A DNA stretch of 64,000 nucleotides from the NCBI GenBank assembly GCA_002763265.1, contig PEZQ01000003.1, positions 19,761 through 83,760 on the forward strand, in the 5' to 3' direction. This DNA comes from an archaeon CG10_big_fil_rev_8_21_14_0_10_43_11. Its GTDB lineage: Archaea > Nanobdellota > Nanobdellia > PEZQ01. Position numbers and translations under genes: made by a program. Position 1 is the first letter of the stretch. Every line of letters begins with the position of its first letter. Positions 1 through 64,000 of the stretch are shown piece by piece. The notes beneath the pieces were generated by a model. The model saw only the letters and a list, made by a program, of their open reading frames with translations. It had not been told where the DNA came from and ran no database searches.

Positions 1-153
1 GAACTGGTGATAGCCGGGAAGCAGGAGTTCTGTTTTGTCAGTTTTTGTTTCCTGCAAGCACACAACATCAGGGTCATGTTTTTGAATTGAAGCGAGAAAA
101 CCTTTTTTGAGTGCTGAGCGAATTCCATTCACATTCCAGGACAGTAATTTCAT
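1..153 (-). CDS. xth: Exodeoxyribonuclease III (AP endonuclease) N-terminal fragment. The gene continues beyond the window start.
   Basis: The reverse-complement translation of 1-153 reads [44 protein letters not shown]. This matches the Xth/ExoIII N-terminus, including the N-x-G and QETK motifs. An ATG lies at about 153-151. Confidence 0.7.
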
Positions 154-205
154 ATGCTACACAAAAGAGGTCATTGCTTATTAATGATTTCTTTGGCTAA
201 CTACG

Positions 206-571
206 TTATTCCTGATAATATCCGGTGTTGCCAAGCGCAAGTGCGATTTCTGCTTTTTTTAATTCTTTTCCAAGATATGCCACATGCTCTTTTTGCGTGA
301 ACCATTCCTGTTTGTGCTGTTTTTCGTACTCAAAAATGGCGTGATACACGTCTTGTGCGCGCTTGCCTTTGAATACTTTGAGTATTTCATGCTCATAGTT
401 GGTAATTGCAACTTGGAGTTCATGGTATTCAAAATCAACTTTGATAAGCACGTAACAACCTTTGTCAAGCGTGAAATCTTTGTACGTGTCGTAGGGTACG
501 CATTCAATTATCTCAAACTCTTTGTGCAGGATTTTGTCACGAATCCACGCAGGCCTTTTTTTGTCTGTCAT
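206..571 (-). CDS. Hypothetical protein.
   Basis: 121-aa ORF with an ATG start and no competing ORF. No family recognised. Confidence 0.4.
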   Translation of the reverse strand: MTDKKRPAWIRDKILHKEFEIIECVPYDTYKDFTLDKGCYVLIKVDFEYHELQVAITNYEHEILKVFKGKRAQDVYHAIFEYEKQHKQEWFTQKEHVAYLGKELKKAEIALALGNTGYYQE

Positions 572-604
572 ACGTGAGTGTGAGTATGTTTGGTATTATT
601 TGTT

Positions 605-1087
605 TTACGCCACTGCAGAAAGCCAAATTCCGCTCATAGTTCCAATACTTGCAAGCGTAGTAAGAAGCGTTGAAGCAATCTCCTTATCATTCAAGGTTTT
701 TGGCGTTATTTGCAGGCCAGTATTATACATTTCAAGCCACGCCCATAAGTAGAGCGGAAAGGCAACAATAAAATGAACCGGTTCTAAGAACTTGACAAAA
801 AGAATTGCCTGAATGAAGGCTATACTCATGCCCAGCACATAATTTCTTGCTCGCGCTTTTGGTTTCCTGTAATCATCGCTTAAACCTTGGGCAAAACTAA
901 TTTCTAAGAGAATAATAAAAAACCACAACTGAAACAACTGTGGCTGAAAAATAGCAATAACACTCGCTACAAATAACGGGAAAAATATGAGGAAAAGTAT
1001 GTTTAGCTTGACAAAATTTGAGTGTCCGCGTTTTACTGCATGAAAAAAGGTAGTCCTGCTAATCACAAGGCCTACATGTGCACGCAT
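605..1087 (-). CDS. Integral membrane protein, unknown function.
   Basis: 160-aa ORF with an ATG start and several hydrophobic segments. Confidence 0.4.
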   Translation of the reverse strand: MRAHVGLVISRTTFFHAVKRGHSNFVKLNILFLIFFPLFVASVIAIFQPQLFQLWFFIILLEISFAQGLSDDYRKPKARARNYVLGMSIAFIQAILFVKFLEPVHFIVAFPLYLWAWLEMYNTGLQITPKTLNDKEIASTLLTTLASIGTMSGIWLSAVA

Positions 1088-1163
1088 GTAATAAACGTTT
1101 TTCCCCTTTAAACGCTAAAACTTATAACACGCGAGTGCAACTATACGTGTATGGGCGCGGAGA

Positions 1164-2324
1164 TTGTTGGTTTTCTTATTATTCTTGGTTCAGGGCTTTT
1201 CTTTTTCGGAATTGTTTAGAAAACTTCACTTGCCCTATGTTATCGCGCTTATTCTTGCAGGAATCATAGTAGGACCGTTTGGCTTTGATATTATTGAGCC
1301 TGATGCGGTTGTTGTATTCTTGAGTTCTGTTGGTGTGTTGTTTCTCATGTTTATTGCGGGAAGTGAGATTACTTCAAAAACTCTCAAAGAAACAAGCAAG
1401 AGCATTGCTTTTCTTGCCTTACTCAATAGTGTAGTTCCGTTTTTTGTTGGTATGGGAATCGCGCTCTTTTTTGGTTTTAATATTCCTACTGCGCTTATTC
1501 TTGGCGTGACGTTCATGTCGTCATCTGTTGCGGTTATTATTCCTTCACTACAGTCTCAGGGATTGGTAAACACCAAGCTTGGCAGGAGTATTATTACATC
1601 AACTGTTTTTGAGGATTTTGGGAGTTTGCTTCTTGTGGGCTTTATTCTTCAGGCGTTCAAGCCGCAATCAGCAATCCCGCTTTTTGCCTACATCCCGGTT
1701 GTGCTCTTGTTTATTGCGCTTCTTAAAATTATTATTCCCCGCCTTGAAGAATCGTATCACGCAGATAAGACGGGTCAGGATTTATTTGAGAGCAAGCTTC
1801 GTTTCACGTTTGTTGTGCTTCTTGCAAGCGTGCTCTTGTTTGAAGTGCTGGGCATGCATGCGATTGTTGCAGGTTTCGTGATTGGTTTGTTATTATCTGA
1901 TTCAATTCAGGGAAAAATCAGGGATAAAATTAGAACCATTAGCTATGGTATTTTTATTCCTGTGTTCTTTTTTATGATTGGCGTGCAGACTGATTTGAGC
2001 GTGTTTGTGTTGCCACAATCAGTTACATTTACCGTGTGCGTTGTGTTTGGACTTGTTATTTCAAAATCAGTAAGCGGCTGGGTTGGGGGTGTGATTTCTG
2101 GTTTTTCAAAGCGCGAGAGCATTCTTATCGCGTTTTCAACAATACCTCAATTATCAACTACGCTTGCTGTTGCGTATAGCGCGCTCGCGTTTGATATCAT
2201 TAATGTGGATATTGTTGCAACGCTTGTTATTCTTACTATTGTAACAACCCTTGGCTCACCGCTTCTCATAAAACTCTACAATGATGTGCTTCGAGAGAAA
2301 CCGGAAAAAACACAAACTAGCTAA
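1164..2324 (+). CDS. Cation:proton antiporter of the CPA2 family (NapA/KefB-like Na+/H+ exchanger).
   Basis: Polytopic membrane protein with the N-terminal signature LPYVIALILAGIIVGPFG and FIAGSEI. The track start is a TTG and the first in-frame ATG lies inside TM1, so the true start is uncertain. Confidence 0.8.
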   Translation: MLVFLLFLVQGFSFSELFRKLHLPYVIALILAGIIVGPFGFDIIEPDAVVVFLSSVGVLFLMFIAGSEITSKTLKETSKSIAFLALLNSVVPFFVGMGIALFFGFNIPTALILGVTFMSSSVAVIIPSLQSQGLVNTKLGRSIITSTVFEDFGSLLLVGFILQAFKPQSAIPLFAYIPVVLLFIALLKIIIPRLEESYHADKTGQDLFESKLRFTFVVLLASVLLFEVLGMHAIVAGFVIGLLLSDSIQGKIRDKIRTISYGIFIPVFFFMIGVQTDLSVFVLPQSVTFTVCVVFGLVISKSVSGWVGGVISGFSKRESILIAFSTIPQLSTTLAVAYSALAFDIINVDIVATLVILTIVTTLGSPLLIKLYNDVLREKPEKTQTS

Positions 2325-2811
2325 TGAACTCTTTCATTTGTTCAAGCAATCCTTGAACCTGAGTTTTAATGTGTTCTGGTTTAAAATTGTTAACCTCTGA
2401 CACGTGAACTGCACGCTGGAGCGGAATTGCTTTGAGCGCAACAATTACTTGGCGCAATTGTTCTGTCATGCGCGTGCCTCCCCACGGACCGTCTGATACG
2501 CTGCAAATTCCAAACACTTTTTTTTCGTATTGGTCATAGAGCTGGTCGAGAAATAGTTTTAATTCGCCGGGATAGCCGTGATTGTATTCAGGACTTACAA
2601 TTATGATGCCGTCTGCTTTGTTGAGAATCTTTTCCCACTTCTTTGCATACCTGTTTTTTTCGCTGTTATCTGTTGCTCTCAAAGGATAAGCATTTACATC
2701 AACAAGGATTGTTTCAACTCCTGTTGTTTTCATGTGTTCAACCACTGCGTTTGCAACAGCTTCACTTTTTCTGCCTTTGCGTGCCGTGCCAAGAACAACT
2801 GGAATAAACAT
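2317..2811 (-). CDS. NAD(P)H-dependent FMN reductase with a flavodoxin-like fold.
   Basis: GTARKGRKSE phosphate loop and IIIVSPEYNHGYPG motif typical of the SsuE/ArsH FMN reductase family. Confidence 0.75.
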   Translation of the reverse strand: MFIPVVLGTARKGRKSEAVANAVVEHMKTTGVETILVDVNAYPLRATDNSEKNRYAKKWEKILNKADGIIIVSPEYNHGYPGELKLFLDQLYDQYEKKVFGICSVSDGPWGGTRMTEQLRQVIVALKAIPLQRAVHVSEVNNFKPEHIKTQVQGLLEQMKEFIS

Positions 2812-2898
2812 ATTCTTATCTGCTCAAGAGCGCGTTAAAAAAATATCGGATGGGGGCATGGAAATTGATATTAATACGTTAAGCAGTCTAAAAATGTT

Positions 2899-3366
2899 AT
2901 GTCAACCCTTGAGCAACAATTACGCACTCTTCGCGAAAAAGAAAGCAAACTTCTTGAACAGCTTAAAGAAGAGAACAAGAAAAAAACGATTGGCTGCGCC
3001 TCCTGTGACAACCAACATGAAATTGGCAGGCTCACTGCTATCCAAACACATTACTACGACCGGGCGTATGACGCATCAAGCCAAGGAGAACTACGTTTTG
3101 TTTGTCCAGAAACACGTGTTGAAAATCGAATACTCTTTGATATAGATGATAACTACCGACAAAGTCCTTTAGAACAATTTAAGAACACGTACAAATCATT
3201 GTTCAAACAGGTAATCCATAGGCAGATAGATAACTGCGATAACACTCAGGGTGATTGGGAAGAAAAACACGCTAAAACAGTAAACAATTATTACATAGAT
3301 AAAAACCCTGAACTATTTGGACTTGACGTAAAGAAAAAATGTGACTGCTGTGGAAACATAGCGTAG
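2899..3366 (+). CDS. Hypothetical Cys-containing protein, possibly a zinc ribbon.
   Basis: 155-aa ORF carrying CASCDN, FVCPE and CDCCGN clusters, with a coiled-coil N-terminus. Confidence 0.4.
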   Translation: MSTLEQQLRTLREKESKLLEQLKEENKKKTIGCASCDNQHEIGRLTAIQTHYYDRAYDASSQGELRFVCPETRVENRILFDIDDNYRQSPLEQFKNTYKSLFKQVIHRQIDNCDNTQGDWEEKHAKTVNNYYIDKNPELFGLDVKKKCDCCGNIA

Positions 3367-3497
3367 TCACAACACTTAAAAAAGATGGAGTAATACTATT
3401 CTTCACTATGTCAGGTGAATACCTTCCGCGCAAGCACTAATTCACCTATTCTTAAATATCTAAAACACCTTGATAATCCAGTGCGAGGTTTGTTACA

Positions 3498-4931
3498 ATG
3501 AGCAAACAAGAAGGAATAACCGTAAAACGAGAAGAAAACTGGGACAAATGGTACCCACAAATATGTCTAAAAGCCGAGCTGATGGATTACTCCCCCGTCA
3601 GCGGTTGTTATATCCTTCGCCCGAGAGGCTACTACCTGTGGGAAGCACTCCAAACCTATCTTGACGCGGCATTTAAGAAATCAGGCGTGCAAAACGCGTA
3701 CTTTCCTTTATTTATCCCAGAAAGCCTGCTCAAAAAAGAAGCAGAACACGTTGAAGGTTTCACACCAGAAGTGGCATGGGTAACGCACGCAGGAAACTCA
3801 AAACTACCCGAACGACTTGCAATTAGACCAACAAGCGAAACTATCATGTACAACAGCTACAAAGAATGGATTCGCTCACACCGCGACCTGCCGCTCAGGC
3901 TTAACCAATGGAACAATGTAGTACGCTGGGAATTCAAAAATCCCGTGCTCCTCATGCGCTACCGCGAATTTTTGTGGCAAGAGGGACACACCGTATTTGC
4001 AACCAAACAAGAAGCCGATGCGGAAGTGAGGGAAATGCTTGAAATCTATCGCAAAGCCTATGAAGACGTGCTTGCACTTCCCATGTACGCGGGCATGAAA
4101 ACCGATTACGAAAAATTTCCTGGGGCAGACTACACAACAAGCGTTGAAATCTTCTTGCCAAACGGTCGCGGCGTGCAAGCAGCAACCTCACACCATTTGG
4201 GTCAGCGCTTTGCAAAAGCATTTGACATCACGTTCAAAGATGAGAGCGGCAAACAGGTATATCCCTACCAAAACTCGTGGGGCTTTGCAACCCGTGCGCT
4301 TGGCATTGTTGCATTTATGCACAGCGATGACAAAGGATTAGTATTACCCCCACGCGCAGCAGAAAAACAAATCGTGATAGTGCCGATTTTCAATGCAGAC
4401 AACAAAGAAATCGTGTTAAAGGAAGCAGGCAAACTTGCAAAAAAACTCTCAGAATTCAGAGTATTTATTGATGACCGAGAAGGATACACACCGGGTTGGA
4501 AGTTCAATGAATGGGAGCTTAAAGGCCTACCCCTTCGCATTGAGATAGGCATGCGCGATATTCAAAACAAGAGTGCTGTTGCGGTTAAAAGAAATGATGG
4601 AAAAAAACAAACCGTCAAAATGGTGAGCATAGCAAAAGACACAGAATGCCTGCTTGACACTATACATGCTGAGCTCTTGGAGAATGCGTGGAAAAAAATG
4701 CATTTAGTGATGGTGGAAGTAAACACAGTCACTGATTTGAAAAAAGCGCTTGCAAACAAGAAAGTGGGCGTTGCAGGATGGTGCGGAGAAACTGACTGTG
4801 AAGTAGCGCTTAAAGAAAAAATCGGTGCGCGCTCATCAAACTATGCATTTAACAAAGAACCCATAAATACGAGCTGCATTGTGTGCAAAAAACCTGCAAA
4901 ACACGTTATGCGCTTTGCAAAATACTATTAG
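3498..4931 (+). CDS. proS: Prolyl-tRNA synthetase, archaeal/eukaryotic type.
   Basis: Class II aaRS motifs, an anticodon-binding domain and a C-terminal zinc-binding extension ending in ...RFAKYY, as in archaeal-type ProRS. Starts at ATG. Confidence 0.92.
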   Translation: MSKQEGITVKREENWDKWYPQICLKAELMDYSPVSGCYILRPRGYYLWEALQTYLDAAFKKSGVQNAYFPLFIPESLLKKEAEHVEGFTPEVAWVTHAGNSKLPERLAIRPTSETIMYNSYKEWIRSHRDLPLRLNQWNNVVRWEFKNPVLLMRYREFLWQEGHTVFATKQEADAEVREMLEIYRKAYEDVLALPMYAGMKTDYEKFPGADYTTSVEIFLPNGRGVQAATSHHLGQRFAKAFDITFKDESGKQVYPYQNSWGFATRALGIVAFMHSDDKGLVLPPRAAEKQIVIVPIFNADNKEIVLKEAGKLAKKLSEFRVFIDDREGYTPGWKFNEWELKGLPLRIEIGMRDIQNKSAVAVKRNDGKKQTVKMVSIAKDTECLLDTIHAELLENAWKKMHLVMVEVNTVTDLKKALANKKVGVAGWCGETDCEVALKEKIGARSSNYAFNKEPINTSCIVCKKPAKHVMRFAKYY

Positions 4932-4975
4932 AAAGAGTTTTATATTTTTTTTTCTCTTTTTTTTCTTATTATGCG
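4932..4975 (+). terminator. Oligo-T tract after proS, a candidate archaeal intrinsic terminator.
   Basis: The sequence ttttatattttttttctcttttttttctt lies immediately after the proS stop. Confidence 0.4.
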
Positions 4976-5327
4976 CGTTATTGGTATCAGTGTTACGACA
5001 AAAAACCAACCTTTTGAAAAAATACAGCCCGCACTAGAACACGTTGCCAAAAAAGAGTATGGTGCAGTACTTGCACACGCATTCATGCCACTTGATGAAA
5101 TTCTAAAACAAGGATTTGACCCAATACTTAGAAACACGCTTGACACGCTTTTTCCAAAGCAAGTCACCTTTTACCATAACGGTCCAAAACGCGCAGACCT
5201 CGCTGAATTTCTGGAACTCAACAACGCAACAGCTTACATAATTGGCAACATCATCGGTGGCGTAAAAGAAGAATACGAGATATATCAAACACGAGAAATC
5301 AAAACACAACGCGTACCACTTGTATAA
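4971..5327 (+). CDS. Hypothetical protein.
   Basis: 118-aa ORF starting at ATG. No family recognised. Confidence 0.35.
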   Translation: MRVIGISVTTKNQPFEKIQPALEHVAKKEYGAVLAHAFMPLDEILKQGFDPILRNTLDTLFPKQVTFYHNGPKRADLAEFLELNNATAYIIGNIIGGVKEEYEIYQTREIKTQRVPLV

Positions 5328-5401
5328 CTATGCACTAGCAAGAATCACACAACACCTTTTCTTAAGAAGAAAAGCTGTGCCAAAAGAAAAAGAACGTAAA
5401 A

Positions 5402-5474
5402 TAGCCCTGCCAGGATTCGAACCTGGGTCGCAAGGTTCAGAGCCTCGCATGCTTGGCCACTACACTACAGGGCT
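5402..5474 (-). tRNA. tRNA-Gln with anticodon CUG.
   Basis: The reverse complement folds as a cloverleaf. The acceptor stem is AGCCCUG/CAGGGCU, the anticodon stem CGAGG/CCUUG, the anticodon loop CUCUGAA and the T-arm CCAGG-UUCGAAU-CCUGG. No CCA is encoded. Confidence 0.85.
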
Positions 5475-5531
5475 AGTGATTTGCAGAGTGTTATATGGGG
5501 TGGTCTATTAAAAGGTTTTTGAAAGCCAAGT

Positions 5532-6446
5532 TTACGAGGGTATTCTTGTAATCCACTTTTGGTGTGCATCATTGTTGCCAAGCACCGTTTCAAAATAGCT
5601 TGCTTGCAATTGTTGCGTGATAGGCCCAATGTTTCCACTCCCGATTTGCATGCGATCAACAAAACCAATGCCAGCAACTTCTCCTGCTGTACCCGTAAAG
5701 AATGCTTCATCCGCAATGTAGACCTCGCTTCGTGCAATGGTTCGTTCAAGAACATCAAATCCCTTTTCTTTTGCAAGCGTAACAATCGAGTCCCGGGTTA
5801 TTCCTGCAAGAATTGGTGCAGAAAGCGGGGGTGTGATGATGGTTTGGTCTTTTACCATAAAGAAGTTTTCCGCGCTTCCTTCGCACACGTAACCGTGTTC
5901 GTCAAGCAAAAGTGCTTCATCAAAACCATTAAGCACTGCTTCTTGTTTTGCAAGAATGCTATTTACATAGTTCCCGCCTGCTTTTGCTTTGAGGGGTTGT
6001 GCTGATTGGCTTAGTTTTCGCCATGAACTGACCGTAACGTGTTGCGGTTTTTCAGTATTCAAGTATTTGCCAAGAGGCATGGCAATAATTGCTGTACTCA
6101 CTGGAGACTTAAGAGGGTTGAGTCCAAAAACGCCGTAATCGCGAAAATGGATGGGACGAATGTAAATGCCTGTTTTGAACTTGTTTTCTTGTACAACACG
6201 CACGGATGCAGAAAAGAGGTCATCAAGAGTGTATGGTGTTTTCATGTGATACATTTTTGCTGAATCCTCTAATCGCTTGAGATGCTCTTCTAAACGAAAC
6301 ACAAGAATGTCATCATCTTTGTGATATCCCCTAATCCCTTCAAACACGCTGGTTCCGTAGTGAAGCGCGTGAGCCCACACGTGTACGCGCGCATCATCCC
6401 ATGCAACAAGATTGCCATTAAACCAGAGGTAGTCTGCTTTTTCCAT
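5532..6446 (-). CDS. ilvE: Branched-chain amino acid aminotransferase (fold-type IV PLP enzyme).
   Basis: Full-length similarity to the IlvE pattern (YLWFNGNLV, GTSVFEG, GGNY, EGSAENFF, ITPP). Confidence 0.88.
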   Translation of the reverse strand: MEKADYLWFNGNLVAWDDARVHVWAHALHYGTSVFEGIRGYHKDDDILVFRLEEHLKRLEDSAKMYHMKTPYTLDDLFSASVRVVQENKFKTGIYIRPIHFRDYGVFGLNPLKSPVSTAIIAMPLGKYLNTEKPQHVTVSSWRKLSQSAQPLKAKAGGNYVNSILAKQEAVLNGFDEALLLDEHGYVCEGSAENFFMVKDQTIITPPLSAPILAGITRDSIVTLAKEKGFDVLERTIARSEVYIADEAFFTGTAGEVAGIGFVDRMQIGSGNIGPITQQLQASYFETVLGNNDAHQKWITRIPS

Positions 6447-6573
6447 ATTCGTTTCTTGCTTGGCGTGTTAATAAACATTATCCGGCACAAAAATAACAAA
6501 ACACAGAAGATAAAATAGGAATACTGAAGCATCATAATCATTTTTAATAAGAAATAAAAAGAAATGTAGCATA

Positions 6574-7398
6574 ATGAATCTCATATCAAATCTGACATTT
6601 TCAATTTTTAATGTACTGCAAGAACGGGCATTAGTTTCAGCGCAGGAAAAAAACATAGGAATGCGGCCCGTGCTTAATTACGCGCCAAAGCCCATGCTTG
6701 CAAATTTTGTGAAAACGCCGCTCTTTCATCCTCAAGAAATGATACATAAAAAGTATGGTAAGGATGTTCTCCATCAGGATTGGATGAATTATTTTTCATT
6801 TGGCACGTATGAAAAAATAACCAAGCCACTCACGCGCTTTGACCGCTCAAACCCCTATTATCAGGTGTGGAGTGGGTGTTACATGATAAAAAGCAGGTCA
6901 CAAAAGGCATATGGGTTTGACGGGGACACGCCTGTTTTTGAAGACTTGGTTATGATTCCTGAAGCAGACCAGTCAACATGGATTAATGCGCTTACTGGCA
7001 TCAAACAACCTTTGTTTGATGTGTATAATGTAACAGAATTAAATAAATCACTCCACGAGAAAAGTTTAGCAAATTATTTTTTTAAGATAGACACAAACAG
7101 TGATGTTGTAGTTTCAGAAAACAGCGAATGGTATTGGAGATTATTGCTTTCTGGAAAAAAAACGCAAACACCACATCCAAAAAGAGTAACGCTCAGCACT
7201 ATCATGACTGTTTTTAAAAAAGATAACGTACTTATCATGCCCTATGGCTGCAGTATAGAAGAGCAGTGGGATGCGGTTGGTACTGAGTTAAAAAAAATGA
7301 TGAAAAGCATCAGTCTTGAGGCAGTAGTGGAAAAACCATCACTTCTTCCCTGGAATTATTTAAGCAACGCACTATTACGAAAAAGTGGGGTTGCATAA
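6574..7398 (+). CDS. Hypothetical protein.
   Basis: 274-aa ORF with an ATG start. No family recognised. Confidence 0.4.
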   Translation: MNLISNLTFSIFNVLQERALVSAQEKNIGMRPVLNYAPKPMLANFVKTPLFHPQEMIHKKYGKDVLHQDWMNYFSFGTYEKITKPLTRFDRSNPYYQVWSGCYMIKSRSQKAYGFDGDTPVFEDLVMIPEADQSTWINALTGIKQPLFDVYNVTELNKSLHEKSLANYFFKIDTNSDVVVSENSEWYWRLLLSGKKTQTPHPKRVTLSTIMTVFKKDNVLIMPYGCSIEEQWDAVGTELKKMMKSISLEAVVEKPSLLPWNYLSNALLRKSGVA

Positions 7399-7456
7399 AA
7401 ACGCGCACCATAAAGAAGCAAAGCGCATATAAGTCTCTAATTGGGGTAGTGAAAGT

Positions 7457-8029
7457 ATGAAGAAAGTGCTTATTATTATTGGCCATCCCCAGCATGAGAG
7501 TTTTTCTCACACGCTTGCGCGCGCGTATAAAAAAGGAGCGCAAAGCGCGCACGCATCGGTGCGCATCATTGATGTGCGAACGCTTGAATTTGACCCGGTC
7601 TTATGGGAAGGTTATGGCGGTACGCAAGTGTTTGAACATGATTTGGAAGCAGCACAAGCACACATCACCTGGGCTGACCACATTGTGTTTGTCTACCCAA
7701 CGTGGTGGGGTGGTTTGCCTGCTCTTTTGAAGGGTTTTGTTGAGCGCGTTTTCTTGCCGGGTTTTGCATTCAAATATGAGAAAGGCAGCGGGCATAAAGA
7801 ATTGCTTGCCAGAAAAAGTGCGCGCATTATCACAACCGCGTACGAAGCCGTAAACTGGGTTGAGAAGATGCGTGCAAATGGGCATAAAGTCTTCAAATAT
7901 GACGTGCTCGAGTTTTGCGGTATGAAACCAGTGCATATGAGTTATATCGCGCCTGAAGGAAAGCCGGAGAGTGATATGCGCGCGTATTGGCAAAAACATG
8001 TGGAACGATTGGGCGCAAAGCTTGCATAA
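7457..8029 (+). CDS. NAD(P)H:quinone oxidoreductase of the Flavodoxin_2 family.
   Basis: VLIIIGHPQHESFSH and VFVYPTWWGGLPALLKG motifs. Confidence 0.75.
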   Translation: MKKVLIIIGHPQHESFSHTLARAYKKGAQSAHASVRIIDVRTLEFDPVLWEGYGGTQVFEHDLEAAQAHITWADHIVFVYPTWWGGLPALLKGFVERVFLPGFAFKYEKGSGHKELLARKSARIITTAYEAVNWVEKMRANGHKVFKYDVLEFCGMKPVHMSYIAPEGKPESDMRAYWQKHVERLGAKLA

Positions 8030-8063
8030 GCAGTAACATCCTTGTTTTTTAGAAATGAATAGA

Positions 8064-8903
8064 TTATTCAAATACTATTAGTGGCACGTTGCACGCGCTC
8101 CGATCTTTTTTTATAACGCCATCAAAAACAATGTCTGCAGGTCCAAGAAGAATAGGATTTTGCGTGCAATCAACTACAAGAGGTCCGCCCCTTGTTATGA
8201 CCGTAAGCGTGTTTTGCATGTTTCGTGCGATAACTGCTGCAATTGTGCACGCAGTGGCACCTGTTCCGCATGAGAGTGTTTCTGCTTCAACACCGCGTTC
8301 AAAGGTTCTGATACGAATCATAGTCTCATTAACAACATGTACCAAGTTCACGTTCACGCGTGTCTCAGGCAGGTTTTGAAGTGTGCGAATATGCGCAGCG
8401 CACGCATGAAGGTTGAATTGGTCTACATCAGGCACAAACATGACCACGTGCGGTTCTCCGCTGTTAACAAACACGCAATCATATTCATGTCCTTCAAAGT
8501 GAAAGGTAAATGAAAACACGTTGCGTGGCGCACCCATATCAACTTGAAAAAGGTCTTCTACGCGTAACACTTCTTTGATGCCTGCTCTGGTTTCAATACG
8601 CACATTTGGTCCAAAACCTTTTCTTTCGATAAGGTAGCGTGCAACGCAGCGAATCCCGTTTCCGCACATGTCAGACTGGGAGCCGTCGCGTTCAAGCACG
8701 ACCATTTTTGCGTCAGCAACATCTGATGGCTGAATAAGGAGAACTTGGTCTGCACCAATGCCAAAGTGTCGGTCGCATAATTTATGCAGGTTTGCATAGT
8801 GGTCGGTATTCAATTCAAGAATGATAAAATCATTTCCGCATCCTTGCATTTTTGTGAACGGGATATCGGGAGGCTCATCTTCAGCGGATACCGTGGCATT
8901 CAT
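8064..8903 (-). CDS. dapF: Diaminopimelate epimerase.
   Basis: FTKMQGCGNDFII, CGNGIRC and SCGTGA catalytic cysteine motifs. It has an N-terminal extension of about 13 aa relative to a canonical start. Confidence 0.9.
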   Translation of the reverse strand: MNATVSAEDEPPDIPFTKMQGCGNDFIILELNTDHYANLHKLCDRHFGIGADQVLLIQPSDVADAKMVVLERDGSQSDMCGNGIRCVARYLIERKGFGPNVRIETRAGIKEVLRVEDLFQVDMGAPRNVFSFTFHFEGHEYDCVFVNSGEPHVVMFVPDVDQFNLHACAAHIRTLQNLPETRVNVNLVHVVNETMIRIRTFERGVEAETLSCGTGATACTIAAVIARNMQNTLTVITRGGPLVVDCTQNPILLGPADIVFDGVIKKDRSACNVPLIVFE

Positions 8904-8993
8904 CGTATGGTTAACAGGAACTCATGTGTTTTGTTCTAAGTTAATTGCGACTAAGTATTTAAACGTTGCATTTGTCTCTCTTTTGACGTGTTC

Positions 8994-9064
8994 GCGCTGG
9001 TAGTCCAGTGGCAGGATTCGACCCTCCCAAGGTCGCGACCCGGGTTCAAATCCCGGCCGGCGCA
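8994..9064 (+). tRNA. tRNA-Gly with anticodon CCC.
   Basis: The acceptor stem GCGCUGG/CCGGCGC contains one G-U pair. The anticodon stem is CGACC/GGUCG with loop CUCCCAA, and the T-arm is CCGGG-UUCAAAU-CCCGG. Discriminator is A and no CCA is encoded. Confidence 0.85.
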
Positions 9065-9134
9065 TAGATTCACCACATAAGCATAGTTATTTTGGTATCA
9101 AAGCATTTAAGATTCTTTAACAAGTACCTAACTA

Positions 9135-9572
9135 ATGATGAAGCCAGTTACACTTGTCTCGCGCGTAATACATGAATACGCGTTTTATGGAATGTTTGTT
9201 GTTTGCTTACTTCTTGTTTTGTTCGCTGTTTTGCTTGGCATGTCGTTTGTAGCTGCACTCGTGTTCGTGCTTGGCCTGCCCATAAGCATGTACGCTAACA
9301 AGTATCTTAAAAACGCGTTTAAAACAAGCAGACCCCGAAACACACCCCAAACCATGGACTATTCATTTCCAAGCAATCACACGCAAACGGTAACCTACGT
9401 GCTCGTGTTTCTTGGCGTGCACGCACCATTTACCCTTGTGTTCACCCTTCCGCTTTTTATTGCACTTGTGTTTCATCGCCTTCAGGGAAAACACCACCAT
9501 CTTCAAGATATTATTGGAGGCGTGCTTTTTGGAAGCATAATCGCGTTTTTTCTCACTTTCCTCGCGCCGTAA
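9135..9572 (+). CDS. PAP2-family membrane phosphatase, a phosphatidic acid phosphatase type 2 domain.
   Basis: All three PAP2 motifs are present: KNAFKTSRP (KxxxxxxRP), PSNH (PSGH) and HRLQGKHHHLQD (SRxxxxxHxxxD). Confidence 0.7.
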   Translation: MMKPVTLVSRVIHEYAFYGMFVVCLLLVLFAVLLGMSFVAALVFVLGLPISMYANKYLKNAFKTSRPRNTPQTMDYSFPSNHTQTVTYVLVFLGVHAPFTLVFTLPLFIALVFHRLQGKHHHLQDIIGGVLFGSIIAFFLTFLAP

Positions 9573-9605
9573 TCTATTAAATTGCTCTGAGCATATTCAA
9601 TAGTT

Positions 9606-10949
9606 ATGGACAAGAAAAAAGCAATTCTTATCATGCTTTTTATTGCAAACCTGGTTCTTATCAGCAGCGTTTGGTACTATCAAAACACGCACTTTCGAGA
9701 CCCTGAACACACCATTGATGGCCACACGTTTATCGCGCTTGGCAGAATATTAGGACTCGTTGGCGCGTATCTTATTCTTTGCCAGTTCCTGCTTATTGGT
9801 CGCGTTGCATGGATTGAACGCGTGTTTGGTATGGATAATCTCTCACGCTACCATCACTACAATGGACTTGTTGGCTTCCTTTTTATTGTGTTTCACGTGT
9901 TTTTTATCGTGCTTGGATACTCGCTTAGCTCAAACACGCCATTTATCGAGCAATACTTTGTAATTCTCCAGTCACATATCATGTTTGTCATGGCAAGTAT
10001 TGCATTTTTCATGCTTGCGTTTCTCATCTTGTTTGCGCTCTCAATGGTGTATCTCAAACTCAACTATGAGCTCTGGTACCTCACGCACTTGTTCGTGTAC
10101 GCGGTTGTTGCACTTTCATTTTTCCACCAAGTCATAGGCGGTGCGGATTTTGTTCGTAATAACGCATTTCTTGGCTACTGGCTCGTTCTCTACACCTTTG
10201 TTTTTGTTAACTTTATTGCGTTCCGTTTCATAAAACCCATACGTCAATTCTTCTATCAGGATTATCGCGTTGAAAAACTTGTCAGAGAAACTGAAGATGT
10301 TACTTCAGTTTATATTACGGGAAAACATCTTGAAAAACTCAACACGCGCGCAGGACAATTCTTTATTTTCAGATTTCTCAGCAGAGATTTTTTCTGGCAA
10401 GCACACCCCTTCTCGCTTTCGCTTGCGCCAAACAACAAACACCTCCGTATTAGCATGAAATCACTTGGAGACTTTACAAACGCGGTTCCAAAAAAGCTCA
10501 AACCAGGAACGCGCGTGTTCATTGAAGGACCGCTTGGAAAGTTCACTCAGGAGCGTTCACGTCACGATGAGGTCACGCTTATTGCAGGAGGCATTGGCAT
10601 AACCCCGCTTCGCGCGCTTGCTGAAGCATTTGCAAAACAAAAAAAGAACGTGCAACTCATTTATGGCAATCAGACAAGCACGAATGTCGCGCTCAAACAT
10701 GAGCTTGACGCGCTTGCAAAAGAATACGAAAACTTTTCATGGACGCTTGTAGTCAGTGATGAACCCCACTACAAAGGCGAAAAAGGCTATATTGACACAC
10801 GGTTGCTTGCAAAACACGTTTTAAAACCTGCAAAAAAAGATTATTACGTGTGCGGACCAACTCCTATGATGAAAAGCGTTCGCACATGCCTCAAACAATT
10901 AGGAGTTAAGCGCGGAAATATTCACATTGAAAAATTTTCACTTGCTTAA
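9606..10949 (+). CDS. NOX/ferric-reductase-type flavocytochrome: a 6-TM di-haem domain joined to an FAD/NAD(P)-binding FNR-like domain.
   Basis: TM3 carries H-x13-H (HHYNGLVGFLFIVFH) and TM5 carries H-x12-H (HLFVYAVVALSFFH). The FAD motif HPFS and the NAD(P) motif GGIGITP are both present. Confidence 0.75.
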   Translation: MDKKKAILIMLFIANLVLISSVWYYQNTHFRDPEHTIDGHTFIALGRILGLVGAYLILCQFLLIGRVAWIERVFGMDNLSRYHHYNGLVGFLFIVFHVFFIVLGYSLSSNTPFIEQYFVILQSHIMFVMASIAFFMLAFLILFALSMVYLKLNYELWYLTHLFVYAVVALSFFHQVIGGADFVRNNAFLGYWLVLYTFVFVNFIAFRFIKPIRQFFYQDYRVEKLVRETEDVTSVYITGKHLEKLNTRAGQFFIFRFLSRDFFWQAHPFSLSLAPNNKHLRISMKSLGDFTNAVPKKLKPGTRVFIEGPLGKFTQERSRHDEVTLIAGGIGITPLRALAEAFAKQKKNVQLIYGNQTSTNVALKHELDALAKEYENFSWTLVVSDEPHYKGEKGYIDTRLLAKHVLKPAKKDYYVCGPTPMMKSVRTCLKQLGVKRGNIHIEKFSLA

Positions 10950-11249
10950 AAAATCCCGCCAAATCTGGCTTGTTTGAGGACCAACAGAGTCCTTGTATTT
11001 TCCCTTGTAGAGCGTTATGTCCCCTTGCGGTTTCCAAAACAACATTTGACCAACCTTCATGCCCGCATACACGCGCAAGGGATGGATGGTATGAAGCTCA
11101 AGGGTCCACTGGCGCTTAAATCCGATATCCCCCCCTCCTGAGTTAAGATAGATGTACAAACCCAATCTGCCTACACTGCTTCGCGCCTGCAGAGTTGGCG
11201 CATACCAATCTGAACCCATTTTGACTAATTCCCTTTCCTTGCATGTCAC
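10938..11249 (-). CDS. Hypothetical small protein.
   Basis: 103-aa ORF starting at ATG. It is convergent with the NOX gene and overlaps its end by 12 bp. Confidence 0.3.
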   Translation of the reverse strand: MTCKERELVKMGSDWYAPTLQARSSVGRLGLYIYLNSGGGDIGFKRQWTLELHTIHPLRVYAGMKVGQMLFWKPQGDITLYKGKYKDSVGPQTSQIWRDFLSK

Positions 11250-11344
11250 TATACACCTATAGTTTTACCCTATTAGAACTGGTATGCACAAAAAAGTGAA
11301 ACAATAGTTTCATTTGCCAGAAAAAATACTCATTTTATTTCCTA

Positions 11345-11360
11345 AGACTATAAATAGCAT
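11345..11360 (+). promoter_or_regulatory. Candidate archaeal TATA box for the HAD hydrolase gene.
   Basis: The sequence ctataaatag sits about 25 bp upstream of the ATG at 11379, an arrangement consistent with a leaderless transcript. Confidence 0.35.
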
Positions 11361-11378
11361 AACTGCCCTTTTTATGCA

Positions 11379-12056
11379 ATGCATAGACTTGCATTATTTG
11401 ATATAGACCAAACCTTGTTGCAATGCTCAGCACACCACGCTGACGCATTTTCCTTTGCATTTAAAACCGTGTACAACATTGAAACAAACATTAACACGAT
11501 TTCTTCTCATGGCATGACTGACCAGCAAATCATTATTGAAGTGCTCACTAAAAAGGGTCTTTGCCTTGATGAGATTACGCAAAAACTTGGCGCGTGCATG
11601 GATGCTATGTCCTCCTATTTTGAATCGCTACAAGACGAGCTTACTGTGGTTTCTATGCCTGGTTCTCGTGACCTGCTTGATATGCTTGTTTCTCACGCGT
11701 TTGACCGGGGTCTTGTTACGGGAAATCTTGAACGTATAGCTCATACAAAACTTGAGCGTGCAGGCATGCGCGCGTATTTTAAAGCGGGCGGATTTGGCAG
11801 TGATGGGCTGCTGCGAGAAAACCTGATAAGAATTGCACTTGCGCGACTCAAAAAAACGTATGATGCAACCTTCTTGTTTGGCGACACGCCAAGTGACATT
11901 GCTGCTGCAAACCATGCAGGCGTTATAAGCATTGGCGTTGCTACTGGTGATTATTCAGTGAAGGATTTGCGCGAAGCAGGAGCTGTTTATGTTGTTAAAA
12001 ATCTTGTAAACACGCGCCAGATTCTAAACCTTCTTCTTTCTCACAATAACCCTTAA
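11379..12056 (+). CDS. HAD-superfamily hydrolase (phosphatase or beta-phosphoglucomutase-like).
   Basis: Motif I FDIDQTL (DxDxT) and motif IV GDTPSDI. Confidence 0.75.
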   Translation: MHRLALFDIDQTLLQCSAHHADAFSFAFKTVYNIETNINTISSHGMTDQQIIIEVLTKKGLCLDEITQKLGACMDAMSSYFESLQDELTVVSMPGSRDLLDMLVSHAFDRGLVTGNLERIAHTKLERAGMRAYFKAGGFGSDGLLRENLIRIALARLKKTYDATFLFGDTPSDIAAANHAGVISIGVATGDYSVKDLREAGAVYVVKNLVNTRQILNLLLSHNNP

Positions 12057-12084
12057 ATCAACTGAGATTGTTTTACACCGGTGT

Positions 12085-12513
12085 ATGGAGCTTAAAATTT
12101 TTCGCGAAGATAAAACACTTCCCCTCCCCCAATATCAAACCTCTGGCAGCTCTGGTTTTGATTTGCACTCAGCAGAAGAGATAACAATCAAGCCAGGAGA
12201 ATTTAGAGGGGTATGTACGGGAATGCGTTTTGCCATCCCGCACGGTTTTGAAGGACAAGTCAGGCCACGAAGCGGTCTTGCACTCAAAAAAGGCATCAGT
12301 GTTGTAAATACGCCGGGTACGCTTGATTCAGACTATCGCGGGTTGCTTTATGTTATTCTTATCAATCATGGTAAGGACAATTTTTTCATTAAAAAAGGAG
12401 ACCGCATTGCGCAAATGGTCATAAACAAAGTTGAATTTCCACGACTCGTTGATGCAAAATCACTAGACACCACTGAACGCGGCGAAGGCGGTTTTGGAAG
12501 CACAGGTACCTAA
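12085..12513 (+). CDS. dut: dUTP diphosphatase.
   Basis: The dUTPase motifs RSG, GTLDSDYRG, GDRIAQ and a C-terminal RGEGGFGSTG. Confidence 0.9.
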   Translation: MELKIFREDKTLPLPQYQTSGSSGFDLHSAEEITIKPGEFRGVCTGMRFAIPHGFEGQVRPRSGLALKKGISVVNTPGTLDSDYRGLLYVILINHGKDNFFIKKGDRIAQMVINKVEFPRLVDAKSLDTTERGEGGFGSTGT

Positions 12514-12595
12514 ACGGTGCGTACTTTGCGATTTTTTTTAGTTTACTGTTACTCGTACAGTACCTTTTTATTTCATAACTTTTGTATTAGATTAT

Positions 12596-12919
12596 ATGGG
12601 TATTATTATCGGAGGACTCAGCTTCTTTATCGGCTTGCTGTTACTTACCATACTCATACTCTTATTGCTTGTGCAAGCAATTGGCGCGCAAAAACCTGGC
12701 GCGCTTCTTGTAGTCCTCTTGCTTGTCAGCAGCGCAGTTTTGCTTGTTTACGCTGGTGTCCGTGCGCAAACCAGTGAAGAACAATCAGTTACATTCAACT
12801 TCCCTTTTAACATGAGCATCACACTCCCTCTTCTTGAACGTGAGTCTGTGGCAAATGAAACAAACGTATCTCTTGAGCAGAATGGCACTCAAGAAAATAC
12901 AACCCTACCCCAATCATAG
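12596..12919 (+). CDS. Small membrane-anchored protein with several N-glycosylation sequons.
   Basis: Two N-terminal TM segments and a tail containing NMS, NET, NVS, NGT and NTT. Confidence 0.35.
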   Translation: MGIIIGGLSFFIGLLLLTILILLLLVQAIGAQKPGALLVVLLLVSSAVLLVYAGVRAQTSEEQSVTFNFPFNMSITLPLLERESVANETNVSLEQNGTQENTTLPQS

Positions 12920-12953
12920 TTAGGCATACAAAAAAAGGACTCTCAACATCTTC

Positions 12954-13520
12954 TTATACAACTACGCGTTCAATAATCTCTTTTAGCGCGTTTACATCAC
13001 TTTCTGAACGGGAACTCATTCCAATCTTCATGTATTTGCACGCAACAAGAACTGTTGGATAGCTTTGCGTTGGATTAAACGCTTCAAACACTGCTTGCCT
13101 GTTCTTGCTCATAGAACCCATGTATAACGTTTCAACCGCGACTTTGTCTAAAACTGTGCTAAGCGCGTCTTCAACTACGTGAAGTGCGTTTTGCGTCCAA
13201 GTATGGTCTTGTTTGCCAAATATCATAACAAGCGGTTTTCCACTCTTCAAGCACAACTGTTGGTCGCTCTCAACATATCCTTGCACGCTTGTTCCAGAAT
13301 ACAGCACTTGGGCAGGTACGGCAATGCTTTGTTCATCCTGCTGCAAACCGGTCTCGTCTGCAAATTGGAATGAATCAGCAATGCGTGGCAAATTAATCAA
13401 GACAAGCAAGCCAATGGCAAGCACAATCAAAAGAAGCCATCGATTATCCCAGCTATGTCGTGCCAGATGCTTTGTAACGCGCTTACTTTTTTGAACAACC
13501 CTTCCCACTTTTTTGCGCAT
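12954..13520 (-). CDS. N-terminally anchored extracytoplasmic protein, possibly with a thioredoxin-like fold lacking CxxC.
   Basis: A basic N-terminus is followed by one TM segment and a beta-alpha pattern around PLVMIFGKQDHTWTQ. There is no CxxC. Confidence 0.35.
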   Translation of the reverse strand: MRKKVGRVVQKSKRVTKHLARHSWDNRWLLLIVLAIGLLVLINLPRIADSFQFADETGLQQDEQSIAVPAQVLYSGTSVQGYVESDQQLCLKSGKPLVMIFGKQDHTWTQNALHVVEDALSTVLDKVAVETLYMGSMSKNRQAVFEAFNPTQSYPTVLVACKYMKIGMSSRSESDVNALKEIIERVVV

Positions 13521-13553
13521 ATTATTACCTATACAATCAAGAGCATATAAATA

Positions 13554-13763
13554 TTATTCAACACGCACCCGTTTTTTGTGACTGGTAAAACCTGAAACAA
13601 TGCTGACTGGTTTCTTGAAAAAATCGCGCAATACGCGCACAAGCTCCTCATTTGCTCTGCCTTTTTGTGCTTGTTTTGTCAGCCAGACTTCAAGTGTGCG
13701 TTCATCAACGCTTTGCACGCGCACTTCTTTTTTCCCGGGTTTTACCCGTACTTCGAATATCAT
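13554..13763 (-). CDS. DUF167 (YggU-like) small protein.
   Basis: 69-aa protein beginning MIFEVRVKPGKK..., matching the DUF167 pattern. Confidence 0.55.
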   Translation of the reverse strand: MIFEVRVKPGKKEVRVQSVDERTLEVWLTKQAQKGRANEELVRVLRDFFKKPVSIVSGFTSHKKRVRVE

Positions 13764-14292
13764 ACAAACTTAGTTCTGCGCCAATTACACCACCAATGCA
13801 GAAGGTGATAATAACATACGCAGCATACACGGTTGGCTTTGTTGCAACAAATGCGAAAGCAGCGATAACTCCCCCCGCAACAATGGCAATAAGATAACGG
13901 AGCGCACCTTCACGGACAAGAACCCCCTGCAACAGGAGGTAGGCTAATCCTACAAAAAGCAGGGCTGCATATTCAGTGGTGTTTACAAATTGCATGAGCC
14001 ACAAAGCCATCACGAGCAGGTATATGTTAAGAAGCGATTGCGTAGCTTTTGCCCGTAGATTTGAAAGAATAAAACCCAATCCCACTCCGCCAAAAAAGGA
14101 GAGTGCAAGCGAGAGCGCTGACCGGTCAAGGGTTTGCTGGACAACAAGCACTACGAGAACAAGCAGAATGCCAAGACGCGCATACTTAAGATAGGTTTCA
14201 TATTCTTTAACTTCAACGTGAAGTCGTTTGCTCATAACCCATCCAACGCTAAACGCAATAAGTGCGAGGACAACTCCCCAAAAACGTATCAT
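13705..14292 (-). CDS. Polytopic membrane protein, unknown function.
   Basis: About six hydrophobic helices. The start was refined to an internal ATG (MIRFWG...) because the track start is TTG. Its 3' end overlaps the DUF167 gene by about 59 bp in another frame. Confidence 0.45.
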   Translation of the reverse strand: MIRFWGVVLALIAFSVGWVMSKRLHVEVKEYETYLKYARLGILLVLVVLVVQQTLDRSALSLALSFFGGVGLGFILSNLRAKATQSLLNIYLLVMALWLMQFVNTTEYAALLFVGLAYLLLQGVLVREGALRYLIAIVAGGVIAAFAFVATKPTVYAAYVIITFCIGGVIGAELSLYDIRSTGKTREKRSARAKR

Positions 14293-14296
14293 AGAT

Positions 14297-14710
14297 TCAC
14301 CATTCTTCAATAATCTTGTCTACCGCGTTCTTTGTTGCCTTTCGATCAACAATAACACACGCCCGCTTCAGGTTGCGGCTAATCATGAAAATGTCGTCAA
14401 GCACGCTATCAAGAGTCATGGCAAGCGAGTTTTCGCGCAGCATGAACTTGTCACGAGAATTTCTAATCCATCCAAGATCCATGAATTCATCAAGGATTTG
14501 AGATGTTTTTTTCATATTTAGATTGAGCTCACCTGAAAGTTCTTGCAGTGTTACGCCCTTTCCATATTTTGACTTCACGAATAAGGTGATAAACAGCTTG
14601 ATGCTATCACTATCAGTTATTCCAAGACTGTTGCAGAGAAACGTGAGAATAGGGCGAATCTCTTGGCTTTCGGGGTAGCGAAGATTTCGCAAATACAACT
14701 TTTCCAACAT
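14297..14710 (-). CDS. Putative winged-helix DNA-binding protein.
   Basis: The central VTLQELSGELNLNMKKTSQILDEFMDLGWI segment resembles an HTH recognition helix and wing. Confidence 0.4.
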   Translation of the reverse strand: MLEKLYLRNLRYPESQEIRPILTFLCNSLGITDSDSIKLFITLFVKSKYGKGVTLQELSGELNLNMKKTSQILDEFMDLGWIRNSRDKFMLRENSLAMTLDSVLDDIFMISRNLKRACVIVDRKATKNAVDKIIEEW

Positions 14711-14754
14711 TATTGTTTTTAATAGCTGTTAAGAGATAAAAACGTTGTGCAGAA

Positions 14755-15942
14755 TCATCTGCCACTCATTATTTCAATCACGTCACCTGATGCGAGTTCA
14801 TGCTCTTTTCCAATGGTTTGCTTTTTTCGAACATCAATTGCTTTGATGAATTTCTTGCCAAAGTCAGTATGCACATGATACGCAAAATCAAGTGCAGTTG
14901 AGCCTGGAGGCAGTAAATAGCAGTCAGGAAGAATGTTGCCGTGCTTGTCGCCAAGCTTGCCTGACGCGCTTCCTGGAAACACATACACATAGTTGAGCAC
15001 ATCAAATACGGTTGTATTCAAAACAGACTGAATCCCGGTTGTGCCAAACACGTTAAGCACATGTTCTTTGATGAAGGTAGTAATTGCTCTTTGTTTTTCA
15101 TCAAGCGCACCCGTCACTTCAAAATGAGCGTCTCCGGGGATGTATTTGATTTTTTCTGCTCTGTCAAGCTCTTTGAGCGCGACTTCAGCCATGCCACTGC
15201 ACGCAATAATGGTGTATTGCGGAAATGCTGTTTTCAGGCGTTCAAAACCATCTTTCCCGCTTACCACATCCATCTTATTTGCTGCAATAATGATTGGCTT
15301 TGTTTTTTTGCGAAGCACTCGCGCAAGACCTTTCAAATCCGCATCTGTCCAGTCACGCACACGTTCACTAAGCGGATGTCTTAAGAGCACGTCCTTTGCT
15401 AAGTCCTCACTCACGCCAAGGCCGCTCATTTGCTTTGCAACTGCTTTATGTACCTCCTTTGCCCCAGCACTTTTTGCAAAGGTAAGCCAACCTTTTTTAA
15501 GAATGCCAAAAAACCACATGTCCAGCTCTTCTTCAAGAAAGGTGACATCACGAACAGGGTCATGTGTTCCTGGCTGCACGCTCTCTCCCTTTTCATTTGT
15601 GCTTCCTGAAGCATCAACAACATGAATCAAAGCGTCACCTTGGCGCAAGTCATCTAAAAACTGGTTGCCCATGCCCTTGCCTTCATGCGCACCGGGAACA
15701 AGACCGGCAACATCAACTAATTCAACAGGCACGAAACGCTCTCCATCAATGCAAAAACCTTCACGCGGATTGCACGTAACATTAAAAAAGGATTCAACAC
15801 ATTTCACGCGTACATACCCTACTGCGTGGTTTGGTTTTATGGTGGTAAATGGATAATTAGCAATATCAACATCAACCATAGTTGCCGCTTTAAAGAGGGT
15901 TGATTTACCTGCTGATGGCTTTCCCACAATACCAATTTTCAT
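14755..15942 (-). CDS. Obg-like GTPase with a C-terminal TGS domain (YchF/DRG-type).
   Basis: G1 GKPSAGKST, G2 FTT, G3 DVAG and a C-terminal TGS-like segment (...GKEHELASGDVIEI). Confidence 0.8.
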   Translation of the reverse strand: MKIGIVGKPSAGKSTLFKAATMVDVDIANYPFTTIKPNHAVGYVRVKCVESFFNVTCNPREGFCIDGERFVPVELVDVAGLVPGAHEGKGMGNQFLDDLRQGDALIHVVDASGSTNEKGESVQPGTHDPVRDVTFLEEELDMWFFGILKKGWLTFAKSAGAKEVHKAVAKQMSGLGVSEDLAKDVLLRHPLSERVRDWTDADLKGLARVLRKKTKPIIIAANKMDVVSGKDGFERLKTAFPQYTIIACSGMAEVALKELDRAEKIKYIPGDAHFEVTGALDEKQRAITTFIKEHVLNVFGTTGIQSVLNTTVFDVLNYVYVFPGSASGKLGDKHGNILPDCYLLPPGSTALDFAYHVHTDFGKKFIKAIDVRKKQTIGKEHELASGDVIEIMSGR

Positions 15943-16039
15943 GTCTCTTCAAACAAAAATACATGAATTCATATTTAAGCCTTTAAGTGTTGATTGCCTT
16001 TCGATTTATTTAAATAACATTTTTGCAAACAACACTCAC

Positions 16040-16714
16040 ATGGACAAAGACTCGGTGACTCGAACAATTGATACGTATGATGTAATTGCCAAGTCCTATA
16101 CGCGCGCGAATGCGTCTATTAAACCGTACCAAGAATTCTTAGACCTCTTTCTTTCACATGTGGGTGAACCTAGTTTAGGACAACAAAAACACATTCTTGA
16201 TAGTGGGTGCGGACCCGGTTTGTCTCTTGCTTACTTCTGCAAAAAAGGGTATGCTGCGTATGGATTTGACTTAAGTGAAGGCCAACTTGCACTTGCGCGA
16301 AAAAACGCACCCGATGCAAAACTCTACAAACTTGATATGCGCGATTTTTCAAAAAATGTTTCCTTCCAATTTGATGGCATTTTGAGCATGGCATCTCTGT
16401 TACACATTCCAAAAGAGCAATGTCCTCTTGTATTGAGCGAATTTAACAAAACACTCAAAGATGACGGCACGCTTGCGATTGCTCTTCGAGGCGGTAGCGG
16501 TGAATCATATGAAGAAGAAACATACACTCACTCAGGCCACGCTCGATTCTTTGCGTACTACACGATAAGCGAATTGCGCGAACTTCTAAACAAACAAGGA
16601 TTTAGAGTAACGTATGGCACCACGATTCAGGAACAAAGAAGAAACTTTCTCTGGATTAATTTACTTGCAAAAAAAGGCTTAGAAGAAACACTCAAAGACA
16701 ACGCTGAACGTTAA
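16040..16714 (+). CDS. Class I SAM-dependent methyltransferase.
   Basis: Motif I ILDSGCGPGLS and motif II/III around DGILSMASLLH. The track ORF begins at 15941, head-to-head with the GTPase ATG. An internal ATG at 16040 (MDKDSV...) with an upstream tttaaataa TATA-like element is the more plausible start. Confidence 0.7.
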   Translation: MDKDSVTRTIDTYDVIAKSYTRANASIKPYQEFLDLFLSHVGEPSLGQQKHILDSGCGPGLSLAYFCKKGYAAYGFDLSEGQLALARKNAPDAKLYKLDMRDFSKNVSFQFDGILSMASLLHIPKEQCPLVLSEFNKTLKDDGTLAIALRGGSGESYEEETYTHSGHARFFAYYTISELRELLNKQGFRVTYGTTIQEQRRNFLWINLLAKKGLEETLKDNAER

Positions 16715-16755
16715 GTTCTTAATTTTTATAACACGCAATTGTTCAATACCTGTTT

Positions 16756-17085
16756 GTGTTTGAACTCGAAAAAAAATTAATACTATCTGGAATGAAGCTT
16801 ATCCTGTATGATAACACAAAAATTGTTGCTCACGCATATTTGTACTTGCTTTACAATGATTTACACGCGCAGCCGTTTGGATTAATGGAAGATGTCTTTG
16901 TAGAAGAACCATATCGCGGCAAAGGTATTGGTTCAAAACTTGTTGAAGAACTTATAACTGAAGCGCGCGCGCAACATTGTTACAAACTCATTTGCACAAT
17001 TCGCCACGAAAAACCACGCGTGCACGAACTTTACAAACGATTAGGTTTTTTTGAGCAGGGTCTTGAATTTAGAATAAATTTTTGA
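16756..17085 (+). CDS. GNAT-family N-acetyltransferase, an unusually short or N-terminally truncated domain.
   Basis: Motif A VEEPYRGKGIGSKLV. Only about 45 aa precede motif A. The track start is GTG and the first ATG is at 16792. A ttttataa TATA-like element lies upstream. Confidence 0.55.
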   Translation: MFELEKKLILSGMKLILYDNTKIVAHAYLYLLYNDLHAQPFGLMEDVFVEEPYRGKGIGSKLVEELITEARAQHCYKLICTIRHEKPRVHELYKRLGFFEQGLEFRINF

Positions 17086-17126
17086 TAACGCTTTTATACC
17101 CCAGACGTTTTTTTTTCACAGCACGT

Positions 17127-17693
17127 ATGAGACTTGAAACATGGGATGATATGGTTTACTCACCACGAGAAGATTCCTTTGCGCTTCTTTGGCATGTTAA
17201 AGCGCTTTGCAAAGGAAACATGCTGGACATGGGTTGCGGCAGCGGCATTCTTGGCATAGGTGCTGCACTTCGCGGCTGTACGGTAACGTGCGCTGATCTC
17301 AACCCGCTCGCGCTCAGCCTTACTGAAAAAAATGCAGAACACAATAAAGTAACCATCACTACCGTGCTTTCAAACCTGTTTGAAAACATTGATGAAACCT
17401 TTGATTTCATGTCATTTAACCCACCCTACCTTCCAAATGAGCAACGAATTCGTGTTGATTTGATGGGTGGCAAGAAAGGCAATGAAATAACCATTAATTT
17501 TCTCAAACAAGCAAAAAAACATCTAAGCAAAGAAGGAGTGATACTTATCACGGTCTCATCGCTTTCACAGGCGGACGAGACGTTTGGTGCAATACGCGAA
17601 CTTGGCTATTGCTATGACCTTCTTGAAACAAAAAAGTTTGATTTTGAACGCCTCTACCTTGTCAAAATCATGCATGCTTCTTCACGTATGTAG
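17127..17693 (+). CDS. HemK/PrmC/Mtq2-like N5-glutamine methyltransferase with an NPPY motif.
   Basis: VYSPREDSFALL N-terminal, SAM motif LDMGCGSGILG and catalytic NPPY. The start was moved to an in-frame ATG because the track start is TTG. Confidence 0.7.
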   Translation: MRLETWDDMVYSPREDSFALLWHVKALCKGNMLDMGCGSGILGIGAALRGCTVTCADLNPLALSLTEKNAEHNKVTITTVLSNLFENIDETFDFMSFNPPYLPNEQRIRVDLMGGKKGNEITINFLKQAKKHLSKEGVILITVSSLSQADETFGAIRELGYCYDLLETKKFDFERLYLVKIMHASSRM

Positions 17694-18171
17694 CAAATGC
17701 AAATCCCTCATGCTCATCTTGTGTAATGCACTGCCATTCCTCTCCAATCCTTGGAAATCGTGCAATTTTTTCACCTTCAATTGTTTGATATACATGCGTT
17801 ATTTCAAGACGGTCTGCTAATAGCAAGGCTTCCTGGTAAATTTTTTGACCTCCAATAACAAATACCTGAGAGTAATCAATCCCGGCTGCAGGGGGCGAAT
17901 TATTTGACAAATCGTTAATCGCATCGCCTAATGAGGTGTACGCGTGTGCTCCTGCAAAGTCTGAACGCGTTTTTGAAAGCACAATATTCAAGCGATGCGG
18001 AAGCGCGCGCCCAATTGACTCATACGTGTTTTTTCCCATAATAATGGGATGATTACTTGTTAGTTGCTTAAAACGTGCAAGGTCTTGTGGGATATTCCAT
18101 GGCAGACAGTTATCCTTACCAATAACTCCATTTTCTGAAACTGCGGCAATTACAATTAATTCAAGGCTCAT
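17668..18171 (-). CDS. folA: Dihydrofolate reductase.
   Basis: IVIAAVSENGVIGKDNCLPW, IMGKNTYESIG and NIVLS match DHFR. Its ATG overlaps the thyA stop in an ATGA arrangement. Confidence 0.88.
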   Translation of the reverse strand: MSLELIVIAAVSENGVIGKDNCLPWNIPQDLARFKQLTSNHPIIMGKNTYESIGRALPHRLNIVLSKTRSDFAGAHAYTSLGDAINDLSNNSPPAAGIDYSQVFVIGGQKIYQEALLLADRLEITHVYQTIEGEKIARFPRIGEEWQCITQDEHEGFAFATYVKKHA

Positions 18172-19169
18172 ACGGCAATATCACGTTTTATTCGAGGATG
18201 TGACTGATACTCTTTGAGCTTTATTTTTGCTACATCATCAAAAGTTAAGTCAAACAAGCCCGTGGCAAGGTTGCTTAAATCAAGCACTGGAAGCGTGTAT
18301 GGCTCTCGTGCAAGTTGCTCAAGAATACCCGTCACATGGTCTTGCTGTAATCCCTCTTTCTCTGCAGGCGCGTTTGATTCAATAAAATCTTTTATCCCTA
18401 AATAGTCTTCTTGACTTTGAACTGCTCCAAGTTTTGTTTGGATTGTGCCAATATTCTGCTTATAAAACTCGCCATGTTCGCCTGCGCCACAATAAAAATG
18501 CGCGTTCACAAGTGTGTGCGCAAAGTGTCCAACACCCAAACCTGTTTCACGCGCAATAAGGTGAGTAAGAAGTGCGGAATGCGCAATGTTGAACGGAACC
18601 CCCAAAAACATGTCACATGAACGCTGTGTCATTGACAAACTCAGCTTGCCATCCTGCACATGGAAATTATAAAATGCATGGCATGCTGGAAGCCCAACAT
18701 CAATTCCTTGGCGAACTTGTGCAGGATTCCAATAACTAATAATGTGGCGTCTGCTTTGCGGGCTTTGCTTGATTCCTTCAACAAGATTTTTGAGCTGGTC
18801 GATTTTAATTACTTGTTTTGTTTTGAAATCAACGCCCTCATACTGTCTTAATTGCCAAGGATACGCAGCGCCCACATCCTCTCCACCAAGATCCCACGCC
18901 TTCCAAATTCCGCTATGTTTGTTAAATTCCTTAATACTTGTCTTGCCTGAAATATACCATACTAATTCGCTTACAAGTGACTTCCATAACGGCCCGTCCA
19001 TTTTCTTTGTTGTAAGAAGCGGAAAGCCTTTTTGCAGGTCAAATTTTTTGTATTTATCAGGTCGAAAGAGGGTGATAGTGTCCACGCCCGTTCTGTTTTT
19101 TGTGTACCCTCCGTGTGAGAGAATTTCTAATGAAACCGTATGATAATTTTCCATCCCAAAACATGCCAT
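18168..19169 (-). CDS. thyA: Thymidylate synthase ThyA, with a C-terminal extension of about 60 aa.
   Basis: NRTGVDT, FPLLTTKK, catalytic LPACHAF, SMTQRSCDMFLGVPFNIA and the DHFR-coupled layout. An alternative start is at the internal MENYH. Confidence 0.88.
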   Translation of the reverse strand: MACFGMENYHTVSLEILSHGGYTKNRTGVDTITLFRPDKYKKFDLQKGFPLLTTKKMDGPLWKSLVSELVWYISGKTSIKEFNKHSGIWKAWDLGGEDVGAAYPWQLRQYEGVDFKTKQVIKIDQLKNLVEGIKQSPQSRRHIISYWNPAQVRQGIDVGLPACHAFYNFHVQDGKLSLSMTQRSCDMFLGVPFNIAHSALLTHLIARETGLGVGHFAHTLVNAHFYCGAGEHGEFYKQNIGTIQTKLGAVQSQEDYLGIKDFIESNAPAEKEGLQQDHVTGILEQLAREPYTLPVLDLSNLATGLFDLTFDDVAKIKLKEYQSHPRIKRDIAV

Positions 19170-19385
19170 TTGCTTATCATATTTAACCGTTTTTATTTTC
19201 TCCTAATTGCAAAACATGAAATTAAAACACTATTTGTTCATTCACACATTGCCTCAAACACGCATCTAAGCTATGTGGATACATTATGGTATCAAAAACA
19301 CCAAAAGCGCTTCAAAATGGTTGGTGTCGGATATCCTGTTTCCACCAAAAGTGTTAAATAGCATGACTTTGAAGACTAGGAAGTT

Positions 19386-19901
19386 ATGGCCGTTACCTCA
19401 TTTATTTTCGATGAGAATTATCTCCCTATTGGAGCATACTACTTAGGAGAAGACGGGCTACATGAGAGCAGCCAACCAACAAACATTGATGAAAGCAAAA
19501 CCATTTTTGGTCTAAACGCTCGAAACATTGAAACTCTTGTTGAAGAAATGGGTGGAAGTTCTGTTCGAATTTTTGAAGGCCAAAAACAAGGCTACAAAGG
19601 AGCGGCAAAAGATATGAAATTCGCAATCTCAGAAATGAAGCATCTTATTGAAGGTGCAGGACTTGAACGCAGAAACATGAGTTTTTACCGACAACCTGAT
19701 GCAATGACTATGTTTTTGAAAGTGGCAATGCCTGATGGCAATCGTGGTTATGTTGCGTTTTACGCACCCCTTGGAGAAACTGAAACACCGCTTCAAATGT
19801 TTTTAATTGAAAATGAAGATGTTCAATCTTCTCAAGACATTTACACATTAGTTAAATCACATGCTGACACTGTTTTTGAAATGTTCTCGCACAAAGATTG
19901 A
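19386..19901 (+). CDS. Hypothetical protein.
   Basis: 171-aa ORF starting at ATG. No family recognised. Confidence 0.4.
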   Translation: MAVTSFIFDENYLPIGAYYLGEDGLHESSQPTNIDESKTIFGLNARNIETLVEEMGGSSVRIFEGQKQGYKGAAKDMKFAISEMKHLIEGAGLERRNMSFYRQPDAMTMFLKVAMPDGNRGYVAFYAPLGETETPLQMFLIENEDVQSSQDIYTLVKSHADTVFEMFSHKD

Positions 19902-19954
19902 TAAGAACCAAGTAAATAAAACATTTAAATGACACAATCCCGTCTAGTTTGACT

Positions 19955-21703
19955 ATGCGCATTGCAATTGTTGACCCAGAAATCTGCACGCCTGATAAGT
20001 GTAGTTTTGAGTGTCATAACTTCTGCCCTAAAGTTCGCGCAGGTGCAAAAGAAACGGTTCAACTCAAAGACAACCTCTCGGTTATTGACGAAGAACTTTG
20101 CATTGGTTGCGGAATTTGCGCAGCAAAATGCCCTTTTGGCGCTATCAAAATCATTAACCTGCCTGAAATGAAAGAAAACCCGCTTCACCAGTATGGGCAA
20201 AATGCGTTTCGCGTCTTTAACTTCCCCCAACCAAAACGCGGAAGCGTTGTTGGACTGCTTGGACCAAATGGTATTGGAAAAACCACGATTCTTCATGTTC
20301 TAAACGGAACGATTCGGCCCAATCTTGGAAAAGAAGAAGCAACTGACCAGGACATATTTCAACGATTTAGAGGAACAGAAACGCAAAATTACTTCAAAAC
20401 ACTATTTGCTACGGGCCTTAAGGTAGCATACAAACCCCAATATGTTGATGATATTCCAAAAGTGTTCAAAGGAAACGTTCAAGAGCTGCTCAAAAATGTT
20501 GATGAGCGCGGCGCGTTTGAAGAGGTCACCAAAAGCATGGATATTACCCCTATTCTTAATTCAAATATTGCCCATATCAGCGGCGGAGAACTCCAAAAAG
20601 TGGCAATAGCAGCAACACTACTTAAGGACGCAGACTACTACTTTTTTGATGAACCAACCTCGTTTTTGGACGTGAAAGAACGACTTCGCATTGCAACCCT
20701 TATCCGTGAACGTGCTGACAAAGGTAAAGGTGTGTTTGTTGTAGAACACGACCTTGTCGTGCTCGACTACCTTGCTGACATTGTGCACATTATGTATGGA
20801 ACACCCGGCGTCTATGGTGTAGTAAGCACGCCTCTTAGCACAAAAGATGGTATCAACACCTACCTGAAAGGCTATTTGCGCACAGAAAACATTCGTTTTA
20901 GAGATTATGAAATCAAATTCATGACAAAGCCTGCAACAAAATCAGTGCAAAAACACACCCTGCTTGCATGGGATGATGGTGAAAAACACTTTGACTTGTT
21001 TTCGCTTACAATCACATCAGGCACAGCGCACGAGGAAGAAGTGATCGGCATTGTTGGCGCAAACGGAACGGGAAAAACCACCTTTGTAAACATTCTTGCA
21101 GGAGAGATAAAAGCAGACAAAGGCAATTTTGACAAAAAAGCACGCGTAAGCTACAAACCCCAGCACCTCCCTCGTGATGAACAAAATGTGTTTTCTTTTC
21201 TTTCATCACATATTAAGCTTAACAGTTCATCTTTTAAAACAATCAATCAACACCTTAACATTGAGCGGCTCTATGAGCGAACTATTTCACAACTAAGTGG
21301 CGGAGAACTCCAACAAGTCCATATTGCGCTCACCCTTTGTGCTGATGCTGACGTGTACTTGCTTGATGAGCCAAGCGCATATCTGGATGTTGAGCAGCGC
21401 ATCAACGTAGCGAAAGCAATCAAAAGCGTGTTACAACTCAATGCAAAAACTGCATTCATTGTTGACCATGACCTTTTATTTCTCCATTATCTAAGTGATA
21501 AGGCAATGGCGTTTTTAGGCGAGCCCGGGCGAAAAACAAAAACGCATGGGCCCTCACCTGTTGCTGATGCCATGAACGCGTTTCTTGCACAAGTTGGCAT
21601 TACGTTTAGACAAGAGGACACAACAAAACGGCCGCGCGCAAACAAGCTTGATAGCGTCAAAGACCGCGAACAAAAAAAATCAGGACACTACTTTATTGAC
21701 TAA
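19955..21703 (+). CDS. abcE1: ABCE1 (Rli1) ribosome-recycling ATPase.
   Basis: An N-terminal di-[4Fe-4S] domain (CTPDKC...C...C, CIGCGICAAKCP) and two ABC nucleotide-binding domains (GPNGIGKTT/GANGTGKTT, LSGGELQ twice). The start was set to ATG (MRIAIVD...) because the track start is TTG. Confidence 0.9.
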   Translation: MRIAIVDPEICTPDKCSFECHNFCPKVRAGAKETVQLKDNLSVIDEELCIGCGICAAKCPFGAIKIINLPEMKENPLHQYGQNAFRVFNFPQPKRGSVVGLLGPNGIGKTTILHVLNGTIRPNLGKEEATDQDIFQRFRGTETQNYFKTLFATGLKVAYKPQYVDDIPKVFKGNVQELLKNVDERGAFEEVTKSMDITPILNSNIAHISGGELQKVAIAATLLKDADYYFFDEPTSFLDVKERLRIATLIRERADKGKGVFVVEHDLVVLDYLADIVHIMYGTPGVYGVVSTPLSTKDGINTYLKGYLRTENIRFRDYEIKFMTKPATKSVQKHTLLAWDDGEKHFDLFSLTITSGTAHEEEVIGIVGANGTGKTTFVNILAGEIKADKGNFDKKARVSYKPQHLPRDEQNVFSFLSSHIKLNSSSFKTINQHLNIERLYERTISQLSGGELQQVHIALTLCADADVYLLDEPSAYLDVEQRINVAKAIKSVLQLNAKTAFIVDHDLLFLHYLSDKAMAFLGEPGRKTKTHGPSPVADAMNAFLAQVGITFRQEDTTKRPRANKLDSVKDREQKKSGHYFID

Positions 21704-22364
21704 TATCTATCTGGGTTACATTAAGAAATTCGGCATAATCAAAACGCCCCTGCCCTAGGGCAAAATCAAGGTCCAAAAACACAATACGCCCGCCAGATTC
21801 GTCTTTTATAATGTGCGGGTCAACGTATGTATGCAACGCTGCGTTTACTGGTGCTACTAATTCTCTAAATGAAATCCCCTTTAGGTATGATGCTACAATA
21901 GTAAAACCAAGGCCTTGTGTTACCGGGTCAATAAGAGGGTACGCGCGCTTGTTTGACACATCCTCCATGACAATACCATACTGCTTGCCGCTTTTTACTA
22001 CAAATACCACACGAGGCACGAAAAATCCTTGCGCATCTATAAGTTTTTGGGCCAAACCTTTTTTGCAAAACTCTTTGAAAAGCGCGTAATACAGATAGGC
22101 TTCGCTTCCTGCAGCATCATCACGTGCATAAAATTCCTTGCGAACTTTCAAACACAAACGAAACGACTTGTTTTCAAGACGCACTTTTTTTGGAAGCGCA
22201 AACACGCTTGAATTGCGGCCTGCATGCAACACGTGCTCAGCAGCAACAGGCGTATCCTCAAAAAAGGCGTTAAGAAGAAATCGGATGTGTGCGCTTAGTG
22301 TATCATCAGCTTTCACTTGTTTTCCAATAGTGCGCGCATCATCAATAAAATCCTCTTCATCCAT
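21693..22364 (-). CDS. Possible atypical protein-kinase-like fold (Bud32/RIO/Kdo-kinase-like). Tentative.
   Basis: VPRVVFVVKSGKQYGIVMEDVSN resembles the Bud32 hinge region (...IVMEY...). HTYVDPHIIKDESGGRIVFLDLDFALG resembles a catalytic-loop plus DFG segment, but HxD and DFG are not canonical. Confidence 0.35.
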   Translation of the reverse strand: MDEEDFIDDARTIGKQVKADDTLSAHIRFLLNAFFEDTPVAAEHVLHAGRNSSVFALPKKVRLENKSFRLCLKVRKEFYARDDAAGSEAYLYYALFKEFCKKGLAQKLIDAQGFFVPRVVFVVKSGKQYGIVMEDVSNKRAYPLIDPVTQGLGFTIVASYLKGISFRELVAPVNAALHTYVDPHIIKDESGGRIVFLDLDFALGQGRFDYAEFLNVTQIDISQ

Positions 22365-22409
22365 GTTTAGTATAGCCTTGACTGCGTTAGCTTAAAAAAG
22401 ATAGTGATG

Positions 22410-23207
22410 TTAGACAAGCATGGCAAGACGCAGCAAATCACGTACGCCTGGCGCAAGGCCCAATGTGAGGATTGCAAACTTGAGCAGATTTTTAAATCCT
22501 TCATCTTTCACATCCTTATTGATAACGTATATCACGACAAGCACGTAGAGTTTTGCTACATAAAACCACACATAACTTCCGCCAAGCCCGCCAATGAGGC
22601 GCGTGAGTGGATGCTGCTCCCAGTATCCTAAGTATGCAAACACATCAAGGGTGATAAACGTTGCTGTAGCATCAAGAAAGTGAGCGGAGAGCGCGGCAAA
22701 ATCAAGCCAGTTACGTAAGAAGCCCGTTAGTTTTCGCAAGACAAAAAGACCGCATAGGATACCTGAAAACAGCCCAAGAATGTAGAGCAGGGAAAGCGGG
22801 TTTCGAAGCTCAAAACCAAACAATGCCAGAAGCCATAGCACGCTTCCCATAATAAATAAGGATTTTTCCGGGTTTCGCGTTTTTTGCGAAATAAAAAAGC
22901 ACCCAATAATAATGGCACCAATCACAAGATAGATACTTGGTGTGACAAGAAAAAACGTGCGTGGCAAGATTTCGGCGTCGCGAAGCACGCGCACGGTTGA
23001 ACCAAATAAGATGAATGGAATAAGACTAAATGCCATTTTGCGTGTGAACGTGATATTAAAACGTTTGAGAACCTTATCACCAAGAATAAGCAAGCCAATA
23101 AGAATAATCCCATACGTAAACGTGTTCACATAATTGTATCCTAAATTTTGCTCGTAGGGACGCCAAAAATAATGGTACACAAATTGCACAATTGAATCAA
23201 AAACCAT
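22410..23207 (-). CDS. Polytopic membrane protein, possibly of the archaeal DUF63 type.
   Basis: Seven or eight hydrophobic helices. The start was refined to an internal ATG because the track start is TTG. Confidence 0.4.
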   Translation of the reverse strand: MVFDSIVQFVYHYFWRPYEQNLGYNYVNTFTYGIILIGLLILGDKVLKRFNITFTRKMAFSLIPFILFGSTVRVLRDAEILPRTFFLVTPSIYLVIGAIIIGCFFISQKTRNPEKSLFIMGSVLWLLALFGFELRNPLSLLYILGLFSGILCGLFVLRKLTGFLRNWLDFAALSAHFLDATATFITLDVFAYLGYWEQHPLTRLIGGLGGSYVWFYVAKLYVLVVIYVINKDVKDEGFKNLLKFAILTLGLAPGVRDLLRLAMLV

Positions 23208-23242
23208 TAACACCAAAAAGTAATGCGCGTCTATTAAAAGCT

Positions 23243-23614
23243 TTAGTACATGCGATCAATTTTTGAAATAATCAAATCAAGCTTGTGGTCAACCACTTCT
23301 ATCTTTGCTTTCAACGCTTCTATGCGCGCATCAAGCAATTGAGAACCCGCATCCCCTTGTGATGGTTGCGGTGCTTGTGCAAGCGGCTCAATTCTTCGGG
23401 CTTGGCTTACGGTTGGGTTTTGTGAAATACCTGAACTCAGCATGTCTGGATTACGCGATGTTTCAGGCAATGCAGGCGGAGCTGAAAGCCCTATTGACTC
23501 TTGTTCGGGAAGTGGTGGGAGTTCATTATTTCCAAGACCAAGGTCATTGCTTGACGCGCCAAGATTGAATTCATCTTCTTTTTTTCCACGCTTTAGAAAG
23601 TCCAACAATCCCAT
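23243..23614 (-). CDS. Small protein with an amphipathic N-terminus, a Pro/Gln-rich linker and a C-terminal coiled coil.
   Basis: The track start is TTG and a start at the internal ATG (MGLLDFLKRGKK...) is likelier. The middle is low-complexity PPLPEQ.../APQPSQ and the C-terminus is a LDARIEALKAKIEVVDHKLDLIISKI heptad pattern. It is divergent from the next gene. Confidence 0.35.
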   Translation of the reverse strand: MGLLDFLKRGKKEDEFNLGASSNDLGLGNNELPPLPEQESIGLSAPPALPETSRNPDMLSSGISQNPTVSQARRIEPLAQAPQPSQGDAGSQLLDARIEALKAKIEVVDHKLDLIISKIDRMY

Positions 23615-23695
23615 ACTGAATGTAGTAACACTCTTCTCATAAAAACCTTTTTGCCCAAAACAATTATTAACGTACAAACGCTCATAAAACAAGTA

Positions 23696-25027
23696 ATGAG
23701 TAGTGACGCGCTTGAATCATACACCATTGAAATAGATAACATTGGCGAAGGCCTTGAATCACACTACTTTAAAATACTCTCACTCATGCGCGTGCAAGGC
23801 TATGACGTGAGCAAAACAAAAGATGTGTATGCTTCATCTGAGATGAGCAGTTTCTGGGGGGACATGGCAAGACGCCGTGGCGAACAAGAATCACGCGCCA
23901 TGCAGCTTATGGGCACGCTCAATGGCATGGTCAAAGACCTTTTTAAGCTTGTGCGAACCGTTACCATTACTGAGGAGCGTTTAAGCTTTTACGACCGCTC
24001 AAAAGAAGGAGATTCAGCAGCAGATTCAGCACTCAAAGATATTTGGGTTACGCTTGTTGAACAAGGAACAAAAAACCCGGCATCAGTATTAGGTCTTGCA
24101 AGCCAAGTGGGGTTTGCGCCATTACCTGACTATTTTTACACTACGCGCGTACAAAACGCAGATGAGGTTGACACCATTGTTGGAAAATATGATATCTCAG
24201 AAAAGCTTGCCTACACGTTAAAGCGAAAACTCTCGCAATTCGTAGCATGGCGGGAGCGTTCAGAAAAAGAATTGCGCGTACGCCTTAAAGTTACAAAAAA
24301 CATGCTTCGAACCCACATCTCACAACTGCGTCTCTACGCAGAATGGTTAAAGCCCTATCTTCGCGCTATAAGCAAACTTCGAGACATTCAAGAAGAACGC
24401 CCTGAACTCGTTTCTTCTTTTGAAACCGCGTGGGTTGAACTCTCACTTGACGGCGTGAAAAAAGATGAGAAAAAATTTGGCAAAAACATTGCAGTAATCA
24501 AAGCAAATTTCACGCAACGAACCACACCCGCAGAAGCGTTCCAACAAAACTACCAAAAAGGATTTGTGCACCGCGGACGTGTTGAAATAAAACTCAGCGC
24601 GCACGTGTATACTGAAGACGAGTGGGCTAAAGAAAAAGCAAAAGAAGACGAAGAACTTTTTGACTTTCTTATCAAACACATTAATGAATCGCTTGCTGAC
24701 ATCAAAGATGATTTGATTCACGTTATGAATGATGATTACGAAAAGTTGTATCCAAAAAAGAAAAAAGAAGAGCATAAAACACGAAAAAAGTTTGGAGAAC
24801 AAATCTTAGACTCATTTCTTAATGTGTTCCCTTTTTTTGGGTATTTGAAAAAACCAAAAAATAAGAATGGGCCCTCATTTCACCGCATATTCAAGATGCA
24901 ACAAAAATTTGACGCACAAAAACAACGAGAAAGCGCTGAAACCACCGTTGCGTCAGGATATGAGGATGGCGATTTATGGAAAGTGTATGACTTATTCAAA
25001 CAAAGCCGCGGCTTTGCACGACCATGA
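23696..25027 (+). CDS. Large hypothetical protein, the first gene of the uncharacterised block.
   Basis: About 443 aa from the ATG at 23696 (the track TTG at 23651 would overlap the divergent gene). Charged and helical with a Lys-rich C-terminal tail. Its stop overlaps the next start in an ATGA arrangement. Confidence 0.45.
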   Translation: MSSDALESYTIEIDNIGEGLESHYFKILSLMRVQGYDVSKTKDVYASSEMSSFWGDMARRRGEQESRAMQLMGTLNGMVKDLFKLVRTVTITEERLSFYDRSKEGDSAADSALKDIWVTLVEQGTKNPASVLGLASQVGFAPLPDYFYTTRVQNADEVDTIVGKYDISEKLAYTLKRKLSQFVAWRERSEKELRVRLKVTKNMLRTHISQLRLYAEWLKPYLRAISKLRDIQEERPELVSSFETAWVELSLDGVKKDEKKFGKNIAVIKANFTQRTTPAEAFQQNYQKGFVHRGRVEIKLSAHVYTEDEWAKEKAKEDEELFDFLIKHINESLADIKDDLIHVMNDDYEKLYPKKKKEEHKTRKKFGEQILDSFLNVFPFFGYLKKPKNKNGPSFHRIFKMQQKFDAQKQRESAETTVASGYEDGDLWKVYDLFKQSRGFARP

Positions 25028-25596
25028 TGCGCGAAGAAGAACTCTTAAAAAAACTCAAAAACCTGCTAGATGAGTGTAAAGAACTTCCTTTTAGCGAAAA
25101 ACTCTTGTTTCTTGCACGACGCGCAGCAAAAGAAGCAGACCCGGAATTTCGTGCGGTTATGTACTTGTACATTGATTATGTCATAAAACAAAAAAATGAG
25201 AAGAAAACAGTTGACTTTCGCCTCCCTCCCTTGCGCGTTATTCAGCAAACTGCTCACAAACTTGAACGAGATGAGCACTTACAAAACTTGCTTGAAGGAG
25301 AACAAAAACCAGTTATCAAAAAGTCAAGAGAAGCAGGCGGACTCTACACCCCTCAATTCACTGCATCAGACTCTCACTCAGGTTCGTTTTATGCGGGCCC
25401 GCCTTCCGTAAAAAAAGGACTCTACACCGAACAATACACTCCTGGCGATGGTTTGTATGAACGCCAAACCCATGAAGAATATGATTCAGCTCCGCGTGGC
25501 GTTGAGTATGATTCATCACTTGAACACATTGCTGATGAAAAACACGAATCAGCTGAGAAAAAGCGGGAAAAAAATAAAGAAAAACTCTTATATTAG
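25024..25596 (+). CDS. Hypothetical protein with Tyr-containing short repeats, probably disordered.
   Basis: Carries GGLYTPQFT, KGLYTEQYTPGDGLYERQT and EEYDSAPRGVEYDSS repeats. Translationally coupled to the upstream gene. Confidence 0.4.
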   Translation: MMREEELLKKLKNLLDECKELPFSEKLLFLARRAAKEADPEFRAVMYLYIDYVIKQKNEKKTVDFRLPPLRVIQQTAHKLERDEHLQNLLEGEQKPVIKKSREAGGLYTPQFTASDSHSGSFYAGPPSVKKGLYTEQYTPGDGLYERQTHEEYDSAPRGVEYDSSLEHIADEKHESAEKKREKNKEKLLY

Positions 25597-25626
25597 CCCC
25601 TGCATGAATACTAACAAGAATACGCT

Positions 25627-27591
25627 ATGGTTCGCTTTGATTCAAATTATCTTAATGCAATGGACGCGCGCTACTACCCATCGGAACTAGGTACTACTGT
25701 TGCGCCCATGACTGAAGCGCAGCAGGGTGTTGACGCGCAGCTTCGCACAGGCGCAAAACTGATTGAAATAAACGTAGCAGACCCGGGCCAAGCATTTGCC
25801 GCGCGCGGGAGTGGCAGACCAATTCCTTCAGCAGGCTACGGCAAAGAGCAGCGCCAGGAAATAAAAGAGCTTGCGCAAGTCAACAAAGCAGCGCTCACCG
25901 TTCACAGTGGTTCAAGCACAAGCATGTCACCGCTTGGCCAGCAGGGTGTTGACGCGTATCAGCGCGCTCGCAACATGGATGAGTTACGTGCAAACGTTGA
26001 TTTTGCCCATGACATTGGTGCAGATAGTATTACGGTTCATGTTATTGGAACGCCCCGCCCCATACAATCAATTGGTGACACGCGTCTTAAACCCGAGGGT
26101 CTTGACCGTTATGATTTTGTTGACATGAAAACCGGTAAAATGGTGCACCAAGTTTCTGGAGACCAGGAAGTGCGCTTGCCTATTCTTGATAAAGTTGACT
26201 ATACTGATTCAACAGGAAAAAAACGAACTCGCTACAATTATCGCTATGATCCTGAGACTAAAGGAATTCAATATTATACCCCTGATACAATGGGGTTTAA
26301 AGGAGGGTCTGTTACTTTTGATCAGGCGGCACGTTTTTTTGAGGAAAAAATAAAAATAGGACAATTGCCCGGTTTTCAAGGAGAGGAATCAAAAAAATAT
26401 ACCGGCGCAGATATCGCGCTTCTCCATTATTTGCGCCAAAATGAAGTGCTCCAACAATCAGAATATGACCGTTGGGCAGCGCAATCAGAAGAACGACACA
26501 AACAATTAGAACTGCTTGGTAAACCTGGACAGGATGGCGCGCTCATTGACTATATTACTGGGCGAAAAAACCCGAACAGTCTTACTGCTCAACAACTGCG
26601 TGAACTTACCCATAAGGCAGATACGCTTATGAACAAACAGTTCAGTTTTGGTTCAAGCTTTGACCCTAGACGACCTGAAACATGGAGTTCTGCAAAAGAA
26701 CGAATCAATGAACAATACTCTCTTCTTGAACATGAACAACATTCTGCAATGGAACGCGCGGCAAACGCGTGGGGGAGCTTAAAACAAACTGAAGACTACC
26801 TGCACTCTGATGATAAAAACTACCCGCTTCGTCTCCAGCCGCTCACCAAGTTTGCGCACAAACAAAACGTTGATGGCATAGCAGACCTTGCTTACCATTC
26901 ATACCAGCGCAGCAAAGACACCGGAAAAAAAGTGATGATTAATCCAGAAAACATTTTCCCAAAATTCTATGGTTCTCACCCCGATGAGCTTAGGAACGTT
27001 ATTCAAAGCTCGCGAAGAGAGTTTGAACAAAAAATCGCTCATGACGTGTCTGATAAGAAAAAACGGGAGAGCATGTCAGAAGAATTTATTGGCGCGTGTT
27101 TTGATGTTGCGCACGCAGGAATGTGGCGCCGGTATTGGGAAGAAGAAGGCAAAGGAAAAAAGAATTTTGACGACTGGCTTGCAGACCAAGCAGAAGCCCT
27201 TGCAAAAGAGGGCATTATCAAAAAAGTGCACGTAAGCGACCACTTTGGCTATGAAGATGACTCGCTTCCTCCAGGCCAGGGAATTGTACCGCTCAAAAAA
27301 GTAGTTGACCGCATCAGAAAATATGAAGGAAAAATCCCTATTATTAGTGAAGGTTTTGGCGGCCCGCGAAGCCAGTCAGCAAAACAAGTGACTGAATCAT
27401 GGCGTCTTTTCAACCCGCACGTGTACAATCAAGCAACGGTTCTTGGCGGCGAAGCAGGCGAGACTTGGGACAAGCTTCACTACTTTGACAACAACATTAG
27501 AACATACACGCCCCATTTTCTTGCAGGAGATGCGGTTCCTGAAATGCTTCAGCCTGATTTTAGAACATGGGAAGAACTGCCTTTGGAGTAA
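25627..27591 (+). CDS. Xylose-isomerase-like TIM-barrel (sugar-phosphate isomerase or AP-endonuclease-2 superfamily) protein with a large internal insertion.
   Basis: The C-terminal CFDVAHAGMW ... VHVSDHFGYEDDSLPPGQGIVPL matches the hlHlxD...D...pGxGxid signature of this fold. N-terminal strands (LIEINVAD, ALTVHSGS, DFAHDIGADSITVHV) are separated from the C-terminal half by roughly 330 aa of unknown sequence. An internal 17-nt repeat (cagcagggtgttgacgcg) occurs twice. Confidence 0.5.
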   Translation: MVRFDSNYLNAMDARYYPSELGTTVAPMTEAQQGVDAQLRTGAKLIEINVADPGQAFAARGSGRPIPSAGYGKEQRQEIKELAQVNKAALTVHSGSSTSMSPLGQQGVDAYQRARNMDELRANVDFAHDIGADSITVHVIGTPRPIQSIGDTRLKPEGLDRYDFVDMKTGKMVHQVSGDQEVRLPILDKVDYTDSTGKKRTRYNYRYDPETKGIQYYTPDTMGFKGGSVTFDQAARFFEEKIKIGQLPGFQGEESKKYTGADIALLHYLRQNEVLQQSEYDRWAAQSEERHKQLELLGKPGQDGALIDYITGRKNPNSLTAQQLRELTHKADTLMNKQFSFGSSFDPRRPETWSSAKERINEQYSLLEHEQHSAMERAANAWGSLKQTEDYLHSDDKNYPLRLQPLTKFAHKQNVDGIADLAYHSYQRSKDTGKKVMINPENIFPKFYGSHPDELRNVIQSSRREFEQKIAHDVSDKKKRESMSEEFIGACFDVAHAGMWRRYWEEEGKGKKNFDDWLADQAEALAKEGIIKKVHVSDHFGYEDDSLPPGQGIVPLKKVVDRIRKYEGKIPIISEGFGGPRSQSAKQVTESWRLFNPHVYNQATVLGGEAGETWDKLHYFDNNIRTYTPHFLAGDAVPEMLQPDFRTWEELPLE

Positions 27592-27624
27592 TGTTTTTAA
27601 CAACCAACTACTCATAATAAGGGT

Positions 27625-27822
27625 ATGGGGATTATTAAAAAATTCAAACGAATGGTCTTTTTTGGACTTCTTGCAACTGCTGTTGCTGAAACAGTCTTTA
27701 TCTACAAAAACAGCAAGAAAAAAGTAGAAAATAAAGTGGAACGACTCAAAGAAACCCTTGAAGGCTACGCAATGGGTGGCGCAAAAGAAGAGAGTTCAAA
27801 AAAGAAGTCAAAGAAGAAATAA
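27625..27822 (+). CDS. Small single-TM protein with a Lys-rich tail.
   Basis: 65 aa starting at ATG, with a hydrophobic stretch MVFFGLLATAVAETVFI. Confidence 0.3.
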   Translation: MGIIKKFKRMVFFGLLATAVAETVFIYKNSKKKVENKVERLKETLEGYAMGGAKEESSKKKSKKK

Positions 27823-27828
27823 GCAATC

Positions 27829-28620
27829 ATGGAATTCAGACAAGAAGGGTTTGAAACGCCTAATCTCGAATATTACCATGCACAAAATTTAGCTATAGCG
27901 CGAGAATTCGCAAAAAAACTTCACCAAGAGTTTGGAGAATTTCTACAAGTTGCTGTTCTCTTTGGTTCGACAACCAAAGAAACTATGGGCGCCGAAAGTG
28001 ATGTTGACATTCTTACGGTAATTGATGATGTGCGCATGAATCTTAGTCAGGAATTGCTTGACGCGTATCAAATCATCACTGAAAAAATCATTGTCGAAGT
28101 CTCAAACCGCTTGCACGTGCACACCATCGCGCTCACTTCGTTTTGGGAATTCACGCGAAATGGTGACCCGGTCATTATCAACATTCTTCGTGATGGTGTT
28201 GCGCTCATTGACCATGGATTTTTTAACCCAATGCAGCGCATGCTTTTCCAGGGCCGTATCAGACCATCTGGGGAGAGTATTCACAATTATGCGAGTATGG
28301 CGCCAAAAGCTTTGTTTAATGCAAACCTGAAAATGCTGCAAGCCGTGATTGATTTGTACTGGGGTGCAATAGACATTACGCACGCGTACTTAATGAAGCA
28401 GGGAGAAATTCCCCTGAGTCCTGAACATGTGGTTAAGCCCATGAGCAAGTACAAAGCATTCAAAAAAGAGGACCGCGAGCTTGTTGCGTACTTGTACGAG
28501 CTTACTAAAAACATTCTCTACCGCAAAAAAAATGTGATTTCTGGAAAAGAATTTGATATGCTTAAAAAACGAACAGAAGACTACTACGAGCGAATCAAAA
28601 AAGAACTTGGCATTTACTGA
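27829..28620 (+). CDS. Pol-beta-superfamily nucleotidyltransferase domain protein with a C-terminal helical domain (paralog A).
   Basis: NTase signature LFGSTTKETMGAESDVDILTVIDD (GS-x9-D-x-D). The segment FWEFTRNGDPVIINILRDGVALIDHGFF is shared with the paralog at 29888. Confidence 0.6.
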   Translation: MEFRQEGFETPNLEYYHAQNLAIAREFAKKLHQEFGEFLQVAVLFGSTTKETMGAESDVDILTVIDDVRMNLSQELLDAYQIITEKIIVEVSNRLHVHTIALTSFWEFTRNGDPVIINILRDGVALIDHGFFNPMQRMLFQGRIRPSGESIHNYASMAPKALFNANLKMLQAVIDLYWGAIDITHAYLMKQGEIPLSPEHVVKPMSKYKAFKKEDRELVAYLYELTKNILYRKKNVISGKEFDMLKKRTEDYYERIKKELGIY

Positions 28621-29573
28621 GCGTTTTCTTCAGTCCAATTATGCTCCTCTTCATTATAACGTCTTTGAACAAGAGGTTGTGTTTCAACGTGTTCTACGTC
28701 ATTGTGAGGAATCTGCGTTAGTTGAACATTATGTATTGGCTCGTTTTCAACCATGTTATCCTGTGCCACGTTTGTGTCTAGTATTGTATCTGCGTCCTGC
28801 AGGTATTGCGGAAACGCAGTCTCTTCTTGCACCGCTTCCGCTGAAGTCTCAGCTGAATTGTCTAGCATCTCTTCAAGATTAGATTCGTCTGATTCAGGTG
28901 TAACTCGTTGCTCTTGAGCCGGCTCATCTCTGCGTTGATATGGAATGTTGAGAATTTCTTCTTCATTCATATCTTCTGCAAGGAAGCGCTCGTAATCGTT
29001 AACGCCCGCGTTCTTTTTTCCAGTCATCATACGATAAAGTGAGAGAAGTAAATCAATACGAGCTGCAACAAGTTCTGCGTTTTCCATGTTTGCTTCAAGA
29101 CCTTCAGTAACCGAGTAATCCGGAAGAATTTTGAGTTTTGAAAAACTATCCCACCCCTTAACCATAAGTTCATACGCTGAAGTGTTCACTAACTCTTTTG
29201 CTTCGGTCTCTGTTTTTCCAAACACTTTTTGGAAAACTTTCCGGTACGCATTTGCACCTTCTTTAATGATACTTGTATCAAGGGTATTTTGATGTTCTTG
29301 TGATAAGTTGAGACGCCAAATAAGATAGTCTTTCCAGGCATCTTTGCGTTCCCCTTCAAGATACGCATTTGCATAGACGGGCATAGAAACAGCACCAATA
29401 ATATCAAAATTATCTACACCCGCAATAGTAAGCGCACCATAGGGCATCTCATGTTCAGTTGCTACAGGATTGATAAGATTAGGCCGAACGTTTCGCGCTC
29501 GTTGCGGTCTGCGAGCGTCTTCTTGAGCAGCAAGACGTTGCTCAAGGTCTGATTGGGATAGATTCATTGCCAT
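28614..29573 (-). CDS. Hypothetical protein with a highly acidic C-terminal tail.
   Basis: 319 aa starting at ATG, with a Glu/Asp-rich C-terminus. It is convergent with paralog A and overlaps it by 7 bp. Confidence 0.4.
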   Translation of the reverse strand: MAMNLSQSDLEQRLAAQEDARRPQRARNVRPNLINPVATEHEMPYGALTIAGVDNFDIIGAVSMPVYANAYLEGERKDAWKDYLIWRLNLSQEHQNTLDTSIIKEGANAYRKVFQKVFGKTETEAKELVNTSAYELMVKGWDSFSKLKILPDYSVTEGLEANMENAELVAARIDLLLSLYRMMTGKKNAGVNDYERFLAEDMNEEEILNIPYQRRDEPAQEQRVTPESDESNLEEMLDNSAETSAEAVQEETAFPQYLQDADTILDTNVAQDNMVENEPIHNVQLTQIPHNDVEHVETQPLVQRRYNEEEHNWTEENAQ

Positions 29574-29658
29574 ATTATGTTTCCCGCGCTAAGTATGTGA
29601 TAACTGCTTTTTAAGTATTGCGGTAGTGCCTTTAAAGCGTGCGCAAGAACATAAAGGG

Positions 29659-29680
29659 GACGGTCGCCGAAGCGACCGTT
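29659..29680. promoter_or_regulatory. Perfect 8-bp hairpin with a CGAA loop in a divergent intergenic region.
   Basis: The sequence gacggtcgc-cgaa-gcgaccgt is flanked by G-runs. It lies upstream of both divergent genes and so is not at a gene end. Confidence 0.3.
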
Positions 29681-29887
29681 TGGGGAGGGAATGTAGAAAT
29701 GACGCAATCCCAACAAATGTTAAGATTTTGTCACTTATGAGTGGTCAAAACTGTCTCAGAATATTTAAATGTTACGTTTTTTGAGACCTATTGAGACATA
29801 TTGGTGGTTTTTGCGCGCCTGCATACCAATAGAAACTTTTAAAAGAAAACCTGCGTACTTACTTGCTATACAATAAGGTAATTTCTT

Positions 29888-31021
29888 ATGCCAAAACAAT
29901 CAAAAGCAAAACAACCACAGAAACCAGAAGAACCATCTAAAGAAGATGTTCTTAAAGCTATGCAAGCCCAAAAAGCAGCCCAAGACGCAAACGTGCCAGG
30001 CATGGGAAACCTCTCTGGTGTTGAGCTTTTGCAAAAAATGCACCGCATGCAGGAAGAACTTGGCACAAAACAAGGAATGAAACGCACTGCAGGCGACATT
30101 CTCAAAGAACGTGAACTCAAAATCCTCAACGAGTACTCAGTAAAAGTTGTGCAAAAATTTGGCAGATATATCAAAAGTGTAGTTGCCTTTGGTTCAACAA
30201 AACGAGGCAAAAACTCAGACATTGACGTTGCCGTTATTGTTGATGATACTGATGTTACCCGTATGACGCGCGGACAACTCAAAGACAAACTCTTCCAGCG
30301 CCTTATTGAAGTAGCGTACGTCACTGACAAAAAAATACACCCCCAACCCTACTTGCTTACTGAATTTTGGGAATACATCCGCCATGGAAACCCGGTCATG
30401 TACACGGTGATGCGAACAGGCATCCCCTTATATGACACTGGCTTTTTTCTTCCTGTACAGCTTATTTTTAAACAAGGACTTATCACTCCTTCAAGCGAAG
30501 CAATTGACCGGCACATTCTCATGTCAGTAGAACTGCTTCGCCTCACTGAAGACATGCTTAATCGCAAACTCATTTACAACATGGAACAAAGCATTGTAGC
30601 AGCAGGCCAAGCCGTGCTCATGGAACGCGGGTACCGCCCCCCTGCACCGCGTGAAATTGCTGATTTTCTAGAAAAACTTGTTGGAGAAAAGTTGTTTGCA
30701 CAAAAATATGCCGATATTGCACGAGAAATTGTTGACGTGTACAAACAAACCGAACATGGCACGCTCAAAGAGATTAAGGGCAAAGCAATTGATGATTATC
30801 TTGCAAAAACAACTGATTTTGTGAAGAAAATGGAAGATGTTCTCTCAAAAGAACGAAAAAAGAAAGGCGAAACGTACAAATTTAAGATTGCTGAAGACAA
30901 AGAGAAAGAAGAAAGCAAAAAGGTTAAAAGAGAAGGACTCATAGATGTTGAACGCAAACCAGTAGCAGAAACTGCAGACGAATCACAAAAAATCATTGAA
31001 GAAGGTCTTGCACAACGATGA
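29888..31021 (+). CDS. Pol-beta-superfamily nucleotidyltransferase domain protein with a C-terminal helical domain (paralog B).
   Basis: VVAFGSTKRGKNSDIDVAVIVDD and EFWEYIRHGNPVMYTVMRTGIPLYDTGFF. It has a Lys/Glu-rich C-terminal tail. Its stop overlaps the L35Ae start in an ATGA arrangement. Confidence 0.6.
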   Translation: MPKQSKAKQPQKPEEPSKEDVLKAMQAQKAAQDANVPGMGNLSGVELLQKMHRMQEELGTKQGMKRTAGDILKERELKILNEYSVKVVQKFGRYIKSVVAFGSTKRGKNSDIDVAVIVDDTDVTRMTRGQLKDKLFQRLIEVAYVTDKKIHPQPYLLTEFWEYIRHGNPVMYTVMRTGIPLYDTGFFLPVQLIFKQGLITPSSEAIDRHILMSVELLRLTEDMLNRKLIYNMEQSIVAAGQAVLMERGYRPPAPREIADFLEKLVGEKLFAQKYADIAREIVDVYKQTEHGTLKEIKGKAIDDYLAKTTDFVKKMEDVLSKERKKKGETYKFKIAEDKEKEESKKVKREGLIDVERKPVAETADESQKIIEEGLAQR

Positions 31022-31299
31022 CAGACAAAAAAGTAGCAAAACAAAGCGCACGAATACTTAATTACCGTCAAGGTCGAAGAACCCAAACCCCAAACCAAAT
31101 CATTCTCAATATTGGGGCAAAAAGCAAAGAAGACGCAAACAAATACCTAGGCAGAAAAGTCGTGTACACCACATCAAGCGGAAAAGAACTCCACGGCGTT
31201 ATTACCCGTGTGCACGGAAATTCTGGCGCAGTTATTGCTCGATTTTCAAAAGGTCTTCCAGGACAAGCACTTGGCAAAGATGTAGCACTTTTTAGCTAA
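31018..31299 (+). CDS. rpl35ae: Ribosomal protein L35Ae.
   Basis: 93 aa with the L35Ae pattern ...GRKVVYTTSSGKELHGVITRVHGNSGAVIARFSKGLPGQALGKDV. Confidence 0.7.
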   Translation: MTDKKVAKQSARILNYRQGRRTQTPNQIILNIGAKSKEDANKYLGRKVVYTTSSGKELHGVITRVHGNSGAVIARFSKGLPGQALGKDVALFS

Positions 31300-31364
31300 T
31301 TATCCTTGCATAGTGGGGTTAGAGTACAAGTATTAATTTAAATTGTTCTCACAACAACTAGAGC

Positions 31365-33374
31365 ATGAACAAGCCCTTGCTCTCGTATAAACGAAAAACA
31401 CTTGCAGACCAGTTATCTGAGTGGGATCAAAAAACGCCTGTTTTGGACCATTTTTTCAAAGAAGGCAAAAATCAGCATTCTAATGAGTCACGAACAGTTC
31501 TTCTGATGAGCCAATACCGTGATGGTGTGATGGTAAGCGCAGATTCAATGACCTCAGCAGGCTTTCGCCAGGCAACTCTTTCGTCTCAAAAGGTCTCATA
31601 CCTTAATCCGCTTGTTATAAGCGCGGGAACAGGCTATGTTTATCCTCTCTACGAGATTGAAGCAATCACCCAACGTGCTTCAGCAAAAGAAATGGCTTTT
31701 CGCCAAATCTCGCTTGGCCTTGACAATCCAAAAAGCATTCCCCGCGTTGAGGAGCTTGCAGAATTCAGTTCCAGCGTATTCAAAAAGCTTGCATACTTTT
31801 ATCCTATGCACCTGGGTGTTCTTCTTATGGGAGGTATGAACGCAGAAAACCAGCCAGCACTTTATTCTTCAGAATCTCCTGGCGCCATGTTTCACTTTAA
31901 TAATGTGTTTGACCGGCATGCAGCAGGGGCGCATGATGCACCCCTTCTCTTTGCTGTTGATGGGTGCGGGTATAATGAGACTGGTAAAGAAATTCGCGAC
32001 CTTACTGAGGATGATACCTCTTTTTTCAAATACAAAACGCGCAACTCGTTTACGCGAGAAAAATCGCTTATTGCACACCTAAAAGCAACTACTGCGTCAT
32101 TTAAGGATAAAGACGGCAGCACTCAGGGTGTTGGCGGAAATGTGTATCTTGCCTACATCCACAACAATAATGGCCGGTTTGAGCCACACTTTGATGTGTT
32201 TGATTACAAAAAAATAACAACATGGAAAGACGAGTTTAACACGCTTGAGCTTCTTATCAAAAAAGATGAAGCAATTGATAATGTGGAGGGCATTGGTGAT
32301 ATTAATGCATTCATTGATTCCTTGCGTGCAGAATATAATGGAACCACACTCCAATACAATGGCGAACACAACCACTTTTCAGCGCCATTTACGCCGTTTT
32401 ACCGCGTTCAGGCGTTCAAGCCTGATACGCACCGATTGAATACAATTTTTGACATTAAAATCCCGCATTCAACTATGAAATTTAGCGTGTCAAAAACAGG
32501 AAGTGATTCATTTGATTCTGCGGCGTTTGGAAATGTATATGGAAAAGCGCTTGGCGCACTCAGACAAGGAGAAACACCCTTTGAACAGTCATCAATGCTC
32601 GCGTTCAAATTCAATTCAACCCCTGACCCGGTTGAACAAAATTCTTTGTTCAAAACACTTCCAAGTGTTGGCCTGTTCCGTCTTGACCCCCCACACCTGC
32701 GCAACTACGAGCACGCTACAATCCTTAACTTTGACTATGGCGAAGTTGGTTTCGGCTCGTTTTATGTGACGGGTATGCACAAACTTCTTTCACGAACCCC
32801 TGAAATCCTTGTTAACCAGCTTTTTATTGATCACGCACTTAGTGACATAACGCGAAACCTCCCTTTGCGCGCAAACATTGAAGAAAACTTTCCTGTGCTT
32901 GAAAGCCATCTTCGATATTACCTTGAATTTGATAGTGCAGACTTTTTGCAAGACAAATCAAGCGCGTATGTAGGCATTATTGGTGAAATACAAAATGACG
33001 CAACCATTAATTTGTGGGAAAGCTCGCCTCTTGGTGTTGGTTTTAGAAAAACCAATGACGCACTTGCAATCATGCCAGAACAAGCGCACGCATCAAAGCT
33101 TGAAGAACTCATGGTAAAACACGTTGTGAATAATGAACAGTCAAACCAGGATGATATTGCCCTTACCAAAGGCCTTGCTTATTTTGTTCAAGCTCACTAT
33201 CATGGACACGCACTGCGCTCATATGACAAGATTTCAAAAGATCTTAACACACGCCTTTCAATTCGGGTTCCCGCATTTAACCGCGCGTCATACAACAGCG
33301 TTGTGCAACAAAAGAAGAAAGAATGGTTTATTGACCGTTCTCTTAAATACCTCAAAAGCGTGACAAAACGATAA
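31365..33374 (+). CDS. Proteasome-beta-like Ntn-hydrolase domain fused to a C-terminal region of about 440 aa with unknown function.
   Basis: Residues from about 44 read T-VLLMSQYRDGVMVSADSMTSAGFRQATLSSQK, placing Thr1, Asp17 and Lys33 exactly as in 20S beta subunits. The segments ISAGTGYV and GVLLMGGMN match the beta-subunit GxxxD and GG motifs. No known domain was recognised in the rest of the protein. Confidence 0.6.
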   Translation: MNKPLLSYKRKTLADQLSEWDQKTPVLDHFFKEGKNQHSNESRTVLLMSQYRDGVMVSADSMTSAGFRQATLSSQKVSYLNPLVISAGTGYVYPLYEIEAITQRASAKEMAFRQISLGLDNPKSIPRVEELAEFSSSVFKKLAYFYPMHLGVLLMGGMNAENQPALYSSESPGAMFHFNNVFDRHAAGAHDAPLLFAVDGCGYNETGKEIRDLTEDDTSFFKYKTRNSFTREKSLIAHLKATTASFKDKDGSTQGVGGNVYLAYIHNNNGRFEPHFDVFDYKKITTWKDEFNTLELLIKKDEAIDNVEGIGDINAFIDSLRAEYNGTTLQYNGEHNHFSAPFTPFYRVQAFKPDTHRLNTIFDIKIPHSTMKFSVSKTGSDSFDSAAFGNVYGKALGALRQGETPFEQSSMLAFKFNSTPDPVEQNSLFKTLPSVGLFRLDPPHLRNYEHATILNFDYGEVGFGSFYVTGMHKLLSRTPEILVNQLFIDHALSDITRNLPLRANIEENFPVLESHLRYYLEFDSADFLQDKSSAYVGIIGEIQNDATINLWESSPLGVGFRKTNDALAIMPEQAHASKLEELMVKHVVNNEQSNQDDIALTKGLAYFVQAHYHGHALRSYDKISKDLNTRLSIRVPAFNRASYNSVVQQKKKEWFIDRSLKYLKSVTKR

Positions 33375-33377
33375 ATC

Positions 33378-35387
33378 ATGGAGCCACAACAGTACAGCGC
33401 AAAGGTGCTCTTGCACCTTCTTGACCTTCAAAAAGATACGTTTGAGCATGCGCAATCATCTCCTCTTAAATCAGCGTACGCGCGCTACCTTTCTGCAGTG
33501 TTTTCTGAAACCAATTCGTTTTACAAATATGTTGCAACAAGCATTGGTGAGAAAACACAAGATCTGCACTACTGGATTCGCATCAAAGACTCGCTTGATT
33601 TTGCTATCACTGCCTTAAGCGTTGCTGAATCAGGTCATGCCGTGCTCAAAGACTTAAGCAGGGATTCGCGTTCATTTAACCGGCTCAAAAACAATATGTC
33701 TCTTGAAGCGCTCAGCGAACGTACCGGCGCATCCTATGCGTCATGGCATGATGTTAAAGAGGATATTGACCGTCTTATTGCGTTTAATTATGGTGTGTGC
33801 GCAAAAACTATTACTGATGTTATTTCATTTTCAGATGACTTGTATGCATCTGTGCAATCACTTGGCTGGGACAGTACTGAAGCACTTGCAAATCTTGAAC
33901 TGCTTGAAAAAATAGAACTGCTCAAACGCAGAATTGCCGGGCAAGGCTCATTTGTTGAGCGAACCAATTTTGACTATTCACGATTATGGTCGCTTGTGTC
34001 AAAAAACAAGATTAACAAGGAAAACGCGCTTGAACTCTTTGATAAAACACTCACTAAATCGTTTAATGCGTTTAAACGAACCTATGAGAAAAAAGAATCC
34101 ATATTCAAAAAAGCCATTGGCGAAGTTGAGTTTATGGAAGAGAAACTCGGACACGTAAGCGTGCTCACAAGCATAATTGAAAATAATACCGGACCAATTA
34201 ACCGGTACAAAAAAACGTTTGAAAAAGTAATACCAAAGCTTGCCCAAACAAAACCGCTCTTTTATGCTCCTGCACTAGACCTTGTTTGGGACATGCTTAA
34301 TCAGACAAAAAATGCACTTTTTGATGTGTATACAAGTAAGAGCCAACGAGAAGACTATGGTCTTTTACCACTCAAGCCCCATGACCCTACCGCGGGTCTT
34401 AATAACGATGAGTGGCTTGCCTTCTGGAAGTTTATTGGACAAAGCACCATTAAAACTGCTGCGCTCTTTTGTGAACATGAACACATGCAGGTAACCGCAA
34501 CGCTTGAAGGTCTGCTTACCATTCCTGACGTTATTATTTCAGAAAAACAAGTCGAGCGCGCAAAGCCCGTTCTTTGCTCGCTTAATTCTGAACTTACCGC
34601 GCTTGCAAACCACCCTTTTTTTACGAGTGACACCTCAGAACTTGATGACATGTTTCTTAGCTCATTTAGTAAGGTGTATGCAATGAGTTACTTGGTCCGC
34701 TGGTTTAAAACAAAAAACGCAGAGAAACTGCCTGAAATTATAGAAGAAATCCAGCGTGAATTTGAAAACTCCCTGCCCGCTAATCCAAAAGAACGGGCAG
34801 AACACGTTTCGCGCGTTATAACTAAAATACATTCGCTTGTTGATTCCGAAAGGTATGGTATTCCTCTTGAAGAATCCCACACCATGCTAAGCGTGCTTGA
34901 TAAGTTTGCCCTTCATGATGGGGATAGCGTGATTGAAGACTTCTACACTGACTTTTATTCAAAATACAACAAATTCATGCAAAAATCAGAAGCATATGCA
35001 AGTGTTGCCCGCAAAGTTCCGACACTCGTTCCTGCGCTCAAAGAATCGCTTGAACAATCATTTGAAGCATTTAATTTTGAAGGCTACTACGAACACGTGA
35101 TTGCAGACTTGCTTCGAATGAAACACGCACTTGAAGAGCACAGCACAAAAATCACGCCAAACACGTATGACAAACGCCAACAAGACCTTATTTCAGGCGA
35201 AGAAACACTCTACTCTGATAACGTTGAAGTGCGCTGCTGGTTTCAGGCACTCTCAGCGCTCAATGATATAACAGAACCATACTCAGACCATGAAATCATG
35301 ATGGAGCTTTCAAGAAAAGCAAAGCACTTGCTTGATAACACCAAAGAAACCTCAAAAGCACTTGACCGACTGCGAACCATGAAATAA
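33378..35387 (+). CDS. Large all-helical hypothetical protein, co-operonic with the Ntn-hydrolase fusion.
   Basis: 669 aa, starting 4 bp after the upstream stop. No nucleotide-binding motifs were seen. Confidence 0.45.
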   Translation: MEPQQYSAKVLLHLLDLQKDTFEHAQSSPLKSAYARYLSAVFSETNSFYKYVATSIGEKTQDLHYWIRIKDSLDFAITALSVAESGHAVLKDLSRDSRSFNRLKNNMSLEALSERTGASYASWHDVKEDIDRLIAFNYGVCAKTITDVISFSDDLYASVQSLGWDSTEALANLELLEKIELLKRRIAGQGSFVERTNFDYSRLWSLVSKNKINKENALELFDKTLTKSFNAFKRTYEKKESIFKKAIGEVEFMEEKLGHVSVLTSIIENNTGPINRYKKTFEKVIPKLAQTKPLFYAPALDLVWDMLNQTKNALFDVYTSKSQREDYGLLPLKPHDPTAGLNNDEWLAFWKFIGQSTIKTAALFCEHEHMQVTATLEGLLTIPDVIISEKQVERAKPVLCSLNSELTALANHPFFTSDTSELDDMFLSSFSKVYAMSYLVRWFKTKNAEKLPEIIEEIQREFENSLPANPKERAEHVSRVITKIHSLVDSERYGIPLEESHTMLSVLDKFALHDGDSVIEDFYTDFYSKYNKFMQKSEAYASVARKVPTLVPALKESLEQSFEAFNFEGYYEHVIADLLRMKHALEEHSTKITPNTYDKRQQDLISGEETLYSDNVEVRCWFQALSALNDITEPYSDHEIMMELSRKAKHLLDNTKETSKALDRLRTMK

Positions 35388-35604
35388 AAAAGTGTTAACA
35401 GTTTACCATGTTCCCAAATTGAATTCAGTACAGATGATAACGCACATGGGCTTAACTTCCGAGTTCGAAAAGGGATCGGGTGTTTCCCCACACACTTTGA
35501 CCGTTAACGTTGAGCTACAAGTTATGAGGAGTATTTAAAGATTACTCAGGGGTGGGAGAGTGGGAAAAACCTTTAAGTGTTCTTAGCAGTATACTATTGG
35601 TACG

Positions 35605-36399
35605 TTGGAGAAACTGCTAATGACCAAATTTTCTTTAAAAAATATCGTTACCAGTGTGTTTGTTTTCACTGTTATTATTATTTTCATTGCCGTTGCTTTT
35701 GTTATAACAAAGAGCGTCTTCACGTCTCAGATAGGTAACCTGTTTGGAGGTTACTCTTTTGAGGATGTTCAAGTAACAACCACTACCTATGCATGCCCGT
35801 TAGACACAAATCTTAGCACGGGTTACGTGTATGTGAGAGGGTATGGTGATCATAATCCCAACACGTTTTCTTCGGGAAAAGAACTCATCAGCAATGCTCC
35901 GTTTTTTGATTTTGACTACGACCCGTCACGCACCCTTAGCGAGTTGAGTGCAGAGTTTATCTATCAATTCAATACGTTTGCCCAAAGCGCTGATGTTGAA
36001 AAACTTATTATCTTTGCACATAGCGCAGGCGGCGTGATTGCGTCTTTTTCAGCAAATAAACTTATCTTTGAGGGCGTGCTTGAGGTCCACACACTTGCCT
36101 CTCCGCTCAATGGCTATCATCTTTCTGAATCACTTATTGACTACTCTGGTTTTGCCAAAGAAATCGCGCTTGGGTTTTGGGCGTTTACAAAACCCGATGA
36201 AAACGTGCGCGTGTACCATCATAAAACAGTTGAAGATGCATCCTTACGCTCCTGGTGCGCCGTATTTTCTCGTTTTTGCGACCCACTTAAAATCCAGAAC
36301 AATAACGTGCCGGGCAGCGCAGAATATTATTATCCTGAACAAAACCATATCTCCATTGTAAGCCACGTCTCAAACGTAGTGATTAACTGCTATGCATAA
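35605..36399 (+). CDS. Membrane-anchored alpha/beta-hydrolase (lipase or esterase-like).
   Basis: An N-terminal TM segment and a nucleophile elbow IIFAHSAGGV (GxSxG). Confidence 0.55.
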   Translation: MEKLLMTKFSLKNIVTSVFVFTVIIIFIAVAFVITKSVFTSQIGNLFGGYSFEDVQVTTTTYACPLDTNLSTGYVYVRGYGDHNPNTFSSGKELISNAPFFDFDYDPSRTLSELSAEFIYQFNTFAQSADVEKLIIFAHSAGGVIASFSANKLIFEGVLEVHTLASPLNGYHLSESLIDYSGFAKEIALGFWAFTKPDENVRVYHHKTVEDASLRSWCAVFSRFCDPLKIQNNNVPGSAEYYYPEQNHISIVSHVSNVVINCYA

Positions 36400-36470
36400 G
36401 CTTTCATTTGGTTAAAGATTCCACCTGCAACACGCGTGTGAGCCGTGAAAAACATATTTAAATTCCTGAC

Positions 36471-36911
36471 TTGCTCCTAGCTTCAATGGAAGTTATGTTT
36501 GTTCCTGAAATCTACGTGTATGGTGAGAAACATGACTGTCAAGAATGCGTTTCACGCGAACACTTTTATCTTAGTTATCTGCGCGCCGAATACCCTGAAG
36601 CCCTCGTTGGCGTGGGTCTTGAAATTCTTGTACACAAAGGAAAACAAGACTATAAACAACTGCGCAAATTTCAAAAAAAACATGCACGCGTTTTTGAAGC
36701 AGCACGCGAAAATGGTTTTGATGTGCTTGCCCTTGGCTTTCCTGAGCTTCCTTTTTTTGACCACCTCAAACGACTTGGAGAGCGCATCCGTGATGCTGCA
36801 CAAGACTATGACCTCTTTGTAGCAATTGTGGGCATGGATGACTATGAATATTTTGAATCCCTCCCTCGTGTTCAAGGATGTTATTATATCCCAATCCACC
36901 TCTTACATTAG
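36471..36911 (+). CDS. Hypothetical protein.
   Basis: 146-aa ORF. No family recognised. Confidence 0.35.
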   Translation: MLLASMEVMFVPEIYVYGEKHDCQECVSREHFYLSYLRAEYPEALVGVGLEILVHKGKQDYKQLRKFQKKHARVFEAARENGFDVLALGFPELPFFDHLKRLGERIRDAAQDYDLFVAIVGMDDYEYFESLPRVQGCYYIPIHLLH

Positions 36912-36956
36912 CATCGCCCAAAAGGCTTTTATAGCGTCATACCGTCAGGGTGCGCA

Positions 36957-37874
36957 ATGAAACACGTGCATCACTATGATGTGAGCGGAAACTTTGTACA
37001 TGACTGGCAGAACTCAGGCTTTAGTGCTGGGCGCGTAAGCCAGGCAGGCAAACTTGTTGAACGAATGTTGCAAGACAAAGATTGTACTATCTTTATGAGT
37101 GTTGCAGGCGCTCTCATCCCTTCAGGCATGCGAAACGTGCTTGGCAGCTTTCTTAAAAACGCGTGGGTTGATGCGCTTGTTGTAACTGGAGCAACTCTTA
37201 CTCACGACCTTGCTGAAGCACTTGGCTACAAACACTTTATGGGCACGCACAACGCGGATGACGCAAAACTGCACGAAAAACGACTTGACCGCGTGTGGGA
37301 TGTGTACTTTGACGACCACTCATATGAAGGCATTGAAGACTTCTGTAAAAAAGTATTCAAAAACCTTGAAAAAAAATCATACTCTTCAAAAGAGATTATC
37401 TGGAAACTAGGCGAGCACATAACTGATGAAAACAGTCTGATTCGCCAATCCTATCTTAAACAAATCCCCATTTACTGCCCCGCGCTTGTTGATTGCGGTC
37501 TTGGCATGCAAGTGTGGACGTACGCAAAAGAGTATGGCTTTAGTGTTGACCCCTTTAAAGACTGGGACGAGCTTGTTGCACACCACGTGTGGACTGCAAA
37601 AAAGACCGGCGTCATCCTGCTTGGCGGCGGCGTGCCAAAAAACTTCATACTTCAAGCACAACAATTCAATGATGCTACGCATGGCTACGCGCTCCAAATC
37701 ACTACCGCCGACGTAAACGACGGTGGACTGAGTGGCGCTGAACTTCGCGAAGGCATTAGCTGGGGAAAACTCAGCAAAGACAGTGAAGTTGTTGACGTGC
37801 GAGCAGACATAACCCTTGTTCTTCCCATTATTGTTGATTATCTCAAAAAACAGGGCGTAACACGCATTAGCTAG
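36957..37874 (+). CDS. dys: Deoxyhypusine synthase.
   Basis: Motifs AGALIPSGM, TGATLTHD, GGGVPKNF and EGISWGKL. Confidence 0.9.
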   Translation: MKHVHHYDVSGNFVHDWQNSGFSAGRVSQAGKLVERMLQDKDCTIFMSVAGALIPSGMRNVLGSFLKNAWVDALVVTGATLTHDLAEALGYKHFMGTHNADDAKLHEKRLDRVWDVYFDDHSYEGIEDFCKKVFKNLEKKSYSSKEIIWKLGEHITDENSLIRQSYLKQIPIYCPALVDCGLGMQVWTYAKEYGFSVDPFKDWDELVAHHVWTAKKTGVILLGGGVPKNFILQAQQFNDATHGYALQITTADVNDGGLSGAELREGISWGKLSKDSEVVDVRADITLVLPIIVDYLKKQGVTRIS

Positions 37875-37910
37875 GGGAAATACTTTAATCTGCAGATTAT
37901 CCTACGTTTT

Positions 37911-39227
37911 ATGATGCAAAGCAATTTGTCTGATTCATCAGTGGTTCATCAAACAAGCTTTGGTGATGAGCACAGTGTTAAACACGTTTCAGACTACATT
38001 CAAGAAAAGCTTGGAGAATGCGGCTTGTGTCTTGAAGAACTCTGCAACACAAACATACTTGACCAGCCGCTGTCACAAATGCGCGGTTACAAACCAGATT
38101 CAGTAGCGTACTTGCATGCAAAAGATGTTTTTCAAAAACACTTCTCACGAAGCGCGCGTCTTGCCCGTTTTGTTTTTGACTTTGCACACGCGTATCGCAT
38201 TCTTAACAAACAAGACGGGTCCGTAGAAGATTCTGTTGAACAATCACTAGACTACCTGATACACCACCTTCATGTTAACCAGCACGACCTATACCCCGAG
38301 TTTGCACAACCAAAAAAACGAAACCCCCGCGCGTATATGCGTTTTAGAATGAACAAACCCGCTTTTTTTGAAGCGCGATTCAAACAATACGCAACAAAAT
38401 CTCTCAAACCACTTTTTGAACTCTTGCACACCACACGAGAACTGCACGGCGCAGAAAATATGCTTATTACCCAACTTGAAACTGCAAGCAATGGAAACAT
38501 GACCTACCTTACAAAACCTCGCGTGCACGAGTATTTGCGCACGTACCTTTCTAATAACGTAATTACTCACCACGAGATTGACCAACTTTCAGACGTGATT
38601 GACCATTATGCACAACAAAAAATCGCGTTTAATAACCCCTTGCGAAAAACATTCCCGCTCGCTATCAAATTTCTCAAACCATTCGATTTACAACACCTTG
38701 AAACAGCTCTTGAAGGAAGTCCGCTTCTCAAACCATTTGAGCAAGCACTCAGAGCATATGCGCGGAGTGGAGAGCACCTCCAAAACTACGTGCTTAACAA
38801 GGGAAAAGGCACTGCTTCATTTGAATTTGGCTTTAATGATGAGGGCATTGCTCTTTTTCGGATAATGTTACTCTCGCAAGCAGACACACACAACCTGTTT
38901 GAAAACGTGATGCGCTCCCTTTTGAGCGGGGGTCATGGAAACCTGCGCTACATACAAGAAAGCACGGCTTCGTTTCTCGAGCGCTTTCCCGAAGAACCCT
39001 TCCTGCGCGACACGTACCTTGCTGATAAGTATCCGCTCTCACTTGTTATTGATGAAAACTCATTTGCCCTAAACGCGACACTTCCTCTTCTTAGACCGGG
39101 TATTGTTCGCTATGCATTTAAATCACAAAACGAAGAACACATATTCCTGCGTCAACTTGACGCACTCAAGCGCGTCTTGCGTTGCGCACCTCAACCGCTT
39201 GAAAGCTTTGAGAAACTTCCGCTTTAG
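37911..39227 (+). CDS. Hypothetical protein.
   Basis: 438-aa ORF. No family recognised. Confidence 0.4.
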   Translation: MMQSNLSDSSVVHQTSFGDEHSVKHVSDYIQEKLGECGLCLEELCNTNILDQPLSQMRGYKPDSVAYLHAKDVFQKHFSRSARLARFVFDFAHAYRILNKQDGSVEDSVEQSLDYLIHHLHVNQHDLYPEFAQPKKRNPRAYMRFRMNKPAFFEARFKQYATKSLKPLFELLHTTRELHGAENMLITQLETASNGNMTYLTKPRVHEYLRTYLSNNVITHHEIDQLSDVIDHYAQQKIAFNNPLRKTFPLAIKFLKPFDLQHLETALEGSPLLKPFEQALRAYARSGEHLQNYVLNKGKGTASFEFGFNDEGIALFRIMLLSQADTHNLFENVMRSLLSGGHGNLRYIQESTASFLERFPEEPFLRDTYLADKYPLSLVIDENSFALNATLPLLRPGIVRYAFKSQNEEHIFLRQLDALKRVLRCAPQPLESFEKLPL

Positions 39228-40084
39228 CGCGCAATCAAAAGTAAATACGCAGCAATAATAAGAATCGCTGAAGGCAAGTATACAAACAAATATGAATCAT
39301 TTAATGCACTTGCACACTCTTCGCTCGCATGGGTTGGCAGATATTCTTTTACTAAACAAGCAAGAAGCGTTTCGCGAGGCACACCAAATGGCACGCCGTA
39401 CCCTTCTCCAATACGCGCGCGCATTACGTATTCCTGCTCGCTAAAATCTTGTTTTTCATTAAGAAAAGTGATAATATCAGTTTTCATAGACTGCGAGTTC
39501 CACCCAAGCTCATCAAATAAGCGCACGGCAAAATACGTTTCTAAAACACTTGCTCGCACCACACTTGCATTAGTCCGCTCAGCAAAACCGGATTCAGGAA
39601 TTTTAAATGCAAGCACATGAGAAATGATAGCATCAGCTTCTGTTTTTGGCACATCACTGCCAAGAATGCTCTGAATCCGCACATACGCGTACCACGCACG
39701 GGGCGTGAGTTCTCCTGCATCACTCACATAGGCACGTGAGCGTGCAAGAATGGTGCGAACCATTCCCTCTGAGAGCTCGTTTAAGTATTTGAACTGGCTG
39801 AATGTTTCAAGCGCAATCATTGTTGCGTACAAGGGGTCTTCATTTCCTACCTGAAAAAAGCCCTGGTCGTATTGATTTACAAAGAAATTAATAATTGCAT
39901 CTTTTTTTATGAGAAAACTCATTGCCTGTTCTGAGGCGGCCTGCACCACGTTTCCCGTTACGCTAATGCTTGGCGTAGCCCCAATATCATGACTAAGACC
40001 TGTTTCTTGTGATGCAATAAACAGTTTTGCAAATGGGATGAGTGCGAAAACGATTAATACTCCTGCAATAACGGTTCGTCTCAT
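39224..40084 (-). CDS. Secreted or surface protein with an N-terminal signal and a C-terminal TM anchor.
   Basis: N-terminal hydrophobic signal MRRTVIAGVLIVFALIPFA and a C-terminal hydrophobic segment ending LLLIAR. Confidence 0.4.
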   Translation of the reverse strand: MRRTVIAGVLIVFALIPFAKLFIASQETGLSHDIGATPSISVTGNVVQAASEQAMSFLIKKDAIINFFVNQYDQGFFQVGNEDPLYATMIALETFSQFKYLNELSEGMVRTILARSRAYVSDAGELTPRAWYAYVRIQSILGSDVPKTEADAIISHVLAFKIPESGFAERTNASVVRASVLETYFAVRLFDELGWNSQSMKTDIITFLNEKQDFSEQEYVMRARIGEGYGVPFGVPRETLLACLVKEYLPTHASEECASALNDSYLFVYLPSAILIIAAYLLLIAR

Positions 40085-40102
40085 AGTCTTACTCTCCTGC
40101 GC

Positions 40103-40819
40103 TTATCCGTACATATTTCTGCTCTCATCGCTTTCATGCTTGACTTCTTTTGCCTTGCCAATCAAGTCCTTTATTTTCTTTTCAAACTCTTCTGCTTCAG
40201 CTACAAGCGGCTTGACATCTACATTCACTTTAAAAAGCGACCCCAATTTTTTGATGAGTGCAACAGCAGCAAGCCCGTCTGGATAGTTTGAATGGCTTTC
40301 AGCCATAAGGCAGAGCGCTTTTATTTTTTTATACTTGCATGCAAGCATGATTGCCGCGCTCACACCAAGAATGTATCCTGTCTTAACTGGTTCAAGACCG
40401 CTTGGCAATTTTGTTTTAATATTCGCATCAATGCCAAATACGCGCGGTTCTTCTGCTATGTTAGGAGAATTAATTCCTTCCAAGCACACGATGCGTGATG
40501 CATTAATCTCTTTTGCCCATTTTACAATTGCTTCTCCAACATCATGAATAAGCGTTGCCGGCACGGGAAACTCTGAACTGATAATGACCCATCCTTTTGA
40601 AGGAACATCATAAATACGGATAGGATTGTACACGTCCCCGTCCTGAATAAAACTTAAGGGGGGTAAATGCGGTGATTCAATGTGACCAATTTGCTTTGCA
40701 TCTAGTTTTTGCGTTAAATACTTTGACGCGATTGAGCCAACAAGACCCACACCGGGAAATCCCTCAATAATAATTGGCGCTTTTGTTTTTGGCTTTTTAG
40801 AAACAATCCTTACCTCCAT
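40103..40819 (-). CDS. PAC2-family protein, an archaeal homolog of proteasome assembly chaperone 2.
   Basis: An N-terminal IIEGFPGVGLVGSIA motif and an overall ATP-grasp-like PAC2 pattern. Confidence 0.65.
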   Translation of the reverse strand: MEVRIVSKKPKTKAPIIIEGFPGVGLVGSIASKYLTQKLDAKQIGHIESPHLPPLSFIQDGDVYNPIRIYDVPSKGWVIISSEFPVPATLIHDVGEAIVKWAKEINASRIVCLEGINSPNIAEEPRVFGIDANIKTKLPSGLEPVKTGYILGVSAAIMLACKYKKIKALCLMAESHSNYPDGLAAVALIKKLGSLFKVNVDVKPLVAEAEEFEKKIKDLIGKAKEVKHESDESRNMYG

Positions 40820-40852
40820 AGTGTATCTACACGCACGCAGGGTATTTAACAG

Positions 40853-42154
40853 TTATCTGTTGTAGAAGCTTCGTAATTTCAAGATGAATATAAGCAGAAA
40901 TAATCCAACAAGACCAACCCCTATAGAAATCTCCATAAGCACACTTTCTTCTGCTCTACTGCGAATGCTCACAAAACGCGTTGCAGACGTTGTTGCAAAG
41001 AGTTGTGACAATCCATAATTGCCAAGAGAAAACTCGTCAATACTTTGATTGAGTAACGCAACCGCGTATGCATACTCCTGTTTCATCTCGCCGCGATTTC
41101 CTAAATACGCGTATTTGAGAATGTTTGCTGCTTTTTCCCGAACGACGTTAGAAGAATTAATCAAACGACCCAGGCTCTTTGTTATGTTTGCTTGCCCCTG
41201 CATTACAATTGAAATAAGTTCTTGGCTTTGGCCTTCATCATATATTACGCGCACGCGCTCGTTTCGTGATGAACTGCCTAAGCTCACATTCAAAAGACGA
41301 ACACTTGCATTAGTTGAAACATTGCCAAACAAGTGTGACGCGCTTCGAAACGTGAGAGTCACATTGTGAAGCGGGATGAGGCACGTATTATTGATGCTAA
41401 AAAAGATGTCTTGACTGCTATCACGGGTTGCAGGCATTTGGTTTGGTCCGTCAATTTCAACACAATCTCCTGAAATAATGATTGGCTCACGCGCGCTATA
41501 GATTTTTCCGCCAAATTCGGTTTCAACACGAATTGTGTACGAACCTGGAAGTATATCTCTAAGCTTGATACTTTTGGTATAATCAACTACGCCGCTCACG
41601 TTTTGTTTGGTATCAGAGTCGCCAAGAATAAACACGTTTGATTCATCGTACAGGCCATAATACACTTCAAAAAATGTTGCACTCTCAAAATTCACCAAGC
41701 GAACATCAATGTCAATGGTAGCATCATCTTCAAACACTGATTTCTCAAGACTAATATTGAGCAGAGCACCCGAACAGTCCGTATCATTTTGCACACACGT
41801 TGCGCCAAACGCACTTGCACACCCGCTGTCAGCTTCGCACCGATACACGCGTCCTTCAAAACAGACGCCTTCAGTAAACGTAAAAACTCGCTTGTCTCCA
41901 CAACACTGACTAATGCTGCTAACATATTCTCCGCACTCGTTGCACGCGCTTGTTGAACTCACTGAAACCCACTCTCCATTGTGGCATACGTATTCAAACC
42001 CGCACGCAAGTGAGGTTGCACTTCTCGTTGATGCATTCACATAGCACACCTCCCCATCAAAACAACTTATTGGGTTATCAGTGCACTCCTCAGCAAATAC
42101 AACACTTGCTGAGGCAAGCACAAAAAACAAACCAAGTATGAATCGCACTCCCAC
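40853..42154 (-). CDS. Cys-rich, N-glycosylated surface protein with a C-terminal TM anchor.
   Basis: A signal peptide, more than 20 Cys in the first 130 aa, many NxS/T sequons and a C-terminal hydrophobic anchor followed by a basic tail. Confidence 0.45.
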   Translation of the reverse strand: MGVRFILGLFFVLASASVVFAEECTDNPISCFDGEVCYVNASTRSATSLACGFEYVCHNGEWVSVSSTSACNECGEYVSSISQCCGDKRVFTFTEGVCFEGRVYRCEADSGCASAFGATCVQNDTDCSGALLNISLEKSVFEDDATIDIDVRLVNFESATFFEVYYGLYDESNVFILGDSDTKQNVSGVVDYTKSIKLRDILPGSYTIRVETEFGGKIYSAREPIIISGDCVEIDGPNQMPATRDSSQDIFFSINNTCLIPLHNVTLTFRSASHLFGNVSTNASVRLLNVSLGSSSRNERVRVIYDEGQSQELISIVMQGQANITKSLGRLINSSNVVREKAANILKYAYLGNRGEMKQEYAYAVALLNQSIDEFSLGNYGLSQLFATTSATRFVSIRSRAEESVLMEISIGVGLVGLFLLIFILKLRSFYNR

Positions 42155-42243
42155 AATGTATACTGGTGTTGACCCTGATTAATTAAACTTTCCAACAACA
42201 TATTTTTATTCACAAAACATAAAGAAAACACAAAAACCACCTT

Positions 42244-43434
42244 ATGGCAGACACTATTACCCATTACTACATACACGACCTACTCGTTAACGGACTACTC
42301 TTTAGCACGCCAGTTATTGTTTTGTACTTAATGCAATTTGTAAGCATTGGAAACGTGCTGCTTTTAACTTCGCTCCAATTCTTTCTTGTTGCAGCACTTG
42401 AAATCCCCACCGGCATTTTTGCTGACGTGTACGGACGAAAAGCATCACTTATTGTTGGTTCTCTTGTTTCAATGATTGGATGGAGTGTGTTTCTTTTCTC
42501 ACGCTCGCTTAGCTCTTTTGCACTTGCATACGTCAGTTTTGGCATTGGTTTTGCGTTTATTTCAACAAGCATTGAAAGCATGGTGTATGACACGCTTCGA
42601 AGCACAAAACAAGAAGGACGCGCAACAGAAATATTTGGCAAAGCCATCTTCTACTCATCACGCATCTCACCATTTGTGCTTATTGCAAGCGGCTTTATTG
42701 CAAAAATAAATTATGGGCTAGTCTTTCTGCTTGAAGCACTCAAATGGCCGCTTGTCGCGCTTAACGCATACCTCATCCCTGAACCAAGTCATCGCACACC
42801 AAAACGGGTGCGTGCCTACGTGCAGGAATCAAAAGCAAGCATCACTGCTGCGCTCAACATTCCTAATTTTGGCGCGTTTGTACTTATCTCAGGACTTGTC
42901 TATGCACTTGTGCACATCACGTCACAATATGACCAACCGCTTATGTACGCTGCTGGTGTTGACGTTGCCTTATTTGGTATTATTTATGCAATCATGCAAT
43001 CACTAAGCGGATGGGCTGCGCGTTTTGCTCACCACCTTGAACGCATAACCACACCAAAAAATGTGCTTCGACTCATACTCGCCCTGTACGGCAGCGTTCT
43101 CTTTTTTCTTGCTATCTATGGCCACCCATTTATTGTAGTATTTCTTGTTGCAACACGCTTTACTACAAAAGGACTTGAAACACCCATTCTTTTGCAATAC
43201 ATAAACCGTTTTATCCCTTCAAAAAAACGCTCAACACTCGCCTCGTTTTACGTATTCATGCAATCAGCAATACTCGTCTTTGCTTCAGCAGTGTTTAACG
43301 TGTTTACAGACCAGTATGAAACAAGCGGCGCACTTGTTATTGCTGGTGTGCTTATTCTTGGTCTCATACCGTTTGTAGTTGAATCTCCTACACGTCAACT
43401 TTCAAAAAATCGTAGGCAGCAACGCATTTCTTAA
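42244..43434 (+). CDS. MFS transporter.
   Basis: Twelve predicted TM segments and the MFS loop motif GIFADVYGRKASL. Confidence 0.75.
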   Translation: MADTITHYYIHDLLVNGLLFSTPVIVLYLMQFVSIGNVLLLTSLQFFLVAALEIPTGIFADVYGRKASLIVGSLVSMIGWSVFLFSRSLSSFALAYVSFGIGFAFISTSIESMVYDTLRSTKQEGRATEIFGKAIFYSSRISPFVLIASGFIAKINYGLVFLLEALKWPLVALNAYLIPEPSHRTPKRVRAYVQESKASITAALNIPNFGAFVLISGLVYALVHITSQYDQPLMYAAGVDVALFGIIYAIMQSLSGWAARFAHHLERITTPKNVLRLILALYGSVLFFLAIYGHPFIVVFLVATRFTTKGLETPILLQYINRFIPSKKRSTLASFYVFMQSAILVFASAVFNVFTDQYETSGALVIAGVLILGLIPFVVESPTRQLSKNRRQQRIS

Positions 43435-44296
43435 AAATCTCACGACACTCCTTTTCAAGTGGCTTTATGCGCGCATACTTTTTTGAAAAATGCGTGATGT
43501 AGAGCACGCCCACTCCAGCAAGTTTTGCAAGTTCAGCAGCTTCATGCGTGGTCATATGATTCTTCTCTTTTTTGTCACGCTCAAGCGTGTCAAGCTGAGA
43601 AAACGTTGCCTCACTAATCAAAACATCAGCTCCCTCACAAAAAGCAGCAAGCGAGTTTGTAAATCGCGCGTCACCCGTGTACACAACCCGCTTCCCGCTC
43701 TGCACCCATGTTGCGTCTTTTGCTAAAATCTTTTTTCCTTTGTATTCAATATTCTCTCCTTTTTGGAGTTTGCCAAGAAGAGGATGCTTGGAGAGACCAA
43801 ATTTTTTTGTGTAGTCAACATTAATCTTGATTTTGTCCTTTTCAACAAAGCTAAAGGCAAGACTAGTTGGTGAGTGGCGTGTTTTAGCACACCAAATCTC
43901 AAAATCCTTAGTGTTCACGACGTTTGTTGGTGCATGCGCATCAACTTCAATTATTTTGATAGGAAACCCGCCCACTTTTCCAAACACGTCTTCAAGAAGG
44001 GACAGTTTATGTTTTGTGCTGGTAAAACCAATAATGGTCAATGTTTTTTTTCGCTCGTTCATCTGCATAGAGCGCAATAACGGATACAAACCGGCGCTAT
44101 GGTCTGCATGCCAGTGAGATATGAGAATATAATCAATTTTGGTACCAAGCAAGCCTGCACGTGTGAGCTGGCGCTGCGTTGCTTCACCACAATCAAACAA
44201 GACGCGCGTGCCCTCTTTTGTGAGATGAATTGCTGCATGGTTCCGCTCTTTTGTTGGCACTGCAGAACTCGTGCCAAGAAATACTAATTCAATCAT
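43388..44296 (-). CDS. rnz: Ribonuclease Z (tRNA 3' endonuclease, metallo-beta-lactamase fold).
   Basis: LGTSSAVP and HWHADHSAGL (HxHxDH) with an RNase Z-type C-terminal half. Confidence 0.88.
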   Translation of the reverse strand: MIELVFLGTSSAVPTKERNHAAIHLTKEGTRVLFDCGEATQRQLTRAGLLGTKIDYILISHWHADHSAGLYPLLRSMQMNERKKTLTIIGFTSTKHKLSLLEDVFGKVGGFPIKIIEVDAHAPTNVVNTKDFEIWCAKTRHSPTSLAFSFVEKDKIKINVDYTKKFGLSKHPLLGKLQKGENIEYKGKKILAKDATWVQSGKRVVYTGDARFTNSLAAFCEGADVLISEATFSQLDTLERDKKEKNHMTTHEAAELAKLAGVGVLYITHFSKKYARIKPLEKECREIFKKCVAAYDFLKVDV

Positions 44297-44565
44297 ACCA
44301 CTAAAGACATAGGTAGCTCCATAAAAAAGTTATGATACGTGCTACAAAGAAAAAAACTTTAATTCACTCGAAGAGATAGTATTTCCTTTGCAGGATAATA
44401 CCATTCTTTATAGCATTAAACGAGTACGACCCGACTTATCAAAGCCCTTATTATTGGCGGAGCAATCCTTTTTTCAGCCTCGCTTGCAGGCTCATATATG
44501 ATGGGAATGTAAATGAGAAAAAAAAGAAAGGTTTTATTTCTCTCTTTGTCTTTACTTTTTTTGTA

Positions 44566-45255
44566 ATGAAGTACATTGACGTGCACGCGCACACGTGGGA
44601 ACTTGAAAATGAAAAAGACATTCTCACCGAGTGCAAAAAACAGGGCATTCTTGTTATCAACAATGGTACAAACCCTGACACGAACGCACACGTGCTCAAA
44701 GCAGACTCACTAAAAGCCGTGGGGTGGTGGCCCCACGAACGCGCGCAACAAAATACTATTGAAACACAAGCCCAAAACAAAGAGGTTATTGCACTTGGAG
44801 AGATTGGTCTTGACTTTTATTATCAAACAATTAGTGAAAAACAGCAACGTGCCCACTTTACGTTTATGCTTGCGCTTGCAAAAGAACTTGATAAACCCGT
44901 GATTGTGCACAGCAGAAAAGCAGAAAGCGCAGTTCTTGATGTTCTCAAACACTATGACCTGCCTGTTGTACTCCACTCTTTTACGGGAAAAAAATCCCTT
45001 ATCAAAGAAGGTGTTATGCGCGGCTACTACTTTAGCGTGCCAACCATTGTTGTTAAAGCTTCAAATTTTCAAACCCTTGTAAAACTCGTGCCAGAAACAC
45101 AACTTCTTACTGAAACTGACACACCCTATATGGGTGCCACATTTCCAAACACGCCGCTTTCACTACCCCTCGTGGTTGAAAAAATCAATGAGCTAAAAGA
45201 AGATGACCTTACAAAAACCGTGTTTAAGAACGCAAAAACCGTGTTTTCATTCTAA
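44566..45255 (+). CDS. TatD-family metal-dependent hydrolase.
   Basis: IDVHAHT, GEIGLDFYY and VVLHSF motifs. Confidence 0.8.
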   Translation: MKYIDVHAHTWELENEKDILTECKKQGILVINNGTNPDTNAHVLKADSLKAVGWWPHERAQQNTIETQAQNKEVIALGEIGLDFYYQTISEKQQRAHFTFMLALAKELDKPVIVHSRKAESAVLDVLKHYDLPVVLHSFTGKKSLIKEGVMRGYYFSVPTIVVKASNFQTLVKLVPETQLLTETDTPYMGATFPNTPLSLPLVVEKINELKEDDLTKTVFKNAKTVFSF

Positions 45256-45287
45256 AAAAAAATGGTGAAGCGTGAAGTAGCGCGTCT

Positions 45288-45590
45288 TTACTTGGTAAGT
45301 GCAATTTCAATAATTGAAACGTTTGTATTCTTGCCTTCGCGCGAGGTTAACTTTTCTGACCCAATAGTAATGGCGTTGATTTTTACATCATTCATAAATC
45401 GGTTTCGAAGCACTTCAGTCACATCAACTGCGCGTGAAATGTTTTTTCCCCGCGCTTTGAGCGTGATGATTTCTGCACCACCATTAAACTGAAGCATTGC
45501 TGCAGTTACATAATTCATAAAGGGTTTTATACCAATGTAGATAATGTTGTCAGCGCTCTTTTTCTCGCTTGTTTTCTTACTTGCTGCCAT
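45288..45590 (-). CDS. albA: Alba chromatin/RNA-binding protein.
   Basis: NIIYIGIKPFMNYVTAAMLQFNGGAEIITLKARGKNISRAVDVTEVLRNRF matches the Alba core. Confidence 0.85.
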   Translation of the reverse strand: MAASKKTSEKKSADNIIYIGIKPFMNYVTAAMLQFNGGAEIITLKARGKNISRAVDVTEVLRNRFMNDVKINAITIGSEKLTSREGKNTNVSIIEIALTK

Positions 45591-45593
45591 GAC

Positions 45594-45797
45594 TTATGCC
45601 ACCTCCCACTCTTTAACGGTCTTCTTGAGTCGCGTGATGTGTCCTGCTACTCGGTTTCGAAGTCGTTTTGAGGGGATGAATGCGACATCTTTGAGGGCTT
45701 CTTTGTTTTTTGCAAAGTCCGCGCTAAAACGTTCAGGATCCTGCATGAACAGTTTTTTTCCCTTGTTTTTGATAATTACTGGTTTTACTCGGCCCAT
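45594..45797 (-). CDS. rps17e: Ribosomal protein S17e.
   Basis: MGRVKPVIIKNKGKKL...IPSKRLRNRVAGHITRL. The start was moved to the internal Met that matches S17e N-termini. Confidence 0.8.
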   Translation of the reverse strand: MGRVKPVIIKNKGKKLFMQDPERFSADFAKNKEALKDVAFIPSKRLRNRVAGHITRLKKTVKEWEVA

Positions 45798-45846
45798 GAT
45801 TAGCATAGAGTAACTTTTTAATAGTTTAAAAGCTTTTTTCTTTCTC

Positions 45847-46746
45847 GTGATTTACCTTTTCCTGCTCATTGCTGCGCTTGGTCTGCTACTTTACGTGGCA
45901 TATTTCTACTTTAAAGGAGTTTTTTTCCTTGCACTCGCGTTTGTTCTTGCTGTTATCGCGTTTAAAGTGTTTATAAAAAAGTTTCAGCACTACGAGCGTG
46001 CAGTAATATTTGCGTTTGGCAGATTCAGCAGGATTGCAGGACCCGGATGGTCTATTGTCATCCCCTTTATGGAAGAAGTCAAAGAAGTGTATGACGTGCG
46101 CACAACAAGCATGAAACTCAAAGTCCCGCTTTCCCTTACAAAAGAAGAAATCCGGCTTCGAATTGTTGGCACGCTTTACTATAAAGTTGAAGACCCTAAA
46201 AAAGCGTATCTTGAAATCCAAAACCTTGTGTATAACATAAAAGAAATTGCAGAAGCAGAAGTGCGAAACTTTGTTTCAAAAATTAGCTTTAATTACATTC
46301 TTGCAAACATTGACAAAATCAATGAACTCTTTGTTGACAGACTCAAGCACTTAACCCTCAAATTTGGCATTGGCATTGACTTATTTGAACTTGATGAAAT
46401 CAGACCGCCAGAAGAGCTTGTGGATGCTATGCAAAATGTTGAGATTGAAGAAGAAAAATATCAGGCACAAAAATTCAGAGCACTTGCAAACAAAGTGGTT
46501 ATCACTGCTATTGGAGAAGCTGCTAAATCGCTTGACCAGCGCGCCATTTCATACTTGTACGTGAAGGCAATTGAAGGCATTGAAAAAGACAAAGCATCAA
46601 AAATTGTATTCCCTATGGAATTTATGAGCGTGCTTGACAATGTGGGCAGCAAAATGCTTGAAAAAGTAGATATTGGCGGCATTGATATAGGTAAAGCCGT
46701 TGACATGGTCAAAAAAACTATTCTTTCACAAGGAGGCGCTGAATAA
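45847..46746 (+). CDS. SPFH/band-7 (stomatin/prohibitin-like) membrane protein.
   Basis: An N-terminal TM segment followed by an SPFH core (ERAVIFAFGRFSRIAGPGWSIVIPF...). Confidence 0.75.
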   Translation: MIYLFLLIAALGLLLYVAYFYFKGVFFLALAFVLAVIAFKVFIKKFQHYERAVIFAFGRFSRIAGPGWSIVIPFMEEVKEVYDVRTTSMKLKVPLSLTKEEIRLRIVGTLYYKVEDPKKAYLEIQNLVYNIKEIAEAEVRNFVSKISFNYILANIDKINELFVDRLKHLTLKFGIGIDLFELDEIRPPEELVDAMQNVEIEEEKYQAQKFRALANKVVITAIGEAAKSLDQRAISYLYVKAIEGIEKDKASKIVFPMEFMSVLDNVGSKMLEKVDIGGIDIGKAVDMVKKTILSQGGAE

Positions 46747-47054
46747 TGACTGATTTAGAAGACCGTGTCTTAGGAAAGAACCTGGTGCATGTACAATCAT
46801 GGATTGAAAGTGAGCGGGGCTGGGGAACACGACCTGATGGTTGGTCTTTTCATCTTTCACGAGCAGACTATGCCGCGTTCGTTAAGAATTACTGGGATGC
46901 CCAACCTGATGAAACCCCTGATGAATACTCACGACCCGCTGAAAAAGAACTTGTTGTAGCTCAGGTTACACCTGACTTGTATGCGCGCGTAAAAAAGAAT
47001 GAGCATGGCCTGCGCCTCTATAATATTCAGGGCATTCTTAAGATACTTTTATAA
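46746..47054 (+). CDS. Hypothetical protein.
   Basis: 102 aa, with an overlapping stop/start relative to the SPFH gene. Confidence 0.35.
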   Translation: MTDLEDRVLGKNLVHVQSWIESERGWGTRPDGWSFHLSRADYAAFVKNYWDAQPDETPDEYSRPAEKELVVAQVTPDLYARVKKNEHGLRLYNIQGILKILL

Positions 47055-47072
47055 TACTCGGATCCTTTTGTT

Positions 47073-47594
47073 ATGCTCATGTTCTCACTTGCAGAGCTTT
47101 TTGGCATTGCAATTTCAAGCATTGGCGTGACCTACATTTTTTCAGGACTCATTCCCGGACAAATGAAGGATAAAGAGCGCTTCAAACTAAGCGCACTTAT
47201 TGCTATTCCCTCATTATTGCTTCACGAGTTTGCACACAAGTTTGTTGCCATTGCTTTTGGCATGAGCGCAACGTATCACGCTAATTTTTGGGGGCTCTTT
47301 ATTGGTGTGGCACTCAAAACTATGGGGCTTCCTATCTTTTTTGTTCCTGCTTACGTCTCAATTAGCGCCTTTACTGCAACAAAGACCGGACTCATTCTTA
47401 CTGGACTAGCTGGACCAGCACTTAATGGCTTTCTTTTTGCTATAACCTATCCTTTGGAAAAATATATGAAGACCAGAAACCAGCACATACTCCTTTACGT
47501 AACGCGCCAGATAAATATGTGGTTGCTTATCCTCAACCTCCTGCCCATCCCGGGAACAGATGGTTTTAATGCGCTTAGATATTTACTCGCTTAA
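47073..47594 (+). CDS. M50/site-2-protease-family membrane metalloprotease (small).
   Basis: HEFAH (HExxH) in a TM helix and a LLPIPGTDG (LDG-type) motif. Confidence 0.55.
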   Translation: MLMFSLAELFGIAISSIGVTYIFSGLIPGQMKDKERFKLSALIAIPSLLLHEFAHKFVAIAFGMSATYHANFWGLFIGVALKTMGLPIFFVPAYVSISAFTATKTGLILTGLAGPALNGFLFAITYPLEKYMKTRNQHILLYVTRQINMWLLILNLLPIPGTDGFNALRYLLA

Positions 47595-48000
47595 TCAGGT
47601 CATATCGTGCAAGCGCTTCAACGTGCTGAATGTGAAATTTCTTGAGCCTTCTCCAATAAAACAAGTTAACACGAACCCCTACCTCGCCAAAATAGCGCTT
47701 AAGCTTGTCAGTTAGTTCAACACCCTTTGTGTCATGGTCCATCAAAAGTATCACATCCTTAGTGGTCTTTGAGACGCTCTCGCAAAACAAGCGCAAATCC
47801 CCCTGAATTTTTATTGCAGAAATACCCCGTGCTTCAAGTGCAACTCTATCCTTTCTGCCTTCAACAATAATAGGAAACGGCTCTTGTTTTAGCGCACCAA
47901 CCCATTGTTCGAGCGTGTCAAATAATTCTTTCAACGAAAACCAACCCCTTTTTTTAACCCCTTCCACATGATGCTGATAAGCGTGTGCGGGGTCACCCAC
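47575..48000 (-). CDS. Small Toprim-domain protein.
   Basis: PIIVEGRKDRVALEARGI (conserved Glu) followed by VILLMDHDTKG (DxD). Confidence 0.55.
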   Translation of the reverse strand: MGDPAHAYQHHVEGVKKRGWFSLKELFDTLEQWVGALKQEPFPIIVEGRKDRVALEARGISAIKIQGDLRLFCESVSKTTKDVILLMDHDTKGVELTDKLKRYFGEVGVRVNLFYWRRLKKFHIQHVEALARYDLIKRVNI

Positions 48001-48350
48001 ACGATTTCAAAAAGAAAATTAAAAAAGGTTATTATAAAAATTGCGCCAAGCGTAACGCCCAAGGCAAACAGGAAAAAACCAAAAAGTTTGGAAACAAGCA
48101 GCATAATAATCCAGGTCAAGAAAAGCACGTAATAATCCTGAATGATGTGTTGCAAACACGCAAGACCTGCGCCAACGCGTTTGTGCTTGAGCGCATAAAA
48201 GACGGGGTGGATAAAAGGGTTATGGCGAATCACGCGATGACGCCATTTGAGCGCGCCTTGGGCAGGTGCGTCCATGTGGCGGTGTACATAACTGTAACTC
48301 CTGCCAAGCAGGCGCTTACTCCACTTGCTGTGCACAATTCCTGAAGGCAT
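47931..48350 (-). CDS. Hypothetical membrane protein (uncertain).
   Basis: 139-aa ORF with two TM segments. Its 3' end overlaps the Toprim gene start by about 70 bp. Confidence 0.25.
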   Translation of the reverse strand: MPSGIVHSKWSKRLLGRSYSYVHRHMDAPAQGALKWRHRVIRHNPFIHPVFYALKHKRVGAGLACLQHIIQDYYVLFLTWIIMLLVSKLFGFFLFALGVTLGAIFIITFFNFLFEIVWVTPHTLISIMWKGLKKGVGFR

Positions 48351-48764
48351 TAGTGTATTAGGGCTGTGTTAAACTACATTAGGGTTTTGATTGCGTGACC
48401 ATAAACTATTAAAAACCCCGCATAATAGGTAACGATTGTTATGTGTGAGAGCGAATCTCTTCCCCTTTTTCGAAGCATACAAAACACGTACCATGCAATC
48501 ACGTTGAGTGATAACATTCCAACAAATCCTGGTCACGTAGTAACTCAACTGCCCCAGTACGTGCAGAACATGAATCTAGAAAACCTCGCGTCTCATGTAT
48601 TACGCTATCGGGTCTTGTACTAAGAAACTGATTATTTCAGGTACTGTGCTACTACTTTCTTTGACGTTTTTTGAGCGCGCTTAATCATTGGCTTGAGCAT
48701 TTTTTTCTTATGCAAATAGAGCAGTATCCCTCCTCCAACAGTAAGCACGCCAATATGGGTTTAG

Positions 48765-49004
48765 GGGGGGCATAATGTCCCGATAATAAAAAATCACAAA
48801 GGAATAAGAAAACTAACTCCAAGAGAATGTTTTTTATTGCAAGGCTTCCCTAAAAACTTTAAATTACCTAAAAATCTCGCAGATAGTAAATTATATCATC
48901 AAGCAGGTAATAGTGTTGTTGTTTCTGTAATTCAAAGAATAGCTGAAAATATGAAAATTGTTTTAGAAGGTGGACGGATTAATCCACAAAAAAGTTTAAC
49001 TTAA
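48765..49004 (+). pseudogene. Truncated C-terminal remnant of a C5 cytosine DNA methyltransferase, in an AT-rich and probably foreign patch.
   Basis: The translation ...KGIRKLTPRECFLLQGFPKNFKLPKNLADSKLYHQAGNSVVVSVIQRIAENM corresponds to motifs IX and X of Dcm-type methyltransferases. The frame opens right after a stop and has no start. Local GC is about 28%, against about 43% for the window. Confidence 0.6.
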
Positions 49005-49090
49005 TTTTTTAGATGATTAAGTCCCTTTAACTTAACAATGTACACTCTCCACAACATTTAAAAAAGCAAGAAGAATAGCTTGCTCGCACA

Positions 49091-50083
49091 ATGCACACGC
49101 AGTTACACATATTAGCGGGCTTGCAAGCTCAGTCAGGCTTGTTTTTGGCATCACACCACCACGTGAACACGGGGTATAATAAGGCCTGGATTCGAGATAC
49201 TGTTTATGCTACTCTTGCATTTGAACAATGTTCTCCTGAGCGCGTGCAAAAAGCCTATCACGCCTTGTTTGATGTGTTTTTAAAACATGAATACAAAATT
49301 GATTTTGCTATTCTTGACAAGCCGGAATACTCGTGGCAATACATTCATGCACGATACCATCCAGACACGTTTGACGAATTTCATGAGGAATGGGGCAACA
49401 AACAAAACGATGCAATTGGCGCCTTTCTCTTTAAAGTGGGCGAATTAGAGAAAAAAGGTCTCAAAATTATTCGCGCAAAACATGATGAGCGCATCTTACA
49501 AAAACTCGTATATTACTTGCAGAGCATAAAATACTGGCAGGACGCCGATAATGGCATGTGGGAAGAATATGAAGAAGTCCACGCATCCTCTATTGGCGCG
49601 TGTCTTGCAGGACTTGAAATGATAAAAGACCTAGTGCACGTTCCAGAACATTTACTCACTCAAGGAAGAAAAGCACTTGATATGCTTTTGCCAAGAGAGT
49701 CAGCAAGTAAGCAAACAGACCTTGCTCTCTTGAGCCTTATCTACCCGTACACTATTGTTTCAGAAAAACAAGCGCAAGCAATTCTTGACAATGTTGAGAA
49801 CCACTTAGTACGGGACAATGGCGTTATCCGCTATGTTGGCGACCAATACTATAATACGGGTTCTGAAGCAGAGTGGCATTTTGGCTTGTCATGGCTTGCG
49901 CTTATTTACGCACAGCGCGGTAACACGCAAAAAGCACAGCACTATTTTGCGCGCGCAAAACAAACACTCAAAGAAGACAGCGCGCCCGAACTCTACCTTT
50001 CAAACGGGCAGCCAAATGAGAACACTCCGCTTGCATGGAGCCAAAGCATGTTTCTTACCGCCTTTGACTATAGCGCGGGTTGA
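49091..50083 (+). CDS. GH15 (glucoamylase or glucodextranase-like) catalytic (alpha/alpha)6 domain protein.
   Basis: AWIRDTVYA, the general-acid motif NGMWEE and IRYVGDQYY are typical of GH15. Confidence 0.6.
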   Translation: MHTQLHILAGLQAQSGLFLASHHHVNTGYNKAWIRDTVYATLAFEQCSPERVQKAYHALFDVFLKHEYKIDFAILDKPEYSWQYIHARYHPDTFDEFHEEWGNKQNDAIGAFLFKVGELEKKGLKIIRAKHDERILQKLVYYLQSIKYWQDADNGMWEEYEEVHASSIGACLAGLEMIKDLVHVPEHLLTQGRKALDMLLPRESASKQTDLALLSLIYPYTIVSEKQAQAILDNVENHLVRDNGVIRYVGDQYYNTGSEAEWHFGLSWLALIYAQRGNTQKAQHYFARAKQTLKEDSAPELYLSNGQPNENTPLAWSQSMFLTAFDYSAG

Positions 50084-50172
50084 TGCTTTCTTTTATTCTT
50101 CAAGAAATGAAGTGGTCATACTACATATTTTTGTGCAAAAACATTTTTTAACACAATTTAGATTCTAAAAAA

Positions 50173-50928
50173 TTGATGATTGCACTTGCTCACGCGTTGT
50201 TTGGTGCTGTGTTCGCATTACTGTTTCGTCTCAACCCGTTTATTGTTATTTTGTTTTCGCTCGTGCCAGACGCAGAATTTATCCTGCCAACGTTTCATCG
50301 CGGACCATTACATACCTTGCTCTTTTTGGTTGTGGCAAGTCTTGGCGCGTACGCGTACGATAAGGATGCGGGAAAAGCCGTGTTTGCAGGCATTGCAAGC
50401 CATTTCATGCTTGACTCGCTTACGGTCATGGGCGTGCCGTTACTCTACCCGTTTGTGAACTCGTACTTTAGCCTGCACTTTTTTAACACAAACCAGCTGA
50501 GCATGCTTACTATCATAGTGTGCGTGGTTGTGCTTTTTCACAACAAAAAAGTGTCTCACGCCAAGGCGCCTAAATTATTCTTTGTTCTCCCCTTGCTTGT
50601 GCTTGTGCCTCTTCTTGGAAGCACGCAGCCTATTTTTGAACAATCATGTCCTGCAGAGCTCACGCCGATTAGCGAGGTAACCCTGTACGCAGGAGAACCG
50701 GTTCTTGTTGAAGGAGTGATTTGCTCTGAAATTAAAGACTACACCTCAAATTCGGGGAATGCGTATCAGGATTTTCAACTCTGCAATCAAAGCGAGGTGC
50801 GCGTGTTCAAACAAAAAAACGTACACCAAAACGTGCTTGCACGCGGGGATGCCGTGCGTGTGTGCGGCTATTACACAACTGACTATGGTGGTGAATTGTA
50901 CCACATAAAATTTGTCAAAAAAAATTAG
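50173..50928 (+). CDS. Membrane-bound metal-dependent hydrolase-like protein (YdjM/DUF457-like) with a C-terminal soluble domain.
   Basis: An N-terminal HALFGAV...HRGPLHTLLF...SHFMLDSLTVMGVPLLYPF pattern. Confidence 0.5.
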   Translation: MMIALAHALFGAVFALLFRLNPFIVILFSLVPDAEFILPTFHRGPLHTLLFLVVASLGAYAYDKDAGKAVFAGIASHFMLDSLTVMGVPLLYPFVNSYFSLHFFNTNQLSMLTIIVCVVVLFHNKKVSHAKAPKLFFVLPLLVLVPLLGSTQPIFEQSCPAELTPISEVTLYAGEPVLVEGVICSEIKDYTSNSGNAYQDFQLCNQSEVRVFKQKNVHQNVLARGDAVRVCGYYTTDYGGELYHIKFVKKN

Positions 50929-53006
50929 ATACTGCTCAAAGCGTTTTTAAGTCGCTTGACTTTTTCTTCTTGCGCTTCCTTTTCTTTTTCTAAGCTTTCA
51001 GCTTCATCCTTGTAAATGCGCGCTTTTGTCTCTTCTTTTTTGAGCATAGCATGTATTTCTTTAAGCTCTTTTTTCGTGTTCTCAAGCTCGTCTTTGAGTG
51101 CTGAACGTCGCGCGTTTTCTTCATCAAATGATTTTTTTAGCAACCCATAATCTGTGTGTGCTTTTTCAAGATGCGTTTTTGTCTCATCAAGAAGCGCGTT
51201 AAGTGATGCGTGCGCTTTTTTGCTTGCATTATCTTCTTTTTCTAAACGCGCCTTTGCGGTTTCAAGAGAAATAACCTCTTTGTCAAGCTGTAATTGCTCA
51301 TCGCTAAGCTTTTTGATTTGTTTCTCGTTTTTCACCCGCTCTTTTGCGTATGCTGCAACATTCCTGTTAAGCTCAGTTTTTATTTTTCTAAGACGTTCTA
51401 TATCTTTTCGTGCAAAACCTAACTTCTTTGTCTGATTTGCATTTTCTTTTATAAGCGCAACGCGTTTTGCTGTCTGCTCTTTTTCACGGTCTTTTACGCG
51501 CGCCCTAAACGCGTCAAACTCATCTTTGAGCGCGTTAAGTGCAGTGGTTGTTTGCTTGATTGTTTCTTCTGCTGTTGCTATCTCTTCAACACGCGTTGCA
51601 TATTGTTTTTGTAAGGTTTCATACACTGCTTGCATGTTTGCAAGCTTGGTTGCATGCTCTTCTTTTGTGGCTTTGGCATTTTTGATTTGCTCGTCAAGCT
51701 TTGCTTCAAGCGCCTGCATGTTTGTGCTATGCGCGCGGTGTTGTTTTTCAATAGTGCGTGAAAAAGTTTCGCGCTCTTTTTCTCGCAGTGCACTAAGCGT
51801 ATCAAGGTTCTTTTGAAGCGCGCTTACGGTTTTTTCATGCGCATTCTTTTTTGCGTCAAACTCTTTTTTGCTTGCCGCAAGTTCTCCTGCGAGTTCTTTT
51901 TTCTTTTCTCGCGCGCGCTGCGCCTTTTCCTTCCATGACGCGAGCTGTGAGGTAAGCTGCTTTGTTTGTGATTCTAATGTTTGAGTGAGCGTATCAACTT
52001 GTTCGTGATATGAATCGAGCTCTTGCTTTTGATCTTTGATGAGTTCACGTGCTTCTTTGAGTCCTGCTTCAGCAACACTCTTTTTTTCAATAATTGTAGC
52101 TTTACTCTCTTTAAGTGCTTCAACACGATGCATAAGCGTAGTTACATTCTTTTCAAGTGCTTCACCCTTTTGGGTTTGCGCTTCAAGATTTTCGGTGAGC
52201 TGCGCAATAAGCTCTTCTTTTTTGGTTTTTACTGCATCTAATTGTTTGAGCCGCTCATGCAATGTTTCAATCCGCTCTTTTTCGCGCTCCAGATTCGCTG
52301 CGTTAATCTTGAGTTTTTGTTGTGCATCTTCTTCTTGTTTTGAAACTGTTTTGAGCTTGTCTTGTAGTGTTTGAATGCTGTTTCTTTTTTCTTCACGCAA
52401 TTCAGAAACGCGCATTTCGAGTTTTGCGCGCAAAGCACTAAACTCGTTTTTGATTTTGTGCTCTTCTGATTCAAAGCTTTCTTTTTGCTTTGCTAACTTT
52501 CCTTCAAGCATGCTAATAGCGGCGTTCAATTCTTTTTCCATATGAGCGTGCTCTTTTGCAAGCAACTCGTAACGCTTGATGAGTTCATCTTCTTGCATGC
52601 GCGCAATCTCTGCGTTTAGTTCATGTTCGCGAAGCATAAAATCTTCTTTAGCGTCATGCATCATACGTTTGCTAAGCACTTCTTTTCGCGCGTAAAAGGC
52701 TTCTAACTGGGCAACGTATTGGGTAAGTGATTCTTTGTTTTTTGGTTTAATAATAAAATAATACCAGTCATGACCACATTCAGGACAATGCATCACAACT
52801 TTGAGCGATTCTTTTGTTTCAGGAAGTGCTTTTACGCTACCTACAACTTCTTTATGTTCATACTCATCACACACCGGGCATTCATTGTCATCTCTAATGC
52901 GTTCTTTTAGTTCTTTTTTGAGCTTTGCTCGCTCACGTGTAATCATTCCTTCTAGAGAAGACATCCCCATAGATATATTGTAATGGAAGTTATAATTTTT
53001 AAACAA
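50925..53006 (-). CDS. Long coiled-coil protein with an N-terminal zinc ribbon.
   Basis: N-terminal CPVCDEY...CPECGHDWYY followed by about 600 aa of uninterrupted heptad-rich sequence rich in K, E, L, A and Q. No TM segments or ATPase motifs. Confidence 0.5.
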   Translation of the reverse strand: MFKNYNFHYNISMGMSSLEGMITRERAKLKKELKERIRDDNECPVCDEYEHKEVVGSVKALPETKESLKVVMHCPECGHDWYYFIIKPKNKESLTQYVAQLEAFYARKEVLSKRMMHDAKEDFMLREHELNAEIARMQEDELIKRYELLAKEHAHMEKELNAAISMLEGKLAKQKESFESEEHKIKNEFSALRAKLEMRVSELREEKRNSIQTLQDKLKTVSKQEEDAQQKLKINAANLEREKERIETLHERLKQLDAVKTKKEELIAQLTENLEAQTQKGEALEKNVTTLMHRVEALKESKATIIEKKSVAEAGLKEARELIKDQKQELDSYHEQVDTLTQTLESQTKQLTSQLASWKEKAQRAREKKKELAGELAASKKEFDAKKNAHEKTVSALQKNLDTLSALREKERETFSRTIEKQHRAHSTNMQALEAKLDEQIKNAKATKEEHATKLANMQAVYETLQKQYATRVEEIATAEETIKQTTTALNALKDEFDAFRARVKDREKEQTAKRVALIKENANQTKKLGFARKDIERLRKIKTELNRNVAAYAKERVKNEKQIKKLSDEQLQLDKEVISLETAKARLEKEDNASKKAHASLNALLDETKTHLEKAHTDYGLLKKSFDEENARRSALKDELENTKKELKEIHAMLKKEETKARIYKDEAESLEKEKEAQEEKVKRLKNALSSI

Positions 53007-53309
53007 TATGTTTTAGTAGCTACTTTTCCTGCAAGACTTATAAACATGCACGCGTTTTCTTTGTGATTATGGTCAATGATGAGTTTGTTCCCTTACGAAA
53101 AGCAGCCCTTGACAATGCGGTGACCCTTGCTGCAAGTTTTGCACGCCAGGGCGAGTATGATGCGCTTATGGATTCAACACGCCTTGCCACGTTTGGAGAA
53201 GCAATGGTGCTTCCTCTTGCTGATGTGTTTTATGCGTGGCTTGTTAAAGAACATGTGTAACGCGTTGAATAAAATTTAATAAGGGCAACTGGAACGAGTA
53301 GATACTACT

Positions 53310-53954
53310 ATGTTTTGTCACGATCCAGTTCCGTTTATTTATTATCAACGCCTATCTACTGCAGAACAATACAAAAATCACGAACTGCTTGGCTCTGACC
53401 AACTGTTTACCTTGTTTGGCGGTGTGCGCTATAACCCCTCTCTTGATTTTACTGATGAAATACATGAGAGTCTTGGTGGGGTATTGCGCGAGATTGCAAA
53501 CATGTTTGAACAAGCATACGACATCAGTACTCTGGTGAGCACACGCCATAGTGTGGATGTTGAGCTTAGTTCGCTTAATAAACTGCTTGACAAAAAATCT
53601 CAGGATTACTCAATGTGGGCGGGCGTGCATGAGCGCCACATCCGTCAAACACTCTTTAAAAAGCTTTATGAGATTAATATACATCAAGCATTGCTTGCAA
53701 AAGATAAAAAAACAGACCCTATTTCTAATTTTGTTGCTAAAACACCAAGAACACGCCACGTATATTATCAACAGCTTCTTGCAGAATCCTTTAACGCCCG
53801 AGGCGTTCGCAGTCTTATTGACACGCTCCAACGCGTGCTCTTGTCATTTTCAAGCGGAGAAGCGACTGTTTCAACCGTGCTGTTAACCGAAGAACATCCA
53901 GAAAAAATCTTCTCACATGCGCACGTAAAAATGTATTCCGGGGAGTATTGTTAA
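53310..53954 (+). CDS. Hypothetical protein.
   Basis: 214-aa ORF. No family recognised. Confidence 0.35.
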   Translation: MFCHDPVPFIYYQRLSTAEQYKNHELLGSDQLFTLFGGVRYNPSLDFTDEIHESLGGVLREIANMFEQAYDISTLVSTRHSVDVELSSLNKLLDKKSQDYSMWAGVHERHIRQTLFKKLYEINIHQALLAKDKKTDPISNFVAKTPRTRHVYYQQLLAESFNARGVRSLIDTLQRVLLSFSSGEATVSTVLLTEEHPEKIFSHAHVKMYSGEYC

Positions 53955-54006
53955 GTGCGTAACGCAAACGTTTTTTTAATCAATATGCGTATAGTCTAAA
54001 CATACT

Positions 54007-54714
54007 ATGAGAGAGTTCAAGCTGTCAAAGCTCACGTTTACTATTACTGAGCTTCGAGACATTGCAATAAGCGTGTTCGTGCTTGGGCTCTTATTCTCGT
54101 TTGGCGTGAACAAAGAAACGTGGAACGAGCTTATTCTCTACTATCTTGGGGCAACCTTCGTGCTTGGCGTCTCATTTGTGCTCCACGAGCTTGGCCATAA
54201 ATTTGTCGCTCAATCATATGGTGCGCACGCAAATTACACGCTTTGGTGGTCTGGACTTCTTATTTCCCTGCTCGTTGGTGTAGCAAGCGGCGGCCGGCTC
54301 ATATTTTTTGCACCAGGATTTGTTCTTATCTCATCTTCACTTGCATCGCGCTTTGGTTTTGGTCAAACCTTTCTTCGCGAAGAAGAAGTTGGAAAAATAT
54401 CTGTTGCAGGACCCCTTACTAACATCATCCTGCTTTTCTTGTTCAAACTGTTTTCACCCGTCCTTCCCTTTGAACTATGGACGCAAATGGTTATTCTTAA
54501 TGCGTGGCTCGCGCTCTTCAACCTCATACCCGTGCCTCCGCTTGACGGTTCGAAAGTATTTGTGTGGCGACGTGACATCTGGTTTGCGCTTGCAACAATC
54601 AGCCTTGTCTCGCTCTTTTTTGCCATACCGGTCTCGCTTGTGGTATTCATCTCATTTACTATTGCGATACTTGTTGCAGGAGCCATCTTCTTGTCGCATT
54701 ATGGCATATTATAA
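54007..54714 (+). CDS. M50/site-2-protease-family membrane metalloprotease.
   Basis: HELGHKF (HExxH) and NLIPVPPLDGSKV (LDG motif). Confidence 0.65.
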   Translation: MREFKLSKLTFTITELRDIAISVFVLGLLFSFGVNKETWNELILYYLGATFVLGVSFVLHELGHKFVAQSYGAHANYTLWWSGLLISLLVGVASGGRLIFFAPGFVLISSSLASRFGFGQTFLREEEVGKISVAGPLTNIILLFLFKLFSPVLPFELWTQMVILNAWLALFNLIPVPPLDGSKVFVWRRDIWFALATISLVSLFFAIPVSLVVFISFTIAILVAGAIFLSHYGIL

Positions 54715-54781
54715 ACAACAAATTTTAAATAAGCCCAGATGGTGATTAACCTTTAGTTTTTCAAGAGGGGGATTATATACA

Positions 54782-55042
54782 ATGGAAAAAAAGAGACAAA
54801 CATCACGAGACTTGCAGGGGAAAATGATTGTAACAAAGTCAGGCAAGACACTTGGTCGCGTTGGCGATATGATTTTTGAAGTCAGAACAGGAGAACTTCT
54901 TAGCATGGTTATTAATGGACCAACAAGTTATGCATCATCAATTGACTTAGAAATCGATGAAAATGGCCGCCAAATGGTGCCTATCTCAAGCATCATTGCC
55001 GTAGAAGACTTTGTGGTCATCAACGAAGAAGACATCATCTAA
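54782..55042 (+). CDS. PRC-barrel domain protein.
   Basis: MIVTKSGKTLGRVGDMIFEV...VPISSIIAVEDFVVI matches the PRC barrel pattern. Confidence 0.5.
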   Translation: MEKKRQTSRDLQGKMIVTKSGKTLGRVGDMIFEVRTGELLSMVINGPTSYASSIDLEIDENGRQMVPISSIIAVEDFVVINEEDII

Positions 55043-55104
55043 TTTTTCTTTACCCAAACATACGCGTTATCACAACGCGAACCATTTTTTATGCAACAAC
55101 AAGC

Positions 55105-55416
55105 TTATACTTTGCTTAGCCTGCGAGAAATGTATGCAGCATACATGCCAACGCCTGCACCAAAGATTAAACCAAGAAACGCACCCACATGCCAAATATC
55201 AAGCGCGTAGGAAAACGGGATAAGATGATTGATGCCCATTGCCGCAGAGCTTACTGCCATGCTCACAAGAAACACCGCAAGACCTATTGCAATGTTTCGA
55301 ACTGAACTTGGTGAAAAATTGCGCAACGCCAATAGTACAAGCGGGATGCTTACAGAACTTCCAAGAATCGTAAGCATTGAACTCACCTGAATTGCAAATG
55401 TGTTAATATCGACCAT
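55105..55416 (-). CDS. Small membrane protein.
   Basis: 103 aa, three hydrophobic helices. Confidence 0.3.
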   Translation of the reverse strand: MVDINTFAIQVSSMLTILGSSVSIPLVLLALRNFSPSSVRNIAIGLAVFLVSMAVSSAAMGINHLIPFSYALDIWHVGAFLGLIFGAGVGMYAAYISRRLSKV

Positions 55417-55425
55417 GGTACTATT

Positions 55426-55770
55426 TCACTCCTTAAATCCTATCTCTTCTGAGAGGCGTTTTAGTTCTCGGGCGGGAAAAATGAACAAAATCATACCTGC
55501 CATAAGAAACAAATGACTAATTGTAAATGTCAATGCTTGCGACATCATTGCCCTGCCAATCACAAAGGATGTGTGCAACACAACACCAATGCCAATAAGC
55601 ACGACACTAAGCATGAGCGGGGCAAACACGTTTTGCAACTCTTTAACGCTAATCTGCCATGCATAAAGCAAACTTGCAACCATAATACCTCCTGCAAGCG
55701 CATAAAGGCCAACCCACAAATTATTAATTGCAATTATTGCAGCATAGGCCATGATATGTTTTCCTCCCAC
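55426..55770 (-). CDS. Small membrane protein.
   Basis: 114 aa, three hydrophobic helices. It is adjacent to the previous small membrane ORF on the same strand. Confidence 0.3.
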   Translation of the reverse strand: MGGKHIMAYAAIIAINNLWVGLYALAGGIMVASLLYAWQISVKELQNVFAPLMLSVVLIGIGVVLHTSFVIGRAMMSQALTFTISHLFLMAGMILFIFPARELKRLSEEIGFKE

Positions 55771-55887
55771 TAGACACGGGTCAAAACAATAATATAAACC
55801 ATGTGGTTTTTATCTAAAACCTATTCAAAACTAATGTGAAACGTATAACTTAGATACATTCTCCCCTCTTGTGTCCGTATCAACGGG

Positions 55888-56052
55888 TTAGTCCTCTTCA
55901 AGCTCTTCTAGACGTGAAGCATCGGCAAACTCAGCGCAGTTATCACAGAGCAGACGGATGCTGTTACCATACCCGTCAGCAAAGAGAATGCCGCACGCGC
56001 CGCACTCAAAGAGTTCATCCGTTTCAATGCCGGAAATTCCACAAACTGCCAT
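55888..56052 (-). CDS. Small zinc-ribbon protein (54 aa).
   Basis: The reverse-complement translation is MAVCGISGIETDELFECGACGILFADGYGNSIRLLCDNCAEFADASRLEELEED. It is divergent from srp54 and absent from the track because it is under 60 aa. Confidence 0.35.
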   Translation of the reverse strand: MAVCGISGIETDELFECGACGILFADGYGNSIRLLCDNCAEFADASRLEELEED

Positions 56053-56096
56053 TAGTCTGATTTGAGGGAAACATTTAATATTTAAACTTTACTAGT

Positions 56097-57434
56097 TTGA
56101 AACCACACATGTTAGGAGATTTGTCATCAAGCCTTAAAGACACACTTAAAAAAATAGCTACGCTTGACTTTCTTTCTGACAAAGAATTAAACGAGATTAT
56201 TCGCGAACTACAGCGCGCCCTTTTGCGCGCAGATGTTTCATTTGAGGTAGTTACTCAACTGTCTCAAACCATCCGCACAAAACTCAGCAAAGATGCCACA
56301 TCACTTACTAAAAAACAACGCCTTATCACGCTTATTTACGACGAGATTGTCTCATTTATGGGACAAGGCGAGCAGGAGGTCAATGTTACAAAAAAGCCCT
56401 ATAAAATAATGCTCATTGGACTATTTGGCTCAGGAAAAACAACAACAGCAGGCAAACTCTCTAAAATCTTCAAATCAAAAGGGTACCGCGTTGCTGCAGT
56501 ATCACTTGACAACTACCGCCCAGCAGCATACGAACAACTCGCACAACTCTCAAAACAGATAAACGTTGACTGTTATGGCACAAAAAACGCAAAAAAACAA
56601 CTCGCGCCCTGGAAAGATAATGAAAAAGCAATTCTCAACCATGACGTGGTAATTATAGACACTGCAGGACGAGACTCGCTGCATAAAGACTTTCTTGTTG
56701 AACTTGAGGAACTCTCTAAAAAAATCAAACCCGACCAAGTCTTTCTCACTATTCCTGCAGAACTCGGACAAGCAGCAAGCGAGCTTACAAAAAACTTCAT
56801 GAACGCAATACCCATTACTGGAATTATTATTACCAAGCTTGACACAAGCGCAAAAGGCGGTGGCGCGCTCACGTCCTCGTACCTTACCAAAACGCCGGTT
56901 GTCTACATTACTGTTGGCGAAAGTGTTACTGATATTGAAGCGTTCAAACCAAAACGGTTTGTCTCACGCCTTCTTGGCATGGGCGACATTGAAACCCTGC
57001 TTGAAAAAGTCCAAGAAGAACTGGGCACTGATGATGCTAAAGACTTAAGCAAGAAAATACTGAGCGGAAAATCAAACTTCCTTGACTTTTATGAACAAAT
57101 CCAGTCTATTAATAAAATGGGCGGATTTTCAAAAATCATGAGCATGATGCCCTCACTTCCCGGTCTTAGTATGGACAATGCCATGTTTAGCGCGTCAAAA
57201 GACAAACTTTCAGAGTTTCGCATTATCCTCCAATCCATGACGCGCGAAGAACTTGAAAACCCCCGCCTAATTAACTCCTCACGCATCAAGCGCATAGCGC
57301 GCGGCTGCGGGCGCGATGAAAAAGATGTGCGCGAACTCATCAAAAACCATGCGCGCATGAATAAATTTAGCAAAAAACTCAATACCCGACAACTCCAACG
57401 CATGATGAAACAATTTGGCGGCGGTGCGCTATGA
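56097..57434 (+). CDS. srp54: Signal recognition particle protein SRP54.
   Basis: An N domain, a G domain (GLFGSGKTTTAGK, DTAGR, TKLD) and a Met-rich M domain. Confidence 0.92.
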   Translation: MKPHMLGDLSSSLKDTLKKIATLDFLSDKELNEIIRELQRALLRADVSFEVVTQLSQTIRTKLSKDATSLTKKQRLITLIYDEIVSFMGQGEQEVNVTKKPYKIMLIGLFGSGKTTTAGKLSKIFKSKGYRVAAVSLDNYRPAAYEQLAQLSKQINVDCYGTKNAKKQLAPWKDNEKAILNHDVVIIDTAGRDSLHKDFLVELEELSKKIKPDQVFLTIPAELGQAASELTKNFMNAIPITGIIITKLDTSAKGGGALTSSYLTKTPVVYITVGESVTDIEAFKPKRFVSRLLGMGDIETLLEKVQEELGTDDAKDLSKKILSGKSNFLDFYEQIQSINKMGGFSKIMSMMPSLPGLSMDNAMFSASKDKLSEFRIILQSMTREELENPRLINSSRIKRIARGCGRDEKDVRELIKNHARMNKFSKKLNTRQLQRMMKQFGGGAL

Positions 57435-57583
57435 AATGTGACTTATGCAAAAAAACCATTCAAACAACCGTTCTTGAAAAACTAAACGGAACATATCTTG
57501 GGCGTGCAAAGAAGCGAAAAGCAGTTTGCAATGATTGCCAACGCCAAGGACACGAACAACTCGTAAAAAAGCTCAAAATATAA
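57431..57583 (+). CDS. Small zinc-ribbon protein (50 aa).
   Basis: MKCDLCKKT...VCNDCQRQGHEQ. Its start overlaps the srp54 stop in an ATGA arrangement. Confidence 0.35.
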   Translation: MKCDLCKKTIQTTVLEKLNGTYLGRAKKRKAVCNDCQRQGHEQLVKKLKI

Positions 57584-57641
57584 TCAAATGCGCAAAAGGA
57601 AAAAGCTTTAAAAGCACATGCCTGTTAAGAGTGAGGTAATC

Positions 57642-57929
57642 ATGAAGCCGTCAAAAGGTCTTAAGCGCAGAACGCGCTCAGCATTTCGTCTTAGACGCAG
57701 AGATAGAGGTAAGCTTAAGATTTCAGATTTGTTCAAACAGTTTAAAGAACAAGACACGGTTTTAATCGTTCCAAACCCCAGCTATCAACGCTCAATGCCT
57801 CACAGACGTATTCACGGCAAAAAAGGCATTATCTCAGGAAAACGCGGAAGAGCCTATCTTGTCCGCGTTTTTGAGGGAAATAAGGAAAAAAAGTTTATAA
57901 TTGCATCAGCTCACTTGCGAGGTAACTAA
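57642..57929 (+). CDS. rpl21e: Ribosomal protein L21e.
   Basis: MKPSKGLKRRTRSAF...SMPHRRIHGKKGIISGKRGRAYLVRV. The start was moved to the internal Met matching L21e N-termini. Confidence 0.8.
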   Translation: MKPSKGLKRRTRSAFRLRRRDRGKLKISDLFKQFKEQDTVLIVPNPSYQRSMPHRRIHGKKGIISGKRGRAYLVRVFEGNKEKKFIIASAHLRGN

Positions 57930-57933
57930 AACA

Positions 57934-58272
57934 ATGGGAAGCATCACAATCATACAAAAAGAACCACTCACTATTGCTGAAGTGCAAAACGCGCTTAGCA
58001 AACGTGCTGATGCTGAACGCAACTACGAGCAGAAACTCGTATGGGAGCACGTAAGCAAGTTTAAGAAATTAGGAGTCAGAGAAGCGCGAAAACTCGTTGA
58101 AGAACTCCAAAAACTCGAACTGCGACGCCTCAAAGACGAACATATCATTCAAATCGTTGACGTGCTGCCAAAAAACCTCAAAGAACTCAAAAGCATATTC
58201 GCAACCGCGAAATTCAACCTGCACGAAGATGAGTACAAACAAATCATAGACGTTGTGAAGAATTATGTGTGA
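57934..58272 (+). CDS. rpoF: DNA-directed RNA polymerase subunit Rpo4/F (Rpb4-like).
   Basis: 112-aa helical protein in the conserved archaeal rpl21e-rpoF-DUF655 order. The start was set to MGSITII. Confidence 0.6.
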   Translation: MGSITIIQKEPLTIAEVQNALSKRADAERNYEQKLVWEHVSKFKKLGVREARKLVEELQKLELRRLKDEHIIQIVDVLPKNLKELKSIFATAKFNLHEDEYKQIIDVVKNYV

Positions 58273-58286
58273 AGACGTGAAACAAC

Positions 58287-58826
58287 ATGAAACAAACCGA
58301 AACGCAAGCAATAGTATTGGATTTTCTTCCTCATGGACATCCCTTCGAGGAACGAAGAATACCAATAGCGCAAGTTGTCGGCTTACAGCATTTTACCATT
58401 CTTGAAGTTATTCCTAAAAAAGACGTGTTTCTCAAACCCGGTGATGATGTCTACATTGGGGAAGATAAGCGCGAAAAAATTCACCACGTAAAAGGGCGCG
58501 TAAAAATCAAAGACCTCACGAGAACTGCTCAAGCAGAACTCAAAAGCGTGATAGAAGAGGTAGTCACGCGCGACGAGAAAAAATACGTTGATTTTTTCAA
58601 CAAATCAGGACCAATTAGCACCAGACTCCACCAAGTAGAACTCTTGCCAGGCATTGGCAAAAAACACATGTGGAAAATCATTGAAGAGCGACGCTATGAA
58701 CCGTTTGAAAGCTTCAAAGACTTGCAAGAACGGGTAGATCTCTTACCTGACCCAAAACAAGCCATTGTCAAACGTATTCTCGAAGAGCTTGATGACCTTG
58801 ACAAATACAAACTTTTCACCGCATAA
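58287..58826 (+). CDS. DUF655-family protein with a helix-hairpin-helix motif.
   Basis: LLPGIGKKHMWKIIEER HhH motif and the conserved position after rpoF. Confidence 0.65.
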   Translation: MKQTETQAIVLDFLPHGHPFEERRIPIAQVVGLQHFTILEVIPKKDVFLKPGDDVYIGEDKREKIHHVKGRVKIKDLTRTAQAELKSVIEEVVTRDEKKYVDFFNKSGPISTRLHQVELLPGIGKKHMWKIIEERRYEPFESFKDLQERVDLLPDPKQAIVKRILEELDDLDKYKLFTA

Positions 58827-58898
58827 ACCTCACGCTTGAGTCAAGCAGGAAAAGCAAAAAAAATAAAAGAAACTGAATAAACAACTGCTTGCGCACGT

Positions 58899-59147
58899 TT
58901 ATTCAGGAGAGATTAAAACGATTGTGTCTCCGCGCAAGAACAATTTACCCATATTGCGAATAGGCTTATTGTCATCGCTTAATTCTTGCGCTTCTTCAAG
59001 AACCGTATTGATATGAATATCAAATGACTTGAGCAAGCCGGAGAATTTTTGTTTATTTTTAAGTTCAATCATGACACGCTTATCGCGTGCCGCGTTGAGT
59101 GCGTCTAAAGGTCTATCAGTTGTCATTATTTTTTCACCATAAAACAA
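58899..59147 (-). CDS. Sm-like archaeal protein (LSm/SmAP).
   Basis: RPLDALNAARDKRVMIELKNKQKFSGLLKSFDIHINTVLEEA...LFLRGDTIVLISP matches the Sm1 and Sm2 motifs. Confidence 0.8.
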   Translation of the reverse strand: MFYGEKIMTTDRPLDALNAARDKRVMIELKNKQKFSGLLKSFDIHINTVLEEAQELSDDNKPIRNMGKLFLRGDTIVLISPE

Positions 59148-59217
59148 AGTGGTTTTGTACTAACCACGCAAAAAACACCAAACCAATATAAGCTTATCGG
59201 AATGAAGAAAAACGCGG

Positions 59218-59865
59218 TTACCTGCGTTTTTTTGCGGTTTTTGAGCAGATATAGTATGCATACCACAGAGGAATGCCCACAACAACTAACCAGATGATAA
59301 ACGTGTATGATGGATGAAACATACTGCTTGCAATCCAGTGCGGGTTAGTCCAATCAGTAACCGTTCCAATAATGGCAAGCACAACCAAGCCAACACCAAC
59401 CAGCACGGTTCGCACACGCGTGGCTTTTTGCGCCCAACTTGCAATCCACAAAAGAGTCATACCACCCCACCCAAATGAAGCGGTAACAATAAGCGGCGCA
59501 GGAAATAAAGAAGGCACGCTAAAGCGCCAAAAACCAGGAAGCACGCCCCCATTCTCAACAATAAATGAGACAATAAACGTTAACACACCCACTTTCCACA
59601 CGTGGCGTATTAACACACGAGGCGGTGCTAATAGTATGAATGTGATAAACGGTGCAAGAAAGGTTGCACCATATAATGTGCTATAATACACAAGTGCGCT
59701 ACTGCGTGTTGGATTAAACATGAGATACGCGTGCAAGAACCACACGGTAATTATTATTACTGCTGATAACAATAATGAAAGCACGCGTGCACGGGGCGTT
59801 GAAATGCGGGCGTACACTCGCGTTACAAAAATATGTTCTCCCACAAATAACACATGAACGGGCAT
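59218..59865 (-). CDS. Polytopic membrane protein, unknown function.
   Basis: 215 aa, about six TM helices. Confidence 0.4.
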   Translation of the reverse strand: MPVHVLFVGEHIFVTRVYARISTPRARVLSLLLSAVIIITVWFLHAYLMFNPTRSSALVYYSTLYGATFLAPFITFILLAPPRVLIRHVWKVGVLTFIVSFIVENGGVLPGFWRFSVPSLFPAPLIVTASFGWGGMTLLWIASWAQKATRVRTVLVGVGLVVLAIIGTVTDWTNPHWIASSMFHPSYTFIIWLVVVGIPLWYAYYICSKTAKKRR

Positions 59866-60035
59866 ACTTTATAACGTTGCTTGAAAGACTCGAAAATGAG
59901 CATCCGCTCAATTGTTTTGTTCATGCTGACAAGGCAGAATACAGCCGCGTAAAACTTACTAGCAGAAGAATTGGCACAACCAATAATTCTCACCCAAAAC
60001 GTTTTTAAAGAACACAGCAATTAGTTTCGAGAGTA

Positions 60036-60452
60036 ATGGTAACCTGGCAAGGTAAGTCAAAACGAAAACCAAGCGGCGGAAAGCTTCGCACCTGGCGCAA
60101 GAAACGCAAGTTCGAAATGGGACGTGACGCAGCGCTCACCAAAATCGGCGAGATAAAACAAAAGCTTATTCGCGTGCGCGGCGGCAACAACAAACGCAGG
60201 GCTTTAAGCCTGCCCGAAGTCATGTTCTATGATGCTAAGACTAAAAAAATGCAAAAAGCAAAAATGATTAACGTGGAGCAGAATCTTGCAAACCGCCACT
60301 ACAAACGAGCAAACATTATCACCAAAGGTGCGATTGTCAACACTGATAAAGGCATTATCAAAATCACAAACAGACCGGGACAAGAAGGCATTGCCCAAGG
60401 CGTTAAAATCGAGTTTGAAGTTGCTCAAAAAACGCGCTCAAAAAAGGGGTAA
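60036..60452 (+). CDS. rps8e: Ribosomal protein S8e.
   Basis: QGKSKRKPSGGKLRTWRKKRKFEMGRD...RVRGGNNKRRAL. Confidence 0.85.
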   Translation: MVTWQGKSKRKPSGGKLRTWRKKRKFEMGRDAALTKIGEIKQKLIRVRGGNNKRRALSLPEVMFYDAKTKKMQKAKMINVEQNLANRHYKRANIITKGAIVNTDKGIIKITNRPGQEGIAQGVKIEFEVAQKTRSKKG

Positions 60453-60541
60453 ACGCGTATTTTAAGCATTTTTAAGAGAAATTCCCGAACCGAAATGTTT
60501 AAAAATGATAAGCGGGAAACATTTATAAATTAAGTTTATGC

Positions 60542-61486
60542 GTGGTGCAAAGTATAATGCAAAGCGATGAATGTCCTGATTGTGGTGGAAAGCTCATCTC
60601 AGACGATGTCCGGGGTGAAGTAACCTGTGCAAAGTGCGGTATGGTCGTTGACAAGAATATTCTTGACTATGGTCAGGAGTGGCGTGAATTCAACTGGGAC
60701 CAATCGCAAAACCGCAGACGAAGCGGAACACCCTCAAGCTTTACTAAATCAGATAAGGGTATGACCACTGAAATTGGTAAAACCTCAGATATTTATTCTC
60801 TTTCAAGTGATAAACGAAAACAATTCTTTATCATGCGAAAATGGCAACGACGCATTTCAACACCTATTGAGCGTAACATCAAATTTGCACTCACTGAACT
60901 GCGTCGCGTTTCAGCGCAACTCAATCTGCCAAACATTATTACTGAAGAATCAGCACGACTCTACCGCATTGCTGCAGAAAACGGTCTTGTAAGAGGCCGT
61001 TCAATGGAAAGCGTTGTTGCTGGAGCAACCTACATTGCGTGCAAGAAATATAATGTTCCTCGAACTCTTAAAGAAATTGCAGATGTATTTCCTCTTGATA
61101 TTAAAGATGTTGGAAAAACATACCGGTTCATTTGCCGGCAACTTGGCATCAAAATCCTGCCACCAAACCCGCTTGACTACGTGCACCGATTTGCAAACGA
61201 CTTGGAACTTCCCGCAGAAGTGCAGACCAAAGCAATTGAAATAATCATGGACGCGCAGCACAAAGAAATCACCAGCGGAAAAGGTCCAACAGGCATTGCA
61301 GCAGCAGCACTCTACATTGCGTCACTTATTGTTGATGAGAAAAGAACCCAGCGCGAAGTTGCAGATATTGCTGGCGTGACTGAGGTTACGATTCGAAATC
61401 GCTACAAAGAGCTTATCAAGAAATTGAACCTTGAAGAGAAGGTCGATAAGCTCCACGCTCTTGAACTTAAAGAGGAAGCAGTATAA
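60542..61486 (+). CDS. tfb: Transcription initiation factor IIB (TFB).
   Basis: An N-terminal zinc ribbon CPDCGG...CAKCG, a B-reader/linker and two cyclin repeats. A tttataaatt TATA element lies about 25 bp upstream. Confidence 0.9.
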   Translation: MVQSIMQSDECPDCGGKLISDDVRGEVTCAKCGMVVDKNILDYGQEWREFNWDQSQNRRRSGTPSSFTKSDKGMTTEIGKTSDIYSLSSDKRKQFFIMRKWQRRISTPIERNIKFALTELRRVSAQLNLPNIITEESARLYRIAAENGLVRGRSMESVVAGATYIACKKYNVPRTLKEIADVFPLDIKDVGKTYRFICRQLGIKILPPNPLDYVHRFANDLELPAEVQTKAIEIIMDAQHKEITSGKGPTGIAAAALYIASLIVDEKRTQREVADIAGVTEVTIRNRYKELIKKLNLEEKVDKLHALELKEEAV

Positions 61487-61505
61487 GTTTCTTTTTTCCC
61501 TTTTT

Positions 61506-62594
61506 TTATGTTCTCAATGCTTTTTTAATATCAGCAACGCATGCGTTTGTTCGGATACCTTGGGGAGAAAAATGTGTTTTTGACGCGCGAAAACCTTTTT
61601 TTTCAAGCTGTGCAATTAACACATCCCGTTTTTTGTTCTTTCCTGTTTTTGAAAACAGATTTGGCAAATGATAAAACCCTGCTGTTTTGATTTGAGCGTC
61701 ACGTTCAATAGCGTTCCACAATGCAGTCTTGTTCGGGCTCTCAAACGGCGCGTTCTTAAAATATGCCATGAGCGTGTCATCCCAGAGCGGTCCAAGCCAG
61801 AGTGGACCCATAACCGTGCCATATGCTTTTTTTCCAGGAATATATACCCCGCGCTCAAGAGTTTTGAAATTGTGCTGGAAGTATCCAATCTGGGAAAGAA
61901 GCTCGTTAGAGCGCGTGGCGCCTTGGCGCGCTCCAAAATACACGCGCATATAATCCCTACGTGCATACGAGAAGAGAGGGGTAAGTGCAATATCATACTT
62001 TGCAGCAGCAAGAATCACGCTCTTGATAAGTATGCGCACGCCAAGCTCATGACAATACGCAGTCTTTAGTGGAATAGACGCGTACTTTCTCATACACGCT
62101 TTTGGATACGAGCCGCATAAGGCAGAGGAATCAGTTGCTGTTATGGCAAGCACACCATTTTTTTTGCGAAGCTTTAAAAGAGCTGATTCAAGAAAGGGCA
62201 TGGGCGTTCCAAACGGGTCAATATCAATATAATCAAATGAGCCGCGATAGTTTTTTAAAAATCGATTTGCATCATCATTGTGCACCTCAACTGAGACCTT
62301 ATTTTTCTTCGCGTTTTCTTTTATAAGCGCGCACGCATCAGGATTGATGTCATTGAGCGTCATTACCATGCCCCTTTCTTTTGCAAGGCGAATCCCGCGA
62401 ACTCCGCTTGCAGCAAGCAGTTCAAGACCGGTCTTAACCTCAAATGCGTCAGTGAAGTAGCGCATGAGCATGACATTAAGGTCGCGGTCAATTGCTTTAT
62501 CGGGATTATAAAATACATCAAGCTTTTTTGAAATCGTGCCGCTAAATGCATGAAATTCTGCTTTGCCTTCTTTGAATGTTGTTTTTGTACTCAT
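61506..62594 (-). CDS. trm1: tRNA (guanine26-N2)-dimethyltransferase Trm1.
   Basis: VFYNP, DINP, DANRF and FDYIDIDPFGTP motifs with a C-terminal Trm1 domain. Confidence 0.88.
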   Translation of the reverse strand: MSTKTTFKEGKAEFHAFSGTISKKLDVFYNPDKAIDRDLNVMLMRYFTDAFEVKTGLELLAASGVRGIRLAKERGMVMTLNDINPDACALIKENAKKNKVSVEVHNDDANRFLKNYRGSFDYIDIDPFGTPMPFLESALLKLRKKNGVLAITATDSSALCGSYPKACMRKYASIPLKTAYCHELGVRILIKSVILAAAKYDIALTPLFSYARRDYMRVYFGARQGATRSNELLSQIGYFQHNFKTLERGVYIPGKKAYGTVMGPLWLGPLWDDTLMAYFKNAPFESPNKTALWNAIERDAQIKTAGFYHLPNLFSKTGKNKKRDVLIAQLEKKGFRASKTHFSPQGIRTNACVADIKKALRT

Positions 62595-62669
62595 AGGTTA
62601 CTCAAGAGCGCAACGCATAGCAATAAAAAGCTTATTAATTACAACAGCTCCAAGAATGCAGTAGAAACC

Positions 62670-62957
62670 ATGAATAATTCAGTCAAAAAAATAGCAAAAA
62701 AACGCATGCACACCCTGCTTGAACTCGCGCGCGAAGATGAAAAACATGCAAAGCGCTATATTGAACTTGCAGAAAAAATTGGCATGAAAGCACGAGAGAG
62801 CATGCCAAAAGAACTTAAGCTCACCTATTGCAAGACCTGCAAAACGCCGTACTCCTCAAAAACGGTTCGCATCAGAATCAATAACAAAAAACTCACCTAC
62901 CACTGCTTGCTTTGCGACACCACAAAACGCATCCCGCTCACACCAAAAAAAGAGTGA
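62670..62957 (+). CDS. rnp4: RNase P protein subunit Rpp21/Rpr2.
   Basis: A basic N-terminal helix (KRMHTLLELAR...) and the zinc ribbon CKTCKT...CLLCDTTKRIP. The start was moved to MNNSVKK because the track ORF begins inside the divergent trm1 gene. Confidence 0.65.
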   Translation: MNNSVKKIAKKRMHTLLELAREDEKHAKRYIELAEKIGMKARESMPKELKLTYCKTCKTPYSSKTVRIRINNKKLTYHCLLCDTTKRIPLTPKKE

Positions 62958-63045
62958 TACCACACCAGCCCTCTTTGCTGAAATTTTGCAGTTAGATTCT
63001 TATCATGAAAACCTTTATAAAACCCTTGTAGTTTGTAATGTTCGC

Positions 63046-63477
63046 ATGGTAAGCACGTTTGACGTACACCCCACAAGGCTCATTGTAGAAGTGTCAGCTG
63101 CACTAAAAAACGTTGATGCAGTCAAAGCACCAGAAACCGTGCGCTTTGTTAAAAGCGGTGCACACGCACAAAGACCACCAGCACATCCTGACTTCTGGTT
63201 TATTCGCGCAGCATCAGTGCTTAGAACCATCTACAAGGATGGACCCGTTGGCGTATCAAAACTGCGAACCAAATATGGCGGGCGAAAAAATATGGGTGTT
63301 CGCCCAGAAAAGTTCAAGAAAGGCGGAGGCGCAATTATCCGACGTATCCTTGTGCAACTTGAACAAGCAGGACTAGTTAAAAAAGAAGTAAAAGGCAGAG
63401 TCATTACACCTGCTGGCGCGTCATTACTTGATAAGAGTGCAGCAAAACTTGCACGAACACAAAAACCCGCACAATAA
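63046..63477 (+). CDS. rps19e: Ribosomal protein S19e.
   Basis: MVSTFDVHPTRLIVEVSAALK...PDFWFIRAASVLRTIY...ITPAG. Confidence 0.85.
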   Translation: MVSTFDVHPTRLIVEVSAALKNVDAVKAPETVRFVKSGAHAQRPPAHPDFWFIRAASVLRTIYKDGPVGVSKLRTKYGGRKNMGVRPEKFKKGGGAIIRRILVQLEQAGLVKKEVKGRVITPAGASLLDKSAAKLARTQKPAQ

Positions 63478-63485
63478 CAAGAACC

Positions 63486-63773
63486 ATGGATTTAGAAGAA
63501 ATTCGCAAAAAAAAGCTTCAAAGCCTCAAAGAACAGGCAGAACATGAAGAAGCACGAAAAAATGTTCTCGCACAAACCCTCACCCCACAAGCCCGAGAAC
63601 GACTTAATACCGTGCGCATAGCGCACCCCGAACTCGCACAAACAGTTGAACTCACACTCATCCAAGCCCTTCAATCAGGGCAATTCGCAAAACGCGTTGA
63701 TGACGAAACACTCAAAGAATTACTCACCGCGCTTAAACCAAAAAAACGAGACTTCATCATACGAAGAAAATAG
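63486..63773 (+). CDS. PDCD5/TFAR19-like dsDNA-binding protein.
   Basis: 95-aa helical protein in the conserved position between S19e and L39e. Confidence 0.65.
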   Translation: MDLEEIRKKKLQSLKEQAEHEEARKNVLAQTLTPQARERLNTVRIAHPELAQTVELTLIQALQSGQFAKRVDDETLKELLTALKPKKRDFIIRRK

Positions 63774-63781
63774 GAGCAACA

Positions 63782-63955
63782 ATGGCAAGCAATAAAGTAC
63801 CCGCAAAAAAGAAACGACTCGCAAAAGCAACGAATAGTAATGTTGCCGCACCGTTTTGGGCAGTAATCAGAAAGCTTGGCAAGCGAAGAACGCACCGCTG
63901 GAGACTCAACCAACACATGCGAAGACACTGGAGAAGAAACAGCCTCAAAGTGTGA
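63782..63955 (+). CDS. rpl39e: Ribosomal protein L39e.
   Basis: MASNKVPAKKKRLAKATNSNVAAPFWAVIRKLGKRRTHRWRLNQHMRRHWRRNSLKV. Absent from the track because it is under 60 aa. Confidence 0.7.
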   Translation: MASNKVPAKKKRLAKATNSNVAAPFWAVIRKLGKRRTHRWRLNQHMRRHWRRNSLKV

Positions 63956-63961
63956 TTGACA

Positions 63962-64000
63962 ATGGAAAAACGAATTCATATTATTCCCTTACGAAAAAAA
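63962..64000 (+). CDS. rpl31e: Ribosomal protein L31e, 5' fragment. The gene continues beyond the window end.
   Basis: MEKRIHIIPLRK matches the L31e N-terminus (...IPLR...) and sits in the conserved position after L39e. Confidence 0.4.
   Translation, partial: MEKRIHIIPLRKK

Follow-up and report, generated by a model that had tools for sequence, protein, structure and literature searches.

The window analyzed here, a 64,000-nt stretch of the genome of the DPANN archaeon CG10_big_fil_rev_8_21_14_0_10_43_11, carries two nucleotidyltransferase (NTase) genes, hereafter A and B, which flank an acidic open reading frame (X), with the gene for ribosomal protein L35Ae directly after B. An earlier note on this DNA had described these four reading frames, and all are present where it placed them. 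The features of the locus are as follows.

23651–25027, plus strand: g1, a 458-aa alpha-helical K/E-rich protein, first gene of the block; its TTG start is uncertain
25024–25596, plus strand: g2, a 190-aa low-complexity protein conserved in position only
25627–27591, plus strand: g3, a predicted 654-aa MJ1311-like TIM-barrel metalloenzyme (AP_endonuc_2 superfamily)
27625–27822, plus strand: a basic 65-aa reading frame with one hydrophobic helix, lineage-specific and outside the core block
27829–28620, plus strand: NTase A, 263 aa (PF01909 at 2.9e-7)
27874–28263, plus strand: MNT-type NTase domain of A, about residues 16–145
27964–27969 and 28000–28008, plus strand: G46-S47 and D58-x-D60 of A
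28264–28617, plus strand: HEPN-like helical domain of A, about residues 146–263 (~118 aa)
28614–29573, minus strand: X, an acidic 319-aa reading frame (pI 4.47) between A and B
29658–29681, plus strand: GC-rich hairpin of 10 bp, within the 314 nt that separate the divergent X and B
29888–31021, plus strand: NTase B, 377 aa (PF01909 at 1.1e-6)
Residues 1–70 of B, plus strand: charged N-terminal extension (~70 aa)
30101–30487, plus strand: MNT-type NTase domain of B, about residues 72–200
30191–30196 and 30218–30226, plus strand: G102-S103 and D111-x-D113 of B
30488–30877, plus strand: HEPN-like domain of B, about residues 201–330 (~130 aa), containing the Y285-K-x-x-E289-H290 motif
C-terminal 47 aa of B: charged tail ending in a conserved GLxQR
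31018–31299, plus strand: rpl35ae (eL33/L35Ae), 93 aa (PF01247 at 7.3e-20; NF003326 at 96.1 bits against a cutoff of 85)

Two paralogous NTase–HEPN-like fusions

Sequence comparison identifies A and B as anciently diverged paralogues, two subfamilies of one family: BLASTP aligns them at 27% identity across 259 aa (E = 7e-30), and their family profiles align over 252 columns with 100% probability (E = 3.8e-58), far above chance. This bears out the paralogy proposed in the earlier note, and the common motif it quoted, FWE[FY].R.G.PV...R.G..L.D.GFF, is found in both proteins. Its assignment of both to the Pol-beta superfamily also holds, as the pair scores 31.2 and 29.3 bits against the PF01909 (NTP_transf_2) gathering cutoff of 21; Pfam NTP_transf_2/Polbeta profiles matched nearly all family members. 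The proposed GS-x9-DxD signature is intact in its GS...DxD core but not in its spacing, which is x10 in A and x7 in B, and the C-terminal domains are helical as described but smaller than the suggested 150–250 aa.

AlphaFold2 models of both proteins (pTM 0.57–0.64) show an NTase domain of alpha/beta fold and, after it, a helical bundle, with a pLDDT of 90.8 for A and, for B, a confident core and an overall pLDDT of 76.7. Top Foldseek matches across the two were MntA, HalB, AAD(9), AadA, kanamycin nucleotidyltransferase (KNTase), LinB and GlnE; A matched MNT antitoxins, HalB and two-domain aminoglycoside NTases, B matched AAD(9), AadA, MntA, LinB and HalB, and the MntA-type structures included 7ae9, 6m6v and 5yep. 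These matches are weak (E 1e-5 to 1e-3), and at an rmsd near 20 Å the full-length superpositions do not fix the inter-domain geometry. Each protein joins a Pol-beta NTase domain of the minimal nucleotidyltransferase (MNT) type to a degenerate, four-helix HEPN-like domain, as in the two-domain layout of KNTase.

We counted residue conservation in 65 B and 80 A sequences (145 members, 27–50% identity). The glycine and both aspartates of GS/DxD are invariant in the two subfamilies, and the serine is nearly so (S103 in 64/65 B, S47 in 77/80 A); the predicted metal- and NTP-binding site is thus kept by both. Invariant positions are G46, D58, D60, D67 and H96 in A, and G102, D111, D113, D119, D122, H151, Q153, Y155, E159, K286, E289 and H290 in B. 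Strand β3 of the models carries no acidic residue, and the position of the third carboxylate is taken by a histidine in both families (H96 in A, H151 in B); H96 aligns with an aspartate on the equivalent strand of the MNT protein 9xbd_E. The HEPN-like domain is matched by PF05168 in 12 of the 65 B members and by a HEPN Pfam profile in 2 of the 80 A members. Its motif in B reads Y-K-x-x-E-H without the arginine, Y285 being present in 60/65 sequences (92%), while in A it reads K-x-I-T-H in 65/80; the histidine is lost in 15/80, including the window's own A, where tyrosine replaces it.

Long forms of B from Woesearchaeota are arranged as NTase*-NTase-HEPN-HEPN*, the first NTase domain lacking GS/DxD (hhalign 99.5%/3e-23 and 93%/3e-7), and represent a covalent pseudo-dimer with only one live active site. 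In a further protein (P0241), two full units lie in tandem and the second NTase is dead; one intact site is kept in every pseudo-dimer form. KNTase (1KNY) is obligately dimeric, and its helical domain contributes residues that complete the active site. From the KNTase dimers, the MNT2:HEPN2 complexes and the single-chain arrangement of the Woesearchaeota B, we infer that A and B each probably dimerise into a working unit of two NTase and two HEPN-like domains.

A conserved gene block in DPANN genomes

The series g1, g2, g3, A, a variable minus-strand gene, B and rpl35ae forms a conserved block that recurs in 19 non-redundant species-level loci. The genes g3, A and B are present in all 19, a g1 homologue stands at the same position in 17/17 loci long enough to include it, and rpl35ae is the next gene after B in 13/18, with one small reading frame between the two in 2 further loci. 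At the flanking positions the largest homologous groups comprise only 7/11 and 6/12 on the upstream side and 5/17 on the downstream side; several loci carry trm1 and TFIIB downstream.

The stop codon of B overlaps the rpl35ae start as an ATGA (...CAA CGA TGA, ATG at 31018), as previously claimed, and the conserved L35Ae region has no other possible start codon ahead of it. Since 7 of the 44 same-strand neighbor pairs in the window overlap, four of them in the ATGA manner, 4-nt overlaps are not rare in this genome and the overlap alone says little; what counts is conservation in relatives. Six lineages have an overlap of the ATGA type or close to it, the gap being −4 in the window and in loci L001, L019/L020, L021 and L024, −14 in L023 and +3 in L014. 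Because relatives conserve the coupling, the possibility raised in the earlier note that none would does not apply. Equally tight, and missed in that note as was the larger block, is the coupling of A to the upstream g3: the two abut in most other loci (gaps 0–14 nt), and the gap is −1 to 14 nt in ten loci. The 65-aa reading frame between them in the window has homologues in only 3 loci, all close relatives.

The remaining positions differ in how far sequence is retained. The end of g1 overlaps the start of g2 by 4 nt, and g1 matched nothing in Pfam or the PDB, even when a profile of 16 sequences was used. The g2 slot holds a plus-strand reading frame of 150–236 aa between g1 and g3 in 16 loci, with sequences that are barely alignable (mean column identity 25%, zero invariant columns). 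A minus-strand reading frame of 120–620 aa fills the X slot in 18/19 loci, but its sequence is not conserved (largest BLAST-linked group 6/18, alignment column identity 14%), and X has no Pfam match. The X/B hairpin has a dG of −15.8 kcal/mol (z = −2.35) and no Rfam match.

We assign g3 to the MJ1311-like, trinuclear-metal-type TIM barrels with endonuclease-IV-type metal ligands. PF01261 matched 20/20 orthologues, and an insertion-free g3 profile matched MJ1311 (3wqo) across the whole barrel at 1.2e-22, APN1 at 1e-4 and E. coli endonuclease IV at 0.019. Nine conserved ligand-type residues follow endonuclease IV spacing (H93, H138, E441, D493, H496, H535, D544, H546 and E575), and these nine His/Asp/Glu columns are common to g3 and MJ1311p (PDB 3WQO). 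MJ1311p is a relative of the neighbor g3, not of A or B, with a D-tagatose-3-epimerase-like TIM barrel and the zinc ligands of endonuclease IV; these nine residues reportedly match the trinuclear zinc center of that enzyme, and its function is said to be unknown. Unlike MJ1311 homologues, g3 has ~300 aa of inserted helices that separate the strand with H138 from the strand with E441, and is coupled in an operon to NTase A. Methanogen homologues of MJ1311 are 250–280 aa long and neighbor ribosomal-protein, Hef, PolD or RNA-binding genes, and in the methanogen loci examined, outside DPANN, no MJ1311-like gene has an NTase neighbor.

Candidate reactions

Our best inference, of low confidence, is that A and B are dimeric enzymes that transfer NMP to a housekeeping RNA or another macromolecule. 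NTP-Mg would bind at GS/DxD, the invariant β3 histidine would replace the usual third carboxylate, and in the HEPN-like domain the conserved K-x-x-[E/T]-H helix, left over from the RNase motif region after loss of its arginine, may help complete the active site for transfer onto a hydroxyl of a conserved cellular macromolecule. The favored substrate would be an RNA 3' end, an assignment drawn only from gene context and charge: B is basic (pI 9.1) with charged tails and appears to be co-expressed with eL33, often with trm1 thereafter, which points to ribosome- or tRNA-linked RNA, and we also counted towards RNA the downstream TFIIB, the endonuclease-IV-type ligands of g3 and the neighbors of methanogen MJ1311 genes. 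A might work alongside the adjoining MJ1311/endonuclease-IV-type phosphoesterase, the two combining end healing with tailing. However, streamlined genomes can keep a gene order that reflects no functional link, Woesearchaeota place the long-form B beside a MoxR/VWA/BatA operon rather than rpl35ae and separate A from g3, MJ1311-like genes outside DPANN lack NTase neighbors, and catalysis could be altered or weaker now that the third carboxylate is lost. Taken whole, the account of fused MNT-HEPN-like paralogues in a conserved DPANN block carrying out dimeric NMP transfer to a cellular macromolecule is tentative and may well need replacing.

The nearest relatives of the NTase domain, MntA and GlnE, modify proteins, and A and B could instead be protein nucleotidylyltransferases (AMPylases) that regulate a partner by adenylylating one of its Tyr, Ser or Thr residues; this partner might be g1, g3, X, a ribosomal protein or the HEPN-like domain of A and B themselves. 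MntA antitoxins, which AMPylate HEPN toxins, are the top NTase-domain matches in sequence and structure (TM ~0.55–0.6, target-normalised), the GSx(n)DxD motif and a HEPN-superfamily partner are common to both systems, the HEPN fusion mirrors the MNT-HEPN enzyme–substrate pair, and aromatic residues are conserved close to the motif (Y285 in B, Y223 in A). In HepT, the tyrosine modified by MntA lies two residues past the histidine (RX4HXY). That position, however, is E, D or R in B and mostly E in A, scores for the MntA family NF047752 (25.9 and 20.5 bits) fall far under its cutoff of 60, and the candidate targets conserved in sequence are limited to g1 and g3. We regard protein AMPylation as unlikely, though worth keeping in view.

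The nearest two-domain relatives, the ANT/Lnu enzymes, modify small molecules, and by their example the substrate of A and B would be a metabolite, a cofactor or a compound derived from the host, and g3 would serve the same pathway as a sugar-phosphate epimerase or a phosphodiesterase. An N-terminal Pol-beta-type NTase domain and a C-terminal helical bundle are common to A, B, ANT(4'), AadA, AAD(9) and LinB, full-length Foldseek matches reach E 1e-4 to 1e-3, and g3 orthologues also match fructoselysine 3-epimerase (10/20) and the cobamide phosphodiesterase CbiR (8/20). Yet sequence similarity is limited to ~50 residues around GS/DxD (E 0.003–1), weak NCBIfam ANT matches score 15–22 bits against cutoffs of 340–505, and the charged tails of B are typical of nucleic-acid binders. 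ANT/Lnu proteins are products of mobile resistance genes acting on antibiotics, whereas A and B belong to the vertically inherited core: in DPANN archaea, with their minimal metabolism, they are nearly universal and single-copy, with conserved synteny next to translation genes. Small-molecule transfer is improbable. We give as little credence to a structural or nucleotide-sensing role, for instance as ribosome- or complex-associated NTP-binding scaffolds with little or no transferase activity. The replaced third carboxylate, the tolerance of a completely dead NTase domain in pseudo-dimer forms and the low pTM would fit such a role, but the strict invariance of the glycine, both DxD aspartates and further acidic residues across 145 sequences argues for maintained chemistry, as does the intact site in every pseudo-dimer.

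A defensive role is very improbable. MNT and HEPN together make up the classic type VII pair, the PADLOC candidate models PDC-S09 and PDC-M05A match A at 8e-13 and 1.8e-6, and HalB (Hailong) is among the sequence-family and structural matches, so that A and B could be fused type VII toxin-antitoxin or anti-phage modules whose MNT domain neutralises a HEPN RNase in cis. Against this, the arginine of Rx4-6H is absent, tyrosine occupies position 285 in 60 of the 65 B sequences and the histidine is lost in part of A; the genes are fixed in a block with housekeeping neighbors in 19 species-level genomes, unlike patchy toxin-antitoxin loci or mobile genes. In one locus of the same lineage (L006), a genuine separate pair of MNT (146 aa) and HepT (114 aa) adjoins a long-form B and illustrates how the true module is built. 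A classic MNT/HepT pair made of A plus B, and the standard MNT antitoxin suggested in the earlier note, fail because each protein holds both domains in one chain and has lost Rx4-6H; a CD-NTase or OAS-like enzyme, another of its suggestions, fares no better (CBASS cyclase 14.8 bits against a cutoff of 200, PADLOC cyclase only 17 bits).

Finally, although neither tRNA gene in the window encodes its CCA, which makes CCA addition necessary, no other reading frame of at least 150 aa in the 64-kb window carries GS...DxD, and trm1 and rpl35ae are conserved neighbors, it is scarcely credible that A and B form a split non-canonical CCA-adding system (one adding CC, the other A, as in Aquifex) or another tRNA 3'-tailing enzyme, as the neck, body and tail domains of class I CCA-adding enzymes are in no member, tRNA_NucTransf2 matched 0 of 145, COG1746 is an archaeal single-copy marker and a survey of 177 high-quality genomes found class I or class II CCA enzymes generally present in DPANN (preprint, 10.64898/2026.05.29.728689).

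A DPANN-restricted core family

Relatives of A and B are confined to genomes of the DPANN type, from tiny archaea that live as symbionts; all named homologues belong to Nanoarchaeota, Woesearchaeota, Parvarchaeota, Aenigmarchaeota or Nanobdellota, and matches at E <= 1e-30 fall in only 220 50%-identity clusters among 1.84 billion representatives. The family is DPANN-restricted, vertically inherited and single-copy. It is very probably cls.004259 (NEQ050), equated here by description and not by direct sequence match: an uncharacterised, DPANN-specific 'MNT fused to HEPN... typically in house-keeping context', initially read as 'most probably a toxin-antitoxin module' (Makarova, Wolf & Koonin 2019, PMC6393860). 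Domain fusion, DPANN restriction and housekeeping context are common to both descriptions. That account, a single table line and a single paragraph, does not include the two paralogous subfamilies, the pseudo-dimeric long forms, the loss of the HEPN arginine, the rpl35ae linkage or the block with g1 and the MJ1311-like TIM barrel.

What is new here is the recognition of A and B as two ancient subfamilies, the conserved block in which they lie, the linkage of B to rpl35ae and the pseudo-dimer form of B in Woesearchaeota. The pair looks like unexplained core machinery of these archaea rather than a defence system or a CCA-adding enzyme.

Two paralogous nucleotidyltransferases beside rpl35ae

A and B are Pol-beta-type nucleotidyltransferases (NTases; locus tags COT72_01170 and COT72_01180 in the source genome) that flank an acidic minus-strand ORF, X, upstream of the gene for ribosomal protein L35Ae/eL33 (rpl35ae). 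The window around them has 42% GC, 90% coding density, one 5S rRNA gene and two tRNA genes. All four genes described in an earlier note on this DNA appear in the ORF list:

27829-28620, plus strand: A, NTase, 263 aa
28614-29573, minus strand: X, acidic ORF, 319 aa, pI 4.47
29888-31021, plus strand: B, NTase, 377 aa
31018-31299, plus strand: L35Ae/eL33, 93 aa (PF01247 7e-20; NF003326 96 bits against a cutoff of 85)

Pairwise, A and B align over 259 residues with 27% identity (E = 7e-30), and comparison of the profiles of A-type (n=80) and B-type (n=65) homologues returned a probability of 100% with E = 3.8e-58, bearing out the proposed paralogy. Both exceed the Pfam gathering score for NTP_transf_2 (PF01909; A 31.2 bits and B 29.3 bits, cutoff 21), a profile check that the note had suggested, and the ATGA common to the B stop and the L35Ae start was verified in the sequence. 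Coordinates, overlap, paralogy and Pfam scores thus confirm the earlier observation, and the finding is real and no artefact. B has a basic pI and carries charged N- and C-terminal extensions. The note's description of the pair was right, but the identities it offered (a CCA-adding or tailing enzyme, or an MNT, CD-NTase or OAS-like protein) are not supported, as detailed below.

Named homologues come from Nanoarchaeota, Woesearchaeota, Parvarchaeota, Aenigmarchaeota or Nanobdellota, with the exception of five GTDB contigs titled 'uncultured Methanosarcinales archaeon'; on several contigs bearing a long form of B, this name is probably a mislabel. When 1.84 billion cluster representatives were searched exhaustively by profile, no more than 220 clusters reached E <= 1e-30 and 1,385 reached E <= 1e-3; the top 147 new representatives comprised 97 A-type and 50 B-type sequences. 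Because identity to their own orthologues (38-75% for A, 39-79% for B) exceeds that between A and B, the duplication is older than the divergence of the lineages. The pair is inherited vertically DPANN-wide.

Architecture and active site

AlphaFold2 models of A (pLDDT 90.8) and B (76.7, with residues 70-330 forming a confident core) each place an alpha/beta nucleotidyltransferase domain ahead of a bundle of long helices. Foldseek searches against the PDB gave modest matches (E of 1e-5 to 1e-3, with full-length superpositions at an rmsd near 20 Å) to type VII MNT antitoxins over the NTase domain only, to the Hailong NTase HalB, and to the two-domain enzymes AAD(9), AadA, ANT(4')/KNTase and LinB, plus GlnE. 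PDB sequence and profile searches with A, B and both family profiles found nothing beyond short NTase-core matches (phmmer E of 0.26-1 for aminoglycoside and lincosamide NTases), and membership of the ANT(4')/KNTase and other aminoglycoside/lincosamide families was rejected at 14.9-21.7 bits against cutoffs of 340-505. The PF05168 HEPN model matches 12 of the 65 B-type sequences, at best with 4.7e-6, and 2 of the 80 A-type ones; source annotations of relatives read 'HEPN' or 'UPF0332'. The HEPN matches and the models together indicate an MNT domain fused to a HEPN-like domain in the layout of KNTase, which likewise combines an NTase with a C-terminal helical domain.

Two features in the earlier note stood in part: the helical C-terminal domains are present in both proteins, at ~120-130 aa rather than 150-250 aa, and both carry the GS/DxD signature, spaced by ten residues in A and seven in B rather than nine. 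Superfamily membership was tested as the signature hG[GS]-x(7-13)-Dh[DE]h combined with a score over the Pfam gathering threshold (PF01909 or PF18765 Polbeta). The glycine and both aspartates of DxD are invariant (65/65 B, 80/80 A), and the serine of GS is kept in 64/65 B and 77/80 A sequences. For the third catalytic carboxylate, which the note had proposed to locate, strand beta-3 offers no acidic residue in either family and instead bears an invariant histidine (A H96, B H151). Profile alignment pairs A H96 with an aspartate on the equivalent strand of the solved MNT 9xbd_E. Invariant aspartates close behind strand beta-2 (D119/D122 in B, D67 in A) might act as substitutes.

The Rx4-6H catalytic RNase motif of HEPN proteins is degenerate in both the A-type (n=80) and the B-type (n=65) sequences. 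In B the corresponding motif reads Y285-K286-x-x-E289-H290, its K, E and H being invariant, with Y285 in 60/65 sequences and no arginine; an arginine at -7 occurs in only 6/65. The A motif, K227-x-I-T-H231, has its histidine in 65/80 sequences and a tyrosine in the window's own A. As read from these alignments, ribonuclease activity of the HEPN type is very unlikely for A and B. The active site of KNTase is completed by residues of its helical domain, and by analogy the retained and strongly constrained K/E/H helix may complete the transferase site.

Woesearchaeota carry a 600-650-aa form in place of short B. HMM and hhalign comparisons resolve it into a B-type NTase domain without GS and DxD (NTase*; 99.5%, 3e-23), an intact NTase, a HEPN domain, a second HEPN-like domain (HEPN*; 93%, 3e-7) and a C-terminal domain of ~95 aa. 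This last domain (residues ~531-625 in the homologues P0085, P0100 and P0107) is conserved and beta-rich, reads …RIRVKHGxRYGEVILLDK.AFIIHDIDHE.KE… and resembles neither the NTase nor the HEPN parts. P0241, a very acidic homologue of 633 aa from another lineage, contains two full NTase-HEPN units in tandem, the second NTase being dead. From these covalent pseudo-dimers we infer a dimer for A and B, with a working unit of two NTase and two HEPN-like domains in which one live site suffices. As both halves are B-type, a B2 dimer is favoured over an A-B heterodimer; the latter was dropped as the leading model because the long fusions are internal duplications of B-type sequence and not A-B fusions.

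A conserved block with an MJ1311-like metalloenzyme

Gene context was compared in context look-ups and in 44 loci from GTDB species representatives, using our own ORF calls and iterated HMMs. In lineages with short-form B the order is g1, g2, g3, A, X, B, rpl35ae, where g1 is a helical protein of 380-630 aa with no detectable homology, g2 a low-complexity protein of 150-236 aa, g3 an AP_endonuc_2 TIM barrel of 490-650 aa, and X a minus-strand ORF of variable length and sequence. Across 19 non-redundant loci, g1 holds its position in 17/17 and g3, A and B in 19/19 each. The synteny with rpl35ae extends to relatives, as the earlier note had proposed to check: L35Ae stands immediately 3' of B in 13/18 loci and behind one small ORF in two more, and the partial loci L008-L010, L025 and L026 have the same B-to-L35Ae order. 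At flanking positions the largest homologous group accounts for fewer: 5/17 loci two genes 3' of B, and 6/12 and 7/11 at the two places upstream of g1.

The gap between B and L35Ae is -4 (ATGA) in the window and in L001, L019/L020, L021 and L024, -14 in L023, +3 in L014 and 25-55 nt in six other loci. L35Ae does not follow B in L003/L051, L005/L052 (Haiyanarchaeum) or L017; trm1 is the next gene after B in L005/L052, and in L003/L051 two genes separate them. Since same-strand neighbours overlap in 7/44 pairs in the window, the B/rpl35ae overlap is unremarkable for this genome, and what matters is its persistence over ~45-80% protein identity. The g3-to-A gap is -1 to 14 nt in ten loci and at most 42 nt in most others, so tight a junction that the coupling of A to g3 is no weaker than that of B to rpl35ae. 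In Woesearchaeota, A lies apart from g3 and long-form B is divergent from a MoxR/DUF58/VWA/BatA operon, so the block is not universal. This 'Bat-like' operon, of MoxR AAA+/DUF58/VWA/BatA type, spans 1085-9574 on the minus strand of L034 and has the same positions in L030, L032-L038, L041, L043 and L045; lying upstream of Woesearchaeota long-form B, it provided no functional lead.

PF01261 matches 20/20 g3 orthologues. Nine ligand-type columns (H93, H138, E441, D493, H496, H535, D544, H546 and E575), of which eight are invariant and D544 is present in at least 90% of sequences, are spaced as in endonuclease IV (D-x2-H, D-x-H). A helical, charged insertion of ~300 aa separates the strand with H138 from that with E441, and g3 carries this insertion at every DPANN locus with the block. 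Once the insertion was removed, the g3 profile gave the matches below.

Matches of the g3 profile, insertion removed
MJ1311 (3wqo): E 1.2e-22, whole barrel, all nine columns matched
Sugar 3-epimerases: E 1e-6 to 1e-4
Apn1: E 1e-4
E. coli endonuclease IV: E 0.019

NCBIfam matches of g3 are weak only (fructoselysine 3-epimerase, phosphodiesterase CbiR and nfo). The MJ1311 structure of Uechi et al. 2014 reportedly shows the nine endonuclease IV zinc ligands and lacks the DNA groove. In methanogens, MJ1311 homologues are 250-280 aa long and neighbour ribosomal-protein, Hef, PolD or RNA-binding genes; outside DPANN, no NTase neighbours of MJ1311-like genes were found in Methanococcus, Methanobrevibacter or Methanomassiliicoccaceae. 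PMC2770678 lists MJ1311 itself as M. jannaschii's predicted homologue of endonuclease IV.

The window's g1 (23651-25027, 458 aa) is K/E-rich and helical; the gene is always first in the block and has invariant residues S63, K129, D160, W200, L208, Y229, W232, P235, Y446 and K450. By description only, it might be the DPANN 'alpha helical protein in house-keeping context', cls.004340/NEQ484 (PMC6393860). Conservation of g2 and X is positional only, and alignments and profile searches revealed no Pfam, NCBIfam or PDB homology for g1, g2 or X. The divergent intergenic region between X and B contains a GC-rich hairpin with a perfect 10-bp stem (29658-29681; GGACGGUCGC-CGAA-GCGACCGUUU; dG -15.8, z -2.35) and a TATA-like A/T-rich box at 29836-29850, ~40 nt 5' of the B start; Rfam at a relaxed threshold gave no match in 27500-31500, hairpin included. 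Directly 3' of rpl35ae, in the position of trm1 in several relatives, are tandem 669-aa ORFs, for which none of 55 related loci contained a homologue; the first matches a proteasome subunit faintly (PF00227, E = 0.03). The 3' surroundings are:

31365-33374 and 33378-35387: tandem 669-aa ORFs
35393-35508, minus strand: 5S rRNA gene, 3' of the tandem ORFs

Proposed function and its meaning for DPANN

A and B are very probably housekeeping NTases built as MNT-HEPN fusions, not defence, toxin-antitoxin or CCA enzymes. More tentatively, we propose that both act as KNTase-like dimers that would attach an NMP to a hydroxyl group on a conserved macromolecule. The favoured acceptor would be an RNA 3' end, because B is a basic protein with charged tails that is encoded beside eL33 and trm1, and because A is coupled to g3; the latter, an endonuclease-IV-type phosphoesterase, could prepare the 3'-OH for A. 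Protein AMPylation is an unlikely alternative to such RNA modification, and modification of a small molecule or a largely non-catalytic role are each improbable.

A toxin-antitoxin or defence role is less probable still. Type VII MNT/HepT systems are patchily distributed bicistrons of two small genes (MNT ~100-150 aa, HEPN ~110-140 aa), whereas A and B carry both domains in one ORF at a locus fixed in the block across 19 species-level loci; scores of 25.9 and 20.5 bits against the NCBIfam MntA cutoff of 60 speak against a standard MNT antitoxin. A split type VII pair does occur in the Woesearchaeota locus L006 (8882-9650, minus strand; HepT-like 114 aa, MNT 146 aa), adjoining a 625-aa long-form B at 7001-8878 and setting a true toxin-antitoxin pair against the fused housekeeping form. 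The CD-NTase, CBASS or OAS-like identity was rejected (CBASS_cyclase_b 14.8 bits against a cutoff of 200; PADLOC cyclase match 17 bits), and the adjacent genes g3, X and rpl35ae encode no effector-type domains. PADLOC assigned the pair only to the candidate MNT-type models PDC-S09 (8e-13) and PDC-M05A (1.8e-6), and defence finders with such MNT/HEPN models may mis-score these DPANN housekeeping genes as immunity. The reported archaeal enrichment of PDC-M05 (PMC12988326) could be inflated by the DPANN family of A and B.

That A and B might share a split CCA-adding activity gains something from the window's tRNA genes, tRNA-Gly(CCC) (8994-9064, plus strand) and tRNA-Gln(CUG) (5401-5475, minus strand), which both have no genomically encoded 3' CCA; the organism must therefore depend on a CCA-adding activity. 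Within the 64-kb window of the 377-kb contig there is no canonical cca gene and, besides A and B, no ORF of at least 150 aa with the GS...DxD signature. Class I CCA-adding enzymes have a head-neck-body-tail architecture of ~440 aa, in contrast to the 263 and 377 aa of A and B, and Pfam scans of 145 members detected neither tRNA_NucTransf2 (PF09249) nor neck, body or tail domains, the C-terminal domain being HEPN-like. The motif 'GFSGY', which we take to mark class I enzymes, is absent from the ORFs of the window and fetched loci. As DPANN generally carry CCA1 or CCA2 (10.64898/2026.05.29.728689), this is the least probable reading of all.

Among four top DPANN-specific uncharacterised families, Makarova, Wolf and Koonin listed cls.004259 (NEQ050), whose unusual conservation suggested to them an important role, and they gave DPANN-specific near-universal families top priority for experiments (PMC6393860). 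Compared by description, A and B fit cls.004259 in every testable respect: MNT-HEPN fusion, DPANN-type sources and a housekeeping context, with neighbours across loci including rpl35ae, trm1, TFIIB, S8e and L37e. In the literature searched, no later characterisation of the family was found. What appear to be new are the division into two paralogues and the conserved block with its MJ1311-like metalloenzyme.

Both enzymes are kept in nearly all sampled Nanoarchaeota-type lineages despite tiny DPANN genomes, which places the pair among very few DPANN-specific, near-universal gene families. A bolder reading, to which we give a low probability, is that g1-g2-g3-A-X-B-rpl35ae, with g3 taken as an MJ1311-like trinuclear-metal phosphoesterase, would form a DPANN-specific housekeeping machine absent from other organisms. 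It would be a candidate for RNA 3'-end healing and tailing or for ribosome/tRNA maturation, in which a domesticated toxin-antitoxin pair (MNT plus disarmed HEPN) would now be an essential enzyme and one paralogue stoichiometric with eL33. What had been a single annotation line becomes a testable system of two ancient paralogues in a block with a metallo-phosphoesterase, a helical protein and a ribosomal protein gene, and the two-paralogue structure and the block give concrete experiments. The family had been flagged earlier and never studied; in it, MNT and HEPN parts have been joined in one chain, disarmed and fixed among the core genes, which probably makes it an example of toxin-antitoxin components domesticated for core cell biology.

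Follow-up and report, generated by a model that had tools for sequence, protein, structure and literature searches.

A very rare archaeal protein with a probable tandem of putatively active and inactive proteasome-fold domains and a conserved partner gene

The archaeal DNA stretch of 64,000 nt analysed here (the window) encodes a 669-aa protein, ORF1, which is probably a new and very rare MEROPS T1-like Ntn hydrolase. Its active and inactive halves would form a pseudo-heterodimer within a single chain, which would work together with ORF2, the product of the adjoining gene. New within the literature searched are the predicted combination of active and inactive proteasome-fold domains in one natural chain, a putative propeptide in a protein of neither the β nor the HslV group, and a strictly conserved partner gene for a proteasome homolog. 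The features of the locus are as follows.

31300..31364, plus strand: intergenic region before ORF1, 65 nt
31331-31344, plus strand: TATA-like A/T-rich element TATTAATTTAAATT, read from the sequence, 21-34 nt upstream of the ORF1 ATG
31365..33374, plus strand: ORF1, 669 aa, PIO00302.1, annotated as 'hypothetical protein COT72_01190'; probable tandem proteasome-like protein
31365..31493, plus strand: propeptide-like N-terminal extension, residues 1-43, ending in ESR directly before Thr44
31494..32264, plus strand: proteasome-beta-like Ntn domain, residues 44-300
32265..32582, plus strand: inter-domain linker, residues 301-406, about 105 aa
32583..33371, plus strand: predicted second, non-catalytic, alpha-like proteasome-fold domain, residues 407-669 (AF2 model and profile match)
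33378..35387, plus strand: ORF2, conserved partner, 669 aa, PIO00303.1

An exhaustive phmmer search of 1.84 billion proteins returned only 7 relatives of ORF1, and those with an organism label came from DPANN-type MAGs only. Contig collections from genomes and metagenomes were scanned and yielded no new members; a word-index homology search with ORF1 found only the member P0002 and with ORF2 nothing, even with a 2-sequence profile. All full-length members (n=7, 650-701 aa) have the fusion, which is retained across the family to about 17% identity. Because seven independent full-length members were found, the fusion described in the earlier note is genuine and not an assembly artefact. The GC content of the module is the same as that of the neighbouring genes, thus the module is not an island.

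The N-terminal region had been read as a proteasome-beta-like Ntn domain. The invariant catalytic positions, the PDB matches, which were beta subunits exclusively, and the propeptide-like extension all bear this reading out. The elements of the domain in ORF1 of the window are:

Strands and helices, first part: S1 45-51, S2 54-60, S3 77-81, S4 84-88, H1 93-117, H2 128-145
Strands and helices, second part: S5-S8 152-200, H3 203-214, H4 231-243, S9 260-268, S10 271-279, H5 281-300
Key residues: Thr44 (codon 31494-31496), Asp60, Lys76, Gly90, G200-C201-G202, V256-G257-G258

T44, D60, K76 and G90 correspond to Thr1, Asp17, Lys33 and Gly47 at a spacing of exactly 17/33/47, so that the claimed Thr1/Asp17/Lys33 spacing of beta subunits holds to the residue. 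Together with G200/G202 these positions do not vary among 7 sequences with identities as low as 18%; some relatives have an insertion of 4-13 aa in the S1-S2 hairpin. The invariance of Thr1, Asp17, Lys33 and Gly47 over such deep divergence argues for selection on catalysis. In the AF2 model Thr44 starts S1, the nucleophile position of the T1/PF00227 superfamily, and the domain has the four-layer alpha-beta-beta-alpha fold with S1-S10 and H1-H4. In the Gly128-Ser129-Gly130 equivalent both glycines are invariant and the residue between them is Ser or Cys (Cys201 in ORF1 of the window). The equivalents of Asp166 and Ser169 are not conserved, their places being taken by Thr/Ser and Val; the Gly-Gly following them is invariant. 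A 'GxxxD' motif had also been claimed, but ORF1 reads G90-Y-V-Y-P94 and the Asp is absent.

Family profiles matched below threshold. PF00227 scored 14.4-17.2 bits against a cut-off of 22.4 bits (E=0.004-0.03) and was matched at E<=1 by 3 of the 7 members; the TIGR03634 equivalog scored 18.9 against 224 bits. Both were matched independently at this sub-threshold level by several members.

An extension of 35-46 aa precedes the invariant Thr in 7/7 full-length members. The extension has low pLDDT in the AF2 model of ORF1 (residues 1-43). Five members have G|T at the junction with Thr and two have R|T, the residue at -1 being Arg in ORF1 of the window and Gly in the 5 distant members. The propeptide would be cleaved before Thr44, and removal of the approximately 43 residues would most likely be autocatalytic. 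The freed amino group and hydroxyl of Thr44 would then form, with Asp60, Lys76 and the oxyanion hole at Gly90, an active site of the proteasome-beta type.

It is highly improbable that ORF1 is a pseudo-enzyme serving as a catalytically dead scaffold, or that it is an artefact of annotation or assembly. A dead scaffold could account for the Arg at -1, the Cys at the Ser129 position and the loss of Asp166/Ser169 in ORF1 of the window, but the invariance of Thr1, Asp17, Lys33 and Gly47 argues against it; an artefact is at odds with the same architecture in NCBI, JGI and Logan assemblies, where it was found on 7 independent contigs.

The remaining 440 or so residues of ORF1 had been said to match nothing recognisable. 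Instead, they comprise a linker of about 105 aa and a likely second proteasome fold. The linker is mostly of low confidence in the AF2 model (pLDDT <50 for residues 335-406). It contains a motif common to the family, APFTPFYRVQAFKPDTHRLN (residues 340-359 in ORF1 of the window), in which N359 is invariant, and it terminates in a helix (387-400) whose position corresponds to that of H0 in alpha subunits. The predicted elements of the second domain are:

First part: S1' 410-418, S2' 432-440, S3' 451-455, S4' 461-468, H1' 477-491, H2' 505-519
Second part: S5'-S8' 535-569, H3' 573-588, H4' 596-611, S9' 631-634, H5' 649-668

ORF1 was modelled from 8 sequences only and without templates (mean pLDDT 67); a model made from a 2-sequence alignment had pLDDT 29 and was discarded. 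In the template-free model residues 410-668 fold as S1-S4/H1-H2/S5-S8/H3-H4/S9-S10/H5, the order seen in the N-terminal domain. The best-scored part of the model lies in this domain, with mean pLDDT of 63-93 in 10-residue blocks over residues 541-660. The profile of the domain matched the proteasome alpha subunit 9f9p_D over S5-H4 (E=1.4e-4 and 8.9e-5), in a register that agrees with the model. A weak hhalign match (E=0.07) with an alpha sequence of T. acidophilum had the same register. The second domain has neither the Thr/Asp/Lys triad nor a free N-terminus. Since the order of elements is repeated and the profile matches an alpha subunit over S5-H4, ORF1 most likely carries two proteasome-fold domains in tandem.

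An alternative is that the C-terminal region is not proteasome-like, the AF2 topology having been over-read and the alpha match being fortuitous; ORF1 would then be an Ntn domain joined to a novel domain. In hhalign the N- and C-domain profiles had no significant similarity (prob 0.3%), the C-terminal region had no Pfam or NCBIfam match in any of the 8 members, and among the many alpha subunits in the PDB only one chain was matched. Moreover, the fold-search matches of the ORF1 model come without query ranges, and which half is aligned is not given. Nevertheless, we regard this alternative as unlikely. The E value of 9e-5 was computed over the whole PDB, and the alignment spans the family-typical GG..G..Lw..dP.G..aiG block. 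In the template-free model the match coincides with S5'-H4' and its register is right, and all 15 elements recur in order in the second half, where the pLDDT is highest. A Chp1-like PIN match in P0002 (E=0.001) was found in this one member only and was rejected.

If ORF1 is a tandem, its protomers might assemble like subunits of the 20S proteasome. Single-chain beta-alpha protomers would form a self-compartmentalising, 20S-like ring or barrel, with the inactive domain as the outer layer and ORF2 as a helical cap or activator of the Blm10/PA200 kind. Both domains possess the H1/H2 and H3/H4 helices used for contacts within and between rings, a helix occupies the H0 position ahead of the second domain, and an alpha subunit is the only sequence match of that domain. 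The propeptide points the same way, such extensions being otherwise confined to beta subunits and HslV (PMC8665760). We find such an assembly rather doubtful, however. Closed rings may leave no room for a linker of 105 residues and a 670-aa partner at 1:1, insertions this large were considered a probable obstacle to rings in other homologs (PMC8665760), and there is no conserved AAA+ unfoldase nearby in the locus flanks read. A related and speculative proposal, to which we give slightly less credence, is that ORF1 and ORF2 are a minimal, compartmentalised DPANN proteasome machine. One chain would provide the active 'beta' and gating 'alpha' layers and ORF2 would be the cap or substrate receptor. 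If true, it would be an independent solution, by fusion, to the division of labour between alpha and beta, and a natural model for two-layer proteasome architecture.

The partner gene is conserved, as had been proposed. A homolog of ORF2 lies directly 3' of ORF1 in 6/6 loci with DNA, at a spacing of -4 to +18 nt; two further loci without DNA have a gene of partner size at that position. Homologs adjoining ORF1 downstream were found in L001 (37% identity, E=8e-157), L005 (E=1.4e-11), L004, L003 and, as a fragment, L002. The partner homologs are 670-710 aa long, and the genes flanking the pair otherwise differ between loci. ORF2 is acidic (pI 5.7) and has no TM segment. Its low Gly+Pro content (5.7%) is consistent with the earlier description as all-alpha, a description weakly checked in this way, from composition. 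Nothing in Pfam, NCBIfam, the PDB or PADLOC matched ORF2, it has no known relatives beyond these homologs, and chunk-wise hhalign detected no internal repeats. Although the two proteins are equally long, ORF1 and ORF2 are not diverged paralogs (hhalign prob 1%). A COP9 subunit 6 match (E=0.014, 50 residues) disappeared with a 5-sequence profile and is ascribed to chance; weak Pfam/PADLOC matches (AbiTi, BrxA, Spectrin_2) were rejected.

In the reading that we prefer, that of a single-chain pseudo-heterodimer, the linker would tether the predicted second fold, devoid of catalytic residues, to the active domain. The second domain would take the structural role of an inactive alpha/beta subunit beside an active beta. 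The strict synteny suggests that ORF1 would form a stoichiometric complex with ORF2, its translationally coupled partner of about 670 aa, and would cleave peptide bonds in this complex; ORF2 may supply regulation, gating or substrate selection.

ORF1 could also be a connectase-style, monomeric or heterodimeric specific processing protease or transpeptidase, with ORF2 as its dedicated substrate or specificity subunit. As connectase shows, proteasome homologs can be highly specific ligases that form no rings (PMC7980362, PMC8665760). A single large, strictly paired gene and a very narrow distribution would suit a dedicated enzyme-substrate or enzyme-adaptor pair, and the fused second domain could hinder ring formation. 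Yet the connectase hallmarks are missing, H1/H2 being kept and the helical insertion between S3 and S4 absent, and no conserved motif for cleavage or ligation was recognised in ORF2; we judge this explanation improbable. If ORF1 were sequence-specific like connectase, it might be of use as a tool.

The single-chain pseudo-heterodimer was compared with known systems. ORF1 differs from the 20S beta subunit (PF00227, TIGR03634, MEROPS T1) in scoring far under the family cut-offs, in lacking conserved equivalents of Asp166/Ser169, in having, in the window clade, Arg for Gly at -1, and in having a linker and a predicted second domain covalently attached, with a 670-aa, apparently helical ORF2 as neighbour. 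The archaeal 20S beta subunit proper (TIGR03634), which forms heptameric rings with an alpha subunit, is a stand-alone protein of about 200 aa, which a 669-aa, two-domain protein scoring 18.9 bits does not resemble. Some features of the C-terminal domain recall a 20S alpha subunit: its predicted order of elements, the absence of the triad, the predicted helix in the H0 position and its sole significant match, 9f9p_D. Unlike an alpha subunit, it is part of a larger polypeptide and has no Pfam/NCBIfam match. Connectase lacks H1/H2, has a two-helix insertion between S3 and S4 and is a monomeric methanogen ligase; HslV, Anbu and BPH are single-domain proteins of about 170-230 aa (matched PDB chains). 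ORF1 fits neither description. In two-chain Ntn hydrolases (penicillin/cephalosporin acylases, acid ceramidase, NAAA) the nucleophile follows a non-catalytic chain and there is one joint fold, whereas ORF1 apparently has two complete folds, the catalytic one first.

The earlier statement that proteasome-type hydrolases are stand-alone domains of 180-300 aa is outdated: connectase, DAH, FC4, RPC as well as 'DGH' have extra C-terminal domains (Fuchs, Alva and Lupas 2021, PMC8665760). Like those homologs, ORF1 has a divergent prokaryotic Ntn domain with a C-terminal addition and is rare and narrowly distributed. Connectase has a small beta barrel as its addition, that of FC4 is phage-tail-like and others are unmatched; none was described as a second proteasome fold (PMC8665760). 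DAH, FC4 and RPC are marked in bacteria or phages only, and HslV, Anbu and BPH in bacteria only, HslV also in some organelles (Table 1, PMC8665760). The archaeal families WPH, PHI, ACC and some PMI are not listed among those with extra C-terminal domains (PMC8665760). Propeptides were found only in beta subunits and HslV, and no conserved genomic context was found for any of the 22 new homolog families (PMC8665760), from which ORF1 differs by its propeptide-like extension and strictly conserved partner gene. By their description, WPH, PHI, ACC, PMI-1..6, DAH, FC1-5, RPC, GPH and the others of the 22 do not fit ORF1, having neither a propeptide nor a tandem domain nor a conserved context (PMC8665760). 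PIO00302 was not found in the searchable literature or in one supplement file of Fuchs et al. 2021, and the literature searched held no description of a tandem proteasome architecture, an archaeal fusion or a conserved partner, in agreement with the earlier note's view that the architecture is undescribed.

The proteasome family is a model for the evolution of self-compartmentalising proteases, and its known members are single-domain, a few with small or unrelated appendages. ORF1 and ORF2 offer a tractable two-protein system in which to ask in what way active subunits depend on inactive ones, whether activity requires rings and what role a non-AAA+ partner has, and they would add a DPANN-specific component of proteostasis.

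No alpha or beta paralog is encoded beside ORF1. With T. acidophilum sequences as queries, neither the window nor the locus flanks yielded a canonical psmA or psmB, a weak negative. The partner of HslV is HslU, and the Anbu operon contains ATP-grasp, transglutaminase and Alpha-E genes; none of these was annotated in the locus flanks read. The PAC2 gene pointed out downstream is real (40103-40819, minus strand, E=2e-42), but its association is not conserved: at the four other loci where long flanks could be read, no PAC2 was annotated within the 4-10 kb covered. A functional PAC2 link was rejected because of this lack of synteny. A defence-system reading was rejected because there were no PADLOC matches and the neighbours are housekeeping genes.

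Sigma-70 and terminator scans upstream of ORF1 gave background levels; neither model is applicable to archaea. The TATA-like element in the intergenic region is possibly an archaeal promoter, from which a leaderless or short-leader transcript would start.

ORF1 and its neighbour ORF2 were found in the following arrangement:

31365-33374, plus strand: ORF1 (PIO00302.1), fusion gene, 669 aa, 'hypothetical protein' in the MAG annotation
33378-35387, plus strand: ORF2 (PIO00303.1), partner gene, 669 aa, 'hypothetical protein' in the MAG annotation

The two reading frames are separated by 3 nt (TAA-ATC-ATG), and their GC content (0.42-0.43) equals that of the adjoining DNA. The A/T-rich, TATA-like element located 21-34 nt 5′ of the ORF1 start suggests that the pair may have its own promoter.

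The peptide quoted in the earlier note as proteasome-beta-like was found in ORF1, with Thr44, Asp60 and Lys76 spaced as Thr1, Asp17 and Lys33 of 20S β subunits. Matches to the curated models were sub-threshold, yet consistent with membership in the proteasome family: PF00227 gave E=0.03 with full-length ORF1, 0.004 with the isolated N-terminal domain and 0.024 with the homolog P0002, and the archaeal β-subunit model TIGR03634 gave E=9e-4 and 0.035. When all PDB sequences were searched, β subunits accounted for 37 of the 38 matches of the single ORF1 sequence and for all 29 matches of a two-sequence profile. A profile built from seven N-domain sequences (18-52% identity to the window protein) had 84 PDB matches, the best 60 of which were all β subunits (top E=8.7e-5). 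The PDB alignments place [G/R]-Thr44 onto Gly(-1)-Thr1 of the β subunits.

The invariant columns of the seven-sequence alignment (T44, V45, D60, M62, K76, N81, T89, G90, S106, G118, G157, P193, G200, G202, V256, G257, G258 and K283) include the β-subunit positions Thr1, Asp17, Lys33, Gly47, Gly128/Gly130 and the Gly-Gly preceding S9. In the same alignment the equivalents of Asp166 and Ser169 are not conserved (Thr/Ser and Val occur instead), nor is that of Ser129, which is Cys201 in the window protein and Ser or Cys in the others. The β-subunit matches and the invariant catalytic columns thus bear out the proposed family assignment: the N-domain is a proteasome-family Ntn domain with a complete, invariant proteasome-type catalytic set. 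The claimed GxxxD match had to be dropped, because the Asp of the motif is not conserved. An N-terminal extension precedes the nucleophile Thr44; the junction is the classical G|T in five distant members and ESR|T in the window protein and P0002.

The rest of ORF1 had been described as 440 aa of unknown nature. Pfam and NCBIfam were indeed blank for the C region, but its profile had one significant match in the PDB, the proteasome α subunit 9f9p_D (E=1.4e-4 with the full C-region profile, 8.9e-5 when only the last ~285 residues were kept in it). This match spans the family-typical block GG..nG.p.Lw..dP.G...a.aiG as well as H3 and H4. AF2 run on two sequences gave a pLDDT of 29; run on an eight-sequence alignment of the family it gave a pTM of 0.71 and a mean pLDDT of 67. 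In the latter model the order S1-S2-S3-S4-H1-H2-S5-S6-S7-S8-H3-H4-S9-S10-H5 occurs twice, at residues 45-300 and 410-668; the second copy is the highest-confidence part, with a helix (387-400) ahead of it that is placed like H0 of α subunits. The α-subunit sequence alignment maps onto S5′-H4′ of this template-free model, so that two independent lines agree on the second domain. Foldseek comparison of the ORF1 model with the PDB yielded 1114 matches at E<=1e-3, the best 50 of which were all 20S α or β subunits, in tables that do not indicate which half of the query was aligned. Profile comparison of the N- and C-domains revealed no significant similarity, and the C-domain matched a T. acidophilum α-subunit sequence weakly (E=0.07), in the same register. 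The C-terminal region most likely contains a second proteasome-fold domain. It would be non-catalytic, because it has neither the Thr/Asp/Lys triad nor a free N-terminus.

A word-index search found a single other homolog, P0002 (650 aa, 50% identity). When 1.84 billion representatives were searched exhaustively with phmmer, no more than seven relatives reached E<=1e-3, namely P0002, five proteins of 671-701 aa (21-25% identity) and one contig-truncated fragment. Each forms a singleton cluster and has no name beyond 'hypothetical protein'; organism labels exist for two, one from a Candidatus Woesearchaeota MAG and the other from a 'Candidatus Parvarchaeota' MAG. Scanning additional genome and metagenome collections revealed no more members. 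The matches of the five distant relatives span both halves of ORF1, thus the two-part architecture is old and conserved. The suspicion that the fusion was an assembly artefact could be dismissed, since independent distant relatives keep the same architecture.

In all readable loci a large gene lies directly 3′ of the fusion gene on the same strand.

Fusion gene and partner gene in the window, in loci with DNA (L001-L005) and in two JGI contigs (gene calls without DNA)
Window: 669 aa and 669 aa, 3 nt gap
L001: 650 aa and 672 aa, 4-nt overlap
L002: 680 aa and truncated partner, 1 nt gap
L003: 671 aa and 618 aa as called (~714 aa if extended), gap ~300 nt as called (close to 0 for the extended frame)
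L004: 690 aa and 704 aa, 4-nt overlap
L005: 675 aa and 708 aa, 10 nt gap
JGI contig 1: 701 aa and at least 624 aa, 18 nt gap
JGI contig 2: 427 aa (fragment) and at least 521 aa, 6 nt gap

The start called for the L003 partner is probably wrong, and the full protein would have ~714 aa: in L003:10000-10312 no stop codon interrupts the frame as far back as the fusion gene's own stop, and the upstream peptide resembles the partner N-termini of L004 and L005. ORF2 is 37% identical to the L001 partner (E=8e-157), matches the L005 partner at E=1.4e-11 and is collinear with the L004 partner at both ends, while the L003, L004 and L005 partners match one another at E<=1e-55. Judged by these alignments, the partners of different loci are homologous. 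The genes flanking the pair, ordinary archaeal housekeeping genes, vary among loci, so that the conserved unit is the pair. The partner is strictly syntenic and translationally coupled with ORF1, and the suggestion of a dedicated partner was confirmed in the loci compared.

The partner family had no match in Pfam, NCBIfam, PDB or PADLOC, and no internal repeats were detectable in ORF2. Direct comparison rejected the possibility that ORF2 is a diverged copy of ORF1. Its acidic, Gly- and Pro-poor composition without TM segments would suit a soluble, helical protein but falls short of proving the 'all-alpha' description.

The linker (residues 301-406) is mostly of low confidence in the AF2 model. 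It contains a conserved motif:

32382-32441, plus strand: G-[GP]-[FY]-N..L.[IV]S.[WFL]K[KN]P[DE]...[IL]N, residues 340-359, kept in 8/8 sequences, N359 invariant

The motif might serve to dock the partner, or might mark a second site of processing.

Residues 1-43 of ORF1 would be removed autocatalytically, and the protein may then carry out Thr-dependent peptide-bond hydrolysis or transpeptidation. The fused second domain, predicted by the model to have the fold of the N-domain without its catalytic residues, may take the structural role, next to the active one, that α or inactive β subunits have. ORF1 and ORF2 would form a stoichiometric complex. A more far-reaching and less probable reading is a minimal proteasome in which one chain supplies both β and α, capped by a new helical protein.

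Among the 22 new proteasome homologs reported by Fuchs, Alva and Lupas (2021), some have extra C-terminal domains (β barrel, phage-tail-like or unmatched; PMC8665760), so it was too strong to call every known homolog a stand-alone domain. They found propeptides confined to β subunits and HslV, and conserved genomic context for none of the new families (PMC8665760). Compared by description, none of their families joins two proteasome folds in tandem, is an archaeal ~670-aa fusion or has a conserved partner. In literature searches neither the ORF accessions nor any tandem or fused proteasome-like protein turned up, and 'fused', 'fusion' and 'tandem' are absent from a 2026 review of proteasome plasticity. 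There is good support for ORF1 representing a real new family of proteasome-like Ntn hydrolases. As far as can be established, both its domain order, from propeptide through active domain and linker to inactive domain, and its obligate partner are new.

The pair is preceded in the window by L35Ae and a minimal nucleotidyltransferase, and followed by an α/β-hydrolase-like gene and deoxyhypusine synthase. Neighbouring features are:

27829-28620, plus strand: minimal nucleotidyltransferase (NTP_transf_2/Polbeta), within 3 kb of the next
29888-31021, plus strand: second minimal nucleotidyltransferase (NTP_transf_2/Polbeta), 377 aa, long Lys/Glu-rich C-terminal tail, just 5′ of L35Ae and ORF1
40103-40819, minus strand: PAC2-family gene (proteasome assembly chaperone-like), E=2e-42, 4.7 kb past ORF2

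The PAC2 homolog pointed out earlier is itself clear, but we treat it as unlinked to the pair because none is listed in the 4-10 kb flanks of the four other long-flank loci. No AAA+ unfoldase near the pair is conserved across loci. With T. acidophilum subunit sequences as queries, a weak probe, neither the 64-kb window nor the flanks of the related loci showed a canonical proteasome α or β gene. In L003, the Woesearchaeota locus, the opposite strand carries proteolysis genes 1-5 kb 5′ of the fusion gene, namely a LonB-type protease and TldD/PmbA as a pair (L003:2482-7059, minus strand); such a cluster was not seen at other loci.

In the P0005/P0007 subclade of ORF1 homologs only, a ~370-aa Cys-rich protein (CxxCGxCCY motif, no Pfam match; 45% identity between L004 and L002) is encoded directly 5′ of the fusion gene on the same strand:

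L004:4186-5298, plus strand: Cys-rich protein
L002:2-994, plus strand: Cys-rich protein

This protein may be a lineage-specific third component, or its position may simply reflect synteny that close relatives share. Several window ORFs of 146-693 aa had no Pfam match:

23651-25027, plus strand
28614-29573, minus strand
36471-36911, plus strand
37911-39227, plus strand
40853-42154, minus strand
50925-53006, minus strand

The ORF at 37911 (438 aa) lies directly 3′ of deoxyhypusine synthase on the same strand.
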